DNA from: Candidatus Micrarchaeota archaeon
GTDB taxonomy: Archaea; Micrarchaeota; Micrarchaeia; Anstonellales; Bilamarchaeaceae
Assembly: GCA_043821365.1 (NCBI GenBank)
Contig: JBDRCX010000006.1
Location: 512,001 to 576,000 of the forward strand
Length of the DNA stretch: 64,000 nucleotides
Direction of reading: 5' to 3'
A program made the translations under genes and the position numbers. A model generated the notes under the pieces. The model was not told the origin of the DNA, made no database searches, and was given only the letters and a program-made list of their open reading frames with translations. This document shows positions 1-64,000 of the stretch, piece after piece (within the stretch, counting starts at the first letter, position 1; the number at the start of each line of letters is the position of its first letter).

Positions 1-312
1 CTTCTTTTGTGTGTCCATCACAACACTTCGGAGTTTTTCTTCTTGTTTTGCTATTGCATTCAACTTAACTCCAACAAGTTCATCTCTTTCTTTAAGATCT
101 TTTTCTGCATGTTCTTTTGTTGTATGGACTAAAATAGAACCAACAGAATGGTAAACGTCACCTTTTGATTTCTTTAGTTCTTCCAATGCATGTTTTATCT
201 CATTTAACTGCATCTGAAGTTGGTGTTTTTGGATTAGTAAAACTTCTAGTTGTTTTTCCATATTTTCATATTCTACAAGTTCTCTATTCAGATCATCTGC
301 ATTTTCTTTCAT
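1..312 (-). CDS. pfdB: Prefoldin beta subunit (3' end runs off the window)
   Basis: Not in the ORF track. I translated MKENADDLNRELVEYEKYGKTTRSLLIQKHQLQMQLNEIKHALEELKKSKGDVYHSVGSILV.... GAGGTG SD lies upstream; coiled-coil plus VYxSVGxILV beta-hairpin; canonical position after pcc1. Confidence 0.9.
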   Translation of the reverse strand, partial: MKENADDLNRELVEYENMEKQLEVLLIQKHQLQMQLNEIKHALEELKKSKGDVYHSVGSILVHTTKEHAEKDLKERDELVGVKLNAIAKQEEKLRSVVMDTQKK

Positions 313-323
313 TTTTGCGCACC

Positions 324-587
324 TCATATTGATTGAAATATTTGCAATGCCCTAAGAAAGGCATTTGCTGTTGCCCTTAGAGCAACAACATCATTAGCAT
401 CTATGTCAATTGTTAATACACTTCCTTTTTTAGTTATTTTTGTTTTTGAGCGATTTCCAATCTCTCCCTCATGCAAAATTGCTTTTTCAGCTGCATTTGC
501 AGTATTTTCATCAGGAAACTCGAAAGTCATCGAGCATTTTGATCTAATGCCTATCACTCCGTTTGAAATTTTGCATTCCATTTCCAT
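324..587 (-). CDS. pcc1: KEOPS complex subunit Pcc1 (true start may be internal)
   Basis: C-terminal LTIDIDANDVVALRATANAFLRAL motif; sits between Brix and prefoldin beta. Confidence 0.8.
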   Translation of the reverse strand: MEMECKISNGVIGIRSKCSMTFEFPDENTANAAEKAILHEGEIGNRSKTKITKKGSVLTIDIDANDVVALRATANAFLRALQIFQSI

Positions 588-805
588 CTTCCAAGTTCAT
601 CGATTTCTATTGTTACTGGTCCATTACCATCAACAACATTTATCTTCTCTTCACCCTTTCTTCTGGCAAATGCAACAAGTTGTTCAATTGTTTTTTTCCC
701 TCTTGCAACATAAAGTTCGTTGTTTTCCTTTGCTAGTTTCTTTGCAATTTCTCTTGTTTCTATTGATGCATATCTGCTTGTGGTATACATATAGTACCTT
801 GCCAA
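554..805 (-). CDS. Short Brix-domain (ribosome biogenesis) protein
   Basis: N-terminal YTTSRYAS..TR and ARGKKTIEQL match the Brix N-terminus; syntenic position; only 83 aa. Confidence 0.65.
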   Translation of the reverse strand: MARYYMYTTSRYASIETREIAKKLAKENNELYVARGKKTIEQLVAFARRKGEEKINVVDGNGPVTIEIDELGRWKWNAKFQTE

Positions 806-829
806 TCAAGAAAGTAAGACTTCCTTGGT

Positions 830-961
830 TTAATCAGTATTGACTTCTTTTGCTATTGGTGGGCGTGCCTTTAGTAAAATTTTTGCTCCACTTGTTGGAA
901 ATGCAAATTTTTCACCAGTAGAAACACTAACCCCACTTTTTTGATCTTTGTATTCTCCCAT
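830..961 (-). CDS. rpo12: RNA polymerase subunit Rpo12 (RpoP), lacking zinc-ribbon cysteines
   Basis: 43 aa from ATG at 961 with GGTGA SD: MGEYKDQKSGVSVSTGEKFAFPTSGAKILLKARPPIAKEVNTD. C-terminal G.KILLK.RP..K.V signature; canonical position right after rpl37ae. Confidence 0.8.
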   Translation of the reverse strand: MGEYKDQKSGVSVSTGEKFAFPTSGAKILLKARPPIAKEVNTD

Positions 962-1080
962 AAGAATTTCACCTTCATTTTTCTCTCTGAAATTTTTATA
1001 ATTGAACGGAACGCCGTCCAATCCCATGAAAATTTCCTCCTCATATGATTATGTTAAATTTTCAATCAAACTTCCTGCGA

Positions 1081-1317
1081 TTATGCTGCTTTTGAATATT
1101 CAGCAACAATACGTGCAGCAATTTCTCCAGCTTCGCTTTTGAATGAATAAGCTCCACCAGCAAATACAGCATCGCATGATTTACATACCCACAATGCATT
1201 ACTTTTTCTTGTTACTCTGAGCTTGTGACATTTTGGGCACTCGTACTTGGTACGTTTTGCCTTTATTGCTTTATTGAACAATTTTCTATTTGAAGCGCCA
1301 AATCTTGCGGTATCCAT
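1081..1317 (-). CDS. rpl37ae: 50S ribosomal protein L37Ae
   Basis: RFGA..R, CPKC...WVCKSC...FAGGAY. Confidence 0.97.
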   Translation of the reverse strand: MDTARFGASNRKLFNKAIKAKRTKYECPKCHKLRVTRKSNALWVCKSCDAVFAGGAYSFKSEAGEIAARIVAEYSKAA

Positions 1318-1345
1318 TTTCTCTCCTCCTTTTTGTATATAAAAA

Positions 1346-2137
1346 CTAACTTTTGAGGATTTTTCTTATGTCGTCTCCTCTTTTAAAAGCTATCTCCATA
1401 GCTTCGACGAGTTCCTCTTTAGTTATTGCACCCTTTCCTTTTTGCATAGCACAAACGTGCTCTTCTGTTGTTCCTATAGTCAATTCAGTTTCAAGAACCC
1501 GTTCCTCATCTCTTGTTGGATCAACAAGCCAGTTGTTCCCTACTTTAACCATGGTTGTTGTAATTGGAAGCTTTGATGGTGCAAGTGGTTTTGAATATTC
1601 CCCTCTTACTAAAGCACCATCTTCTATCTTTGGTATTTTTGTGTCTAAAAGAGCAGCAGTTGCAGCTAATGTTGCAGCGTCTGTATAATTCCCTGCATGG
1701 TTCATAACATATATGTCCATGTAAAGTCCAAGAACTTTATCTGTTTCTATGAAAAATGAATCAAGGTCAACACATTCTGCACTTCTAATTGCCCTATCAA
1801 CAACTCTTGCAACTTCTACTGAATGTTCATTTGGAGGACCAGTTTCAAAGGTTGGTGATGCAGTTGGTAAAAGTTCTGCATTTGACATCATCACTCCCTG
1901 GGTTGGTCTATCTGCAAATGGTTTAACAACATCAAATTTATTTGCTACAAGGACTACTGTTTGCCCTATCTTTGCTATTGCAGATCCTTCTGCTGTTTTT
2001 ATTACCCCTTGCTGGACTTCTATTGGTCGGTATTCATCAAACTTTCTACCGTCAAATCTAACTCCTTTTTCAAGTGTATTGTTTAGTACGTCTCTTCTTA
2101 CCTGAGCCATTATAACGTCTTTTGTTTCGTCTCCCAT
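1346..2137 (-). CDS. rrp42: Exosome complex component Rrp42
   Basis: RNase PH fold (RFDGRKFDEYRPI, GSAIAKIGQT, GPPNEHSVEVARVVDRAIR). Confidence 0.96.
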   Translation of the reverse strand: MGDETKDVIMAQVRRDVLNNTLEKGVRFDGRKFDEYRPIEVQQGVIKTAEGSAIAKIGQTVVLVANKFDVVKPFADRPTQGVMMSNAELLPTASPTFETGPPNEHSVEVARVVDRAIRSAECVDLDSFFIETDKVLGLYMDIYVMNHAGNYTDAATLAATAALLDTKIPKIEDGALVRGEYSKPLAPSKLPITTTMVKVGNNWLVDPTRDEERVLETELTIGTTEEHVCAMQKGKGAITKEELVEAMEIAFKRGDDIRKILKS

Positions 2138-2142
2138 GAATA

Positions 2143-2889
2143 TCACCACTTAACTGATTCATCTTCGCCTTTTTCGTAGAATTTCTTCAAGGCGTCTGAT
2201 TGGATTTTATTGATTTTTTCACAGCCTCTTTCAGCCATCTCAACCATATCAACAATTTCTTGCTTGGTCAACAAACCATCCATCTGTATTAGTAATATTT
2301 TTTTCTCCCTGTGTGATATTGCCATTGGCATATCAGATTGACCTAAATTGTCTTCTGCTTTATTTAGATCTAAAACAAGTTTATCTCCAGCCTTTCCAGC
2401 TGCAACTGATCCGATCATATCTTTCATAGGTATTCCTGCATTTGCAAGCGCAACTGTTGCTGCAGTTATGGAGGCAGTTCTTGTTCCTCCGTTAGCTTGG
2501 AGAACATCAATGTAAATTTCTATTTGTGTATTTGGAAATTTTTCTACAATTATAACATTCTCAAAAGCTTCTTTTATCACTTTAGAAAGTTCAGTGCTTC
2601 TTCTTGATGGTCCGCTTCTGCTGTGCTCTTCCAATGATGCAAATGGTGACATCATATATCTGCACTTTAAAATTGCATGATAAGGGCTTGCATAGTGTCT
2701 TGGTATACATTCTCGTGGACCATATACACCACACAATATCTTGTTTCCGCCCCATTCAATGTATGATGAACCATCTGCTTCTGGAATTATTCCAACTTCT
2801 ATGCGGATGTCTCTTAAATCTTCAAGATCTCTACCATCAACTCTTTTTCCATTTACAATTAGTGGTACTGTACTTTTACTATCAGACAT
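2143..2889 (-). CDS. rrp41: Exosome complex exonuclease Rrp41
   Basis: RVDGR..LR.I, DGSSYIEWG, GPSRRSTE, DVLQANGGTRTASI. Confidence 0.97.
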   Translation of the reverse strand: MSDSKSTVPLIVNGKRVDGRDLEDLRDIRIEVGIIPEADGSSYIEWGGNKILCGVYGPRECIPRHYASPYHAILKCRYMMSPFASLEEHSRSGPSRRSTELSKVIKEAFENVIIVEKFPNTQIEIYIDVLQANGGTRTASITAATVALANAGIPMKDMIGSVAAGKAGDKLVLDLNKAEDNLGQSDMPMAISHREKKILLIQMDGLLTKQEIVDMVEMAERGCEKINKIQSDALKKFYEKGEDESVKW

Positions 2890-3526
2890 ATTCTTCACCT
2901 TGTTCTGTGGATTGAGGTCTTTCGCCTTTTTCCAACTTTAACATATTTGCAACTTCGTCTGTTAATCCAGATTTGTGTGCTTTTCTTTCGATTAATTTTA
3001 TGGTCTTCAATAAAAGTGGCATGTCGCATTTTTCACTCATCCAAACATACCCATTATTTCCGACCATCATGTCTCCTCCTGAATAATCTTTCAGAAGGTT
3101 AAGCATGCTGCTTTTTCTCCCTATAAGCCTTGGAACTTTTGCCGAAGGAAAGTCTATTATCTTTCCCTTTGGTAATCTTCTGACTTCGCCAAGGTCAACA
3201 TCCCCAACTTCATTTACTGATTTTATTTTGCATATTACAAAATCTCCAAGTTGGAGTGTAAGTCTAATATCTCTTGTTGGAATGAAACCACCATCAGACA
3301 AATTTAAATCAACCTCATATCCAGCATGTCTTACGTCGGTTACCATACCGACAACAACATCGCCGACTGTTGGTTTATATCTGTTTTCAAGTGGTACATA
3401 TCTTCCTTCTTCATCCAGTATACCAATTACTGCCGCATATGTTGCAGCTCCATCAGAATAGGTATTCGGAGCAGTTATTCTGCCTTCAGCTATTCTTTCG
3501 CCTGGTAAAACAATTTTCTTTTCCAT
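2882..3526 (-). CDS. rrp4: Exosome RNA-binding cap protein Rrp4
   Basis: IVLPGE N-terminus, S1 domain (YKPTVGDVVVG), KH domain (KVPRLIGRKSSM, VGNNGYVW). Confidence 0.95.
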   Translation of the reverse strand: MEKKIVLPGERIAEGRITAPNTYSDGAATYAAVIGILDEEGRYVPLENRYKPTVGDVVVGMVTDVRHAGYEVDLNLSDGGFIPTRDIRLTLQLGDFVICKIKSVNEVGDVDLGEVRRLPKGKIIDFPSAKVPRLIGRKSSMLNLLKDYSGGDMMVGNNGYVWMSEKCDMPLLLKTIKLIERKAHKSGLTDEVANMLKLEKGERPQSTEQGEEYV

Positions 3527-3710
3527 TTTTCCCCTCTTAAAAGGAACCATCTAAACATGTTCCAGTTATGTTTGTCCTTCTCATAGACTACAACGAGTAC
3601 AAGAGTAAGAACATATTATATAGAATTTAGCACCTGCTATTTTCTCTATCAGCTCTAACTATGAAAGAAAAGATTTTTAAGGGCCACACAGACATTTTTT
3701 ATTCTAATAT

Positions 3711-4001
3711 GTGATATTATACTGGGTGTTTTTAATGAATGCATCATTCCTTCTTGAAGCTGTTTTTAAAGTTGGCACCCACACCATACTAACTGGCACT
3801 GTGAAAGAAGGGGTTCTAAAACCTGGTATGAAATTTGATCTCAATGGCAAATCGCTTATTATAGAAAAAATTGAAAGTATGGGAGTTCAACTTCATTCTG
3901 CACCAGCTGATTCTAAAGTGGGAATCTCATTCAAGAATTTATCTCCATCTGATCTCCCAGATCTTAAACTGCTTATCAAAAATAGGTTATTTTTCTCTTA
4001 A
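3711..4001 (+). CDS. Stand-alone EF-Tu/SelB domain II-like beta-barrel protein
   Basis: VFKVGTHTILTGTVKEGVLKPG...IE...A..KVGI resembles translation GTPase domain II. Confidence 0.65.
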   Translation: MILYWVFLMNASFLLEAVFKVGTHTILTGTVKEGVLKPGMKFDLNGKSLIIEKIESMGVQLHSAPADSKVGISFKNLSPSDLPDLKLLIKNRLFFS

Positions 4002-4047
4002 TTTTAAAAGTAAACATTGATTTATAAGCATCTTTTACCACATCTCT

Positions 4048-4386
4048 ATGATGAATTCAAGGAAAATGGTGAGTAGTGAAATAATTGGCAGTGCCACTGT
4101 TAAAATCAGATTTTCAAAATATCTTCTTTTTTCAACAACTCACCAGGCAATTTTGTTTAGATATAGTGCCAATGGCTACAATTCGACTGTATTTGCCATT
4201 GCAAAAGATAGAAAAGGTGATCGAGTTCTAGGTATAGTTAAGGATCAAAATCCAGTGGCAGGTGGTACGTATCATCTAGACATTACCCTTCCAAGCAAGT
4301 CTTATTTGGCAACTATGCTTTCAGTTTTCCGCCAATTGGTTCAGGATCCTCATTCCCCATTCCGTTCAAGAGAACCATTAGCCTAG
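4048..4386 (+). CDS. Hypothetical protein
   Basis: 112-aa ORF filling the gap; no recognisable motif. Confidence 0.45.
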   Translation: MMNSRKMVSSEIIGSATVKIRFSKYLLFSTTHQAILFRYSANGYNSTVFAIAKDRKGDRVLGIVKDQNPVAGGTYHLDITLPSKSYLATMLSVFRQLVQDPHSPFRSREPLA

Positions 4387-5082
4387 TAATTTTGTTTCAA
4401 CTTGTCCTGATGTTAATTTGTTTAATTTATCTAGAAATTCACCCTGAAGTCCCCCAAAAATCTCTACAACCACAATCAAATCTCCATTTTTCGTCCACTC
4501 CTCTTTTTCAATTCCGTAGTTTTTTAGAGTTCCATAACTTCTATGTGAAAATGAGGCAGGAACTTTAACTGCAATTTTAACTTTTTCAAATTTCATGGGC
4601 AAAACTGGACGAAGTGCTTTGACAACGTCTTCAAGCTGTTCTCTCGGGTCTTTGAAAGGATCAACATGTATCTTTACTTGATCAAGTGCATTCTCCACCC
4701 TTATCTGTGTGTGTGGTGTTTTTGTTCTTGGGTCAATTGCTTCTCTCAATAAGATTGCAATTATCTGTTTTCTTTTTTCCTCAACTTTCTTTTTTCGTTG
4801 TTCTGTTGTAAGTTGAACTTCACCATTCTTCATGACGAACTCCAAAATCTCCATAATGTCACTGGTACCAAATATCTTTTGAATATCAGAAGGTTTTGCT
4901 TTCTCTGCTTTTTTTGCATCTGAATAAATCTCTTCTGCAACAAGCATGTTTTTTACATCTGTTTTTTGTTTATCTAAATAAGCATATGCTGCATCAGGAT
5001 CAACGTACAATTCGAATCTTTTTCCCTCTTTTTCATAACTTGCTATTATAGCCCTATCCAAACTAACCATAAAATCAGCCAC
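4378..5082 (-). CDS. sdo1: Ribosome assembly factor SBDS/Sdo1
   Basis: KRFELYVDP, IYSDAKKAEKA, GEVQLTTEQR, DPRTKTPH...RVENAL. Confidence 0.96.
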   Translation of the reverse strand: MADFMVSLDRAIIASYEKEGKRFELYVDPDAAYAYLDKQKTDVKNMLVAEEIYSDAKKAEKAKPSDIQKIFGTSDIMEILEFVMKNGEVQLTTEQRKKKVEEKRKQIIAILLREAIDPRTKTPHTQIRVENALDQVKIHVDPFKDPREQLEDVVKALRPVLPMKFEKVKIAVKVPASFSHRSYGTLKNYGIEKEEWTKNGDLIVVVEIFGGLQGEFLDKLNKLTSGQVETKLLG

Positions 5083-5224
5083 TCTTAATTATTCTATAAA
5101 TATTATAATAATTTGGTCTTTCATTAAACATTCCGATAGTAACAATTCAAAAGGTTTATATATTTGCAAGCACCAGATATGAAAATCTAAGGCAGCAGTA
5201 TGAAATCTAATTAGAGGTGATATA

Positions 5225-6271
5225 TTGACGAATAAAGAGAGTGCTGTTAAGGTCAGCAAAGAAATGCTCTATGGCATTGTAATTGTATTCCTGACAGCTT
5301 TACTCGTAGTGTCAGTTATGACACAAGGATTTGGACTTAGTCCATCTGTTTCTAATAATCAAACACAAAGTGTGAAATTATCAGATGCAGAACTAAAGTC
5401 AAAGGCACAAAGCTACATTAATACTAATCTTCTTGCTTCTGATTATACATCTGAAGCAACTGGAATCAAACCATATGATAGCTATCTTAGTGAAGTCACT
5501 ATAAACATAAAACAAGGAACCACTGTTCTTGAAACAACAGAGGTTTATATCTCAAATGATGGTTCAACTATATTTGTTGGAAAATTGTTCCAACTAAATG
5601 CGAGTGTCCCAACAACAAACACTTCAACAACACAAACAAATGTTTCTCAAACGGCAAAACCAAAAGCACAAGTGTTTGTCATGGCATTCTGTCCGTATGG
5701 TTTGCAATTCCTAAAAGCATACATTCCAGTTATGGAACTTCTAGGAAATAGCTCAGATCTTGAAGTTAACTTTGTTGACTATGCAATGCATGGTAAAACT
5801 GAAGTTGATGGGAACAGCTACCTATATTGTGTCCAGAAAGAAGAAAAGACAAAGTTTACAAACTACCTGAGATGCTTTGTTGAAGAAGGGGATTATCAAG
5901 GTTGTGTTGCAACTGCTGGAATTGAACAGAGCAAGATTGATGTTTGTGTTGCTCAGCTTGATACACAGTATAATCTAACTGGGCTTTTCAATGACCAATC
6001 AACTTGGGTAAGTGGTTACTATCCACAGTATCCAGTTGAAGCTGCACTTAATACACAATATGGTGTGCAAGGGTCACCGACATTCATTCTAAATGGCCAG
6101 AAAGTAAGTGTGAGCAGAAGTGCTGAATCAATAAAACAAGCAGTTTGTAATGCATTTACACAAGCACCAGCAGAATGTTCAACAACGTTGAGAACTGCTA
6201 CTGAAGCACCAGGTCTTGGTTCAGTTGGTTCTGGAACAACATCAAGTCCATCTTCAGCTGAATGTGGTTAA
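5225..6271 (+). CDS. Membrane-anchored DsbA/thioredoxin-fold protein
   Basis: N-terminal TM helix; VMAFCPYG and YGVQGSPTFILNG motifs; multiple Cys. Confidence 0.75.
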   Translation: MTNKESAVKVSKEMLYGIVIVFLTALLVVSVMTQGFGLSPSVSNNQTQSVKLSDAELKSKAQSYINTNLLASDYTSEATGIKPYDSYLSEVTINIKQGTTVLETTEVYISNDGSTIFVGKLFQLNASVPTTNTSTTQTNVSQTAKPKAQVFVMAFCPYGLQFLKAYIPVMELLGNSSDLEVNFVDYAMHGKTEVDGNSYLYCVQKEEKTKFTNYLRCFVEEGDYQGCVATAGIEQSKIDVCVAQLDTQYNLTGLFNDQSTWVSGYYPQYPVEAALNTQYGVQGSPTFILNGQKVSVSRSAESIKQAVCNAFTQAPAECSTTLRTATEAPGLGSVGSGTTSSPSSAECG

Positions 6272-6282
6272 TTTTTTTATTT

Positions 6283-6807
6283 TTATTTTTTTAATTTAAA
6301 ACTAGCCAGAGTTATGTATTTTGGTCCTTCTGGAGACAAAATACTTTGGATTAATTCAAACTTTTCTGCAGTAAAAGTACCAAATTCTGTTTGTTCATTT
6401 TTTATAAGGAATTCTTTCAAATCAATTTTCTTTTTTACTCTTGCTATTGTTAAGTGTGCAGAAAATTTTCTGTCATTGCTACCATAATTAATTAAAGCAT
6501 CCTTAACCAGATCAGCAAGTTTTTCTATTCTATGCCCGCTTTCTATTCCAGTCCAAACTACTTTTATGTAACTTTCATTTGGGAATACGCCTACTCCAGA
6601 TACTTTACATTCAAATTTGTTGTATTCTATTTTTTCCAGGATTTTTTTTATCTGTTCTGCCTGCTCATTTTCACCTATGAATTTCAAGGTCAGATGCATG
6701 TTCTCTGGTTTTACATTCATTACTCCGTCTTGAGCTATATCATTTCCAAACAAAGCAACTTTTTTTCTTATGTCCTCAGGAACAGGGATGGCAACAAAAA
6801 GTCTCAT
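6283..6807 (-). CDS. thpR: RNA 2',3'-cyclic phosphodiesterase (2H family)
   Basis: MRLFVAI start; two HxT motifs (HLTL, HLTI). Confidence 0.93.
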   Translation of the reverse strand: MRLFVAIPVPEDIRKKVALFGNDIAQDGVMNVKPENMHLTLKFIGENEQAEQIKKILEKIEYNKFECKVSGVGVFPNESYIKVVWTGIESGHRIEKLADLVKDALINYGSNDRKFSAHLTIARVKKKIDLKEFLIKNEQTEFGTFTAEKFELIQSILSPEGPKYITLASFKLKK

Positions 6808-6840
6808 AATTTTAAATTGAACATAATACTTAACAATTAT

Positions 6841-8067
6841 ATGCTTGAACATGAAATTTATTCATCCATTTCAAATTCCACGAGCCTTGTTTTCAGTGGT
6901 GGTGAGCTTAAAACAAAGGAAATAGATTCATCCTCTGGGCATGGTGTTAGGGTACTCCATGATGAGAAGGTTGGTTTTTCATACTGTCAGAATGATTCTG
7001 ATATTAAAAAAACACTTGAAAAAGCAAAAACCGCATCAAAGTTTTCAGTGAAATCAAAATTTTCATTTGCACCAAAATCAAATTTTAATAATCTAAATAT
7101 TTTTGATAAATCAATCAATCCTCAAGATTTTAATGAATTGATGGAATTTGTTGATTGTGCAAGATCATCAGCAGAAACCCACGGTGGCAAATCACGTGTA
7201 ATTTGCTCCTCTGAAATCGAATCTGTTAAAATTGAAAATACAAACGATTTTTTTGGCGAGTATAAAAAATCAGTATTTTCTATTTATTCAGAATGTATGT
7301 ATGATGATGGTTTTGGTTTTGCCTATTCCTCATCTATAAATAAACCAAACTTACAAAAAGTTTCTGAAGTTGGAATGAAAGCAGCAAACATGGCAAAAAA
7401 CATGAGAGGAGCAAAGAAACCAGAGCCTGGAAACTATCTTCTAGTTGTCAATACAGAAGCACTTGATGGCATATTGGATCCTTTACTATCTTCATTTTCA
7501 GGTGATTGGAAAAGAAGGGGAATAACAAAAATATCAAAAACAAGAATGTTTTCTGATGTGCTTTCTATTTTTGAAGATGGAACCACATTAGCGCCCGAAG
7601 CCAGACCGTTTGATGATGAAGGGGTATGTTCAAGAAAAAATTCTCTTGTTGAAAATGGTGAAGTAAGATCATTTTTATATGATCGTGAAACTGCAGCATT
7701 GTCGAATGTTGATAATTCTGGGTTTTGCTCGCGTTCATCCTATTCATCCTCTCCTGGTATAGGCTCATCAACTATTATTGTTGATAAGGGGAAATGTAAG
7801 GATTTAGTGGAATTAGGTAAACATATTGAACTTATATCTGCCCATGGTTCTCACACAGCGAATCTCACCAGTGGAGACATTGGTCTTGAAGTCAGTAATG
7901 CATTTTTAGTTGGAAACGGAGAAAGAAAACCAATAAAAGGTTTTATGATCAGTACGAATTTATTCGATTTATTTGCCAATATCAAAGCAATCGAAGCAAA
8001 GCAAAATATTCATGGTTCTTTGATTGCACCGAGAATAGCATTTAAGGATGTGAAGGTCATTTCGTAA
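6841..8067 (+). CDS. TldD/PmbA family protein
   Basis: GVRVLHDEKVGFSY, RPFDDEG...LVENG...FLYD, HTANLTSGD. Start placed at ATG 6841, not the 6532 extension that overlaps thpR. Confidence 0.88.
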   Translation: MLEHEIYSSISNSTSLVFSGGELKTKEIDSSSGHGVRVLHDEKVGFSYCQNDSDIKKTLEKAKTASKFSVKSKFSFAPKSNFNNLNIFDKSINPQDFNELMEFVDCARSSAETHGGKSRVICSSEIESVKIENTNDFFGEYKKSVFSIYSECMYDDGFGFAYSSSINKPNLQKVSEVGMKAANMAKNMRGAKKPEPGNYLLVVNTEALDGILDPLLSSFSGDWKRRGITKISKTRMFSDVLSIFEDGTTLAPEARPFDDEGVCSRKNSLVENGEVRSFLYDRETAALSNVDNSGFCSRSSYSSSPGIGSSTIIVDKGKCKDLVELGKHIELISAHGSHTANLTSGDIGLEVSNAFLVGNGERKPIKGFMISTNLFDLFANIKAIEAKQNIHGSLIAPRIAFKDVKVIS

Positions 8068-8098
8068 AAATTGATTAAGCTTAAATATTTCATCTTAT

Positions 8099-10087
8099 TT
8101 GAATTATGCGATGAAATTCAAGAGTACGGCAGAAGTCACTGTCCCAGAAAAACTTATTGACCAAATAATTGGTCAGGTTAAAGCAGTTGACATAATAAAA
8201 AAAGCTGCAAAACAAAAACGAAATGTTCTACTTATCGGTCCACCTGGTACTGGGAAAAGTATGATGGCCCAGGCAATGGCAGAACTCATGCAAAAAGAAG
8301 AACTCGAGGATGTTCTTGTTTATCCTAATCTAAATAATGAGAACCAACCATTAGTTCGTGTATTGAAAACCTATCCAACACACGAATATTTATCTAAGAA
8401 TAAAGATTTGCTTAAATATTACACCCCGTTGGAATTAAGCAAAATAAAAAATATCACTGATAGGCCGCGTCTTGCAAAAATTCTCAGAGCTGGTCTTGGC
8501 AGAAGACTGGTTAATCATCAAAAACCAAAAGAAGAACAGAAAAATCCACCTTCATTACTTATTATCGGTATACTTGGTCTTATTCTTCTTGCAATAATGT
8601 TCAGTGATCAAGTTCCAGAAAATGCAAAAATGCTTATCACAATTGCTGTTCTTGGTCTTGGGCTTCTTTACATAGTATCAAATGCAACTGCAGGGTTAGG
8701 GAGACGTTTAATGGTGACTGAGCAGGTTGGTCCAAAACTTATCATAGATAATAGTGACCGTTCTACTGCACCTTTTGTTGATGGTACTAGTTCAAGAGCA
8801 GGTTCATTGCTAGGAGATATTAAACATGATCCGCTTCAAAGCGGTGGTCTTGGAACTCCGCCTCATCTTCGTGTTGAAGCTGGTGCAATACACCAATCCA
8901 ACAAGGGTGTTTTGTTTATTGATGAAATTGCAGCTATGAAAATAAATTGGCAACAGGAAATTCTAACTGCAATGCAAGAAAAAAAATATCCAATTACTGG
9001 CCAGAGTGAAATGAGTTCTGGTGCACTTGTAAAAACACAACCAGTGCCAACTGATTTTGTTCTTGTTGCATCTGGAAATCTTCCAGATATGGCAAATATA
9101 CATCCAGCATTGCGTTCAAGAATTCGTGGTGCAGGATATGAAGTTTATGTTGAAGATTCAATGGATGATAATAAGGAAAATGAAGAAGCCCTTATTTGTT
9201 TCATTGCCCAGGAAATAAAGAAAGACGGTAAGATTCCTCACTTTGCCATAGACGCTGCCATGGAAATAGTTGAAGAAGCAAGAAGAATGTCAGGAAGAAG
9301 GAAAAAATTTACACTTAATTTGCGTGAACTTGGCGGACTTGTACGTGCAGCAGGTGATATTGCAAGGGAAAAAGAACTTCAACTTGTAACAAAAGCAGAA
9401 GTAATGGAAGCAAAAAAATTATCCTCTTCTATAGAAAGTCAGCTTGGTGCAAAACTTATTGAACACAAAAAAGAATATCAGACAATTGTTACAAAAGGAA
9501 GTGAAATTGGCAGGGTAAATGGTCTTGCAGTTCTTGGTGATTCTCGTGCTGGTCTTGTCCTTCCAATTGTTGCAGAAGCAACTCCAGCAGCGTCAAAAAG
9601 CGAAGGAAAAGTTATTGCAACAGGAAAACTTGGAGTGATAGCAAAAGAAGCAGTTGATAATGTTTCTGCAATCTTCAAAAAATATATTGGAACTACAATT
9701 GCAAAAAAAGATCTTCACATACAGTTTCTACAAACCTATGAAGGTGTTGAGGGTGATAGCGCCTCCATATCAACAGCAGTTGCAGTTATTTCTGCTTTGG
9801 CAAGCATTCCAGTGGAACAATCTGTTGCCATGACTGGTTCCATTGATGTACGTGGGAGAGTGTTGCCAGTTGGAGGTATAACCTCAAAGATAGAAGCGGC
9901 AATAGAGGCAGGTATAAAGAAAATCCTCATTCCAAAAGCAAATGCACGAGACGTTTATGCAAAAGTAAGAAAGAGAGGCATAGAAATTGTTGAAGTTGAC
10001 AATATCACTCAAGTTCTCGAGCATGCTCTTTCAAACTGTGCAGCTAAGAAAAAACTACTTCAAAAAATCAAAAGACAATCTAATTAG
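8099..10087 (+). CDS. lonB: Archaeal membrane-bound ATP-dependent protease LonB
   Basis: Walker A GPPGTGKS, two TM helices in the AAA+ domain, LFIDEI, catalytic GDSAS and K ([10 protein letters not shown]); no intein. Confidence 0.97.
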
Positions 10088-10110
10088 TTTATAGAACTGA
10101 AAGGAGATTA

Positions 10111-10182
10111 GAAAAGGACCTCGCTCAAAATGCCTTGCATTTTGGGTGTACAAAACCTGCGGTTTTGAACATGGTCCTTTTC
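10111..10182. repeat. Branched palindromic element between convergent genes
   Basis: Outer stem GAAAAGGACC/GGTCCTTTTC encloses hairpins CAAAATGC-ctt-GCATTTTG and CAAAAC-ctgcg-GTTTTG. Confidence 0.7.
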
Positions 10183-10226
10183 ATTCTTCTGATTAAAAAA
10201 AGGAGATTGAAAGAACCTTGGTTCTT

Positions 10227-11468
10227 TCATTCTTCTGATTTCAAAACCACATTATCATCAACAGAACTAACTGCGGACATTGGTATTGAATATCTTTTTT
10301 CAAATACATTTTGTATGATGAGTTTTCCTTTTTTTGCATCAATGCCAACTATCTTACCCAGGTAACTGCCGTGTTCTGATATTGCTTCTTTACCCTCTAT
10401 CTTCATATCAAGCAAAACTTCTTTCCTATACCAGTTGACAAATAAAGTTACAAAATAACCAACAACCAGTGATATGCCTATACAGAGTAAAAATGTTCCA
10501 AAATCAATATATGGTTCGCTTATATTTGCCACCCACATACTACCGACGAGAAGAACAAAGCTGGTTAGGCCAGCTGCAGCTGAATAAAGCATATGCTTTG
10601 CTATTCTGTATTTTTTCTTTTCCATTAAAGCATCAATGCTTTTTGCAACTAAAATTAGCAACATACTCGTAAAAACAATCCATATAGTATTACCAACAAA
10701 AAGTGCAACTATTTTCTCATTGGCAAGACCCATGCTAATTCCATTCTGAAGTGTTTGGTATCCAACAAAAATACCAATTGTGAGAATTGCAAGTGCACCT
10801 ATATATCCTATCCAGCTTGTTCGTTCAAATGAGAATCTAAAGTCTTTTATTACACCTGCAAAAATCTCTTCAAGTCCTGATATTCTGAACAAAAGAGCAA
10901 GGCCAATTATAATTCCAACTATCTGCCAACCCAAACCAAGATAACTTGAAATAGATAAAAGTATTATCAAAACAGCTGGGATTCCAATAACTATTTTTGC
11001 AAAATATGGATCACGTAATTTTTCCAATAAAACAAAATATGTTTTTTCCAGTTCCTTTGCCTGTTTAATGAATACAATCTTTGTTGAATCGACTTTTATT
11101 CTTGATTTTATGATTGGTAGGATTTCTTCATCAGAAGCACCATCAGAAACAAGAATACATGAAGTCGGATTAAATTCCATAACAATTTTTTCAAGTTGGT
11201 TACTTATTTCTTTGTCAGCCTGGTAACCAAGACTTTTGTGTCCTGTTAATGTTGCAACTACTACGTTATGTCCATCTGCTTTCATTTTGTCATGGACTTT
11301 GACTGAATAATAAATTGCATTTGAATCAGGGTCTTCTGGATCTGCCAGTGACAATGCAAGTGCCCCATCAAGGTTCTTTTCCCTTCCTATCAATGGTCCA
11401 CTTACTTTTGCTTTTTCGTAAAGATCGTTATCCCGATCTATGCACAAAACCAATATCGGTCGTTTCAT
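10227..11468 (-). CDS. DUF373 family membrane protein
   Basis: LVLCIDRDNDL...DPEDPDSNAI, LVSDGASDE, KQAKELEKTY; multiple TM helices. Confidence 0.88.
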   Translation of the reverse strand: MKRPILVLCIDRDNDLYEKAKVSGPLIGREKNLDGALALSLADPEDPDSNAIYYSVKVHDKMKADGHNVVVATLTGHKSLGYQADKEISNQLEKIVMEFNPTSCILVSDGASDEEILPIIKSRIKVDSTKIVFIKQAKELEKTYFVLLEKLRDPYFAKIVIGIPAVLIILLSISSYLGLGWQIVGIIIGLALLFRISGLEEIFAGVIKDFRFSFERTSWIGYIGALAILTIGIFVGYQTLQNGISMGLANEKIVALFVGNTIWIVFTSMLLILVAKSIDALMEKKKYRIAKHMLYSAAAGLTSFVLLVGSMWVANISEPYIDFGTFLLCIGISLVVGYFVTLFVNWYRKEVLLDMKIEGKEAISEHGSYLGKIVGIDAKKGKLIIQNVFEKRYSIPMSAVSSVDDNVVLKSEE

Positions 11469-11540
11469 TGAAATTCCACTAACATTTAACTTTCCAATAT
11501 CCTTTTTATATTCTTCTTTTTATTAGTCTATCCTCTTTAG

Positions 11541-12227
11541 ATGGTTAAAATGGAAAAAAAACTAGTTCTACCTGGAGATCATCTTTCAAGTGCAGAAGAA
11601 GCTGAGCCAGGAGAGAACACATATTCGGAAAATGATGAAGTTTATTCAACTGCAGTGGGAGAGAATTTATCGTCTCCTGGTCATGCGTTAGTCAAATCCA
11701 AAGGAAGAAAGCTGAAAGTTCCTCAGATGGGGGATATTGTCTACTGTTTGATATTCAAAGCAACTGCAAACAAAGCAATAGGTACCTGTGTATCTGCAGA
11801 TGAAGTTGAAGGTAATGGTAGGGGGGTTTCATTTGATGCCGTTCTTCCAGTAACTGCAATAAGACATTCATATGTACGTGAAATAAGAGATGAAGTTCGT
11901 ATCGGTGATATAGTCAAAGGCAAGATTCAAAAAATAATGAAATCAGGCATAGATATAAGCATATTGGATAATGATTGTGGTGTTGTTTGTGCATTTTGCC
12001 CACGTTGCAGGCAAAAGATGGACTTGAAAGAAAAAGTATTTATTTGCGGAAGTTGCGGATGGAAAGATTATAAAAAAACTCCACTTGCAGAAGGTGAATC
12101 GCCTCCTCCAACTCGTAGTAGACGGGAGTATGGGGATGGAGATCGCAGAGGGGGCTTTAGGCAAAACCGTGGATATAGTAACAGAAATAATAACAGGGGT
12201 TCTTATGGACGTAAAAGTTTTGGTTAA
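11541..12227 (+). CDS. csl4: Exosome cap protein Csl4 with Arg/Gly-rich C-terminal tail
   Basis: LVLPGDHL, S1 domain (IGDIVKGKI), CPRC...CGSC zinc ribbon. Confidence 0.92.
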   Translation: MVKMEKKLVLPGDHLSSAEEAEPGENTYSENDEVYSTAVGENLSSPGHALVKSKGRKLKVPQMGDIVYCLIFKATANKAIGTCVSADEVEGNGRGVSFDAVLPVTAIRHSYVREIRDEVRIGDIVKGKIQKIMKSGIDISILDNDCGVVCAFCPRCRQKMDLKEKVFICGSCGWKDYKKTPLAEGESPPPTRSRREYGDGDRRGGFRQNRGYSNRNNNRGSYGRKSFG

Positions 12228-12480
12228 TGACAAGAATATTATTGAGCTTGATCTTGGTAAAACCGATCAATCTTTGGCACAACTGTTAGTTGAAAAGCTT
12301 AATGAAGATAGTGATGTTGAGTTTGCATCGTATAAAGTGGAACATCCAATTACGGCTACTCCAAAAATTTATCTTCGTACAAAAAAAGGAGATCCAAGCA
12401 AGCTTTTACTTGAAAAACTCGATGAAATCAAAAACGAAGTATCTGACTTTAAAAAACAATTCCTCGATATTGTGAAATAA
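12205..12480 (+). CDS. rpo11: RNA polymerase subunit Rpo11 (RpoL)
   Basis: MDVKVLVNDKNIIEL...VEFASYKVEHP...PKIYLRT; follows csl4 as is usual. Start placed at ATG 12205. Confidence 0.92.
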   Translation: MDVKVLVNDKNIIELDLGKTDQSLAQLLVEKLNEDSDVEFASYKVEHPITATPKIYLRTKKGDPSKLLLEKLDEIKNEVSDFKKQFLDIVK

Positions 12481-13475
12481 TGTTTGATATCAAGGAGAAT
12501 CTTAAAAAGTCGAAATTTCAAATTGCAGTGCTGCTTGTTACTCTTGTACTTTTTCTTATTACTAATCATCTTTTGAGAGACTCTTCTCTTGGTTTCATTC
12601 CGACTATTATTGCAATTCTTATTGTGCTCGAGATAGTTGCATTTGTTGCAATCGAAGTTAAAGATGGTGCAAAAAAACACGGCTGGCAGCATGAAATTGT
12701 AGATACTATTATTGCACTTGCAATCGCAGTTGCAATATGGTTTGGCCTTTCTTTTGTTCTTAATACCAATTCCCCAATATCTGGAGTTGTTTCTTGCAGC
12801 ATGCTTCCAAATTTACAACGTGGTGATTTTGTTATTGTTCAAGGGGCACCAGTTGCTGCCTACGAAATCTCAATGTCTCAAAATGAAATGAATTCACTTA
12901 CTCAAGATGCAATAGTCTTCTATGGGGGTAAAAATACCACTATAAAAGGTTCTATTTTTTCATATTGTGTCCAGCATGATGGTAATGAAATGTGCAATTT
13001 CTTTGTTAACTATCCAGAAAATCTTACTGAAGTAAAAGGAGTTTTTACGTATAAATATGAAACATGCGATCTCATATACTCTAATGGAATAGAAAAAACC
13101 GAACCATGTTTGAAATCAGTTTCTTTCAAAGGTAAAGAATATCTGACAAATTTCTCGAATGATGTAATTGTCTACCAACCTGTTATTGGTGATCTTTATT
13201 CAATGATAGGTGATATTGTACATAGGACAATGTTCAAAATAAATGTTGAAGATAAAATTTATTATCTCACACGGGGAGACAACAATCCTATTCTTGATCT
13301 TCAGGTCTATGATTATACAAATGAAATTGGTAATGGTCCTGTGCCATCTGAAAACGCACGTGGGAAAGTCATCCTAAGAATTCCTTATTTAGGTTATTTC
13401 AAATTATTTATCTCTGGCTATTTACAAGAAGATGCACAATGTAAGACGCAACTGGAATTTACACACACTGAGTGA
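12480..13475 (+). CDS. Signal peptidase I (archaeal/ER type) with Cys-containing insert
   Basis: VVSCSMLPNLQRGD (catalytic Ser), DIVHR, TRGDNN, RIPYLGY. Confidence 0.88.
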   Translation: MFDIKENLKKSKFQIAVLLVTLVLFLITNHLLRDSSLGFIPTIIAILIVLEIVAFVAIEVKDGAKKHGWQHEIVDTIIALAIAVAIWFGLSFVLNTNSPISGVVSCSMLPNLQRGDFVIVQGAPVAAYEISMSQNEMNSLTQDAIVFYGGKNTTIKGSIFSYCVQHDGNEMCNFFVNYPENLTEVKGVFTYKYETCDLIYSNGIEKTEPCLKSVSFKGKEYLTNFSNDVIVYQPVIGDLYSMIGDIVHRTMFKINVEDKIYYLTRGDNNPILDLQVYDYTNEIGNGPVPSENARGKVILRIPYLGYFKLFISGYLQEDAQCKTQLEFTHTE

Positions 13476-13477
13476 GT

Positions 13478-14260
13478 TTACCTATAATGGTTGCTGCTTA
13501 TGTCTCTGCTCATATGATCTTTTAGACGTAGTCTGATTTCATCTTTTTCTTTGTTAGTCATTTTTGTTTTATCTAATCTTTTATCCCATTCTAAAAGAGC
13601 ACTTAAAACACGGCTGAAAGTTCTATCATTGTCTGTATATTCAGCATAATCCATAAGAGCTCTAAGTGCGTATACTGATTCTGATTCTCCAAGAGCTTTT
13701 AATATCGCTGAACGAAGCATGTGGTTTGCCTCATTTTCCATCATACATAAACGGGAGAAATGGTATGTTAGTAATTTTGCCGCATCATCATTTATGTTCA
13801 ATTTTCCAAGTAACCTAAAAATCTCCATTATTCCTTCCAATGATGTGTGGTAATTGAACATAGAGCGGTAAACATTCATCCTCAGCTGCCCTGGATCTTT
13901 ATTGGGATTTTTTAATTTAAAATAATCAAAAGTATGCATAAGCCTAAACTCTGAACTTGCAGTTAGGCTTTCATGAAGCATATACAGTATGAGATGGCGT
14001 ACAGTCTCATTTTCTTTCCTATAAATTTCTTCTAATTTTTCTAATGAACTATTCTTTGATTCTTCAGTTACTGCAACTGGGTAAAATCGTAGTGCATATA
14101 TCATTCCTTCTATTTCCTTTACTTTTGCATTCAGCCCCTCCTGTTTCTTGATTTGCTCCGGGGTTAATTGTGGTTTTTGTATTGGTACTTGCGGAGGTTG
14201 TTTTCCATGAATATTAGCCTTTTCTACTGGTTCTTTTTTTGTTGATTTATTATTTTTCAT
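13478..14260 (-). CDS. Hypothetical alpha-helical (HEAT-like) protein
   Basis: 260-aa ORF with normal codon usage; low-complexity N-terminus. Confidence 0.6.
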   Translation of the reverse strand: MKNNKSTKKEPVEKANIHGKQPPQVPIQKPQLTPEQIKKQEGLNAKVKEIEGMIYALRFYPVAVTEESKNSSLEKLEEIYRKENETVRHLILYMLHESLTASSEFRLMHTFDYFKLKNPNKDPGQLRMNVYRSMFNYHTSLEGIMEIFRLLGKLNINDDAAKLLTYHFSRLCMMENEANHMLRSAILKALGESESVYALRALMDYAEYTDNDRTFSRVLSALLEWDKRLDKTKMTNKEKDEIRLRLKDHMSRDISSNHYR

Positions 14261-14358
14261 TATGCCACCATTCGTAGTCCATTGATCTCAAATATGTTTT
14301 AAATACTAAGGGACCGGTTGTTTAATATCTTCTTGTTTTATATTTCTTTGGTGATTAT

Positions 14359-14913
14359 TTGGACGTTTATTTTGCTACAAGTAATAAGCACAAAGTTGAA
14401 GAAGTAACAAAGATTCTAAAGGAATTTAAGATTACGGTGAAGCATTTCCCGTTTAATCACCGTGAGATTCGTTCAGATTCTTTGGAAGAGATATCTCGGG
14501 TGGCAACTGCTGCTGCATATAAACAATGTCGTGAACCTGTGTTTGTTGAAGATACTGGTCTTTTCATCGAAGAATTAAACGGGTTTCCAGGTGCCTTTTC
14601 AGCATGGGCTTTAGAAAAAATAGGGTTGCAGGGCATATTAAAACTCATGGAAAACAAGACAAATCGCCATGCTTATTTTGAAACCTGTATTGGATTCAAA
14701 AGAGATGCAAGTCACATTTCTATATTCACAGGGAAGTGTACTGGGAGAATTTCAACAGGAAAGCGTGGTAGTGGTGGGTTTGGATATGATTCTATCTTCA
14801 TACCTGAAGGCGAGCATCAGACGTTCGCTGAAAGCATAACCTTAAAAAACAAGCTATCACATAGATATAAATCTCTTTTAGAATTCTCTAAACTTTTAAC
14901 TAGCAGAAGGTGA
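14359..14913 (+). CDS. rdgB: Non-canonical purine NTP pyrophosphatase (RdgB/HAM1)
   Basis: FATSNKHKVEE, VEDTGLFI, GFGYDSIF, SHRYKS. Confidence 0.95.
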   Translation: MDVYFATSNKHKVEEVTKILKEFKITVKHFPFNHREIRSDSLEEISRVATAAAYKQCREPVFVEDTGLFIEELNGFPGAFSAWALEKIGLQGILKLMENKTNRHAYFETCIGFKRDASHISIFTGKCTGRISTGKRGSGGFGYDSIFIPEGEHQTFAESITLKNKLSHRYKSLLEFSKLLTSRR

Positions 14914-15000
14914 ATTCTTTTAAGGTGATTTTTTTATGACATTGAACGGCAATTCGTTCAATAATAAAATTTCCATATAGGAAAGAGGAGATGAAATTTT

Positions 15001-15456
15001 ATGGCAAGATTACATTCAAAGAAAAAAGGAAAATCAGGTACAAAGAGACCAAAGGGCAACACTGCCCCTAGCTGGACTACTCTGAAACCAGCTGAAATCA
15101 AAGAACACATCTTGAAAATGGCACGTGAAGGTGTTCCACCAGCTAAAATAGGTATAATTTTACGTGATCACTATTCTGTTGCAAACCTAAGAGCACAGTT
15201 GGGAATGACCTTGAAAGCATTTCTGAAAAAAGAAGATGCTCTTGGTGAATACCCAGAAGATCTTTTGAATTTGATCAAAAAAGCTGTAAGAATGGCAAAT
15301 CATATAAAATCCACAAAGAATGACACATCAAACAACGTTAAGCTTGTTCATGTGGAATCTAAAATTCAAAGATTGGCAAAATACTACTTATCAAAAGGAA
15401 TGCTACCGTCAGGTTGGAAATACAATCGTGAGACTGCAGCATTATTAGTAAAGTAA
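15001..15456 (+). CDS. rps15: 30S ribosomal protein S15 (S13e)
   Basis: MARLHSKKKGKSG, PEDLLNLIKKAV, ESKIQRLAKYY. Confidence 0.97.
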   Translation: MARLHSKKKGKSGTKRPKGNTAPSWTTLKPAEIKEHILKMAREGVPPAKIGIILRDHYSVANLRAQLGMTLKAFLKKEDALGEYPEDLLNLIKKAVRMANHIKSTKNDTSNNVKLVHVESKIQRLAKYYLSKGMLPSGWKYNRETAALLVK

Positions 15457-15466
15457 CGGTGATTAA

Positions 15467-16057
15467 TTGGCTGGCAAAAAAGTTAAAATTGTTGATAAAT
15501 GGAAATCAAAGAAATGGTATTCTGTTAAAGCCCCCTCCTTATTTGAATCAAAGGAGATCTGCGAACTTGTAGCTGCAGATGAAGCAAAACTTATCAATAG
15601 GGTTGTCAAAGCAAGTTTGATGGAATTGGGTGTAAGCGGGTCTCAAATGGCAATGTTTACTGCATTGCGTTTTAGAATCAAAGAAGTCAATGGAAACGAT
15701 GCAAATACAACTTTGCTTGGCCATGAAATATCTCCTTCTTTTATAAGAACCTTTGCAAGAAGAGGAAGATCTCTTATTCATCAAGTTGTTGATGGAAAAA
15801 CCAAAGATAATGAGGAACTAAGACTGAAAATTATTGCAGTAACTGGTTCAAGAGTCAGTATGAATACAAAAAAGAATCTCAGAGCTCTTGTTGTTGAAGA
15901 AGCCAAAAGTGCCATTGTTGATAAGAATTTTGATGAAGTTATTCAAGATGTTATCTATGGCAGAGTCTCATCAAAAATATTCAGCAGATTAAAACAAATT
16001 ACAAAAATGAAACGTGTTGAAATTCGCAGATCAGAAAGAGGCGAAGAGTTCAAATGA
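15467..16057 (+). CDS. rps3ae: 30S ribosomal protein S3Ae (eS1)
   Basis: DKWKSKKWYSVKAP; follows rps15. Confidence 0.95.
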   Translation: MAGKKVKIVDKWKSKKWYSVKAPSLFESKEICELVAADEAKLINRVVKASLMELGVSGSQMAMFTALRFRIKEVNGNDANTTLLGHEISPSFIRTFARRGRSLIHQVVDGKTKDNEELRLKIIAVTGSRVSMNTKKNLRALVVEEAKSAIVDKNFDEVIQDVIYGRVSSKIFSRLKQITKMKRVEIRRSERGEEFK

Positions 16058-16097
16058 AGCGTTGCATATGTCAATCTAACGGCAAAGTTTTATCAAA

Positions 16098-16146
16098 GGC
16101 AAGAAATCAACGCTTTCTTGACTGTCTTGAAAGCATAGCTTTCAAG
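16098..16146. repeat. 49-nt twin-hairpin dispersed repeat, copy 1
   Basis: GGCAAGAA-N9-TTCTTG ACTGT CTTGAAA-N7-TTTCAAG; second copy at 54461-54509. Confidence 0.8.
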
Positions 16147-16182
16147 CAAAAGATCATTAGATAATATTAGTGGGGTATTCCT

Positions 16183-16515
16183 ATGATGCCAGGTGGAATG
16201 GATCCGAAAAAAATGCAAGCTATGATGAAACAGATGGGTATTAAGAGTGAAGAAATCCCATCATCAAAAGTTGTAATTGAAACTTCTTCTGGTTCTATAG
16301 TGATAGAAGAGCCGCAGGTTGTCCAAGTAACTATGCAAGGACAAAAATCATTTCAAATAAGTGGAAATATACGTGTTGAAGAAAAAGCAAGCGGTGAAGA
16401 TATAAAGATGGTTATGGAACAGTCTAATTGTTCTGAAGAAGAGGCAAAACAAGCATTAGAAAAGTCAAATGGAGATATTGCAGAGGCAATTCTCTCTCTT
16501 TCTGGAGAAAAATAA
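16183..16515 (+). CDS. nac: Nascent polypeptide-associated complex protein (aNAC)
   Basis: MDPKKMQAMMKQMGI, NAC domain, C-terminal UBA (DIKMVMEQ...GDIAEAIL). Confidence 0.95.
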   Translation: MMPGGMDPKKMQAMMKQMGIKSEEIPSSKVVIETSSGSIVIEEPQVVQVTMQGQKSFQISGNIRVEEKASGEDIKMVMEQSNCSEEEAKQALEKSNGDIAEAILSLSGEK

Positions 16516-16664
16516 TTAATCAGAATCATTTGTTACCTACGTAGCAGTTGTACTATATTTGTCTGCGTACATTGTAATAAACTCACTAATACGCCTGTTT
16601 TTGACTAAAGCAGAATCTTTAGGTATACACTAAGGAATAAAAATCTTCATTGGGTTAGTGGATT

Positions 16665-17240
16665 ATGGAGATTAGGCGCGAGGTCATGCTAATCATATTC
16701 CTGCTTCTCGTAATAATCGTACTTGTAAAGCTGATTGAATTTTTTCAAGTTAATATTGTTGAGGCAGATGCAAGCAAATTTGTAAGTGAAGATCTTGCTT
16801 CCAAATATCCAACTGCAGATATTGAAATTATGACAATTATTCCAAAAGAAGGTCCCTATGGCAAATATTTTGAAGTAAAAGCAAGAGTTACTCAAGATTT
16901 TGAATCTACTTGTCCTCTGCGTACTCATATATTTTATAATTACCCAACTCAAAACTTTGTCCCTCAACTTCCAGAAGTAATAACAAGTAATTGCGTAGTT
17001 TGTAATGTTGGTATTTGCACAATAGCATTTCCAGAAGAAGCAATTATTGCATCACATACATTTGCAGGCACTTCGGATATTAAATCATATATTCTTGCTA
17101 ATCCAAATGCCACACCACAGGTTAAAGAAAAACAAGAATCCTGGGAAGTAACCTGGAATTCACAAACATCCAGCTATTATTTTGTGATTGAGCTTCACAG
17201 AAATGGAACTATCCTTAGTATGGAGAAGATTGGCAAGTAA
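16665..17240 (+). CDS. Hypothetical membrane-anchored protein
   Basis: N-terminal TM helix; Cys cluster. Confidence 0.6.
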   Translation: MEIRREVMLIIFLLLVIIVLVKLIEFFQVNIVEADASKFVSEDLASKYPTADIEIMTIIPKEGPYGKYFEVKARVTQDFESTCPLRTHIFYNYPTQNFVPQLPEVITSNCVVCNVGICTIAFPEEAIIASHTFAGTSDIKSYILANPNATPQVKEKQESWEVTWNSQTSSYYFVIELHRNGTILSMEKIGK

Positions 17241-18189
17241 TTGTTTTATCATCAATATCTATTTTTTTGTCTAAGAATTTTAGTATTATTTCTTTGTTTG
17301 TACTAAAGTGTTCTGTTATCCTACTTGTTTTGTATTTTGTTTTACCATCAGACAAAACAGCATAAATCAGAAGCTGGTCCGCAAGATGACAATCAACATC
17401 CTCATTTTCAGAATTTAGTATATCTAGAGCTTCTTTTGCAACTTCTTCTGCTCGTTTTCCTTTTTCACCAAGAACATATGCTCCTCTATATCCTTTCCAA
17501 GTAGTTACTGAATTCCCTGGTGAAAGTGCTGGGTTTTGCCTTATGAAAACCTTTTCAATCTCATTTTGTACAAATATTTTTTTCTCTCGAATTGCAATGG
17601 AGGATGGCAATTCCGATACTCTTAACATGGCAAAAATTTCATTACTTTGTTGCCAGGATTCACAACCAGCAAGTTTGGATGGTTTTATTTTTACTTCTAT
17701 TTCTCCACCGCCTCTTGGATAATATCCTGGTTTTACCATTTCTGATTCAACTATTGCACCGAATTTAGAAATTGCAGGTAGAAATACTTTTTCAAAATAA
17801 TCATATCCTGGTGATTTTATGACATGTGTTCCACCTATTATTCTTATTTCGCTTTCCTTGTTTGCATCAAGAAGAATTGGTATTATCGTCTGTGCAACAA
17901 GAGTTACTGAACCAGCAGTTCCAATGTCAAATTGATATTTTCCACCAACAATTTCTCCAGGATTGAATCTTATTTCGCTACTTTCAAGTTCTGCTCCTTC
18001 AAGTGTTCCGCGGCAGACACTTCGTACAGCACGTGCAGCAGTTAAATGTTGCATTTGTAATCCTGGCTTTGGTCGGTTTGCTCGTATATTAAAAATTCTC
18101 ACTGGTTTTTTTGTAATTGCTGAAAGTGTTAGAGAGGTTCGGATTACTTGACCGCCTCCCTCCCCAAAACTACCATCGATCTCAATCAT
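17215..18189 (-). CDS. rtcA: RNA 3'-terminal phosphate cyclase
   Basis: IDGSFGEGGGQVIRTSL, RPKPGLQMQH, GYYPRGGG, HLADQL. Confidence 0.96.
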   Translation of the reverse strand: MIEIDGSFGEGGGQVIRTSLTLSAITKKPVRIFNIRANRPKPGLQMQHLTAARAVRSVCRGTLEGAELESSEIRFNPGEIVGGKYQFDIGTAGSVTLVAQTIIPILLDANKESEIRIIGGTHVIKSPGYDYFEKVFLPAISKFGAIVESEMVKPGYYPRGGGEIEVKIKPSKLAGCESWQQSNEIFAMLRVSELPSSIAIREKKIFVQNEIEKVFIRQNPALSPGNSVTTWKGYRGAYVLGEKGKRAEEVAKEALDILNSENEDVDCHLADQLLIYAVLSDGKTKYKTSRITEHFSTNKEIILKFLDKKIDIDDKTITCQSSPY

Positions 18190-18193
18190 AAAC

Positions 18194-18661
18194 TCACTTT
18201 ATCAAGTCTGTCTGTTCTGCATTATTAGACCTTATGATTTCTAAAGGAGCAATCTTTGTTAATGCGTTTTGCGATCCACCGCCACTATAAACTATTGTTT
18301 TTGTCATTACTGAAGTATCTATGAAAAAAATCGCAGCATATCCGAATGATGGAGTGCCTCCCATCGGATAACCTGTTTTTTGAAGTATCTCTTCAGCATT
18401 GGCAAATCTTAGTTTTTTTGTTTCAATTTTGAGAGCCAACTTTTTTAGATCAAGTTTTTTGTGTCCCGGAACAATGCAAACAATAAGTGAATTGTCTGTT
18501 TCATTAATTATGCATACATTTTTTACAAAATCTTCTGGAGTTGCATTTGCTGATGCAGCTGCTTCTTCTACACTGTGGCAGGAAGTCTGAAAAACAAGAT
18601 GTTCTGCAGTTATGTTGTTATTAGTAATATAATTAACTAATTTGGATTCGTATTCATTCAT
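18194..18661 (-). CDS. YbaK/ProXp-type aminoacyl-tRNA deacylase
   Basis: HSVEEAA...FVKNV, TGYPMGGTPSFG, YSGGGS. Confidence 0.85.
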   Translation of the reverse strand: MNEYESKLVNYITNNNITAEHLVFQTSCHSVEEAAASANATPEDFVKNVCIINETDNSLIVCIVPGHKKLDLKKLALKIETKKLRFANAEEILQKTGYPMGGTPSFGYAAIFFIDTSVMTKTIVYSGGGSQNALTKIAPLEIIRSNNAEQTDLIK

Positions 18662-18735
18662 TACATATTCAAGATGCCTTTTATTTATAATTCTAATTAA
18701 CAAAACCGCTGTCGCTGAAGGCAATTAAAAATTAG

Positions 18736-18757
18736 GCCAGCGCATCGCTGCGCTGGC
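18736..18757. other. GC-rich perfect hairpin in divergent intergenic region
   Basis: GCCAGCGCA-tcgc-TGCGCTGGC, 9 bp; a second weaker hairpin at about 18783-18801. Confidence 0.55.
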
Positions 18758-18933
18758 AAGGCGACCAGTTATCCTCCCATGCACTCAAAACGAGCGTGAG
18801 TACTTAAAAATTTTAGACCAACAATATATATAAATGTTATGGAATTTGTGTTCTTATGTTAATTTTCATGTTTTCTAGTTAAAATTGAACCGCAACCAAC
18901 CACTTTTTAACATTTTCTGATTAATTCTTTACC

Positions 18934-19524
18934 GTGACCAGAGACACTAAAGAACTTGTCAGGCGTGTTCTTGATCAAAGAGCTACAGCAATACGCGATT
19001 TTGCCAGTTCTGTTAGAGATGCTGTTTTAAAAGATAAGTTAACTGCTCCATTTAACATGCGAGCAGAAGGCCTAACTGCAATGTGGAATCTTACTCAAAT
19101 TCGCCGTGAAATGTCTGATGAAATTCATTCTTTGGCAATTCTATTCAAGGATAAGGAAGCTACTAAGGATGAAAAAACTACAGAAGATTGCCGCTTACGT
19201 ATTGCAAGAATCTCAATTGCAAGGTATTTTATTGATCTTGTTGAGAAGATGCAAAAAGCTTCTACAGAAAACGGAAGTCCTGCAGCCAATGCTATTTTTC
19301 AATCTGCAGTTAGTGCAATAAAGCATATCCTTGATGATAAATTTTTTACAAAAGATAAAGATCAGATTATTAATGATCATCTTGATGTTGAACCAGTTAT
19401 TGCTGCAGCATGTTCTGCATTTTCCATACCAACAAGTACTCTTTATGACGCAGTGGGAAGCCATGAAGGCAAGGTTGCTCAGGATATTGATAGAGAAATC
19501 GGCAGAATCAGAGCAGAAACATAA
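18934..19524 (+). CDS. Hypothetical helical protein
   Basis: 196-aa ORF with GTG start; no known motif. Confidence 0.6.
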   Translation: MTRDTKELVRRVLDQRATAIRDFASSVRDAVLKDKLTAPFNMRAEGLTAMWNLTQIRREMSDEIHSLAILFKDKEATKDEKTTEDCRLRIARISIARYFIDLVEKMQKASTENGSPAANAIFQSAVSAIKHILDDKFFTKDKDQIINDHLDVEPVIAAACSAFSIPTSTLYDAVGSHEGKVAQDIDREIGRIRAET

Positions 19525-19565
19525 ATTTCAAAAGATTTTTATTCAACTAGGACGTTATCTTTTCT

Positions 19566-20078
19566 ATGCCAACTGATCCATCTGATATTCTAAATGCTCA
19601 TCAAAAGAAAAAAACAGATGCCATTGCATTTTTCAAAGAGCTTGCCCATATGAATTCTGGTCCAATCTCTCAAAATGTGATTAATATAGATAAAAATTCA
19701 AAATCACTTGCAGAAACAAATTTATTATTTGAAAAAAAATTGTCTGAATTTTCAAAATCAAATATGGATAGTCTTGCTATCTCTAGATTCTGTCTGGCAC
19801 TTTTTTTTATTGAACGTACTAATGAAATACATAATATTGTCTTAACTAAGAATGTGGGTGGGTTATACTCTTTATATACTTCTTTAAGAAACCAAGTTTG
19901 TGATTTATTAAATGAAAAGTATTATTCAGCTTCCAAAGATTATATTCTCTCTTTTTATCTTGATCTTGAACCTTTACTGTGTGCATCTTCTGACTTGTGC
20001 GAATTGCCTGTTCCTGAGATCACAACTATCATGGAAACTTACAAATCAAAAATTGCGGATAGACTTGAGAAACTCTGA
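19566..20078 (+). CDS. Hypothetical helical protein
   Basis: 170-aa ORF; its stop abuts the stop of the convergent gene. Confidence 0.6.
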   Translation: MPTDPSDILNAHQKKKTDAIAFFKELAHMNSGPISQNVINIDKNSKSLAETNLLFEKKLSEFSKSNMDSLAISRFCLALFFIERTNEIHNIVLTKNVGGLYSLYTSLRNQVCDLLNEKYYSASKDYILSFYLDLEPLLCASSDLCELPVPEITTIMETYKSKIADRLEKL

Positions 20079-20987
20079 TCATCTCATGTTTCTAATCCCA
20101 TTCCAACCAGGACTAAAATCTACTGGGTTTCCAATTTCTCTAGTGTGAAGCCCATTTCTTCCTATAACTCTCTCATAGAATTTCAATTCATGTGAATTAC
20201 TATCCATATAGAAAAATGGCGACCTCCCACTTCTAAAAGTAGAATAACCTGTGTTTATTCCATAATCCAAGCTTAACATTGCTTCAGGCATTAATCTTAC
20301 TTCAACCCCAAGTCTTTCATATTTCTTAACTAACATCCTTTGTGTTAATACGTCAATGTCGGTCATGTCTGTTTTTTTATCATAATATTTTGGTTGTATA
20401 AGTAATATTGGTCTACTACCATCATTCACTAAAAATAATCTTCTTCTAAATACAAAATCATCAGCACTGTCTTCTCTTGCAACTATCTGTTTTATCCATG
20501 GTAGTTCTATTGTGCCTACTACTCCGCCTATATGGAAAGTTGGTTGATGTGGTTCTTGGCAATTTGGATGTCCACGTACTAATCCACCATATAATGCAGT
20601 TTCAAAATCTCCAACTTCACCAACTAACAGATTGCCTATAGTGGCAGTTGTTTCTTGTCTCCATGCTACAAAAAGGGCTTCGCCTCTTTCTCTTCCCATC
20701 AAATTATGAAGTTCTCTACGGAACTCTTCTGAGAATTTGAATTCCTGAAATTTATGTGCTAAGTATGCAGAAAATGCATCATCAAGCACAGCTATTGCTT
20801 CTTGAAATGCCTCTTTTCTTCCTCTATAATCAATTCCAACATTTTTTGGGTCATTTAATTTTGTTAAATTTGCTCTTATTATACCAACGTCTGTAGTTAT
20901 CCTATCAACCACTACCTCTCTCCGAGAAAATTTATCTTGTGTATGTGAAAATTGCACTAATCTTTTTGGAGGTTGTCGTCTATCCAT
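20079..20987 (-). CDS. Stand-alone paralog of the giant protein's C-terminal domain
   Basis: Shares FQEFKFS.EFR, WRQ, YGG.VRG..CQ, TFHI.G.VGT.ELPWIKQIV, RRR.FL, QPKY, SGRSP..YMDSN, GLH.RE and GWN with the last ~280 aa of 21573..34907. Confidence 0.9.
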   Translation of the reverse strand: MDRRQPPKRLVQFSHTQDKFSRREVVVDRITTDVGIIRANLTKLNDPKNVGIDYRGRKEAFQEAIAVLDDAFSAYLAHKFQEFKFSEEFRRELHNLMGRERGEALFVAWRQETTATIGNLLVGEVGDFETALYGGLVRGHPNCQEPHQPTFHIGGVVGTIELPWIKQIVAREDSADDFVFRRRLFLVNDGSRPILLIQPKYYDKKTDMTDIDVLTQRMLVKKYERLGVEVRLMPEAMLSLDYGINTGYSTFRSGRSPFFYMDSNSHELKFYERVIGRNGLHTREIGNPVDFSPGWNGIRNMR

Positions 20988-21027
20988 ACTATTCTCTTGT
21001 TACGTAAAGTTTAATAATCTACCACAA

Positions 21028-21564
21028 TTAGCCTACTGCTGTCCTATTCCTTCCACCAGTTCCATACTGTCTTCTTCCGATACTTGCCCTTAGACCTAAA
21101 TCTGGTTTTTTGAGTACTCCATTCTGTCTTACTAAAAGAATTGCTTGTGCTGAAAACTCTCTATCACTAATCATCTTCAGTAGCTGTATAGTTGTTTTAT
21201 TAAGGGCAAAACCAGAACTTGTTACTTTTGATAGTAGTTCTAAACCATATTTTGTAAGTTCCTTTTTTGTTTCTTTATGTCCAACCATCTCAAGTGCTCT
21301 TGTCAATAATACCTGTCCACTAACTTCTACGAATTTCATCCAGTAATCTGTTGATGGAAATTTGTCAAACATCTCACTGATTTTACTAAGTTCTGAGGTT
21401 GAGGTTTCGCCTTTTACTACTGCCACAATTGTTTGGCCAATAATTGCAAGTTTTTTTACATTTTCATTATGATCTCTTGACAACACTTCAACAATTTTGT
21501 TTCCATCCACTTCTCCTGAGTACCATATTAAAGTGAAAAACATTGTTCTTGTATCATCATCCAT
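21028..21564 (-). CDS. Hypothetical protein immediately downstream of the giant gene (candidate immunity or partner)
   Basis: Starts 8 nt after the giant stop codon, with an AGGTGG SD overlapping that stop. Confidence 0.7.
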   Translation of the reverse strand: MDDDTRTMFFTLIWYSGEVDGNKIVEVLSRDHNENVKKLAIIGQTIVAVVKGETSTSELSKISEMFDKFPSTDYWMKFVEVSGQVLLTRALEMVGHKETKKELTKYGLELLSKVTSSGFALNKTTIQLLKMISDREFSAQAILLVRQNGVLKKPDLGLRASIGRRQYGTGGRNRTAVG

Positions 21565-21572
21565 AAAACCAC

Positions 21573-24500
21573 CTAATCCTTAATCAGTTCCCCTGTGATG
21601 TCACGCCTTTCGTTCCAGCCTTTTTGAAATATGTCTGGCTGTCTGTATCCCTCACTTGTACCTGGTTCTCTATAATGCAATCCATGGCGTGCAAAGACTA
21701 TACCTTCTCTTCCTGCTCTAACTACATAACCATTACTATCCATATAATAATATGGCGATCTACCACTTGTGAATGTTCTATATCCTGCATTTGGACCAAT
21801 GTCATTTGCATATGCGTGATCAATGTCTCTTACTCCTATTCCCATCTCTTCATATCTTGTGCGGATGCTTGCCATTACTGCAGTATCTATTTCTGCCAAG
21901 CCTGGCATATCCTTTGCTCCATATTTTGGTTGTGCAACTAATATTGGATTGCCGTCGTCTCCTTGCATGAGGAATATTCTTCTTCTGTATATTATTTCCC
22001 CTGCTGGATTTTTGATCACAATCTGTTTTATCCATGGCAATTCTACTGTTCCAACTATTCCTGCAATGTGGAATGTCTGTTGTGATATATCTTGACAGGT
22101 GCGTTCTCCTCTAACTCGTCCGCCATAAAATCCATCTTCAAAACTTCCAGTTTCAAGTATAGTGTGGGTTGCATCTCCAACTGTTACTTGATCTGCAGTA
22201 TGATTCTGTCTCCAAGTTTCAAATATTCTGCTTCCTCTTTCTTCCCCAACTAAACTAATTAATTCTCCTCTAAATTCGTCGCTAAACTTAAATTCTTGGA
22301 ATCTTCCTTCTGCCATTGCCCTAATTGCTTGATCAAAAACAATAGCAGCCTCTCCGAAACCTTCTTGTGGTCCATAATAGCCAACCAAGTTTTGTGTTGA
22401 TCTTGGTGCAGCTTCCGTAAGATTACCACGATATTGTGTATAATCCATTATCAAATCAATATTTTCTAATATAAATGCAGCTGGAAGTTGGACATCAGAA
22501 GGTATGAACAATTTGCCAATTTCAGAACTAACTGTTTGTGTAAAAGCATCGATTGGAAGAACCCCACCATCGGGCCCAATGAGGTTTCTGCTTATCCTTG
22601 CAAGATCTGCGGGTGATACCTTTCCATCTAAGTATGCATTGTATATAAGGTCCATATAATCTATCTTCCCTCTTGTTCTACTACTTCCTAAAAATTCTGC
22701 TTTATCTGCTTTTGTTGCTCCATCTCTTGCAATATATTCCAATTCTGCTCCTACTAATCTTAACCATGGTTCTACTGTTGTGTTCCCACTTGAATTGAAG
22801 ATATTGTCCATTAAATCTGCAACTTGTCTGAAATTTGCATGACTTCTTAGTTCCTTTCTTATAGCATCGCTACTCAATGCACGCAATACTAAACTTCTTG
22901 GAACTGGTCCAGTTTCAGGTAGTAAATATGTTGCAAAAGGAAGCCTATTTGGTCTTACACTTAGTTGGTCTGCTCTATCTGCAGTTATATCACCAAGAAG
23001 TATTGTTTCTTGCCTTGTTTTTCTCCCAACCTTAACATCAACTCTTATAGCAAGTGCTTCACTAAGAACCCCAAAATCTAAATTGTCTAAATTGCTTCCA
23101 ATCAATTGCATATATGCTTCTCTTGATTCTGCAGTTGGAAGTCTACTAACATCATCAAATAGATATTCGAAAATATGTTTTACTACAGCTCCTCTTGCAT
23201 CCGGATCTGTTATCTGATCTAGTGGAATTCTATCGAGTAGTCTTCTGCTTGTTTCTGTTGCTTGCTCAAGCATTCTGAAACTATCAACATCAGTTGGCCT
23301 GAAATTATCAAGCAGTCCATTTCTAACTCCTGGTTTGACCTCATGTGAGAGCAGGGGTACTGGATCCACTCCAAGTAAATGAAGTTTTGCTGCAAATCCA
23401 AGAACATTACCAATTTGTCCTATAGTTATAAATCCTTCAACCTGCGCATAATGCAAATGTTCATCAAGTGCTGCAACTGTTCTTGAATATGCCTCAAGCA
23501 TCTGCACTCTTGTTTCTTCTGGTGCTGTTCTTCTGATTGTTTTTGCACCTGCCATGACAGCATCCCTCATCATCTCAGGACTGCTGGAAAGAGATTGGTC
23601 AAGTGTGTCTAAAATGTGTGTTTCTTTTGCACTATTAACTTCTCTACTTATTTCTCCTTCGTAATATGTGCGTAATTCTGCAGGTGTCATTCCATCGTCA
23701 GCTATTCTGACCAAGAGTATATTCTCTACGCCATCATATTCAAAATTAAACTGAACATTCCCATCTTCTCTAATTACTGCTTCATATGTTACTCTGCTTG
23801 GAAGATCACTTTCTTCCATCCCTAATATTGATCTGCTTGGTGGTTTTGTTACATCTGGTCTTTTTACTACGACTTCTCTTCCTGCATAAACATCATCTGC
23901 TGCTTGAGAAATTGGATTTCTTAATATTGTGGTTCTGTCTCTTCCATTTGTGAAATCAGTTGGCACATGTGAATCATCAGCAACACCAATCAAGTGGGGG
24001 CTATCTTCTGGTGCTCTGCTAGTATGGAGTCTTGCAGGGGCTGTTTTTCTAAGTGGATCTATTACAACAAATCCACTTCCTCTTCCATATGCCTCACTCA
24101 TGCTTGCATCTAAATTGGTAACATATCCTCCAGCTGCCCTAACTCCTTTTCCTCTGGAATGGCCAACATAAATATGATCAACACCAAGTGCTTCTCTCCA
24201 TTGAGCTGCAATCTCCTGGCTCATAATTGGTGCCCATCCATGCCTTCCTTCAACATATGCAGAAGAGTAATCTCCACTTTCCATAACTCGTATGTCTCCA
24301 AATACTGTTCCCCAATGGTTATCTGCAGTAGTAAATAATCTTTGGAAATGTGCATCCAACATTTCAGGACTTGTAATTAACTGCCCATCACTTTGCAATA
24401 CTGGTCCACCATGTGTGAAATAATTATTATCTATTATTACTGCTGCTCTTGACTGTTCAATGAAATGCATGAAACTTCCTTCTATTACTCTTCCTTGCTG

Positions 24501-27500
24501 ATCATAATTTTCATGTATGAAATTTTCCCAACTTCCATATCTTTCAATAATCGATTCAAATGTTTGGTCCACACCAACACGGCTCCACTGCTTCATGGCA
24601 CCCATTATGTCATCTGCATTGGCCTTCCCTTCAAATACGGCTCTAACCTCTTGATCGCTTGAACCTCTATAAAATTCTACAAATCTTCTAAACAATTCTT
24701 CATGATTGCCTCTCAATGCATGCACCCTAGTTCCTGTTTGCCCACCATCTGATTTCATCTGGCTTACTAATTCCACAACATCTACGCTTGTTGGTCCACG
24801 ATCAATATAATCTCCCATAAAAACAATCTGGCTTCCTTCTGGTAAATCTGGGTTTAGTCTATACCTCTTGGCAGGTGGAACATATCTTGGATCAGTTTTT
24901 GGCAATGTTCTTGGTATCCCTTCCATAGTGTCAATTAAGATTCCTTGTCTAAGGAATTGGTCAACAACACCATAAACATCTCCATGCACATCACCAATTG
25001 CTATTACCTGACGTGCATTTTGGATTACATCAACATAAGCACCTTGTTTCATGGTTGGTGGTGAACTTTCTATTGCTTCAAGGACTGTTCCATATCTATC
25101 TGCTATTGCAATTGCTTCATCTAAACTCCCAGTTCTAATTGCTTCTTGGTACGTTGCATCACTACCAAGTTGTTCAGCAAGCATTCTTTCGTTTGCAGTT
25201 CCTAATTTACTATCTTCAGCAATTAAATGAAGGCGGCGTCCTAATTTTGTACTTTCTGGTATCCTTTTTCCAAGTTGTTGTTCTTGTACTGCTAATTCTA
25301 CTTCTCTTTCTTGTTGTCTAACTCTATACCTATATGCATGGTCTGGTTCACCAGTTCTTTTTTGTACTGGTGCTAATCTCGGTGCATCATCAACTATTGC
25401 AAGTGACATTCCGTCTGGTGATCTTGTTATTGCCTGGCGCCTTATTTCAAATGTTCTACCCTCGGTTAATACAAAGTCTTGAAATGCTTCAAGCATATCA
25501 GCTCCACGTGGTTCTGGTAATCTCCTAAGTTTAATTACAAGATCCTCTACTTTCCGTAATTGTGGATTTTTTCTTATTACTTCAGTAATGTCCCTAAGTT
25601 TACCAAGCCCTAATCTTGTTAATGTATCATCATTACCTATTGCCATTGCAGCAATAATCGCATCTGCACTATCATAATTTTCTGAACCCCACAACATCCT
25701 CAAGCGTCCATTTGATATTGATGCCATTGCATCTGCAAAGTTTGCGTTTTCAATTGGTACTGCTCCTTGTTTTTGTACACTCATTTTTACTCCTGCACTA
25801 TGTAATTGTTCATCGATAACTCTTGCCATCACAGTTGCATCAGCAGGTGTTCCGCCTTCAATCACATATTTCATTGTTCCTAAACGTCTTACTGTGACAC
25901 CGTGTTCTGTTGCATATCTTGCAACTGCAGCTTCTACAGTACTAACAAGGTAATTTGCACCATCATGGCCAAGGAATGTATTGAATCCACGCAAACCAAA
26001 TGCATTTCTTTCTACTTCTGCATATCCTTTTCCTGTTATCTCTAAGTATGGTGTTTCAACTGTTCTTTCTACTCCTGGAAGTCTTCCTCCTATATCAACA
26101 TAAGCTTGATTATCATCTATTTGGAGCCTTACTTCAAATGCAGTTCCGCTAACTGTTTCTCCATCTCCAACCTGCCCTATTGATTCTGATAGTTTCCATC
26201 CAACTCCTGTTCTTACCCCTAATCTTTCTCTAAGTGATGGTGCAAAACTCAAAGAACCATCTTCTTCTGCTCTAGTTATTAGCCCTTCTAAAAACCCTAT
26301 TCTGCTTTCAGAACGCTGCAACATGGCATCGCTTCCATCAGCATGTACTGCAACTGCTCTTCCGTCTTCTGCTCTTCCAACTGTTACTGGTCTGCTAATA
26401 TCATATGATGCTTCAATTAATCTAAGTGGGTCTGTCATTAATGAAAGTGAATATCTTAATCTTCCAGAACCATCTGATGCCGTGCTAATTCTTTGGAATT
26501 CAGCATCAGTAACTGCTCTCATTTCTTGTCCTAGTCTTGTTCTAACGTCTTCTCCTTTTCCTTTTGGTACTATTATGATTCCTACTGCTTCATCCCCACC
26601 TCCACTTGGTGGGCGTATTATGTGTGCAGTTTGTTCTTGACTATCCCCAATGATCCTTCTTACTGCTCCTTGTATTATGTCTTGATAAACTCCAAGAGCT
26701 TGATCCCCAACTTCTTCTCCAAACATTTTATTGATCTGACTTAGTGATTTTTTATCTGGTCGTATTACGATGACATCCATTTCTTGTCCTTGCATTGCGT
26801 CCGACAGAATCACATCTTCGATTGATCTAACCATTCTTCCAATTGAAACTTCTTCGCCAGCAACAGCTTCATGTCCAATCAACCATTCGGGTTGCCCTGT
26901 TCGTACTAACTCACCATCAATCAACTCAACTCCTGCACGTCTGAGAACATGTCCAACTACATCATCAGTTTTGAAAAGTTCGCGACTAGGTCGCAATCTT
27001 ACAAATTCACCTGCTTCAATTGATTCTGGTTCAACTACTGGTGCCCTAGTTTCTGGTTCAACTACTTTTGTTTCTGGTCCTCTTGTTCTACGTCCTTTGC
27101 TAATAGGAGTAGGTTCAATACCCTCTGCTCCAACAGCAATTGGCATCGCTGTTTCAGTAACTCTTGCTTGTGCACCTACTTTTCTTGGGTGCCCAACCAT
27201 AAGTTTTATCACAATTGTTGGGCTCCCTTCTATATCTTGAGATACTGCAAAACATCTTGCTTTTGCTTCTGGTGTATCTGGTATCTCACCACGTATGGCT
27301 GCTTGATCAACAAGATCTTCAAATTTTATTTCTGCTACTGGTCTTCCTGTTCTTTTTGATGCTTCTAAAACAATTTCTGATGTTTCAAAGCCAGCCATTC
27401 TTCGTAATGCTTTCAAATTCTTTCCTGGTTTTGTTGGGCTGAGTTCTCCTCTTTGTATCCCACTGCCCATTGCTATTTTTGCTTCTTCAAATAATGTGAA

Positions 27501-30500
27501 TTCACCTTCATATTTTCTTACCAAATGAGCAGGTCTTCCTGAAACTAGTGAGTAAGTATCTTCAGATGTTGTTAATCTTCTTACTAATGAATGTATTGCA
27601 GTTCTTCCTGCTTGTCCTTCTTGAGTTGCACCAAACAATCCAATTCTTAGTTCTCCTCTTGGTGTTCTGCTTGCAGTTGCAAATGCAACTATTCTTCCAC
27701 CCTCTCTTGCTACAAACCAAATTGGTGTTACTTCTGTAAATAATTTTTCAGGATTACTATAATGTAAGTCTGCAGCACCATAAGCTTCATCATAAAGTCT
27801 TTTTATCTCAGGCCAAGCTGCTGCTCGTTCTTGTTCAGTTATTTCAGACCATGGTCTTTTACCATCAACTTCAATATCAGTAATTGCTCTTTTTCTTTCA
27901 ACAAATTCCTGGCTTTCATCATGCCTAACTGGTTCAAGTGTTCGTAATTTTGCAGCCAATTTTTCAGTTCCTTGCTCAATTCTTGTTGCAAATTCCTCTA
28001 GTTGTTTTGCTCTTGCTGTTTCTCCTGCCTCGCGTAAAACCTTTGCTTCACCTCTGAATCTACTTACATTTGCTTTTCTTCTTGTTATAGTTTCTCTTAG
28101 ATTCTCTACTGTTACTGGTCTTTCTAGTAATCGTTGTTCTTCAGACATTGCCCTTATTACTATAGCTTCTGGTTGCCTTGCTATTTCTGGTATTTTCATT
28201 GCTGCATCAAGACCAAATTCCAACTGTCTTGCTCTGCTTTTTCGATTAGCTAAATATTCAGGATTTAATGCAAGTTCCATTGCATGCCTCTGAACTTTTT
28301 CAGGTTGCCCTCTAAGTGCTTCTGCCACAAATGCTCTTTTTTGTTCTGGGGGCAATGAAGCAAATTCTGGATTATTAAGAATTCTCTCTGCACTACTTAC
28401 AATTCTCAGTGCAGTATCAACATGTTCAGAAGAATAAGTTTTTTGTTCTTCTCCTCTCCCTAATCTATATGTTGTTCCATCTTCACCGGGTTCTATGAAT
28501 CTACTTTTTAATTGTGCATGCAAAACTTGTTCTGCTGCTCTTTCACGACGTTCCCGCATTTCTGTTGTTCTATCTACAGGGGCATCTTGTTCTGCATCGT
28601 GGGGATGTCCTCCTGGTATCTCAGCTTCTGGAGGATTAAGGAAATATACTTCGGCTTCTGCCAAAAATTTCTCAGTTGCTGCAGCACCTAGTGGTCTAAA
28701 TTCAGTTCTTCCGCCAACTTTTCTTGTTGGTATTCTATCCATGAATACCAATCCTTCTTCTGGTGTAAGACTTCTTCCTAATCGCAATTCCATCTGGCCA
28801 TACAAAGTTTTTTGTGTCTCACCAAGTTGGCCGAATCTTTTTCCATGTTGGGCTCTTAGTGCGGTTGTCTCTGCAAGGCTCATTGTATGAACGGTTTCTC
28901 CAGTCAGGCCAGTCATCACTCCTCTGAAAATTTTTGCTCCTCTTGTGTCTTGGGATGTTCCAGCAACTCTCCATGCTCTTGCAGTTCTTGTTGGTGCAAC
29001 ATGCGCTCCAACTGGTGCTGTTGCTTGTACTACACCAAGTACACCAGTTGTAAAGAATTCTAATCCACCTATATCTCCATGTATCCATGCTTTTCCAGAT
29101 TCATAGGCTCCATAACCTGCCATTCCAAGGCCGCCTGCCATTAGCCCCCCACCAAGGACGGTGATTCCTCTCCCACCAGTTCCCATCATACTACTAAACA
29201 TTGTCACTCTGCCAACTGCAAGAGATTCATTTGCAATTCCACTTAAACTACCAAGTGCTGCACCACCAAAACCCAAAACAACTCCACCTACTCCAAGTAC
29301 TTGTTCTGCTGTACCCATCTGCGAAAATCCACCTGATCTTCGGCTATTTTCTGCTAGATCATGAAGTGCCTTTGTTCCAAATCCAACACCAACAACTGCT
29401 CCAAAACCAGTTGCAGTAAGTCCTAGTGCAAGAGTAAGTTCAACTCCTGCCTGTATCCCTCTTGCAGTACTTTCAGAACTCTGGCCTTCTTTTAAAAGGC
29501 GGCCATAGTCTGTATCATATTGTCCTGCAAAATCTGATGTTTCTGCATACAATCCTTGAATGTATTCATCAGTAGCTGGTTTTCCACCTTGTAATCTATT
29601 CTGCAAAACTCCATTTATAACTTCTAAATCATGATCTGCATAAGTAGCTACAACATCATACATTTGTTTTCTTTCACTATATGACCAAATTGTTGTAAGT
29701 CCAAGATGAACTCCGAAATAATCGCCAAGCAATTGGCTTATACCTTTTATGTCTTTTGTCCCTGTTGCATGCGCAAGAACAACTTTGTGTTCTTCTGGTG
29801 TGAGGCGTACCTGGGTCCATCCATCATCTTCGTCCCAGGCTATTCCCATTTTTGCAAATGTTGCAGTTGTGTATAAGTCAGCTAATTTTATTGGTTCGCG
29901 ATGTGCTGCAAGAGCAAACCTGTCTCCTTCAACATGTTTAAATCCAACAGAATATGTTTGTAGCGAATCTAGATATCCATGCATGGCAGCGTATAATGCA
30001 TGTGGAATGTCATCATAATCAGCACCGGCACTAATTTTAGCATCATCATAAACTCCGTCTCGGTCTCTTATCTTTACCTCTATTGCCGGTAGACTGACCT
30101 GCCCCCCGCTTAATATTTTGCGTGTGATTCCTTCAGGATCAGATGCAGCTGCTCTTCCAATTTGGAGTAAGTCTGCTGCTCTCCATCTTAGATTCATGTT
30201 AAAAGGGCTGTAACCATGGGTTCTTACGTACTGGTCAACATTATCAAATAGCATTATTGAATCTTCCAAACAACTCATGGCAAGTTGAGCACCAGCATTG
30301 AATTGATCCACTCGTGTACTAATTCTACTAAACTCAAGATCAGCTGTTAATTGTGCATGCAATCCGGGTCTTATCTGATCATGTTCTTGAAGATAAGCCA
30401 ACCCCTTTCTCATTGGTGTGCCATCTTCTACCATTTCTTCATAAACTGCCTGGCCTCCTTTTTCTATTCTTCTTTGATTATATATCCTACCATTAAATCC

Positions 30501-33500
30501 ATTTGTGGCTTGATATATCCCCCATATCAAATCCCTACTATATTCTGGTTTGAATGTATCTGCATATCCTTCTGTTAACATTACATCAATTGATGTTCCA
30601 AGCACTCTTGAGGTTTGTACTAAATCTTCTCTGACTTCTTTTGCATTTCCTGCAAGGGCTCTTGTTATTCCTGTGGCAAGTACAGCATCCAAAACTTGCT
30701 GGTGTGCTCCTATTGCTGCATAATCTATTTTTTCATCACCTTGTGGTATCTCTTGTGGTTTTCCAAATTCGCCTAAGTTGTGTTCAAGTCTTGTAAGTTC
30801 AACTTCTCGTTGTCTTAAGTATTCCATCTGACTAAGTCTTTGCATTCCTACCTGGTAGACTGAAGCAAAACTAGCAAAACGTTGATTGGTTTCATCGATT
30901 GTTCCGTCCAGTTCTCCTGAACCTACTCCTCCACGGCTTAGTTCTGCAATATCACCATCAATTAGATGAACAACCTCAGCAGTCTGAAGTCTTAAGTGAT
31001 GAGCAGTATCAGATAATTCACTTGCGTGATGGACTATTATTTCTCCTATTTCTCCCTCTTTCATCTCACCGTGTGTTCTTTCGATTTTATCTTCCATACT
31101 AGCTAATCTTCCTGCATTCACTTCCAAACCAGTTTTTTGATACATTCTTCTAATCATTAACGGTTGGTTTGCTGTAAATTGATCTAGTTGTATTCTAACG
31201 TATTCAAGTTGTTGATCTATTGATTCAGGTGTACTTGTTCCGTTCACCATTCTATCAATTTCATCATCAACTTTTCCTGCAGCTGCATCAAGCTCTGCTG
31301 CTAAAGTTGCCGCACCACTTGCAATAATTTGCCGTGATTCTTGTGTTCTCTCTTTTGTTTCTGGTTCCATTCCCTTTCCTTCGGTGGTGTCTGCATATTG
31401 TTGCATTAATGCTTCTGCCTGTCTTTCAAATGATCCTCTTTCCAACAATAACATCTGTGATTGCTGTGCAAACTCAACTCTTTTTGGGAATGTTGCAAGT
31501 CTTAGTTCAACTTCCCTAAAGTTTCCTGTGGCCCTGGTCATATCAATGCTATAAACTTCTTCCATAAGGCCACGGTAATCAAATCCCACAACTACTGGTT
31601 CACCATCATTGCCAGTTTTTATCTCAGTTCTTAATACCTCTCCATCTCTTTGGCTGTCATCAGCCATATCAAATAACATTGCATGTTGCTGGTGAATGTC
31701 TACTTTTCTCTGATCTAATTGAATTCCAAAAACCGCACTTTTCAATGTTTTCTGAGCGTGTCCAAATCTTTCTCTTCTTGCATATCTTTTCGCAAGTTCA
31801 AGTTCTTGCATTCTTGCCTGTGTATCAAGTAAAGGAGTGCCTGCTTCTATTGTTGCACCAGCATGTTCTACAGTTGCTGCTAAGGTTATCGCACCCTCTT
31901 CTCTCCCGCTTCCATGTTGCTGGTCAAGTTCTCTAAGTCTTGCTTGTTCTGCTTCTATGCTTTTTACAAAACGTGCAACAGTATGCTGTATCTGTCTTTC
32001 TCTTCCAACTTTGGCCCCTCCTTCTAACATAGTATATGATGCACCTGCAATCATCCTACGTTGAGTGTCATCAAGTTCTGGCTCTTCAATTTTGGATAAC
32101 TCAAGTAATATTTGTGCAGCTTCATCATACTCTTTTCTCCCTCGGTATCTGTGTATTGTTCTTATTGTTGTTATGCTTGAATGAAGTTGCAATAATGCCT
32201 GTTGGCCTTGTTGGGAAAGATAAATCATTCTCAATCCTTTTTGTTCTAAAACATCTGCTTCTGGTGTGCCTGCTTTCCTCATTGTTCTTGCTTGTTGGAC
32301 TAGTTCAAGTCCCCTTGAATAACTGGTACTAAATCCTTCTGCCATTGTTGTTATCCTTTCGTAATCTATCCTCTCAGCTTCTTGGGTCTGTATATCTGCT
32401 TCCAGTATCCTTCCTGCTTTTTCAGCAACTGTGGCTTTCCTTTCGTGGTAACCACTTTGTGCTGTATAAGTAGCACCAATCCTTGTTTGTTGTGTTGGTG
32501 TTGTTCCAATTATTTTAGAACCAGTTCGCTGGAATTCAAGTAGCATTAATCGACTATCATGTTCCTGCTGTATACTTTCAAGTGAAGCAATTCGTTTTGT
32601 ATCACCAACTGGCAGAAGTGCTACTAGTTTTTCATCTTCAGAAGAATTAATTGTATTTATGAAACTATTTCCACTGATCAAAGCAGTTCCTAATGGTCCA
32701 GATAGTGTTGTTGGTACAAACCTTTGTGGATTTCCCTCTTCTAAAAGCATATCAAGTATCCGGTGGTCACCAAGTGCAGTACTACCCCTATAATCGCCAA
32801 GAACAGTCCTTACAAATTCTGGTATTTCCTTCTCACCTGGCTGCTTTGCTGCTCTACAATAAAGATCAGCAAGATCTCTTACTCTTTCTGCCCCTTCAAC
32901 ATCCCCTCTTGCAAACAAAACCTCTGCTGCATCATAGTATGCTTGTATGTTCCTTCGTACACTAGAGCTTGGTATCCCTTCCATTCCCTTTTGTTTTCTT
33001 AGTTCTGCCTCGAGTATCCATCTGACTTTTTCTACAGGTAGACTTTCAATTTCCATTCTTGTTATCTCATCTGCTATGGTTGCTACATCTCTGTCATTTA
33101 TTGGTCTCGAGCATGCATTTGCTCCAAGGATATATACAAGAAATTCTTCTTGCGATTTATCCCCTTCTATTGCATCCTGTGCTCTATGTAAGATGTCTAT
33201 TGTTCCGTAGAAGGCCAAATCTCTTGCTTTGCCTGTGATATCAGCTACGTTGCCAAGTGTTCTCAAGGAAGGGTCCAATGTATGGATTCCATCTCCGGCT
33301 ACAAATGATGCAATCTGTTCTGGCTTTCCAAGGTAAAGTATTTGCATTCTTCCATACGCTGTTCTTTCTTTATCAGTTAATTCTTCACCATTTGCAATCT
33401 TTTCAAGTAACCTGTCCATATACTCTATCGGGCGACTGTACAAATCAGTAAGATCAATCTGTTTTTTCTGTCTTGCAGTTTCATGTAACTCAAGAATTGC

Positions 33501-34907
33501 AAGTTGTGTTTTGGTTATCTCAATATAAACAGCAGTTTCCTGAACATGTTCACCTGCTGTTAGTGATATGCCATGAAGCTGTGCTCGTTTTTCTGGTGTT
33601 GTTAATTTATTGGCATATAATTGGCTAAGTTCAATTTGTATTTGCATCTGAGTACTATCACTAGAAGCCATGGCAGCAAAAATTCTCTCATGAATTCCGT
33701 TGAATTGTTCTAATTGTTCTGAACTCATGGATTGATAACTTTTCAAATAAGTTTCAACTATTTTTTGTAAACCGCTTGCAGTATATACCTGTTGCAATGT
33801 TGCTTCATCTGTTTTCAAACCAACTATTGCATCATGCAGTCCACCTACTGTTGGAATTTCTTGGCTTTCAATGTCTGCAATTAGATGATCTCTGATCTCA
33901 TTTCTAACTGTTGCTTCATCTTTTCTACCAGTTACTAAGTCGTCGCTCCATGTTGCTAATTTTTTCCTAAATGCACTATCAGCAGTTTCATACTGAGCTA
34001 ATATGTATTCATATAATGCAAGCTCATCTTCTTTCAGTGTTCCTTGTTCAGCAAATTCTGTTCTCAATTCTTTAACTCTTACATACATTCCTTGGATAAA
34101 ACTTGGTGGGGCATCACGCATTCCTAAATCTTGTAGGTGCTCTATCATTCCGTCTATTCCGGCAAGCTTTTGTTGCTTTAGAATCCCAACACCATCTCTG
34201 AATCTTTGCATTACTTCTTGGAGTTCTTGATTATTTTCATCAGTAAATTCTTGTCCTGCATCTATCTGTCTCTTAAGAACTTGTGACACTTGGATGATAC
34301 CCTGTCCAAGGCTACTTTGCGGTGTTATATACTGTTTATTAGAAATAAAAAATTCTGATAATTCTATCAATCCCTTAATCCTTTTTTCAGATAGGCCATA
34401 GTCTTGGAAAGATGCACGCAATGCCTCAGTCAGTTCTTGTGGTGCATCGACAAGTCTTTTTTCAAGCGCTATTATAGTTACCAATCCAGTAAGTTTTGCT
34501 TCTGCTTCATCCATCAATTCTCTTGATTTTTCTAGCTGTCCGGTTCTCATTTCCTGTATGCTTTTATCTGCTAAACTTCTAATGCGTGCAATCTCTGGCG
34601 TATACTTGGTTAATGATTCACCATCTAATCTTTCGGATATCTGTCCATCCAATGCTCTACGTCTTTGTTCAACAGCTTCTACAGTTGGTAATGTTGATCC
34701 AAGTGCTCCTGCAGTTTCTGCAAGTTGAGTTCTAGCATGATCAGCAGCTGCAGTAGCTTCTCTTAATTCCCGTTCTGCTCTAGCACGTGGCCCTCTTCTC
34801 GGAGTTATGCTTGCCAGTCCACCTGCAACGTCTCGTACTTCCCCTACAACTCGGTCGGCCTGTCCTACAGCAAGTTCAACATCAGTTGGTCTAACCTGTT
34901 CAGCCAA
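21573..34907 (-). CDS. Giant 4444-aa multidomain protein (helical N-half, Gly-rich hydrophobic segment, GNAT-like, 2x GGDEF-like, PPP phosphatase, unknown C-terminal domain)
   Basis: Uninterrupted 13.3-kb ORF; AGGTGA SD 4 nt before the TTG; domain motifs listed as separate features. Confidence 0.93.
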   Translation of the reverse strand: MAEQVRPTDVELAVGQADRVVGEVRDVAGGLASITPRRGPRARAERELREATAAADHARTQLAETAGALGSTLPTVEAVEQRRRALDGQISERLDGESLTKYTPEIARIRSLADKSIQEMRTGQLEKSRELMDEAEAKLTGLVTIIALEKRLVDAPQELTEALRASFQDYGLSEKRIKGLIELSEFFISNKQYITPQSSLGQGIIQVSQVLKRQIDAGQEFTDENNQELQEVMQRFRDGVGILKQQKLAGIDGMIEHLQDLGMRDAPPSFIQGMYVRVKELRTEFAEQGTLKEDELALYEYILAQYETADSAFRKKLATWSDDLVTGRKDEATVRNEIRDHLIADIESQEIPTVGGLHDAIVGLKTDEATLQQVYTASGLQKIVETYLKSYQSMSSEQLEQFNGIHERIFAAMASSDSTQMQIQIELSQLYANKLTTPEKRAQLHGISLTAGEHVQETAVYIEITKTQLAILELHETARQKKQIDLTDLYSRPIEYMDRLLEKIANGEELTDKERTAYGRMQILYLGKPEQIASFVAGDGIHTLDPSLRTLGNVADITGKARDLAFYGTIDILHRAQDAIEGDKSQEEFLVYILGANACSRPINDRDVATIADEITRMEIESLPVEKVRWILEAELRKQKGMEGIPSSSVRRNIQAYYDAAEVLFARGDVEGAERVRDLADLYCRAAKQPGEKEIPEFVRTVLGDYRGSTALGDHRILDMLLEEGNPQRFVPTTLSGPLGTALISGNSFINTINSSEDEKLVALLPVGDTKRIASLESIQQEHDSRLMLLEFQRTGSKIIGTTPTQQTRIGATYTAQSGYHERKATVAEKAGRILEADIQTQEAERIDYERITTMAEGFSTSYSRGLELVQQARTMRKAGTPEADVLEQKGLRMIYLSQQGQQALLQLHSSITTIRTIHRYRGRKEYDEAAQILLELSKIEEPELDDTQRRMIAGASYTMLEGGAKVGRERQIQHTVARFVKSIEAEQARLRELDQQHGSGREEGAITLAATVEHAGATIEAGTPLLDTQARMQELELAKRYARRERFGHAQKTLKSAVFGIQLDQRKVDIHQQHAMLFDMADDSQRDGEVLRTEIKTGNDGEPVVVGFDYRGLMEEVYSIDMTRATGNFREVELRLATFPKRVEFAQQSQMLLLERGSFERQAEALMQQYADTTEGKGMEPETKERTQESRQIIASGAATLAAELDAAAGKVDDEIDRMVNGTSTPESIDQQLEYVRIQLDQFTANQPLMIRRMYQKTGLEVNAGRLASMEDKIERTHGEMKEGEIGEIIVHHASELSDTAHHLRLQTAEVVHLIDGDIAELSRGGVGSGELDGTIDETNQRFASFASVYQVGMQRLSQMEYLRQREVELTRLEHNLGEFGKPQEIPQGDEKIDYAAIGAHQQVLDAVLATGITRALAGNAKEVREDLVQTSRVLGTSIDVMLTEGYADTFKPEYSRDLIWGIYQATNGFNGRIYNQRRIEKGGQAVYEEMVEDGTPMRKGLAYLQEHDQIRPGLHAQLTADLEFSRISTRVDQFNAGAQLAMSCLEDSIMLFDNVDQYVRTHGYSPFNMNLRWRAADLLQIGRAAASDPEGITRKILSGGQVSLPAIEVKIRDRDGVYDDAKISAGADYDDIPHALYAAMHGYLDSLQTYSVGFKHVEGDRFALAAHREPIKLADLYTTATFAKMGIAWDEDDGWTQVRLTPEEHKVVLAHATGTKDIKGISQLLGDYFGVHLGLTTIWSYSERKQMYDVVATYADHDLEVINGVLQNRLQGGKPATDEYIQGLYAETSDFAGQYDTDYGRLLKEGQSSESTARGIQAGVELTLALGLTATGFGAVVGVGFGTKALHDLAENSRRSGGFSQMGTAEQVLGVGGVVLGFGGAALGSLSGIANESLAVGRVTMFSSMMGTGGRGITVLGGGLMAGGLGMAGYGAYESGKAWIHGDIGGLEFFTTGVLGVVQATAPVGAHVAPTRTARAWRVAGTSQDTRGAKIFRGVMTGLTGETVHTMSLAETTALRAQHGKRFGQLGETQKTLYGQMELRLGRSLTPEEGLVFMDRIPTRKVGGRTEFRPLGAAATEKFLAEAEVYFLNPPEAEIPGGHPHDAEQDAPVDRTTEMRERRERAAEQVLHAQLKSRFIEPGEDGTTYRLGRGEEQKTYSSEHVDTALRIVSSAERILNNPEFASLPPEQKRAFVAEALRGQPEKVQRHAMELALNPEYLANRKSRARQLEFGLDAAMKIPEIARQPEAIVIRAMSEEQRLLERPVTVENLRETITRRKANVSRFRGEAKVLREAGETARAKQLEEFATRIEQGTEKLAAKLRTLEPVRHDESQEFVERKRAITDIEVDGKRPWSEITEQERAAAWPEIKRLYDEAYGAADLHYSNPEKLFTEVTPIWFVAREGGRIVAFATASRTPRGELRIGLFGATQEGQAGRTAIHSLVRRLTTSEDTYSLVSGRPAHLVRKYEGEFTLFEEAKIAMGSGIQRGELSPTKPGKNLKALRRMAGFETSEIVLEASKRTGRPVAEIKFEDLVDQAAIRGEIPDTPEAKARCFAVSQDIEGSPTIVIKLMVGHPRKVGAQARVTETAMPIAVGAEGIEPTPISKGRRTRGPETKVVEPETRAPVVEPESIEAGEFVRLRPSRELFKTDDVVGHVLRRAGVELIDGELVRTGQPEWLIGHEAVAGEEVSIGRMVRSIEDVILSDAMQGQEMDVIVIRPDKKSLSQINKMFGEEVGDQALGVYQDIIQGAVRRIIGDSQEQTAHIIRPPSGGGDEAVGIIIVPKGKGEDVRTRLGQEMRAVTDAEFQRISTASDGSGRLRYSLSLMTDPLRLIEASYDISRPVTVGRAEDGRAVAVHADGSDAMLQRSESRIGFLEGLITRAEEDGSLSFAPSLRERLGVRTGVGWKLSESIGQVGDGETVSGTAFEVRLQIDDNQAYVDIGGRLPGVERTVETPYLEITGKGYAEVERNAFGLRGFNTFLGHDGANYLVSTVEAAVARYATEHGVTVRRLGTMKYVIEGGTPADATVMARVIDEQLHSAGVKMSVQKQGAVPIENANFADAMASISNGRLRMLWGSENYDSADAIIAAMAIGNDDTLTRLGLGKLRDITEVIRKNPQLRKVEDLVIKLRRLPEPRGADMLEAFQDFVLTEGRTFEIRRQAITRSPDGMSLAIVDDAPRLAPVQKRTGEPDHAYRYRVRQQEREVELAVQEQQLGKRIPESTKLGRRLHLIAEDSKLGTANERMLAEQLGSDATYQEAIRTGSLDEAIAIADRYGTVLEAIESSPPTMKQGAYVDVIQNARQVIAIGDVHGDVYGVVDQFLRQGILIDTMEGIPRTLPKTDPRYVPPAKRYRLNPDLPEGSQIVFMGDYIDRGPTSVDVVELVSQMKSDGGQTGTRVHALRGNHEELFRRFVEFYRGSSDQEVRAVFEGKANADDIMGAMKQWSRVGVDQTFESIIERYGSWENFIHENYDQQGRVIEGSFMHFIEQSRAAVIIDNNYFTHGGPVLQSDGQLITSPEMLDAHFQRLFTTADNHWGTVFGDIRVMESGDYSSAYVEGRHGWAPIMSQEIAAQWREALGVDHIYVGHSRGKGVRAAGGYVTNLDASMSEAYGRGSGFVVIDPLRKTAPARLHTSRAPEDSPHLIGVADDSHVPTDFTNGRDRTTILRNPISQAADDVYAGREVVVKRPDVTKPPSRSILGMEESDLPSRVTYEAVIREDGNVQFNFEYDGVENILLVRIADDGMTPAELRTYYEGEISREVNSAKETHILDTLDQSLSSSPEMMRDAVMAGAKTIRRTAPEETRVQMLEAYSRTVAALDEHLHYAQVEGFITIGQIGNVLGFAAKLHLLGVDPVPLLSHEVKPGVRNGLLDNFRPTDVDSFRMLEQATETSRRLLDRIPLDQITDPDARGAVVKHIFEYLFDDVSRLPTAESREAYMQLIGSNLDNLDFGVLSEALAIRVDVKVGRKTRQETILLGDITADRADQLSVRPNRLPFATYLLPETGPVPRSLVLRALSSDAIRKELRSHANFRQVADLMDNIFNSSGNTTVEPWLRLVGAELEYIARDGATKADKAEFLGSSRTRGKIDYMDLIYNAYLDGKVSPADLARISRNLIGPDGGVLPIDAFTQTVSSEIGKLFIPSDVQLPAAFILENIDLIMDYTQYRGNLTEAAPRSTQNLVGYYGPQEGFGEAAIVFDQAIRAMAEGRFQEFKFSDEFRGELISLVGEERGSRIFETWRQNHTADQVTVGDATHTILETGSFEDGFYGGRVRGERTCQDISQQTFHIAGIVGTVELPWIKQIVIKNPAGEIIYRRRIFLMQGDDGNPILVAQPKYGAKDMPGLAEIDTAVMASIRTRYEEMGIGVRDIDHAYANDIGPNAGYRTFTSGRSPYYYMDSNGYVVRAGREGIVFARHGLHYREPGTSEGYRQPDIFQKGWNERRDITGELIKD
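24000..25020 (-). other. PPP-family Ser/Thr phosphatase (metallophosphoesterase) domain within the giant protein
   Basis: IAIGDVHGD, FMGDYIDRGPTS, LRGNHEE, FTHGG and VGHS all present in order. Confidence 0.92.
25700..26140 (-). other. Degenerate second GGDEF-like domain within the giant protein
   Basis: FGLRGFNTFLGHDGAN matches F..xN..xGH..GD; RRLGTMKY replaces R.GGDEF. Confidence 0.5.
26350..26800 (-). other. GGDEF-like nucleotide cyclase domain within the giant protein
   Basis: D..(8)..INKMFGEEVGDQAL followed by IIRPPSGGGDEAVGI; GGDE at about 26589-26600. Confidence 0.75.
27500..27830 (-). other. GNAT-like acetyltransferase domain within the giant protein
   Basis: WPEIKRLYDEAY...WFVAREGGRIVAFAT...LRIGLFGATQEGQAG fits GNAT strand/helix order. 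Confidence 0.5.
28990..29460 (-). other. Gly-rich hydrophobic (putative membrane-inserting) segment within the giant protein
   Basis: LTLALGLTATGFGAVVGVGFG, VLGVGGVVLGFGGAALGSL, VLGGGLMAGGLGMAGYG, FFTTGVLGVV. Confidence 0.7.
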
Positions 34908-34915
34908 ATCTTCAC

Positions 34916-35230
34916 CTAATTTTTCGTATAACAGATATTTACAAATTCCTGCAGCATATTAATGCGTTCGTTGTAATCTCGTCTTCTATTTTTTGTAATT
35001 AAAACTTTCTTTTCCCATTCACTCAAAGCAGTGTGTAATTTTTTGTACCCCGTAAATTTTGGTTCAAGGTCTTTTGGTCTTGTTTTTGCATTATCCCATT
35101 TTGCAATTGCATCTTCAAGTACAGAAATAGTGTTATTGACTTTTTCAATAACCTTCTTTTCAACAAGATCTATGTTTGATTCATTGACTGGTTGACCAAA
35201 TTCAAAATCTTTATTCTTGTTGTTATCCAT
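34916..35230 (-). CDS. Hypothetical small helical protein at the head of the giant-gene cluster
   Basis: Ends 8 nt before the giant start; 104 aa. Confidence 0.65.
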   Translation of the reverse strand: MDNNKNKDFEFGQPVNESNIDLVEKKVIEKVNNTISVLEDAIAKWDNAKTRPKDLEPKFTGYKKLHTALSEWEKKVLITKNRRRDYNERINMLQEFVNICYTKN

Positions 35231-35340
35231 GGTTCCCCTCTATACTCTTTGCTTATCTCTTATTTTTATATATTCCTCTCACGTAACCTTGTTTTCGATT
35301 CAACGCCAAGTTTTTTAACTGATCCCAACAAATAATTTTT

Positions 35341-35874
35341 ATGGCAAATACTCAGTCACGGCCTCCTAATTTGCGTCTTATCAAAGGTGATCACACCACA
35401 CCATTCAATCGTTCCAGAACTGAAGTTCTATTATCTGAAATTCAAACTGGTGGCCCGTCTTATATGAAAATAAGGGAACTTTCAAAACAAATAAAATCAA
35501 AAATTGCTTTTTTGGAAGCAGAATTGGCAGATGATGGGAAGAATCTTCGTAGTGGTCTTCAAAATTTCTTAGCTGTCATGGCAAGCAGTAGAAAAGATGA
35601 ACTAACTGGCAGTGGTGTTGACTTTAGGGATCCTTCTGATCCTAAAAAAGTTGCTGTTAGTCTTGTGAGTGGTGAAACAGATTCTCCTGAAGCACAACCC
35701 AAAATTGATCAAATTATAGCTAGTTGCATAGAAGTTGCAAAATCAGATGTTGAATTTTTAAGAGAAGTTCTCATCTCAACTAGAGACAAAGGTTCGGTTA
35801 CTCATGAACAATTTCCTAAATTAAAAGATATTTTAGAAAATAATAGTTATTGGCGCTTTATTGAACCAACTTAA
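35341..35874 (+). CDS. Hypothetical protein
   Basis: 177-aa ORF with Pro/Arg-rich N-terminus. Confidence 0.6.
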   Translation: MANTQSRPPNLRLIKGDHTTPFNRSRTEVLLSEIQTGGPSYMKIRELSKQIKSKIAFLEAELADDGKNLRSGLQNFLAVMASSRKDELTGSGVDFRDPSDPKKVAVSLVSGETDSPEAQPKIDQIIASCIEVAKSDVEFLREVLISTRDKGSVTHEQFPKLKDILENNSYWRFIEPT

Positions 35875-35875
35875 A

Positions 35876-37030
35876 TTATTCAGGATGAGCAGCAGCACTT
35901 GTAACTTTTAATTGCACTACTTTTTTTGGATCAGACCACACTGGAGCTGTTTCATGTTGGTGCGTATTTTGATGGTTTTCATTATGCCCCATTGGTCCTT
36001 CATGTAATGGGTGATGTTCCTCATGATGTGTATTACCATGTCCACCATGCCAGAATCCACCAACTAATCTTGAATGTCCTGGGTGTAAATGTGCATCAGC
36101 TTCAAACACTGCTCCTTCATGATGCCCCCCATGTGAATGATGATCATGATGTTCTACATGTGCATGATGTCCTTCTATGTGGCGATGAGTACTATGATGT
36201 TCTCCGTGATTACCTTCATGATGATGTTCACTACGGTGTCCTTCATTGGTATGATGACTTCCATGATGTTCCTCATGATGTGTATTACCATGTCCACCAT
36301 GCCAGAATCCACCAACTAATCTTGAATGTCCTGGGTGTAAATGTGCATCAGCTTCAAACACTGTTCCTTCATGTGAATGATGTTCTTCATGTGCATGATG
36401 TGATCCATGCTCATGATTGTCATGATGAGATTCTCCATGTTGATGCCCTTGTTCATCATGGTGATGACCTATATGCGGTTCTCTATCCTGTGCATGATGT
36501 TGTTCATTATGAGAAGAATGTTTCTCTTGATTTCCATGTTCTGCATGAGCATGTTGTCTGTTAGGACCAGCATATAAAAGTTGGATTAAGTTTCCGTGTG
36601 TTTCATAACCAACTATTTCCACTTGTTCCTGTGCTGCTGTTTCTTTTTTTGTAGAAACACCAGTTTCGTTTTGACCTAGTTTATCAAATAGGGGAGTTGT
36701 TTTTCGTTGTTCTACATAATAATTATGTTTCATCCCACCAGTTGCTCTGTCTGCGTAGGTCCATACTCTTGCCCGCTTTCCATATGTGTATATACCTCCG
36801 CATGCTGCACGGGGGGAAATCCAGACTGTTTTTTGTTTTTTGGGTTTTTGTAGAGTGTGGTGCCCGGGTTCAATTAATCTTGGTATTTGTACTGGGTGAT
36901 GTATAAATTCAACTAACTGTGATGGGTGATACATAGCCCCAACTAGTCTTGGTCTTCGTAGTGAAGGCGGTTCAATTTTCGGAATTGGCATTTTTCTCTG
37001 CGCAATTCCAGCACTAGTCTTAATCATCAA
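35876..37030 (-). CDS. Histidine-rich low-complexity protein with an internal duplication
   Basis: His/Glu/Gly-rich C-terminal half; two copies of HEG(T/A)VFEADAHLHPGHSRLVGGFWHGGHGNTHHEEHH. Confidence 0.72.
   Translation of the reverse strand: MMIKTSAGIAQRKMPIPKIEPPSLRRPRLVGAMYHPSQLVEFIHHPVQIPRLIEPGHHTLQKPKKQKTVWISPRAACGGIYTYGKRARVWTYADRATGGMKHNYYVEQRKTTPLFDKLGQNETGVSTKKETAAQEQVEIVGYETHGNLIQLLYAGPNRQHAHAEHGNQEKHSSHNEQHHAQDREPHIGHHHDEQGHQHGESHHDNHEHGSHHAHEEHHSHEGTVFEADAHLHPGHSRLVGGFWHGGHGNTHHEEHHGSHHTNEGHRSEHHHEGNHGEHHSTHRHIEGHHAHVEHHDHHSHGGHHEGAVFEADAHLHPGHSRLVGGFWHGGHGNTHHEEHHPLHEGPMGHNENHQNTHQHETAPVWSDPKKVVQLKVTSAAAHPE
36012..36373. repeat. 110-bp direct repeat pair (36012-36121 and 36264-36373)
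   Basis: 109/110 identical by direct comparison; offset 252 nt, in frame. Confidence 0.95.
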
Positions 37031-37090
37031 ATGACAAGTTGTTCCTGTTGCTTTTAAAACTTAATTATTGGATTTCGTTCCTTGTCGTAT

Positions 37091-37256
37091 GCGACTTTTT
37101 AGGAAAAAGTCGCCCAAAAACTAGTTAAAAAAACTCATCCTTGAACAAAGTTCAAGGTGCAAATTGTTGCTCTGCAACAATTACGTGGCAAAAAACTAAT
37201 TTGCTATTTGGAAAAAAGGTAGCACCAAAAACTCATCATTAGTAAAATTGTGCCAC
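37091..37256. repeat. Free-standing intergenic array of hairpin modules related to the tRNA introns
   Basis: GCGACTTTTT-agg-AAAAAGTCGC, CCTTGAAC-aaa-GTTCAAGG, AATTGTTGC-tct-GCAACAATT, GTGGCA...TGCCAC; linkers CAAAAACTAGTT and AAAACTAATTTGCTA. Confidence 0.8.
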
Positions 37257-37286
37257 AAAAAACTGATTTATTATTTGGAATACCCA

Positions 37287-37685
37287 CTAATCGTCCATAC
37301 ATCTTTGATGTCCATTAGGGCATGTCATGCTAGTGTCATCATAGAATCCTTCATCATAATTAATGTCTATACTGGCTTCTTTTTCACAATAAAGTTTATT
37401 GCACTCGGGACAATAATAGTCAAGACCCATTTTCTGTATCCATTTTTCTCTTATTAATTTATGGATTTTCAGATAATTTTTTTCTTCAATCCATTTTTTT
37501 ACTTCTACAATATCCACTTCATTAATGGTTATTGATCTCAATGGACTATAAATTGTAAATTCATTTTCTCCAAATTTTATTAATACAATTTCCTGGCCAC
37601 AGCTATCACATTTTAGTCTGTAATCAGCTTCTATTTTTGCTAATTTTTTTCTATCCTGTGTTTCATCAAATGAAGTTACTCCCAT
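37287..37685 (-). CDS. Hypothetical zinc-binding protein
   Basis: CDSC, CPEC..YC and CPNGH motifs; likely start ATG 37685. Confidence 0.6.
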   Translation of the reverse strand: MGVTSFDETQDRKKLAKIEADYRLKCDSCGQEIVLIKFGENEFTIYSPLRSITINEVDIVEVKKWIEEKNYLKIHKLIREKWIQKMGLDYYCPECNKLYCEKEASIDINYDEGFYDDTSMTCPNGHQRCMDD

Positions 37686-37695
37686 TATTCCACCT

Positions 37696-37959
37696 TTATT
37701 TGAATGAAAGATACCACCTTTCATATTCTTTATGAGTTGCAAAACACCTTAAGATAAAAAGTCGATCATCTTCAACTTGGTAGACCAAACGCGATTGTTT
37801 GGTCACATTTACTACGTTAAAAGGCAATCCATACCGCATATGACGGCGAGTTGGCATATTAACTATCTTTTCTATGTGTTTTTTAAAATATAATCTAAGT
37901 TGCGCATCCATCTTACTAAGTTCTTCTTCAGCTAATTCTGATATGCGCACTTCAATCAT
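37696..37959 (-). CDS. RelE/ParE-family toxin
   Basis: 87 aa; IEVRISELAEEEL..., RLVYQVEDDRLFIL..H; downstream of an RHH gene. Confidence 0.75.
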   Translation of the reverse strand: MIEVRISELAEEELSKMDAQLRLYFKKHIEKIVNMPTRRHMRYGLPFNVVNVTKQSRLVYQVEDDRLFILRCFATHKEYERWYLSFK

Positions 37960-37963
37960 TTAA

Positions 37964-38221
37964 TCACATATGGTATTTTTTCTTTATCTCCTCAAAGCTT
38001 TTGGTTTTGATTTTACCAGATCTAATTTTTTCCATTTCAGATTCTATGCCTTTATTGACTAGATAAACCTCTTCCTCGCTTATGGCTCTGTCATATGCAA
38101 GTAATGCTTGACGAATCACCTCAGTCTGACTACCGGCATATCCTTTATTTATCAATTTTTTGATAATTATCTCGTATGGCTCTCCCAATATAATATTCAT
38201 ATCCACACCATAAACATTCAA
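37964..38221 (-). CDS. Ribbon-helix-helix antitoxin
   Basis: LINKGYAGSQTEVIRQAL RHH pattern; C-terminal ..SFEEIKKKY; 4 nt upstream of the toxin. Confidence 0.75.
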   Translation of the reverse strand: MNVYGVDMNIILGEPYEIIIKKLINKGYAGSQTEVIRQALLAYDRAISEEEVYLVNKGIESEMEKIRSGKIKTKSFEEIKKKYHM

Positions 38222-38262
38222 TGCACATTAGAGTTTATAAAGGATGTGTATTCACTGGTCAT

Positions 38263-39567
38263 TCAATGATCATTAAATAAATAACTTCCACAAAATTTCA
38301 AAAATTCATTTAGTTTTTCTTTTGGTATTGATGCACCTGCAGCAATTTTATGCCCACCACCAATACCACTAATTTCTAGAGTAGCTTTTTTCATCAAATC
38401 TCCAAGATTTAATCCATTTTCAACTAAAATTTTCGATCCTCTTCCAGAAACTTTTACTGTGTTATTGTCTCCAAGTGCAATTCCAATTATTGGTGTTGAC
38501 CATTTTTGCTGAAATGCCATCCCACAAACAGTTCCTATTATGCCCTCATCAATTTTTCCTCTTCCATCAAGAAAATGAAATGCACCAAAATTCTGAATGT
38601 TACCATGTGCATATTCAATTCCGCTTCTAAGCATTCTTCTATGGTGTTGTAGTAGTGCCTTTGCTTCTGCATATGCATCATGATCTCCTAAACAAACCCG
38701 TACTCCTATGTCTGGTTGGGAATGTCTGCCACATGCATTCAAAATTGTACTGAATTCGTTTGCTTCATATGTTTCATCTTTTGGTCGATTTGGAAAAATG
38801 TAACTTTCACCAACAAGTTCATTTACTTTTTTCAACTGCCCATAGTTTATCAGAATTTTTGCAAGTGCACTTATCAAATTTTTCCTTTCATTATTATTTA
38901 GATCAACATATTTCTTCCCTTCATGTTCAATTTTAAGTTCATTCAAAAGTTCAATTGCCTTATCTTCTCTATATGAAATTCCAGGTATGTAGGGGTCATC
39001 ACAGTAAGATAAAAACTGCACTAATTGTCTGCAGTATCTCCCATAAAATCTTATATCTTCTTCAATTGTAATTTCGCCTTTCTTTTTTCCATCTTCCAAA
39101 ACCCACCTATTCATACCAGAAAGCGGAGATTGCATATCACCGACTGCTCCAACAACTGCAACATCTGCCATCTCTCTAAAAACACAATAGGCAGTGGTTG
39201 CTGCACTTAATTCTGTGCCACCATCTATACCATATAATACTGGGTTAATCTGGACTTTTTCTATGCCTTCTGTTTGGTGATGGTCAATAACAATGACATC
39301 TTTCAATTCATTCACTCTTTTATTCCCGCCTCCAAGATCTACAAAAATTATTTCTTGTTCTTGTGAATAGCGCTCGATGGCAGCATCATCTAGTTTTTTT
39401 ATTGCCTCTCTTCTGAATTTTTGATTATTTTTCAAAAATGCTTTTGCAACTATTGCACCTGAACTTAATCCATCTGCATCATAGTGGTGAACAATGATCG
39501 GATCTTTGAATGAAAGAGCCAGTTTTCTAGCTTCTTCACATTTTTCTAAAAATTCAGGATGTTCCAT
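38263..39567 (-). CDS. RecJ-like DHH/DHHA1 phosphoesterase (GAN/HAN-related)
   Basis: HHYDADG, FVDLG, IDHH, VGAVGDMQ, GGGHKIAAGA. Confidence 0.92.
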   Translation of the reverse strand: MEHPEFLEKCEEARKLALSFKDPIIVHHYDADGLSSGAIVAKAFLKNNQKFRREAIKKLDDAAIERYSQEQEIIFVDLGGGNKRVNELKDVIVIDHHQTEGIEKVQINPVLYGIDGGTELSAATTAYCVFREMADVAVVGAVGDMQSPLSGMNRWVLEDGKKKGEITIEEDIRFYGRYCRQLVQFLSYCDDPYIPGISYREDKAIELLNELKIEHEGKKYVDLNNNERKNLISALAKILINYGQLKKVNELVGESYIFPNRPKDETYEANEFSTILNACGRHSQPDIGVRVCLGDHDAYAEAKALLQHHRRMLRSGIEYAHGNIQNFGAFHFLDGRGKIDEGIIGTVCGMAFQQKWSTPIIGIALGDNNTVKVSGRGSKILVENGLNLGDLMKKATLEISGIGGGHKIAAGASIPKEKLNEFLKFCGSYLFNDH

Positions 39568-39621
39568 ACCTACTTTCTTGCAAGTGTCTAATTTAAAATA
39601 AATTTCATTTATCATCCATCC

Positions 39622-40140
39622 ATGATCCAAAATATTTTGTTGAATTTGATATTGGCTATAGTGAAAGTTATTGCCGGAATAACGTTGTCTATAAATGCTG
39701 CCTACATGGGTATGTCTCTTCTTGACAAAATCACTGCATCAATAGATGAATGGAAAGAAATCAAAAAAGGAAATACTGCAGTTGGTATTCTTTATGCTGG
39801 TGCCATACTTTCGGTAATAATACTCGCAGAGCCTCAAATTTATGATTTTGTAAATGCAATACAACTTGATTTTGGAGCACAATATCTTTTGGGAAGTCTT
39901 GCATTTGGACTTGCCAACTACCTTGTTTCAGTTCTTCTAGGAATAATAGTAGTCTATCTTTCTATTCATGCAATTGATAGACTTTCAGGAGATCTTGAAG
40001 AACTCAAAGAACTAAAAAAGGGCAATGTTGCAATTGCAGTAATCATGGCAGTCATACTAGTTGCAATTGCATTTTCACTAAGAGCACCATTTGAATCAAT
40101 ATTTGAAACAATAAAGTCAATGGAGTCGTTAATTCTATGA
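39622..40140 (+). CDS. DUF350-like membrane protein (internal duplication)
   Basis: Repeated EWKEIKKGNTAVGI / ELKELKKGNVAIAV with TM helices. Confidence 0.75.
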   Translation: MIQNILLNLILAIVKVIAGITLSINAAYMGMSLLDKITASIDEWKEIKKGNTAVGILYAGAILSVIILAEPQIYDFVNAIQLDFGAQYLLGSLAFGLANYLVSVLLGIIVVYLSIHAIDRLSGDLEELKELKKGNVAIAVIMAVILVAIAFSLRAPFESIFETIKSMESLIL

Positions 40141-41576
40141 AAATTCAAAAGTCAAATTTTTCTGAATGGTATAATACCATAATCAAAGAAGCACAACTTT
40201 GTGATCTGCGCTATGGCATCAAAGGCTTTGTAGTGTTCATGCCTTGGGCAGTCATGTCAATGAATAGAATGTATTCCATGTATGAAACTGCATTGGAATC
40301 CCGTGATCATGTGCCTGCTCTTTTTCCTGCACTAATTCCAGAACAATATTTTACTCGAGAAAGTGAACATGTGAAAGGTTTTATACCAGAAGTATTTTGG
40401 GTTACTGAAGCAGGCGGAAGTAAAACTGAAGAAAAGTATGCAATGCGACCAACTTCAGAAACTGCAATGTATACCATGTATGCTTTGTGGATTCATGGCA
40501 AAACTGATCTCCCACTAAAATTATATCAAAGATGTCAAGTCTGGAGACACGAAACCAAAGCAACCAAACCATTTATTCGTTCAAGAGAATTCCATTGGAT
40601 AGAAGCACACAATTGTTTTGCAACACGTGAAGAAGCAATGGCACAAGTTAGGGAAGATATGGGAGTTGCAGAAGAGGTTATTCATAATCAATTTGGTGTT
40701 CCATTTTTGTTTTTCAAAAGACCACAGTGGGACAAATTTGCAGGTGCTGAAGATACTTATGCAGCAGATACTTTGATGCCAGATGGCCGTGCGTTGCAGT
40801 TGCCATCAACACACATGCTTGGTCAGCATTTTTCAAAAGCATTTGGAATAAAATATGCAGATGAAAAAGGAATTGATCAGTATGTTTGGCAAACATGTTA
40901 TGGTCCGTGTATTTCGCGAATTTATGCTGCAGTAATTGCAACTCATGGTGATGATAAAGGACTTGTACTTCCAATTAGGTTAGCCCCTGTTCAAGTTGTA
41001 ATCATTCCAATTATCAAAGAAGGAACAAGTGAAGTTATAATGGCAAAATGTCATGAAGTGAAAAATAAAATTGAATGTTGTTTTGTTGTTAAAATTGATG
41101 ATTCTGAAAAAACACCTGGATTCAAATTTAATGAATGGGAAATGAAAGGAGTTCCATTGCGTATAGAAATTGGAATGCGTGATCTTGAATCAGAAAGTGT
41201 TGTTGTTGTGCGGAGAGATAGTGGTGAAAAACAATCTGTAAAAATAGAAGAACTTGAAGAAACTCTGCACAAACTTGCTGAATCTATGGAAATAAATCTG
41301 AGAGAAAAATCAGACAAATTCTTTTCTGATAAACTTTCATCTGCTGCAACATTGGAAGAGCTTGGTAAGAAATTAGAAAGTGGCCATGGTTTTGTTCGTG
41401 TGCCATTTTGTTCTGATCAAATGTCTGCAGAAAGCTGTGCTAACATTGTGAAAGATAAATGCCAGGCAAATGTCAGGGGATCACTTTTTGGTTCTGATGA
41501 AAAACCAGAAAAAGAAAAATGTCTTGGTTGCGGTGCCCCCGCAACAATTTATCTTTATGTTGCAAGACAATATTAA
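40137..41576 (+). CDS. proS: Prolyl-tRNA synthetase (archaeal/eukaryotic type)
   Basis: MRPTSET, WRHETKATKPFIRSREFHW, DKFAGA, anticodon-binding domain, C-terminal zinc domain. Confidence 0.97.
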   Translation: MKIQKSNFSEWYNTIIKEAQLCDLRYGIKGFVVFMPWAVMSMNRMYSMYETALESRDHVPALFPALIPEQYFTRESEHVKGFIPEVFWVTEAGGSKTEEKYAMRPTSETAMYTMYALWIHGKTDLPLKLYQRCQVWRHETKATKPFIRSREFHWIEAHNCFATREEAMAQVREDMGVAEEVIHNQFGVPFLFFKRPQWDKFAGAEDTYAADTLMPDGRALQLPSTHMLGQHFSKAFGIKYADEKGIDQYVWQTCYGPCISRIYAAVIATHGDDKGLVLPIRLAPVQVVIIPIIKEGTSEVIMAKCHEVKNKIECCFVVKIDDSEKTPGFKFNEWEMKGVPLRIEIGMRDLESESVVVVRRDSGEKQSVKIEELEETLHKLAESMEINLREKSDKFFSDKLSSAATLEELGKKLESGHGFVRVPFCSDQMSAESCANIVKDKCQANVRGSLFGSDEKPEKEKCLGCGAPATIYLYVARQY

Positions 41577-41594
41577 TTTTTTTATTTAAAAAAG

Positions 41595-41667
41595 TAGCCC
41601 CGAGCGGATTCGAACCGCTGTCAATGGATCCAAAGTCCACTATCCTTGACCGCTAGACGACGGGGCT
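41595..41667 (-). tRNA. tRNA-Gln(UUG), no intron, CCA not encoded
   Basis: AGCCCCG/CGGGGCT acceptor stem, GTGGA-CT TTG GA-TCCAT anticodon arm, GGTTCGAATCC T-arm. Confidence 0.96.
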
Positions 41668-41733
41668 AGTTAAATCTTAATCGCTTTGTTATGCAAAATG
41701 ATTATTACAAAGCACAGAACAGATTTTAATTGA

Positions 41734-42152
41734 TATAGGCTCGAGAAATCCGCAGCAGTAACCGCAGAAGAACATGGCAAAGGAGTTTCTGATGCAGGAT
41801 GGAAAATATTCACGAATATCCTAAGCTACAAAGCGGCAGAAGCTGGTTGTGAAGTAATATTTGTGAATCCAAAAAATACGTCTAAAGTTTGCAACAGGTG
41901 TGGTTCATCTGTGCCAAAGAGGCTATGGGAAAGACAACATATTTGTCCTTCATGTGGTTTGAGCATGGATAGAGACCTCAATGCTGCGATAAATATACTC
42001 GAAAAAGCTACTGTTGGAATGGCAGGAAGTAACGCTTGTGTTGGAGAGCAACGCTCTTCGACAGCTAAAGGTTCAAAGCCTTTAGATGGAGATGTTTCAA
42101 AAGAAACGTCAATGAAGCAGGAAGCTCACATCCCTAGATGTGGGTAGTTCAC
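41734..42152 (+). mobile_element. tnpB: IS200/IS605-family remnant: 3' fragment of tnpB plus intact right end
   Basis: SDAGWKIFTNILSYKA...VNPKNTSKVCNRCG...CPSCG.SMDRDLNAAINI. In-frame stop at 41731-41733 and no N-terminal or RuvC-I region. Subterminal hairpin CTCACATC-ccta-GATGTGGG, then TAGTTCAC end. Confidence 0.88.
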
Positions 42153-42172
42153 GAAGATTATAAAAAGCCTTT
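41990..42172 (+). ncRNA. Candidate TnpB omegaRNA (scaffold to 42152, then guide); 5' boundary approximate
   Basis: Inferred from the known overlap of omegaRNA with the tnpB 3' end and transposon right end. Confidence 0.4.
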
Positions 42173-42192
42173 CACAATCATAAGAAACACAT

Positions 42193-42433
42193 GGGCTCGT
42201 AGTCGAATGGTTATGACGTCCGCCTCACAGAAACTTTTTGGAAAAAAGTTTCACAAAAACCCGTTCAAAAAGTTTTGGGAGCGCGGAAGATTCGCGGTTC
42301 GATCGTTCTTTTTTAGTAAAACATTCGTGAACGTATTGCGTTCACGGTGCCCCATAAAAACGAATTCTCGTTTTTATAGGGAAGAACCAAAAAACTAGTT
42401 CCTAAAAAGCGCACGAAAATCCGCGCGGGCCCA
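42193..42433 (+). tRNA. tRNA-Val(CAC) with two introns: 42230-42281 (37/38, 52 nt) and 42304-42419 (59/60, 116 nt)
   Basis: Spliced product GGGCTCGTAGTCGAATGGTTATGACGTCCGCCTCACACGCGGAAGATTCGCGGTTCGATTCCGCGCGGGCCCA folds as a full cloverleaf. BHB central helices CUCA/UGGG and UUCG/CGAA. TTATAAAA box about 30 nt upstream. Confidence 0.93.
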
Positions 42434-42567
42434 TTTTTTCATTTTAGTTTAAGTAATACTCAGGATAAAATGGAAGCTAAGTGAAATCTCAATTTCACAA
42501 TTTTTGCTAATATAAGATTCTTGTGGAGCAGGAGAATGTTTTAATTTCTTAACTTTGTTGTGCTATT

Positions 42568-43590
42568 ATGGCAAAAGCTAAAAAGAAAAAACATTTATCA
42601 AAAAAACATACAAAAAAATCTCCAAAAGTAAAACATAAAAAATCTCATAAAACTGTCAAAAAATCAAAACACACTATAAAAAAGAAAAAACAACACAAAA
42701 CAAAAAAATCAATTAAGAAACCAAAAAAAATTGTTATAAAACCAATTAAATTCAAAAAATCAAAACAACCAACTGAAATTGTAATGCAGCCTATTGTATT
42801 GAAAGTAGTGTTGCCAAAAGAAATTTGCGATAGTTATCAAGAATTCGTTCCTAATCTAAGTAAATTGCCTCCATGGGAAAGCAGGCAGGCATTGAAAAAT
42901 TTTATTTTTAGTAAGAATCTAAAATTCTATTGCGTAAGTCGTGCATCGCCTGATTTCCAAACTGTGATGGGATTTTTTAACGAGTCTCCATATCAAGATG
43001 TTTCTGGACATTTTGTTATTTGTGTAAAAAGTTCAAGCAAAATTGTTGGTGCTTTGGATGGTTACATTGTTGATAATGTTCTTGTTCTTGGGAATAGTTA
43101 TGTAAAATCAGATAAAAGGATTTTACATTTGCTTTTGTATGCTGCTGCATTGACAAGAAGAGAATCAAATTATGTCGTATGTTCAACAAGAGTTGACAAA
43201 CCTTCTATTGATTTTGTTGGTATGCTTAATCTTCTCGGCAGAGGATTTGGGATGTATGCTGTCCCCTATCTTAAATCAACTTTTGTTTTTGTCAGAAGAA
43301 TAAAAAAAGAAGGTCCTGTTACCAATGGGCAGGAAATTGCACATATCCTACGATCATTAAGACTTTCTGGGGATCATGAAATCCGTTCTGCAGTTTTTGA
43401 ATTTAACAAAAGAAGTCTTGTTTCTTTGATACCTTTGCCAATGTCATTAGATAGAAAGGAAAATCTCTATGAACTAAAAGACAGCGGATCTTCACTTGGC
43501 TTTTCTACTGAGTCTTTAGATAGGTTGATTGGGTTGCTTAAACAATCAAAACTCAGTTACAAAGATCTAACTCCCGAGACTCTTTTCTAA
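42568..43590 (+). CDS. Hypothetical protein: Lys/His-rich N-terminal tail plus GNAT-like domain
   Basis: About 70-aa histone-H1-like tail; FVICVKSSSKIVGALDGY...LGNSYV pattern. Confidence 0.65.
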   Translation: MAKAKKKKHLSKKHTKKSPKVKHKKSHKTVKKSKHTIKKKKQHKTKKSIKKPKKIVIKPIKFKKSKQPTEIVMQPIVLKVVLPKEICDSYQEFVPNLSKLPPWESRQALKNFIFSKNLKFYCVSRASPDFQTVMGFFNESPYQDVSGHFVICVKSSSKIVGALDGYIVDNVLVLGNSYVKSDKRILHLLLYAAALTRRESNYVVCSTRVDKPSIDFVGMLNLLGRGFGMYAVPYLKSTFVFVRRIKKEGPVTNGQEIAHILRSLRLSGDHEIRSAVFEFNKRSLVSLIPLPMSLDRKENLYELKDSGSSLGFSTESLDRLIGLLKQSKLSYKDLTPETLF

Positions 43591-43632
43591 AAAACAAATA
43601 GTTAATTAATATCTTCCTAACCTCTTACATTT

Positions 43633-44493
43633 ATGTTTCGAATTGTTTTTCTTGGAACTTCTGCCAGTGCTCCAACTGTAGAAAGGGGCATGCCTTCAAT
43701 TGCAATAAAATATGAAAGCGAACTTATTCTTTGGGATTGTGGTGAGGGAACACAAAGACAGCTTATGAAATACAAAGTTGGCTATGGGAGCATTGACCAT
43801 ATTATGATCTCCCATCCGCATCTTGATCATTATCTTGGTTTATTTGGTTTATTGGAAACATTGAGATTATCTTCTCCGGCTCCCCGTCCAGTTAATTTAT
43901 TTGTTCCAAAACAACTTGATCTTCAAGATTATAAATTTGCAAAACTTTCAAAATTAAAAAATGGATTAATATATCGCGGAAAAAATTTTACAATAAGTGC
44001 ATTTCCAGTCAAGCATACTAAAAATTCATTTGGTTTAGTTTTCCAAGAAGATGATAAAATAAAATTTCACGAGGAAAAAGCACATTCATTGGGAGTTCAT
44101 GGAAAATTATTCAAAGAAATTCAGAAGAAAGGAAAAATCAAAACTGACAAAGGCGAAATAAAATTACAAGACATTACATGGAAAAATCCAGGGAAGAAAA
44201 TTGTTTACAGTGGCGATTGTTCATTCGATGATAATGTTCTTGAAGCAGCACGTGGTGCAGATATTCTAATTCACGAGGCAACATTTGATTCGTCGAAAAA
44301 ACAAGAAGCAACAGAAAGATCTCATAGCACTGCAGAGGATGCAGCAATGGTTGCAAAGAAAGCAAAAGTAAAACAACTAATTCTGACTCACATCAGTCCT
44401 AGGTATTCTAATAGTAATATATTACTAGAGCAGGCAAAGGCAATATTTGAAAATACGACGGTAGCCAAGGATGGATTTACTGTGGATTTGTAA
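43633..44493 (+). CDS. rnz: Ribonuclease Z
   Basis: FLGTSASAPT, DCGEGTQRQ, SHPHLDH, YSGD, HEATF, HST, LTHISPRY. Confidence 0.95.
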   Translation: MFRIVFLGTSASAPTVERGMPSIAIKYESELILWDCGEGTQRQLMKYKVGYGSIDHIMISHPHLDHYLGLFGLLETLRLSSPAPRPVNLFVPKQLDLQDYKFAKLSKLKNGLIYRGKNFTISAFPVKHTKNSFGLVFQEDDKIKFHEEKAHSLGVHGKLFKEIQKKGKIKTDKGEIKLQDITWKNPGKKIVYSGDCSFDDNVLEAARGADILIHEATFDSSKKQEATERSHSTAEDAAMVAKKAKVKQLILTHISPRYSNSNILLEQAKAIFENTTVAKDGFTVDL

Positions 44494-44542
44494 TTTTACT
44501 TCAACTCATCTATTTTTATATTATATTCATTTAATTGAATTC

Positions 44543-45106
44543 ATGTTCAAAAAATTGAATTTGTTTTCAAAAACTGAAATTAAACTCCTTTCTTTTATCT
44601 CATTCCAGGACAGGGAATTATATGAACGTGAAATTGCAATTGGGGCAAAGATAAGTGTTGGGTCGGTAAATTCAATTCTAAAAAAATTAAGTTCTCTAGG
44701 TCTTGTGATCAAATCAAAAAAAGGGAAAATGCTTTTTTACAGGAGGAATGATTCAAACCCAGTTTTACGTCAATTCAAAATTTTTGTAAATGTGTCGCTC
44801 TTATTTCCGTTGGTAAAAAAATTAGTACCAATATCAAAGAGAATAGTGCTTTTCGGCAGCTGTGCAGAAGGTAGGAATGGTGAAACCAGCGATATTGATC
44901 TATTTATTCTTACTTCTGAAAAAGACAGGGTGAAAAAAATACTTAGAACATATAATGAAATTCAAGGGATAGTTATGAATTCAGTTGAATATTCAAATTT
45001 ACGAGATAAAGATAGGGTTTTTTATGATAATATAAACAAAGGAATAGAATTGGGGGATGAAATATGGATGAGCGATTTAGGAGATGTATCGAAGAAAGGA
45101 AGTTAG
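44543..45106 (+). CDS. wHTH plus minimal nucleotidyltransferase (MNT) antitoxin-like protein
   Basis: HTH (YEREIA...SVGSVN..LKKL); FGS-x10-DIDL. Start placed at ATG 44543. Confidence 0.85.
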   Translation: MFKKLNLFSKTEIKLLSFISFQDRELYEREIAIGAKISVGSVNSILKKLSSLGLVIKSKKGKMLFYRRNDSNPVLRQFKIFVNVSLLFPLVKKLVPISKRIVLFGSCAEGRNGETSDIDLFILTSEKDRVKKILRTYNEIQGIVMNSVEYSNLRDKDRVFYDNINKGIELGDEIWMSDLGDVSKKGS

Positions 45107-45480
45107 TAAAAATTAGAATTGAAAAGGAACTAGTTGTTAAGGAACTTAAAGCAGCCGAAGAGGATTTGATCAGTGCAGAAAATTCCATCAGGAAAGGGGA
45201 TTACAAATGGGCCACTATTCAATCCTATTATTCCATGTTCCATACTGCACGTTCTCTTGTTCTTAGTCGTGGTTATCGTGAAAAAAGCCATCTTTGTTTA
45301 TCAGTTGCCTTGAGAAATCTTTTTGCAAACAGGTTGGAAGAAAAATATTTTAACAATCTGAGGGACTGCATGGCACTTCGAGAAGATGCTGATTATGGTT
45401 TAATTTATTCAGAGCTCTCGTCTAAACAGGCGTTGACATGGGCAAGGGATTTTATCCATGTAGCTCGCCTTTTAATATAA
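45064..45480 (+). CDS. HEPN-domain protein (UPF0332-like)
   Basis: WATIQSYYSMFH.AR.L, KSH, R-x4-Y (REDADY); overlaps the MNT gene. Confidence 0.85.
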   Translation: MDERFRRCIEERKLVKIRIEKELVVKELKAAEEDLISAENSIRKGDYKWATIQSYYSMFHTARSLVLSRGYREKSHLCLSVALRNLFANRLEEKYFNNLRDCMALREDADYGLIYSELSSKQALTWARDFIHVARLLI

Positions 45481-45612
45481 TAGTAATAATATACTCTCGA
45501 CATCATCACTATCTATAAACCCCGTAAACGTACGGGAGACGTATGTATACTGCGTCTATTGTCTAAATTAAAACTGCAGTTTATAAACTGGAGTTTATGT
45601 TTGAGGCCAATG

Positions 45613-45620
45613 TTTATAAA
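45613..45620 (+). promoter_or_regulatory. TATA box candidate for the S-layer gene
   Basis: TTTATAAA about 165 nt upstream of the ATG; further TATA-like boxes near 45513 and 45581. Confidence 0.5.
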
Positions 45621-45635
45621 GATTTTGAAAGACAG

Positions 45636-45780
45636 TCTCTCAAAGAGATAGGGTAGCCCCTATCCTGGAACTCAGGGGAGAATCTCTTCTGAGCTTTGTG
45701 GGCCGCGCAGGGAAAAAAAACACCGCCGTTAATTGTTTTAGGCGGCCCTATAGTTGGGCGGTGAAAAAAAATTGAGGTGA
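45636..45780 (+). promoter_or_regulatory. Structured GC-rich 5' leader of the S-layer gene, ending in a GAGGTGA SD
   Basis: Hairpins GATAGGG/CCCTATC and CTCAG/CTGAG; interleaved stems GGGCCGC/GCGGCCC and CACCGCC/GGCGGTG. Confidence 0.6.
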
Positions 45781-45784
45781 AAAA

Positions 45785-48667
45785 ATGAAAGTAAACCTAA
45801 AGAAAATCGGCGCAGTTGTTGCGGGTGCAACAATTCTAGCCAGCTCAGCCGCGTTTGCCGGACTTATGTTCGGATCAACAACGTTGGTTGATGACAACGG
45901 TGCCCCAGTGGCAAAGGTTGTCGTGGGCAGCAATGCTATGCCAAGCGACGGTGTCGCAGCAGCATTGATTGCAGGAAAAATGGTAAGCGAAGCATACAAG
46001 TCAGCCACCTTGACCGCTCAAGTGTCTGGTACTGCAACTTGTTCAGGAGATGCAAATGCAACAGGAACCTGTGCAATTAGCAATGAGAAAGCAAAATTGG
46101 AAATTACAGTTCCAGACTCAGTTGCAACAGGAACATGGACTGGAGCAAGCCTTATCGGTGATTTTATCAACAGAGATTTGAACGACCGAGTTCATAACGA
46201 TGTTGCTGATAATGATGTGTTGTATCCATTAACTGCATCTGAAACATCTGAAAGTGCAAACCCATTTACAGATAATACTGGTGCAGGTACTGATTTGGCA
46301 TCTTCACCATCTGATGATGAGGTTTTCTACAAAGTAGATGGCAGTGATTTTACTCCATTTGCTGATGCTGACTTATCGGATGATGATGCAGGTGATTCAT
46401 ATACAGAATCTCAAGCATTGTGGATTCAAGGTGATGGTGAATATAATACTGGAGAAGAAGAACTTGTAGGACATGTTGATCTTTTGGTTTATTCAATAAG
46501 ATTTGATGGTCCAGGTGGAGATGAAGCAGGTATTCCTGTTTGTACGAGCCCAGAAAATACAGACTACACATTCTGTAAGACTGGAGATGGCAACTTGGAT
46601 TACGCAACAGAAACCCATAAAGTTAATGTTTACTTCTTGGGTGAAAGTTGGGTTATTAGTGAAATGAACCCACCAACAGATGCAACTGCTGATGAGGATC
46701 TTGTCCAGAGCGGTGGTTCAATTAAACTTGCAAAAGAAGCAGTTTCTGGTATCTTAAACCAAGGTGAATCACTTCCAGTTGATGGATACAAATTCCAATT
46801 GGATGATCTTGAAGCACATGGTGATCAAACATCTGCAATTTTGTCTGTTCTAGATGCTAACGGTAACATTCTCAAAAAAGACAAAGTTGAACCAGGTGAA
46901 ACAAAAGAATTCAATATTGAAGGACAAACATACAGATTCCACGTATACAAAGTTGCCCCAGGTTATACCTTCGGTGCAAAATGGGCAGATGTGGCTATCT
47001 TCTCTGAAGAATTAGAATTAGAAGATGGTGAAGAGCTCAACAAAGAAGAAGGAGATAACGAAGGGTATTATGTAACTCTTGGTTGGAAGAACTATGATGC
47101 AGAAGCTGATGATGGTGATGCAGACAATGGTGAAGAAGAACAACCAGATGCATTGAGAACAATTATTCTCTATGCAGAAACACCAGAAGATGTTATCAGC
47201 AGCGGTGAAGATTTCTTGCTTGCAGGAGATTATATCCCAATTGTTCAAGATCCAGTTGCATGGAAACTAACTTTCCAAGGTTTGGACTTGACAACTGATG
47301 ACTACTTTGGCCTTAGTTTCTCATTAGAGACAGGTGATAAGACCATTTCTGCAAATAAGATGGCAGATAATCTTGACTGTACCATAGCTGGTCCATATGT
47401 CGAAGTATCATCTGATGCAGATGGTGGTATATTCGAAGTTAGTACTTTCTCTGACAATGAATTTTATGTCACACTAGGTAACGACTTTACCGACAATCTT
47501 GGAGGAGGTCTCTGTGATGCATTAGCTGGAGGAGCTACTGGTATCGGTGCAATTGTTATGCAAGAATCTTCATCCTCTGGAGCTGACTACAACGTAGTAC
47601 CATATGTTGTTGGTTCTGAAACAGAAGTTGGTTATTCACAAGTTGGTGATGGTGAAGATACATTTACCACAGGCGGTTCAATTTTGATTGAACAAGGCAC
47701 AACTGTTAATGCCGAATTACTTGCATCAACTATAGGTCCACCAATTGCACTATCTGATGATGAGATTGGTGCGTTGTTCGAAACTGTCCATGCGGCAGAG
47801 GACACTACAGTTACTGGTGGTGCTGGTTTGTACTTTGCAGTTTCAGAACATGCAGGTAATGACTACGTAAACTACTGGATATTCGGTGTTGATGACTATA
47901 CTGACACAACAGATGTTGAATTCCAGTTCGATACTGATGCAATATTGAACATTGGCGGTACAACAGTCTTGTCAGATGATAGGTTACTGTACGGCCATGC
48001 AACTCCAAATGGAGATGACTTCTATGTTGATGGTGCAGCAGCAACGGTATCTGGTCCAGTTGATTCTGGCGTAGAAATGGTTGAAGAAGGGTATGTATCA
48101 GAAAGAGGAACAGTTCTAAAATCATTTGACAGTGATGAAGTTAAATTCGATATGACTCATACACTTGGTCATCTTGAATGGTTCCTTGCTTCATCTGCAA
48201 CTTCAGCAGACGATGCCTCAACAACCATTTGGACTGGTGGTGAAGGTGAATCAACCACTGTAAGCGGCGTAACAGTTAAAGTTCTCGAAATAACTGAAAC
48301 TGTAGGCGCATGCAGCGCAGCAGGTGGTGCACCAGCATGTACAGCAGACATGACCGGCGTTACAGCAGTCATTATGCCAAACAATGCAGCATCAGTAACC
48401 GTTGCAATGCCATACACTGGCAGCTATGGTAACTTGGTCGTACTCGACACAGATGCCGTAGGTGTAAACACCTTAGTATCAGTTGGTGGTGACAAAGTTA
48501 ACTCTGTTACTGCAGGCTTGTTACAAGGTACACCAGTAGATTGGACAGCAGAGACAAAGGTTGTAAGAGAAGTCGTACAGGGATCAAAGATTGTGGTCGC
48601 TGGTAAAGACGCATCAGACACACTCGAAGCAGCCTCAGACTTTGTAGCACAAGTCCAAAAAGTCTAA
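45785..48667 (+). CDS. S-layer protein
   Basis: KKIGAVVAGATIL signal peptide, VVVGSNA..SD..AA..IA S-layer N motif, C-terminal VGG..VNSVT...VVAG.DA.DT..AA; highly acidic; biased codon usage. Confidence 0.9.
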   Translation: MKVNLKKIGAVVAGATILASSAAFAGLMFGSTTLVDDNGAPVAKVVVGSNAMPSDGVAAALIAGKMVSEAYKSATLTAQVSGTATCSGDANATGTCAISNEKAKLEITVPDSVATGTWTGASLIGDFINRDLNDRVHNDVADNDVLYPLTASETSESANPFTDNTGAGTDLASSPSDDEVFYKVDGSDFTPFADADLSDDDAGDSYTESQALWIQGDGEYNTGEEELVGHVDLLVYSIRFDGPGGDEAGIPVCTSPENTDYTFCKTGDGNLDYATETHKVNVYFLGESWVISEMNPPTDATADEDLVQSGGSIKLAKEAVSGILNQGESLPVDGYKFQLDDLEAHGDQTSAILSVLDANGNILKKDKVEPGETKEFNIEGQTYRFHVYKVAPGYTFGAKWADVAIFSEELELEDGEELNKEEGDNEGYYVTLGWKNYDAEADDGDADNGEEEQPDALRTIILYAETPEDVISSGEDFLLAGDYIPIVQDPVAWKLTFQGLDLTTDDYFGLSFSLETGDKTISANKMADNLDCTIAGPYVEVSSDADGGIFEVSTFSDNEFYVTLGNDFTDNLGGGLCDALAGGATGIGAIVMQESSSSGADYNVVPYVVGSETEVGYSQVGDGEDTFTTGGSILIEQGTTVNAELLASTIGPPIALSDDEIGALFETVHAAEDTTVTGGAGLYFAVSEHAGNDYVNYWIFGVDDYTDTTDVEFQFDTDAILNIGGTTVLSDDRLLYGHATPNGDDFYVDGAAATVSGPVDSGVEMVEEGYVSERGTVLKSFDSDEVKFDMTHTLGHLEWFLASSATSADDASTTIWTGGEGESTTVSGVTVKVLEITETVGACSAAGGAPACTADMTGVTAVIMPNNAASVTVAMPYTGSYGNLVVLDTDAVGVNTLVSVGGDKVNSVTAGLLQGTPVDWTAETKVVREVVQGSKIVVAGKDASDTLEAASDFVAQVQKV

Positions 48668-48705
48668 TTTGACTTTTTTTATTTTTTCTTTTTATTTTAT
48701 TTATC
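48668..48705 (+). terminator. Oligo-T terminator of the S-layer gene
   Basis: Long T tracts immediately after the stop codon. Confidence 0.6.
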
Positions 48706-48800
48706 TACTTCTAGATGAAAAAATAGATCTTGTTGTTCATAATTTGTAGTGGCGAATTAAAATCAAAAAGCTTAAATAATCGTAGGCACTACATATTAAC

Positions 48801-49718
48801 ATGGTTTTTATAAGAAAAAAGAGTAAGAGTAACACCTACTACTATGAACTTGTTGAGAATAAGCGTATTGGTGGAAAAGTAGTTCAAAAAGTTCTTGAAT
48901 ATTTTCCTACAATTACAGATGCTACAGAATATGCAAAAAAACATGGGCTCAAATTACCAAAAGATGATGGGGAATGGATAAATGAACATCTAAGAAAGTC
49001 CTTGAATGAAAAGTTTGCTAAATTAAATTCTATAAGGCCTCTTCCAAAGAATGTTCTTGAAAGATTACGTGATAAATTTGAAGTAGATATGACATACAAT
49101 TCAAATGCTATAGAAGGGAATCGTCTTACTCTCAGAGAAACTTGGATGGTTTTAAGAAAAGGAATAACAGTACGTGGTAAATCTATGAAAGAGCATTTGG
49201 AGGCTACAAATCATGCTGAAGCAATAGAGTTGTTGGAAAATTTAGCAAATTCAAAAAATGAAATCAAAGAATCAGATGTTCTAAGTATACATGCGATAAT
49301 ACTCGACAAAATCGATTCACAGAATGCTGGATTCTATCGCCATGAACAAGTGTATATAGAAGGTTCCACAGTCCAACTTGCAAAATGGAAAGAAGTACCT
49401 CGTCTAATGCAGGAAGTTTACAAAGAACTGAATAATTTAGATAAGGGCATATCTGCTATCTATTCTGCGGTAAAAATCCATCATAAAACTGTCAAAATAC
49501 ATCCTTTTGTGGATGGTAATGGGCGACTAGCACGTCTTCTTATGAATTTAAGGCTTATACGTGCAGGTTTTCCACCAACAATACTAAGAAAAGAAGAAAG
49601 ACGATCATATTACTCTGCTTTGGAAAAAGCAGACTCTGGAGACTTTAGGTCTTTGTCTATGTTGATTGCAAATGACGTTCGAAAAGCACTTGATTTGTAT
49701 ACAGAAGCTGTGGAATAA
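48801..49718 (+). CDS. Fic-family protein (class II, autoinhibitory motif) with N-terminal extension
   Basis: HPFVDGNGRLAR Fic motif; SNAIEG inhibitory (S/T)xxxE(G/N) motif. Confidence 0.93.
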   Translation: MVFIRKKSKSNTYYYELVENKRIGGKVVQKVLEYFPTITDATEYAKKHGLKLPKDDGEWINEHLRKSLNEKFAKLNSIRPLPKNVLERLRDKFEVDMTYNSNAIEGNRLTLRETWMVLRKGITVRGKSMKEHLEATNHAEAIELLENLANSKNEIKESDVLSIHAIILDKIDSQNAGFYRHEQVYIEGSTVQLAKWKEVPRLMQEVYKELNNLDKGISAIYSAVKIHHKTVKIHPFVDGNGRLARLLMNLRLIRAGFPPTILRKEERRSYYSALEKADSGDFRSLSMLIANDVRKALDLYTEAVE

Positions 49719-49796
49719 GTCATTGTATAATACACATCAAAATCCACTCTCTAGCGAACTGTAATCCTTTATATTTTTTCTCTTAGTATCACTCAC

Positions 49797-50576
49797 ATGG
49801 CAGCTCCAACCGTAGAACACAAAATCATCCCCCCAGGAAAGAAACTTCCTCAGAATGTAGAAATCCTTGCTGGAAAAGTAAAATCAATTACACTTGTTCT
49901 TCCGTTGTTAAATGAAAAAAACGCATACTTAGTAATAAAACTTCCCGAATCAGTTCTAAAAGATGTTTTAGAGCATGCAGCAAAACTTCCAGAAGCACAA
50001 AGAACACAATTTGTTCAAGATTGGCTTATGAAAAACCAAGACGTTGCGTTGCAACAATATATCAAAAGCAAAGCAAAAGTATTCACTCTTGATGTTGTAC
50101 CAGTTAGAGTTGCAGAACCAAGTAGGTTGGGTACAATTCATCTTGAAAAAGCACCACACCGAATTGGTCTTGAAAGAGGAGAGACAAGAATTCTATCAGG
50201 TTCAGGTACAACTGGAGACCCCTACCAAGCAACAATCGCAGTTTCTCCTTTTGTTAGATTGGAGGGAGTTGGTAAAAAAGCAGTTAAGCTACCCTTAATA
50301 ATTGATTTGGAATCATTTGGACAATTTCACTTTAAAATTACATTAAAATTAGGGCAGTTAGCTGAAGACAATATTTCAGTAACAAGTGGCAGTATTTCGT
50401 TCTTATTACGACAACAAATAACTAAATTAGCTTCAACGCAATTTGATACTGAAACAAGGGATTTTAGGGAAGCACTTCGTGATGCAATGTCAAATATTGC
50501 ACCGAATTTGCGTGAACAAGTCAAAAGGATGAAAGTCAAACACCCAGAATGGACTGATTGTCTAGAAGGAAATTAA
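49797..50576 (+). CDS. Hypothetical protein
   Basis: 259-aa ORF; no recognisable motif. Confidence 0.6.
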   Translation: MAAPTVEHKIIPPGKKLPQNVEILAGKVKSITLVLPLLNEKNAYLVIKLPESVLKDVLEHAAKLPEAQRTQFVQDWLMKNQDVALQQYIKSKAKVFTLDVVPVRVAEPSRLGTIHLEKAPHRIGLERGETRILSGSGTTGDPYQATIAVSPFVRLEGVGKKAVKLPLIIDLESFGQFHFKITLKLGQLAEDNISVTSGSISFLLRQQITKLASTQFDTETRDFREALRDAMSNIAPNLREQVKRMKVKHPEWTDCLEGN

Positions 50577-50590
50577 CAACAGTTTTAAAT

Positions 50591-51283
50591 CTGCACAAGC
50601 TTATCACTTCTATGGGTAATTGTTCTAGATGCGGCCGCAGCGGAGAGATAGAATATGGTTCTGACGGTCTATCCTATTGTTCTGCATGCATATTCTATGG
50701 TCTAAATAAACCATGCTGGAGATGCCGTATGTATCTTCCTGCTTCTGAACTTCAACAATACAAAGGCCAGTTCACCTGCCCATATTGTATAATGGATATG
50801 CGTGATGAAGATAGAAGGATAGAACAATCAGTAACAAAAAAGCCAAAAGTAGAAATACTAGCATATAATGAAAGATGCGAAAGATGCGGACGTGATCTTG
50901 AAGCAAGAGTTTACATTGTAAATGGAAAAAAACTCTGTAAAAGTTGCGTTGATGCAGAAAAAAACACCTGGGAATTAGTAAGTGGTTCTCCTATGGGTGC
51001 AGGACAAAAAATATCAGTAAAACCAATAATACAAAAGAAAAAAATGGGTCTTCTATCTGCCTTTATCTCTGAAGCATTATATGCACTAAAACTGAAGAGG
51101 AAACCAGTAGAGGAAATAGTTGTTTATGATACAAAAATGCCAATACAGTATGCAAAACCAATGACAGAAAAACCAATGCAAAAAGATGAAAAGAAACCAG
51201 AGACAGAAGGACTTATGGTAATAAAGCCAGAAGTCAAAAAAGCCAAGAAAAGAAGAAAAAAGAAGAAAGGTCAGAACAAATAA
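50591..51283 (+). CDS. Multi-CxxC zinc-finger protein with basic C-terminal tail
   Basis: CSRC, CSAC, CWRC, CPYC, CERC and CKSC; likely start MGNCSRC. Confidence 0.7.
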   Translation: MHKLITSMGNCSRCGRSGEIEYGSDGLSYCSACIFYGLNKPCWRCRMYLPASELQQYKGQFTCPYCIMDMRDEDRRIEQSVTKKPKVEILAYNERCERCGRDLEARVYIVNGKKLCKSCVDAEKNTWELVSGSPMGAGQKISVKPIIQKKKMGLLSAFISEALYALKLKRKPVEEIVVYDTKMPIQYAKPMTEKPMQKDEKKPETEGLMVIKPEVKKAKKRRKKKKGQNK

Positions 51284-51317
51284 AAACCCAACGTCATATT
51301 TTATCCTAGCGGGTTTA

Positions 51318-51833
51318 ATGGTACTTAATTATTCTGAACTTAGAGATATTCAAAAGCGCGAGATGGATTCATCAGCAATAGTTAAGTTGCCAGAAGATTT
51401 CTACCAGGAAGTTTCAAAACTTCTTGCAAAAAAAAATTCTGATGCCGTATCGTCAAAATTGCTTCTTGCAATAAAAGAATACGAGAATATAAAGAAAATC
51501 ATTGTTTCAATATCTAGTAAACGAGAAGAAAAGATAGTTTTAATGGCAGTTAGGGGGGAAAGAGAAGGTCTTGGCCTTACTTTAGAGGAAAGGGAAATGT
51601 TAAAAGAGCTATCCTCAATAATTAAGAAAGCAAGGTCCAAAACTCAGTCTGTATGGGCTGCAGAGGATCCCAAAGCAGGCAATTCAAGAAAAGTAAAAGT
51701 GCTGAAAGATATCTCTCAGTATCGTGGTCTTGATAATGAGATATATGGTCCGTTTAAGGAAGGTGAAGAAAAATCCCTTCCGAAAGCTGAGGCAGAATGG
51801 TTATTAAAAGCTGGAATGGCTGAAATTCTATAG
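51318..51833 (+). CDS. GINS complex subunit (Gins51/Gins15 type)
   Basis: LPEDFY A-domain; C-terminal B-domain YGPFKEGE...LP..EA..L; heads the rpl44e cluster. Confidence 0.85.
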   Translation: MVLNYSELRDIQKREMDSSAIVKLPEDFYQEVSKLLAKKNSDAVSSKLLLAIKEYENIKKIIVSISSKREEKIVLMAVRGEREGLGLTLEEREMLKELSSIIKKARSKTQSVWAAEDPKAGNSRKVKVLKDISQYRGLDNEIYGPFKEGEEKSLPKAEAEWLLKAGMAEIL

Positions 51834-51891
51834 GTGTAAAAATGCAATGCATTTTTACTTAATAAATGTAATTTTTACAGGGTGATTAAGA

Positions 51892-52170
51892 ATGAAATTT
51901 CCAAAGGAAATAAATGCATATTGTCCTTATTGCAAATCTCACAAAGTGCATAAGGTTAAGGCTGCAAGTAAAGGCAGAGCCAGAACAATGGCAAAGGGAA
52001 ACAGAGCACACAACAGAAGCCTTATGGGGCACGGCAGTAAAAGAGCTGGTGAAAAAACAGTGAGAAAGCAAGGAAAAAAGCAAAAATTAGCATTACAATG
52101 CAGTGCATGCAAGAAAAAACAAGAAAGAATTGTTGGTGGAAGAACAACAAAGAAAATCGAATTCAAGTGA
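51892..52170 (+). CDS. rpl44e: 50S ribosomal protein L44e
   Basis: MKFPKEINAYCPYC.SH..HKV, CSACKK. Confidence 0.96.
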   Translation: MKFPKEINAYCPYCKSHKVHKVKAASKGRARTMAKGNRAHNRSLMGHGSKRAGEKTVRKQGKKQKLALQCSACKKKQERIVGGRTTKKIEFK

Positions 52171-52186
52171 TTATGAGGTTATATTT

Positions 52187-52354
52187 ATGGCTGGCAAATA
52201 TTTGAAAGTAAAATGTAAATGTGGAAATGAGCAAGTTGTTTTTAGTCATACTACTTCGGTGGTAAACTGCAGCGGATGCAAAGAACCGTTGGCACACCCA
52301 TCTGGAGGAACAGCAGTTATCCATGGGGAAGTTTTGGGTGATTTAGATAGTTGA
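52187..52354 (+). CDS. rps27e: 30S ribosomal protein S27e
   Basis: LKVKC.CGNEQVVFSH...V.C..C...LA.PSGG. Confidence 0.95.
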   Translation: MAGKYLKVKCKCGNEQVVFSHTTSVVNCSGCKEPLAHPSGGTAVIHGEVLGDLDS

Positions 52355-53093
52355 ACTCCCAGAAGAAGATGAATTAGTTCTTGCAACTATTAAAAAAATC
52401 CAGCCCTATGGTGCATTTTGTACTCTTACTGAATATAATAATATAGATGCATTCTTGCATGTTTCAGAAGTTGCACCTCGTTGGATAAAAAATATCCATG
52501 AATTTATCTCTGAAGGCCAAAGATATGTGGTTAAAGTTCACCATGTTGACAAGGAGAAAAATCAAGTTGATATATCCATAAAAAGAGTGAGTGAAGAAGA
52601 AAAGAAACAAAAACTCGAATTAGTCCAAAACGAAAAAAGAGGTTCAAAACTTCTTGAGATTGCAATCAAAGCAACAAAAACAACAATTGATCTGCCAACT
52701 GCTAAAAAAGAAATTGAAAATTATTTTGATGATGTTTATGCCTGCTTTAAGGAAGTCAATGCCGATGGCGAAGATGTATTAAAAAAATTAGATCTTCCAA
52801 AACCACTTAAAACAAAAATATTTGAAATAGCAAAAAAGAACATAAAGAAGCCAGTTGTAACTGTGGATGCAATAATGACCATTGTCTGTTATTCTCAAAA
52901 CGGTGTTGAAACAATACAAAATGCATTGAAAGTTGATGGTGCCGATATTCACTATCTTGGTGCTCCAAAATACAAAATCTCGTTGACTGCTCCTGATTAC
53001 AAATCTGGAGAGAAAAAACTTCTCAGTATGTTGGAACATATAAAAACCTACGCTCAGAAGAATAATTGTGATTTTAAAGTCCACAGGGATTAG
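52347..53093 (+). CDS. eif2a: Translation initiation factor aIF2 alpha (apparent AUA start)
   Basis: ELPEEDELVLATIKKIQPYGAF S1 domain, LHVSEVA..WIKNI, YLGAPKY. In-frame TAG at 52344-52346; no ATG/GTG/TTG before the conserved N-terminus. Confidence 0.9.
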   Translation: MVELPEEDELVLATIKKIQPYGAFCTLTEYNNIDAFLHVSEVAPRWIKNIHEFISEGQRYVVKVHHVDKEKNQVDISIKRVSEEEKKQKLELVQNEKRGSKLLEIAIKATKTTIDLPTAKKEIENYFDDVYACFKEVNADGEDVLKKLDLPKPLKTKIFEIAKKNIKKPVVTVDAIMTIVCYSQNGVETIQNALKVDGADIHYLGAPKYKISLTAPDYKSGEKKLLSMLEHIKTYAQKNNCDFKVHRD

Positions 53094-53113
53094 TGCGACT
53101 GGAGCTGGTTTTA

Positions 53114-53263
53114 TTGTTTAAGATGAGATTTTGTAAAGTTTGCGAAAGTTATACTCTAACTAACGAACATTGTAGTCTTCAGACGTTATCAGCTCACCCT
53201 GCGAATTTTAATCCAAATGATCCCTATGGAACTTATCGCAGAAAAGTAAAATTTGGTGCTTAA
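53114..53263 (+). CDS. nop10: Nop10 (H/ACA RNP, ribosome biogenesis)
   Basis: Not in the ORF track. MRFCKVCESYTL...SAHPANFNPNDPYGTYRRK; syntenic. Start is 53114 or 53123. Confidence 0.88.
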   Translation: MFKMRFCKVCESYTLTNEHCSLQTLSAHPANFNPNDPYGTYRRKVKFGA

Positions 53264-53264
53264 T

Positions 53265-54029
53265 ATGGAAAAAACAACTATTATCGAAAAAGTCCAAGTG
53301 AAGAAACTTCGTAAAGCAGTACTTATAACCGGACTTCCTGGCATTGGACTCATTGGTCAAGTTGTTGGAAGATATCTTGTTGATGAGCTAAAAGCAAAAA
53401 GAATTGCAAACTTATATTCACCACATTTTCCCCATCAGGTTTTCATGACCAAAAGAGGTGGAATGAGACTAATAAAAAACAGTTTCTATTTTCACAAAGG
53501 CAAAAAAAGAGACATACTGATTCTGGTGGGAGATATTCAGGCCATGAGTTCAGTTGGTCAGTATGAAGTTGCAAGCAGAACACTTGATTACTGCCAGAAA
53601 ATAGGGGTTACTGAAATTCTTACTGTTGGTGGTTATAGCACTGGTAAAATCTCAGAAAATAGGAAGATTTTCTGTGTAGCAACATCAGATGGTTTAAGGG
53701 AACGATTGAAAAAATTCCATGTTATCTTTGGAGAAGCAAGAGGCTCAATTGTTGGTGCAGCAGGGCTTTTACCTTCATTGTGTAAATTCAGAGGTATGGA
53801 AGGAGCCTGTGTCATGGGCGAAACCCATGGTGGCTATATAGATACTGCTTCAGCAAGACAAATAACAATAATGCTTTCCAAATATCTTGATATCAAACTT
53901 AATTTGAAAAAGCTTGATGAAAGGGCAGCAGAAAGCCAGAAGGTCTTGAAAAAAGTACAGGACGAAGTTCAGAAAACAATGGAAGCCCAAAATGAAGCTT
54001 TGAACAGAAATGTCACATACATAAGATAA
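53265..54029 (+). CDS. PAC2-family proteasome assembly chaperone
   Basis: LITGLPGIGLIGQ, LYSPHFP, GSIVGAAGLL, GETHG; follows nop10. Confidence 0.92.
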   Translation: MEKTTIIEKVQVKKLRKAVLITGLPGIGLIGQVVGRYLVDELKAKRIANLYSPHFPHQVFMTKRGGMRLIKNSFYFHKGKKRDILILVGDIQAMSSVGQYEVASRTLDYCQKIGVTEILTVGGYSTGKISENRKIFCVATSDGLRERLKKFHVIFGEARGSIVGAAGLLPSLCKFRGMEGACVMGETHGGYIDTASARQITIMLSKYLDIKLNLKKLDERAAESQKVLKKVQDEVQKTMEAQNEALNRNVTYIR

Positions 54030-54052
54030 TTAAATTTTCCTCCATTATTATT

Positions 54053-54436
54053 TTGGGGGATGATATGCGTGGGCAAATCAGTCTAGAATATCTTTTCATA
54101 TCTGTTATTTCTCTTTGTTTGATCTCAATATCTCTATTTTCCTTAATGGCAATCAGAGATTTTTCTATGAAGGCCATAGAGATCCTAACGTTCAAATTTT
54201 CTGTCTCAACACTTAGCAATATGATTGGTGAAGTATGTGTTATGGGAAACGGAAATTCACAATATCTTTATTTGAATAATCTGTCTGTTGAATCAGTAAA
54301 AGATGATTTTTGGATAGTGAGATTTAGTTCTGGCAACATGTCTATTGTGAAAAAAGCACTCTGCCAAGTAGAAGGAAAAGCAAATGGAGAAACACAAATT
54401 AAGAATGAAAATGGAATAATTATCCTATCAAACTAA
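54053..54436 (+). CDS. Class III signal peptide (pilin-like) protein
   Basis: MRGQISLEYL followed by a hydrophobic helix. Confidence 0.75.
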   Translation: MGDDMRGQISLEYLFISVISLCLISISLFSLMAIRDFSMKAIEILTFKFSVSTLSNMIGEVCVMGNGNSQYLYLNNLSVESVKDDFWIVRFSSGNMSIVKKALCQVEGKANGETQIKNENGIIILSN

Positions 54437-54460
54437 ATAACAAAGGAGATTCAAAAAGAT

Positions 54461-54509
54461 GGCAAGAACGTTGCGACGTTCTTGACTGTCTTGAAATAGG
54501 AATTTCAAG
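54461..54509. repeat. 49-nt twin-hairpin dispersed repeat, copy 2
   Basis: GGCAAGAA-N10-TTCTTG ACTGT CTTGAAA-N6-TTTCAAG. Confidence 0.8.
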
Positions 54510-54527
54510 TACAACCGTAGGTTCTTT

Positions 54528-54845
54528 TTATATTACAGTAAGCTTTCCAAATTTTCCTAATGTTAATTGGGCAGCTCCTTGCCATTCATTTACATAACCA
54601 TTTTCTATCTTTATCTTGTCTCCAGTTTTTACAGAATCTATCTGTTCATTCCATAGAACAAGAGTAACAGTTCCACTGTCATCCTTTATTGTTGCATTTC
54701 CAACTCTTAATTTTCTCCCGTATTTGTTAATTTCGCGTTCACTGTCCATAGAGACAACTTCGGCTTCGATATTAACACTGCCAGTTCCTGCCTTCAAATC
54801 TTTAATCTTCATACCACTACCTTCAGTTTCTTTCTTTTTTGCCAT
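54528..54845 (-). CDS. ssb: Single-OB-fold single-stranded DNA-binding protein
   Basis: KIKDL...VNI..V...IKDDSG.V.L.LW...GD.IKI.NGYV.EWQG..QL.LG..G. Confidence 0.88.
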   Translation of the reverse strand: MAKKKETEGSGMKIKDLKAGTGSVNIEAEVVSMDSEREINKYGRKLRVGNATIKDDSGTVTLVLWNEQIDSVKTGDKIKIENGYVNEWQGAAQLTLGKFGKLTVI

Positions 54846-54909
54846 TTTAATACTCTCCTTTTTTTGTTTGATGTGTGGGTCTAAGGGGGCGTGCCCCTTA
54901 AATAAACAA

Positions 54910-64000: not shown

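Follow-up and report, generated by a model that had tools for sequence, protein, structure and literature searches.

Gene organization and domain content

The window, i.e. the whole 64,000-nucleotide stretch of DNA that was analysed, contains an operon of four genes that is native to a Micrarchaeota archaeon, with all genes on the minus strand. Its largest gene (21573..34907) starts with TTG and encodes a giant protein of 4,444 amino acids. As stated in the preliminary description, this is a single open reading frame with a gap of 8 nt on either side. A gene encoding a lysine-rich protein of 104 amino acids (34916..35230), helical by composition and a candidate chaperone or partner, is located upstream. 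Downstream are a gene for a 178-residue protein (21028..21564), which is predicted to bind the C-terminal module of the giant, and a gene for a 302-residue protein (20079..20987), a free paralog of the terminal domain of the giant (44% identity, E 9e-68). The operon is surrounded by housekeeping genes encoding RtcA, a tRNA editing domain, a RecJ-like protein and ProRS, and no capsid, integrase or transfer genes were found among these neighbours. The genome carrying the giant is 1.2 Mb in size.

The giant is a genuine native gene. Its 13.3 kb frame is free of stop codons in a region of 38% GC, and its GC3 (0.20) equals that of the housekeeping genes. Public short-read contigs covering the reading frame are fragmented and of low depth (~5–7), and no single public contig spans all of it; none of the public runs listed for it is an RNA data set. 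However, contigs of an independent study match it without any mismatch and bridge both the junction between modules A and B and that between the phosphatase and the C-terminal module. In three runs from two studies 0 mismatches were found, junction-bridging pieces included. The assembly chimera against which the preliminary description had cautioned is therefore unlikely.

The N-terminal scaffold (residues 1–1800; 29508..34907, minus strand) described before as helical and here a putative helical region, is weakly conserved, with 22–31% identity to giants of related genomes, and has no signal peptide. No hydrophobic stretch precedes residue 1820, so a Sec-type signal is not visible, and the first lysine is residue 101; both the missing signal and the lack of lysine in the first 100 residues had been noted before. 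The glycine-rich hydrophobic segment reported earlier was likewise recovered at residues ~1810–1970 (28998..29480, minus strand). Residues ~1810–1965 contain 22.5% glycine, with hydropathy peaks at 1821–1844, 1870–1891 and 1946–1964, consistent with two to four putative membrane helices, and an ATG[FLY]G / TGG motif is conserved here. A language-model search gave the pre-toxin TG domain (PT-TG) as a lead for this segment at 0.87. The resemblance is weak and below threshold in 1 of 13 members (E 0.042), and a remote homolog (P0044) has a match of E 8.5e-4, also below threshold; searched with Pfam, the corresponding segments of 13 homologs gave no significant match. With an even number of membrane-spanning helices, the two halves of the giant would both lie in the producer's cytoplasm.

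The middle of the protein encodes several enzyme modules, as had been proposed. Module A (residues 2340–2590; 27138..27890, minus strand) is acyltransferase-like and has no Pfam match. The GNAT-like domain suspected here is supported by fold searches, where residues 2348–2578 aligned with more than 25 GNAT structures (Z 7.4–8.6 over 130–166 residues; Foldseek probability 1.0), and by an acetyl-CoA loop of the form E-G-[RKQ]-x-A, conserved in the alignment and agreeing with the G-x-G/A pattern.

Two GGDEF domains had been proposed to follow, and the first of these stands. Module B1 (residues 2680–2884; 26256..26870, minus strand), found by fold search, a language-model lead and its motif, is a GGDEF-fold domain as modelled, with predicted cyclase activity. 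It resembles solved GGDEF domains with Z 8–9.2 over 140–150 residues (best match 3hvw; Z 9.2, rmsd 3.6, 140 aligned) and carries GGDEA at position 2770, where homologs have RGDE or KGDE. Pfam did not report PF00990 for the giant even at E<=1. The model of modules A and B is of moderate confidence (pLDDT 71), with most of the B1 region between 70 and 90. The second GGDEF domain is not supported, as an hhalign comparison of the B1 and B2 halves gave no profile similarity (E 0.19 over 12 columns). Module B2 (residues 2905–3164; 25416..26195, minus strand) is possibly a degenerate palm-like domain, judged by its topology and a weak Foldseek match to Cas10/Cmr2. In homologs it always either accompanies B1 or stands alone.

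Module C (residues 3177–3690; 23838..25379, minus strand) is by family score and motifs an intact PPP-type metallophosphatase, in agreement with the preliminary description. The Pfam Metallophos score of 36.2 bits (E 1.1e-8) exceeds the cut-off of 21.5, PHROGs identifies a NinI-like Ser/Thr phosphatase, and all catalytic motifs are present (GDVHG 3305, GDYIDRG 3365, GNHE 3400, HGG 3499 and GH 3582).

The C-terminal module, previously described as a tip without assigned function, could be given a fold. An AlphaFold2 model (pLDDT 90) has a helical repeat part (residues 3765–4213; 22269..23615, minus strand) followed by a second GNAT-fold domain (residues 4214–4444; 21576..22268, minus strand), with an invariant C4271 and a retained K4207. 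TAL-effector and designed-repeat structures among the Foldseek matches to the PDB, drawn in by the helical part, were read as generic helical repeats. GNATs make up more than 25 of the 50 rows of the fold search with the terminal domain. It aligns with NatD (4u9w) with Z 7.6 over 150 residues, is assigned by Foldseek with probability 1.0, and matches Acetyltransf_1 clusters in the Atlas with TM 0.53–0.60. The canonical acetyl-CoA loop, Q/R-x-x-G-x-G/A, was not found in this domain; its beta4-alpha3 loop reads QPKYGAKD, of which Q, P and Y are conserved, with no G-x-G. Across 38 relatives no column other than C4271 is invariant, and the whole giant contains five cysteines, which makes C4271 a possible catalytic residue. 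Neither the sequences of residues 2100–3200 and 3690–4444 nor the profiles of modules A and B returned a significant match when searched against solved structures, and no shorter homologs of region 2100–3200 were found.

A rare family with partner genes and lysine-depleted members

The giant belongs to an undescribed, rare and lineage-restricted family. A search with the C-terminal module gave 45 matches in 1.84 billion representatives, mostly at the C-terminus of proteins of 3,500–7,250 amino acids, and all titled genome records with matches belong to Micrarchaeota or to an unclassified archaeon. Within the same family the scaffold is present in 7 of the 64 genomes and within the genus in 6 of 21, whereas none of 236 others searched has it. 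No relatives of the C-terminal module were found in 2.9 million viral contigs, and PHROGs found nothing in the giant beyond the phosphatase. One homolog (P0031) is located on a 1.7-kb contig.

N-terminal scaffold, glycine-rich membrane segment and C-terminal module are common to the relatives, whereas the enzyme modules in the middle vary in kind and order. The shuffling of modules on a conserved scaffold, which the preliminary description had suggested looking for, is thus observed. Module A occupies other positions in P0002, P0008, P0009, P0010 and P0020, and the module order differs in P0008, P0009, P0020 and P0023. The variable middles of six other giants gave only PolyA_pol (P0002) and Metallophos (P0008) with Pfam, and nothing was recognised by Pfam in the middles of four lysine-free giants. 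The C-terminal module is 27–47% identical across giants and remains conserved while the middle varies, so the idea of a variable tip falls away. That the architecture resembles no described system was borne out by Pfam, NCBIfam, PHROGs, PADLOC and the literature, and no paper on the family was found in a literature search.

The small genes of the operon recur with the giant. A homolog of the 104-aa gene is found beside the giant in all seven related loci fetched, in six of them directly upstream; in G244 it precedes a second giant. A paralog within the same genome as the 104-aa gene heads a second giant operon. A single weak PADLOC match of the 104-aa gene to NsnC (E 0.0034) was disregarded, and PADLOC assigned no defence family to the giant, the 178-aa or the 302-aa gene. 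Homologs of the 178-aa gene are located directly downstream of the giant in six other loci. The order of terminal domain, small gene and free copy is seen at four loci, here and in G247, L024 and L027. The free copy (302 aa at the present locus) has no partner gene of its own. The genes following the giants in L029 (294 aa) and L028 (315 aa) are unrelated to the terminal domain.

Complex prediction of the 178-aa protein with the C-terminal module gave an ipSAE of 0.81, against 0.00 for the best control. Among solved complexes, 58 of 80 attain this mark, and among mismatched pairs 2 of 110; the calibration is rough here, as own alignments were used. Three runs agreed in at least 71% of contacts, with a partner pLDDT of at least 79. 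C4271, the beta4-alpha3 loop and D4390 form part of the predicted interface. In the predicted complex the 178-aa protein sits over the catalytic face of the terminal GNAT-fold domain.

The giant contains 3.6% lysine and 8.3% arginine, compared with genome medians of 8.4% and 3.8%. A protein counts as a lysine desert if lysine is absent from 150 or more consecutive residues or from a stretch making up half of its length or more; the longest such run in the 4,444-aa giant is 147 residues. Many sister giants are far more extreme and almost devoid of lysine, with 5–15 lysines per 3,094–5,183 residues and lysine-free runs of 1,444–3,492 residues in which arginine replaces lysine, whereas their small neighbour genes keep 8–20% lysine. 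The position of K4207 is retained in 9 of 11 purged homologs and the purged state has changed at least 4–5 times on the family tree, which argues for selection, not bias, behind the purge. The producer genome itself encodes a proteasome and an E1-like enzyme, so that the avoidance of lysine need not point to a host. Literature searches found no such case in archaea or of this size, and the lysine avoidance of the sister giants is the most extreme known to us.

Possible roles of the giant

We tentatively favour, at slightly less than even confidence, a role of the giant, as the product of a native operon, at the contact with a host, where it would be inserted in a membrane and its enzyme modules would act on the partner cell. 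A host-directed effector role of the family is plausible, based on the membrane segment, the partner predicted over the terminal domain, and the purging of lysine from sister giants, which spares the small genes that accompany them. The giant would insert by its glycine-rich segment into the membrane at the contact and present or deliver its enzyme modules there, which may change nucleotide signalling as well as the acylation and phosphorylation of proteins. In the producer, the 178-aa protein would keep the acyltransferase-like terminal domain blocked, and the upstream 104-aa protein may serve as a chaperone. Counting against this role, the giant has no signal peptide, no adjoining secretion genes and no sign of export, and it is itself not lysine-free (longest run 147). 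A matching secretion system, which the preliminary description had proposed to search for, was not found nearby; no secretion machinery adjoins the giant, and the nearest of three type IV pilus-type ATPases in the genome is ~80 kb away.

The recognisable modules are all cytoplasm-type enzymes and could thus work inside the producer. The giant might then stay in the membrane of the producer, its two halves both on the cytoplasmic side, as a scaffolded machine for signalling and regulation that would combine cyclic nucleotide synthesis, dephosphorylation and acylation, with the 178-aa protein as regulator or substrate. The missing signal peptide, the native codon usage and the housekeeping neighbourhood are consistent with such a hub, and the producer's proteasome and E1-like enzyme could drive lysine avoidance internally. 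However, the patchy distribution within the family and genus, and the fact that the small partner genes are not purged of lysine, are at odds with it. Furthermore, fast module shuffling and the repeated gain and loss of lysine purging are typical of genes involved in conflict or interaction, not of core regulators. On balance we consider a purely internal role somewhat unlikely.

We find it quite unlikely that the giant is a weapon against rival archaea in the manner of polymorphic toxins, with a terminal GNAT-fold toxin, the 178-aa protein conferring immunity and the 302-aa protein as an orphan toxin module. The gene order at four loci, the placement of the predicted partner over the catalytic face and the weak pre-toxin TG signals would fit this reading, but no part of the family is better conserved than the C-terminal domain, where a toxin of this kind should vary, the free copy is not accompanied by a partner gene, and the PT-TG similarity (1 of 13 members) is below threshold.

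Multi-enzyme giants of similar style, known as polyvalent proteins, occur in phages and conjugative elements. A language-model search placed the terminal domain near partly viral clusters, and a viral fold library gave weak matches (E >0.002), including PcfJ-like proteins and phage GNATs. Even so, it is highly improbable that an integrated virus or plasmid carries the giant as cargo to be delivered along with DNA, given its native GC3, the housekeeping neighbours in place of capsid, integrase or transfer genes, the lack of relatives among the viral contigs and the PHROGs match to the phosphatase only. Despite the low depth and fragmented contigs mentioned above, we give hardly any credence to a chimeric assembly or a decaying pseudogene read in one frame, since more than 20 independent giants have the same end-to-end layout, the bridging pieces match exactly, the long frame is open and the catalytic motifs are undamaged.

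Returning to the favoured role at the host contact, it may be extended to Micrarchaeota in general. They may possess contact-delivered, modular multi-enzyme effectors that enter by a glycine zipper and act in the partner's cytoplasm, with a terminal acyltransferase restrained in the producer by a small protein and lysine replaced by arginine in sister copies against the recipient's lysine-directed tagging or degradation. As a whole we regard this wider proposal as speculative and unlikely. Little is known of the ways in which DPANN archaea manipulate their hosts or feed on them, and we know of no effector proteins defined for Micrarchaeota; the giants are concrete candidates. If they are contact-delivered effectors, injected multi-effector toxins would for the first time have a counterpart in archaea; if they act inside the producer, this is an unusual giant signalling scaffold for such a small genome. 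In addition, the modular map of the family is readable, an enzyme is predicted together with its partner, an invariant cysteine and a retained lysine stand out, and the lysine avoidance of sister copies is a sequence-only marker of proteins that probably face an unusual hazard.

Comparison with known systems

The giant is neither a MARTX toxin nor a classical polymorphic toxin. Like the MARTX toxins of Vibrio and relatives, to which it had first been likened, it is one giant polypeptide with several enzymatic modules, the set of which varies between strains or homologs, and it has a glycine-rich region of the kind thought to engage the membrane. The hallmarks of MARTX were not found, i.e. RTX/HemolysinCabind repeats (Pfam and NCBIfam, E<=1), a cysteine protease C80 domain (Pfam) and type I secretion genes at the locus. 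MARTX toxins also have glycine-rich repeats at both ends, whereas the only glycine-rich part of the giant is the central hydrophobic segment, and the carrier of the giant is an archaeon with a single membrane.

Polymorphic toxins such as CdiA, Rhs, MafB and LXG share with the giant a small gene after the terminal domain, here encoding a predicted binder, a further, free-standing copy of that domain downstream, and a glycine-rich segment with a TG motif before the enzyme part. In the giant, however, it is the terminal domain that is conserved and the middle that varies. Furthermore, no known trafficking domain was recognised in it, and its similarity to PT-TG does not reach the threshold.

GNAT enzymes paired with small proteins are known from the toxin-antitoxin pairs TacT/TacA, AtaT/AtaR and KacT/KacA. 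The terminal domain and the 178-aa protein, predicted to cover the active face, resemble such pairs. However, the gene order is opposite, the domain is fused to a protein of 4,200 residues, the usual acetyl-CoA loop motif is replaced by a loop without it and accompanied by an invariant cysteine, and there is no sequence similarity.

The lysine-free runs of up to 3,492 residues in sister giants, with arginine in place of lysine, resemble described lysine deserts, whereas the 4,444-aa giant, at 147 residues, is just short of the 150-residue criterion; a review of such deserts mentions archaea only once (PMC13696103). The purge in the sister giants echoes both the lysine-poor catalytic chains of some toxins and the deserts of proteins exposed to lysine-directed tagging.

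Giant multi-domain proteins proposed to act on a partner cell have been reported as Archaeovorins in Omnitrophota (bioRxiv 10.1101/2023.11.21.568195) and as SPEARE-type proteins in Nanohaloarchaeota (discussed in PMC10266531). As in the present family, these are giant proteins of mixed enzyme content from host-dependent cells. No relationship to the giants in sequence was found, and they carry envelope-degrading, adhesion or nuclease domains, whereas the family described here has acyltransferase, cyclase and phosphatase modules and adds a dedicated partner protein and the purging of lysine.

Integrity and setting of the giant gene

The giant gene is a single open frame of 4,444 codons with a TTG start (21573-34907, minus strand), and it lies in the tight cluster noted in the preliminary description. 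Gaps of 8 nt separate it from a 104-aa gene upstream and from a 178-aa gene downstream, and a 302-aa gene follows 40 nt beyond the latter; all four share one strand. The flanking genes are of the housekeeping type (RNA 3'-phosphate cyclase, a tRNA-editing domain protein, a RecJ-like DHH protein, prolyl-tRNA synthetase and tRNA-Gln), in a genome of 1.2 Mb on 6 contigs that is 87% complete. The total G+C of the giant gene is raised (0.40 versus ~0.35), but its third-position G+C of 0.20 resembles that of the housekeeping genes (0.18-0.23), and the raised value thus reflects amino-acid make-up and not foreign origin. A paralogous pair of ORFs of 196 and 170 aa (18934-20078, plus strand) converges on the operon end; four relatives of this pair adjoin a giant in the related genome G244 (L026), so that the pair may itself be part of the giant's gene neighbourhood. 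A 177-aa gene (35341-35874, plus strand) diverges from the operon start and has a 36%-identical relative adjoining a giant in another locus (L025).

An assembly chimera is very unlikely to lie behind the ORF. Three public runs from two studies contain the stretch, and their contigs fill 30 of 30 bins of 20000-36000 with zero mismatches within the giant. Depth is low and none of these contigs covers the whole gene; pieces from an independent biofilm study span the module A/B junction and the junction between the phosphatase and the C-terminal module. The same end-to-end architecture recurs in more than 20 independent giants.

Domain content and module shuffling

The sole domain recognised in the giant by sequence libraries is a calcineurin-like phosphoesterase at 3301-3462 (module C), where the complete set of PPP motifs is intact, as expected of the PPP phosphatase proposed earlier. 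Hydropathy revealed one Gly-rich hydrophobic block at ~1810-1965 (the membrane segment) and no N-terminal signal, in agreement with the preliminary description on both points. Two pieces of the giant, 2324-3170 and 3765-4444, were folded using alignments of relatives. In an exhaustive comparison of the 2324-3170 model (pLDDT 71) with 48,161 solved chains, the top 50 rows were all GNAT or GGDEF. Residues 2348-2578 of this predicted model match GNAT acetyltransferases (Z 7.4-8.6), consistent with the suggested GNAT-like module (module A), and 2680-2884 match GGDEF domains (Z up to 9.2, 140 of 159 residues). In 2680-2884 the GGDEF-type motifs can be read: the first strand bears an acidic residue, and a conserved N, a GD pair and GGDEA (2770) are also present. 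The following ~250 residues are a constant companion of the GGDEF-fold domain, with which they form module B, and share a K..N.FG-like motif. Profile comparison of this companion with the GGDEF-fold domain found no similarity, and the sole hint of a two-palm arrangement was a weak Cas10/Cmr2 row (E 1.8e-3), so that only the first of two proposed GGDEF domains is upheld. A free 559-aa protein elsewhere in the genome (C1:9710-11389, L032) corresponds to the GGDEF-fold module on its own, being 26% identical to giant residues 2700-3048 (E 1.6e-12), with 5.4% Lys and 10.9% Arg counted over a 577-codon stop-to-stop frame.

A word-based search returned two giants, one with the N-terminal scaffold (residues 1-1800) and membrane segment in common and the other with the phosphatase module only. 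Within a set of 301 genomes from the phylum, the scaffold was detected in 7 of 64 same-family genomes and in no other genome searched. The records that supplied the related loci carry the title Candidatus Micrarchaeota and derive from samples of groundwater and mines. A profile of the terminal module (3765-4444) gave only 45 matches among 1.84 billion representative proteins, most of them the extreme C-terminus of proteins of 3,500-7,250 residues, some free proteins of ~300 residues and a few remote ones the ends of proteins of 750-1,460 residues. Our literature search found no published account of this family.

Mapping the giant onto all 45 matches allowed their layouts to be compared. Conservation is weak in the scaffold (22-31% identity). 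The membrane segment and the terminal module are both conserved, the former with an A-T-G-[FLY]-G or T-G-G motif and the latter at 27-47% identity; the tip is part of the conserved frame, a point on which the initial proposal is corrected. The middle varies in both content and order, as predicted for modules shuffled on a conserved scaffold: A-B-C in the window's giant, B-C-A in P0008 and P0009, C-A in P0020 and B-C in P0023. P0002 has a poly(A)-polymerase-type nucleotidyltransferase in its middle, and other giants have different content again, with no Pfam family matched in the middles of most.

The same genome holds a second giant operon outside the window (C6:437416-447267; L030, L031), consisting of a 111-aa paralog of the 104-aa gene, a 3,134-aa ORF (3.6% Lys, 9.7% Arg, no Pfam family) and a 732-aa protein with a GDSL lipase domain, bordered by Arg-rich ORFs of 1,624 and 1,296 aa. 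BLAST detected no similarity of these proteins or flanking ORFs to the window's giant.

The terminal module and its putative small partners

What had been called an unknown tip is predicted to comprise a helical repeat and, after it, a GNAT-fold domain (~4214-4439), in a model built with 38 relatives (pLDDT 90, pTM 0.86). This domain matches NatD (Z 7.6, 150 residues), GNATs accounted for over 25 of the best 50 rows in the fold comparison, Foldseek gave the GNAT fold a probability of 1.0, and an Atlas search with the domain had Acetyltransf_1 clusters among its matches. As modelled, the domain is atypical. A conserved Q-P-x-Y stands where the acetyl-CoA loop motif is usual in GNATs, and C4271, in the loop joining the first two helices and one of only five cysteines in the whole giant, is the sole invariant column of the 38-sequence alignment. 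The free 302-aa gene encodes a copy 44% identical to the giant's last 280 residues (E 9e-68). A remote homolog of 1,383 aa (P0044) ends in the same cysteine-bearing domain and has sub-threshold matches to protein-kinase (E 4.7e-6) and pre-toxin TG (E 8.5e-4).

The small genes travel with the giants. Each of the seven related loci fetched has a homolog of the 104-aa gene beside the giant; in six it lies immediately upstream, and in G244 it heads a second giant. A paralog heads the sequence-unrelated giant operon of the same genome. In G244 (contig C10, L021/L022) a second homolog and the start of the second giant (joined coordinates 22292-24001) lie downstream of the first giant, past four p170/p196-like genes; the opening 436 residues of the second giant contain 4 Lys, whereas the first giant has 5.6% Lys. 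Homologs of the 178-aa gene lie downstream of the giant in six other loci, and the succession of giant, 178-aa gene and free copy of the terminal domain is repeated in G247, L024 and L027.

When the terminal module and the 178-aa protein were modelled as a complex, the pair scored 0.81 versus 0.00 for the control. Of 80 solved complexes 58 attained this mark, as did 2 of 110 mismatched pairs, counts that are rough here because own alignments were used. The runs share at least 71% of contacts and the partner has a pLDDT of at least 79. In module numbering, the predicted interface comprises 504-507 (corresponding to C4271), the 563-574 loop and D626, plus the helical repeat; the module would thus clasp the 178-aa protein, which would shield the presumed catalytic face of the module. 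The support for binding is purely in silico, and is compatible with an inhibitor, a substrate or a subunit.

Lysine depletion and possible role

The giant has 3.6% Lys and 8.3% Arg, versus 8.4% and 3.8% in the median protein of the genome; the genome's remaining large Arg-rich proteins have the same Lys level (3.4-3.6%). The absence of Lys from the first 100 residues had already been noticed, and the depletion across the family is more striking still. Four of seven giants from related genomes are near Lys-free (5 in 4,508, 9 in 5,183, 15 in 4,217 and 5 in 3,094 residues), while the small genes flanking them have 8-20% Lys, and Lys-free runs reach 3,492 residues in the database set. The Arg codons are mostly AGA, one transition away from AAA. 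In both genomes of 60% G+C the copies are Lys-rich, which is the opposite of what mutational bias would produce. Purged homologs of the terminal module have Arg at the Lys positions of the window's giant; K4207, in an F-K-F-S motif, is retained in 9 of 11. The purged state is scattered over the terminal-module tree, requiring at least 4-5 changes, and the sister of the window's giant is a purged copy (support 100/100). With its half-depleted Lys, the window's giant thus stands as an intermediate in a family on which selection against Lys has acted recurrently.

Lysine deserts have been tied to escape from lysine-directed tagging, with pupylation and the catalytic chains of toxins as examples (PMC13696103). 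Since the producer genome itself encodes proteasome subunits and an E1-like enzyme, such a hazard could be internal or in a host; avoidance of self-acylation by the giant's own GNAT domains is another possibility. In G282 a 549-aa ORF with one Lys and 10.7% Arg (L018:17222-18868, minus strand) lies on the opposite strand just past the giant's partner gene. The 1,746-aa ORF at 58277-63517 (plus strand; 1.3% Lys, 1.6% Arg) and an ORF of at least 1,656 aa from 63510 are poor in both residues (~1.3% Lys and 1.6-1.9% Arg across the two). Their composition, unlike that of the Arg-rich giants, would by itself point to surface proteins.

The evidence consists of the anatomy and evolutionary behaviour of the family, as read from its sequences. 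Patchy distribution, module shuffling, a mid-protein hydrophobic glycine-zipper block and Lys purging that spares the small partners are habits of interaction or conflict proteins, to which a terminal enzyme predicted to be guarded by a partner may be added. Because of these traits, and because Micrarchaeota live attached to other archaea (PMC8975820), we tentatively favour a contact-site effector. Neither an export route nor secretion genes adjoining the operon were found. Each recognisable module could equally work within the producer's own cytoplasm, a reading rated somewhat less probable. A polymorphic-toxin-like competition weapon is the least probable of these three readings. The giant was rejected as a MARTX toxin, with which it had been compared, and as a classical polymorphic toxin, since defining hallmarks open to testing (RTX repeats and a cysteine protease domain for the former, a variable C-terminal tip for the latter) were not found; it may nonetheless work like either.
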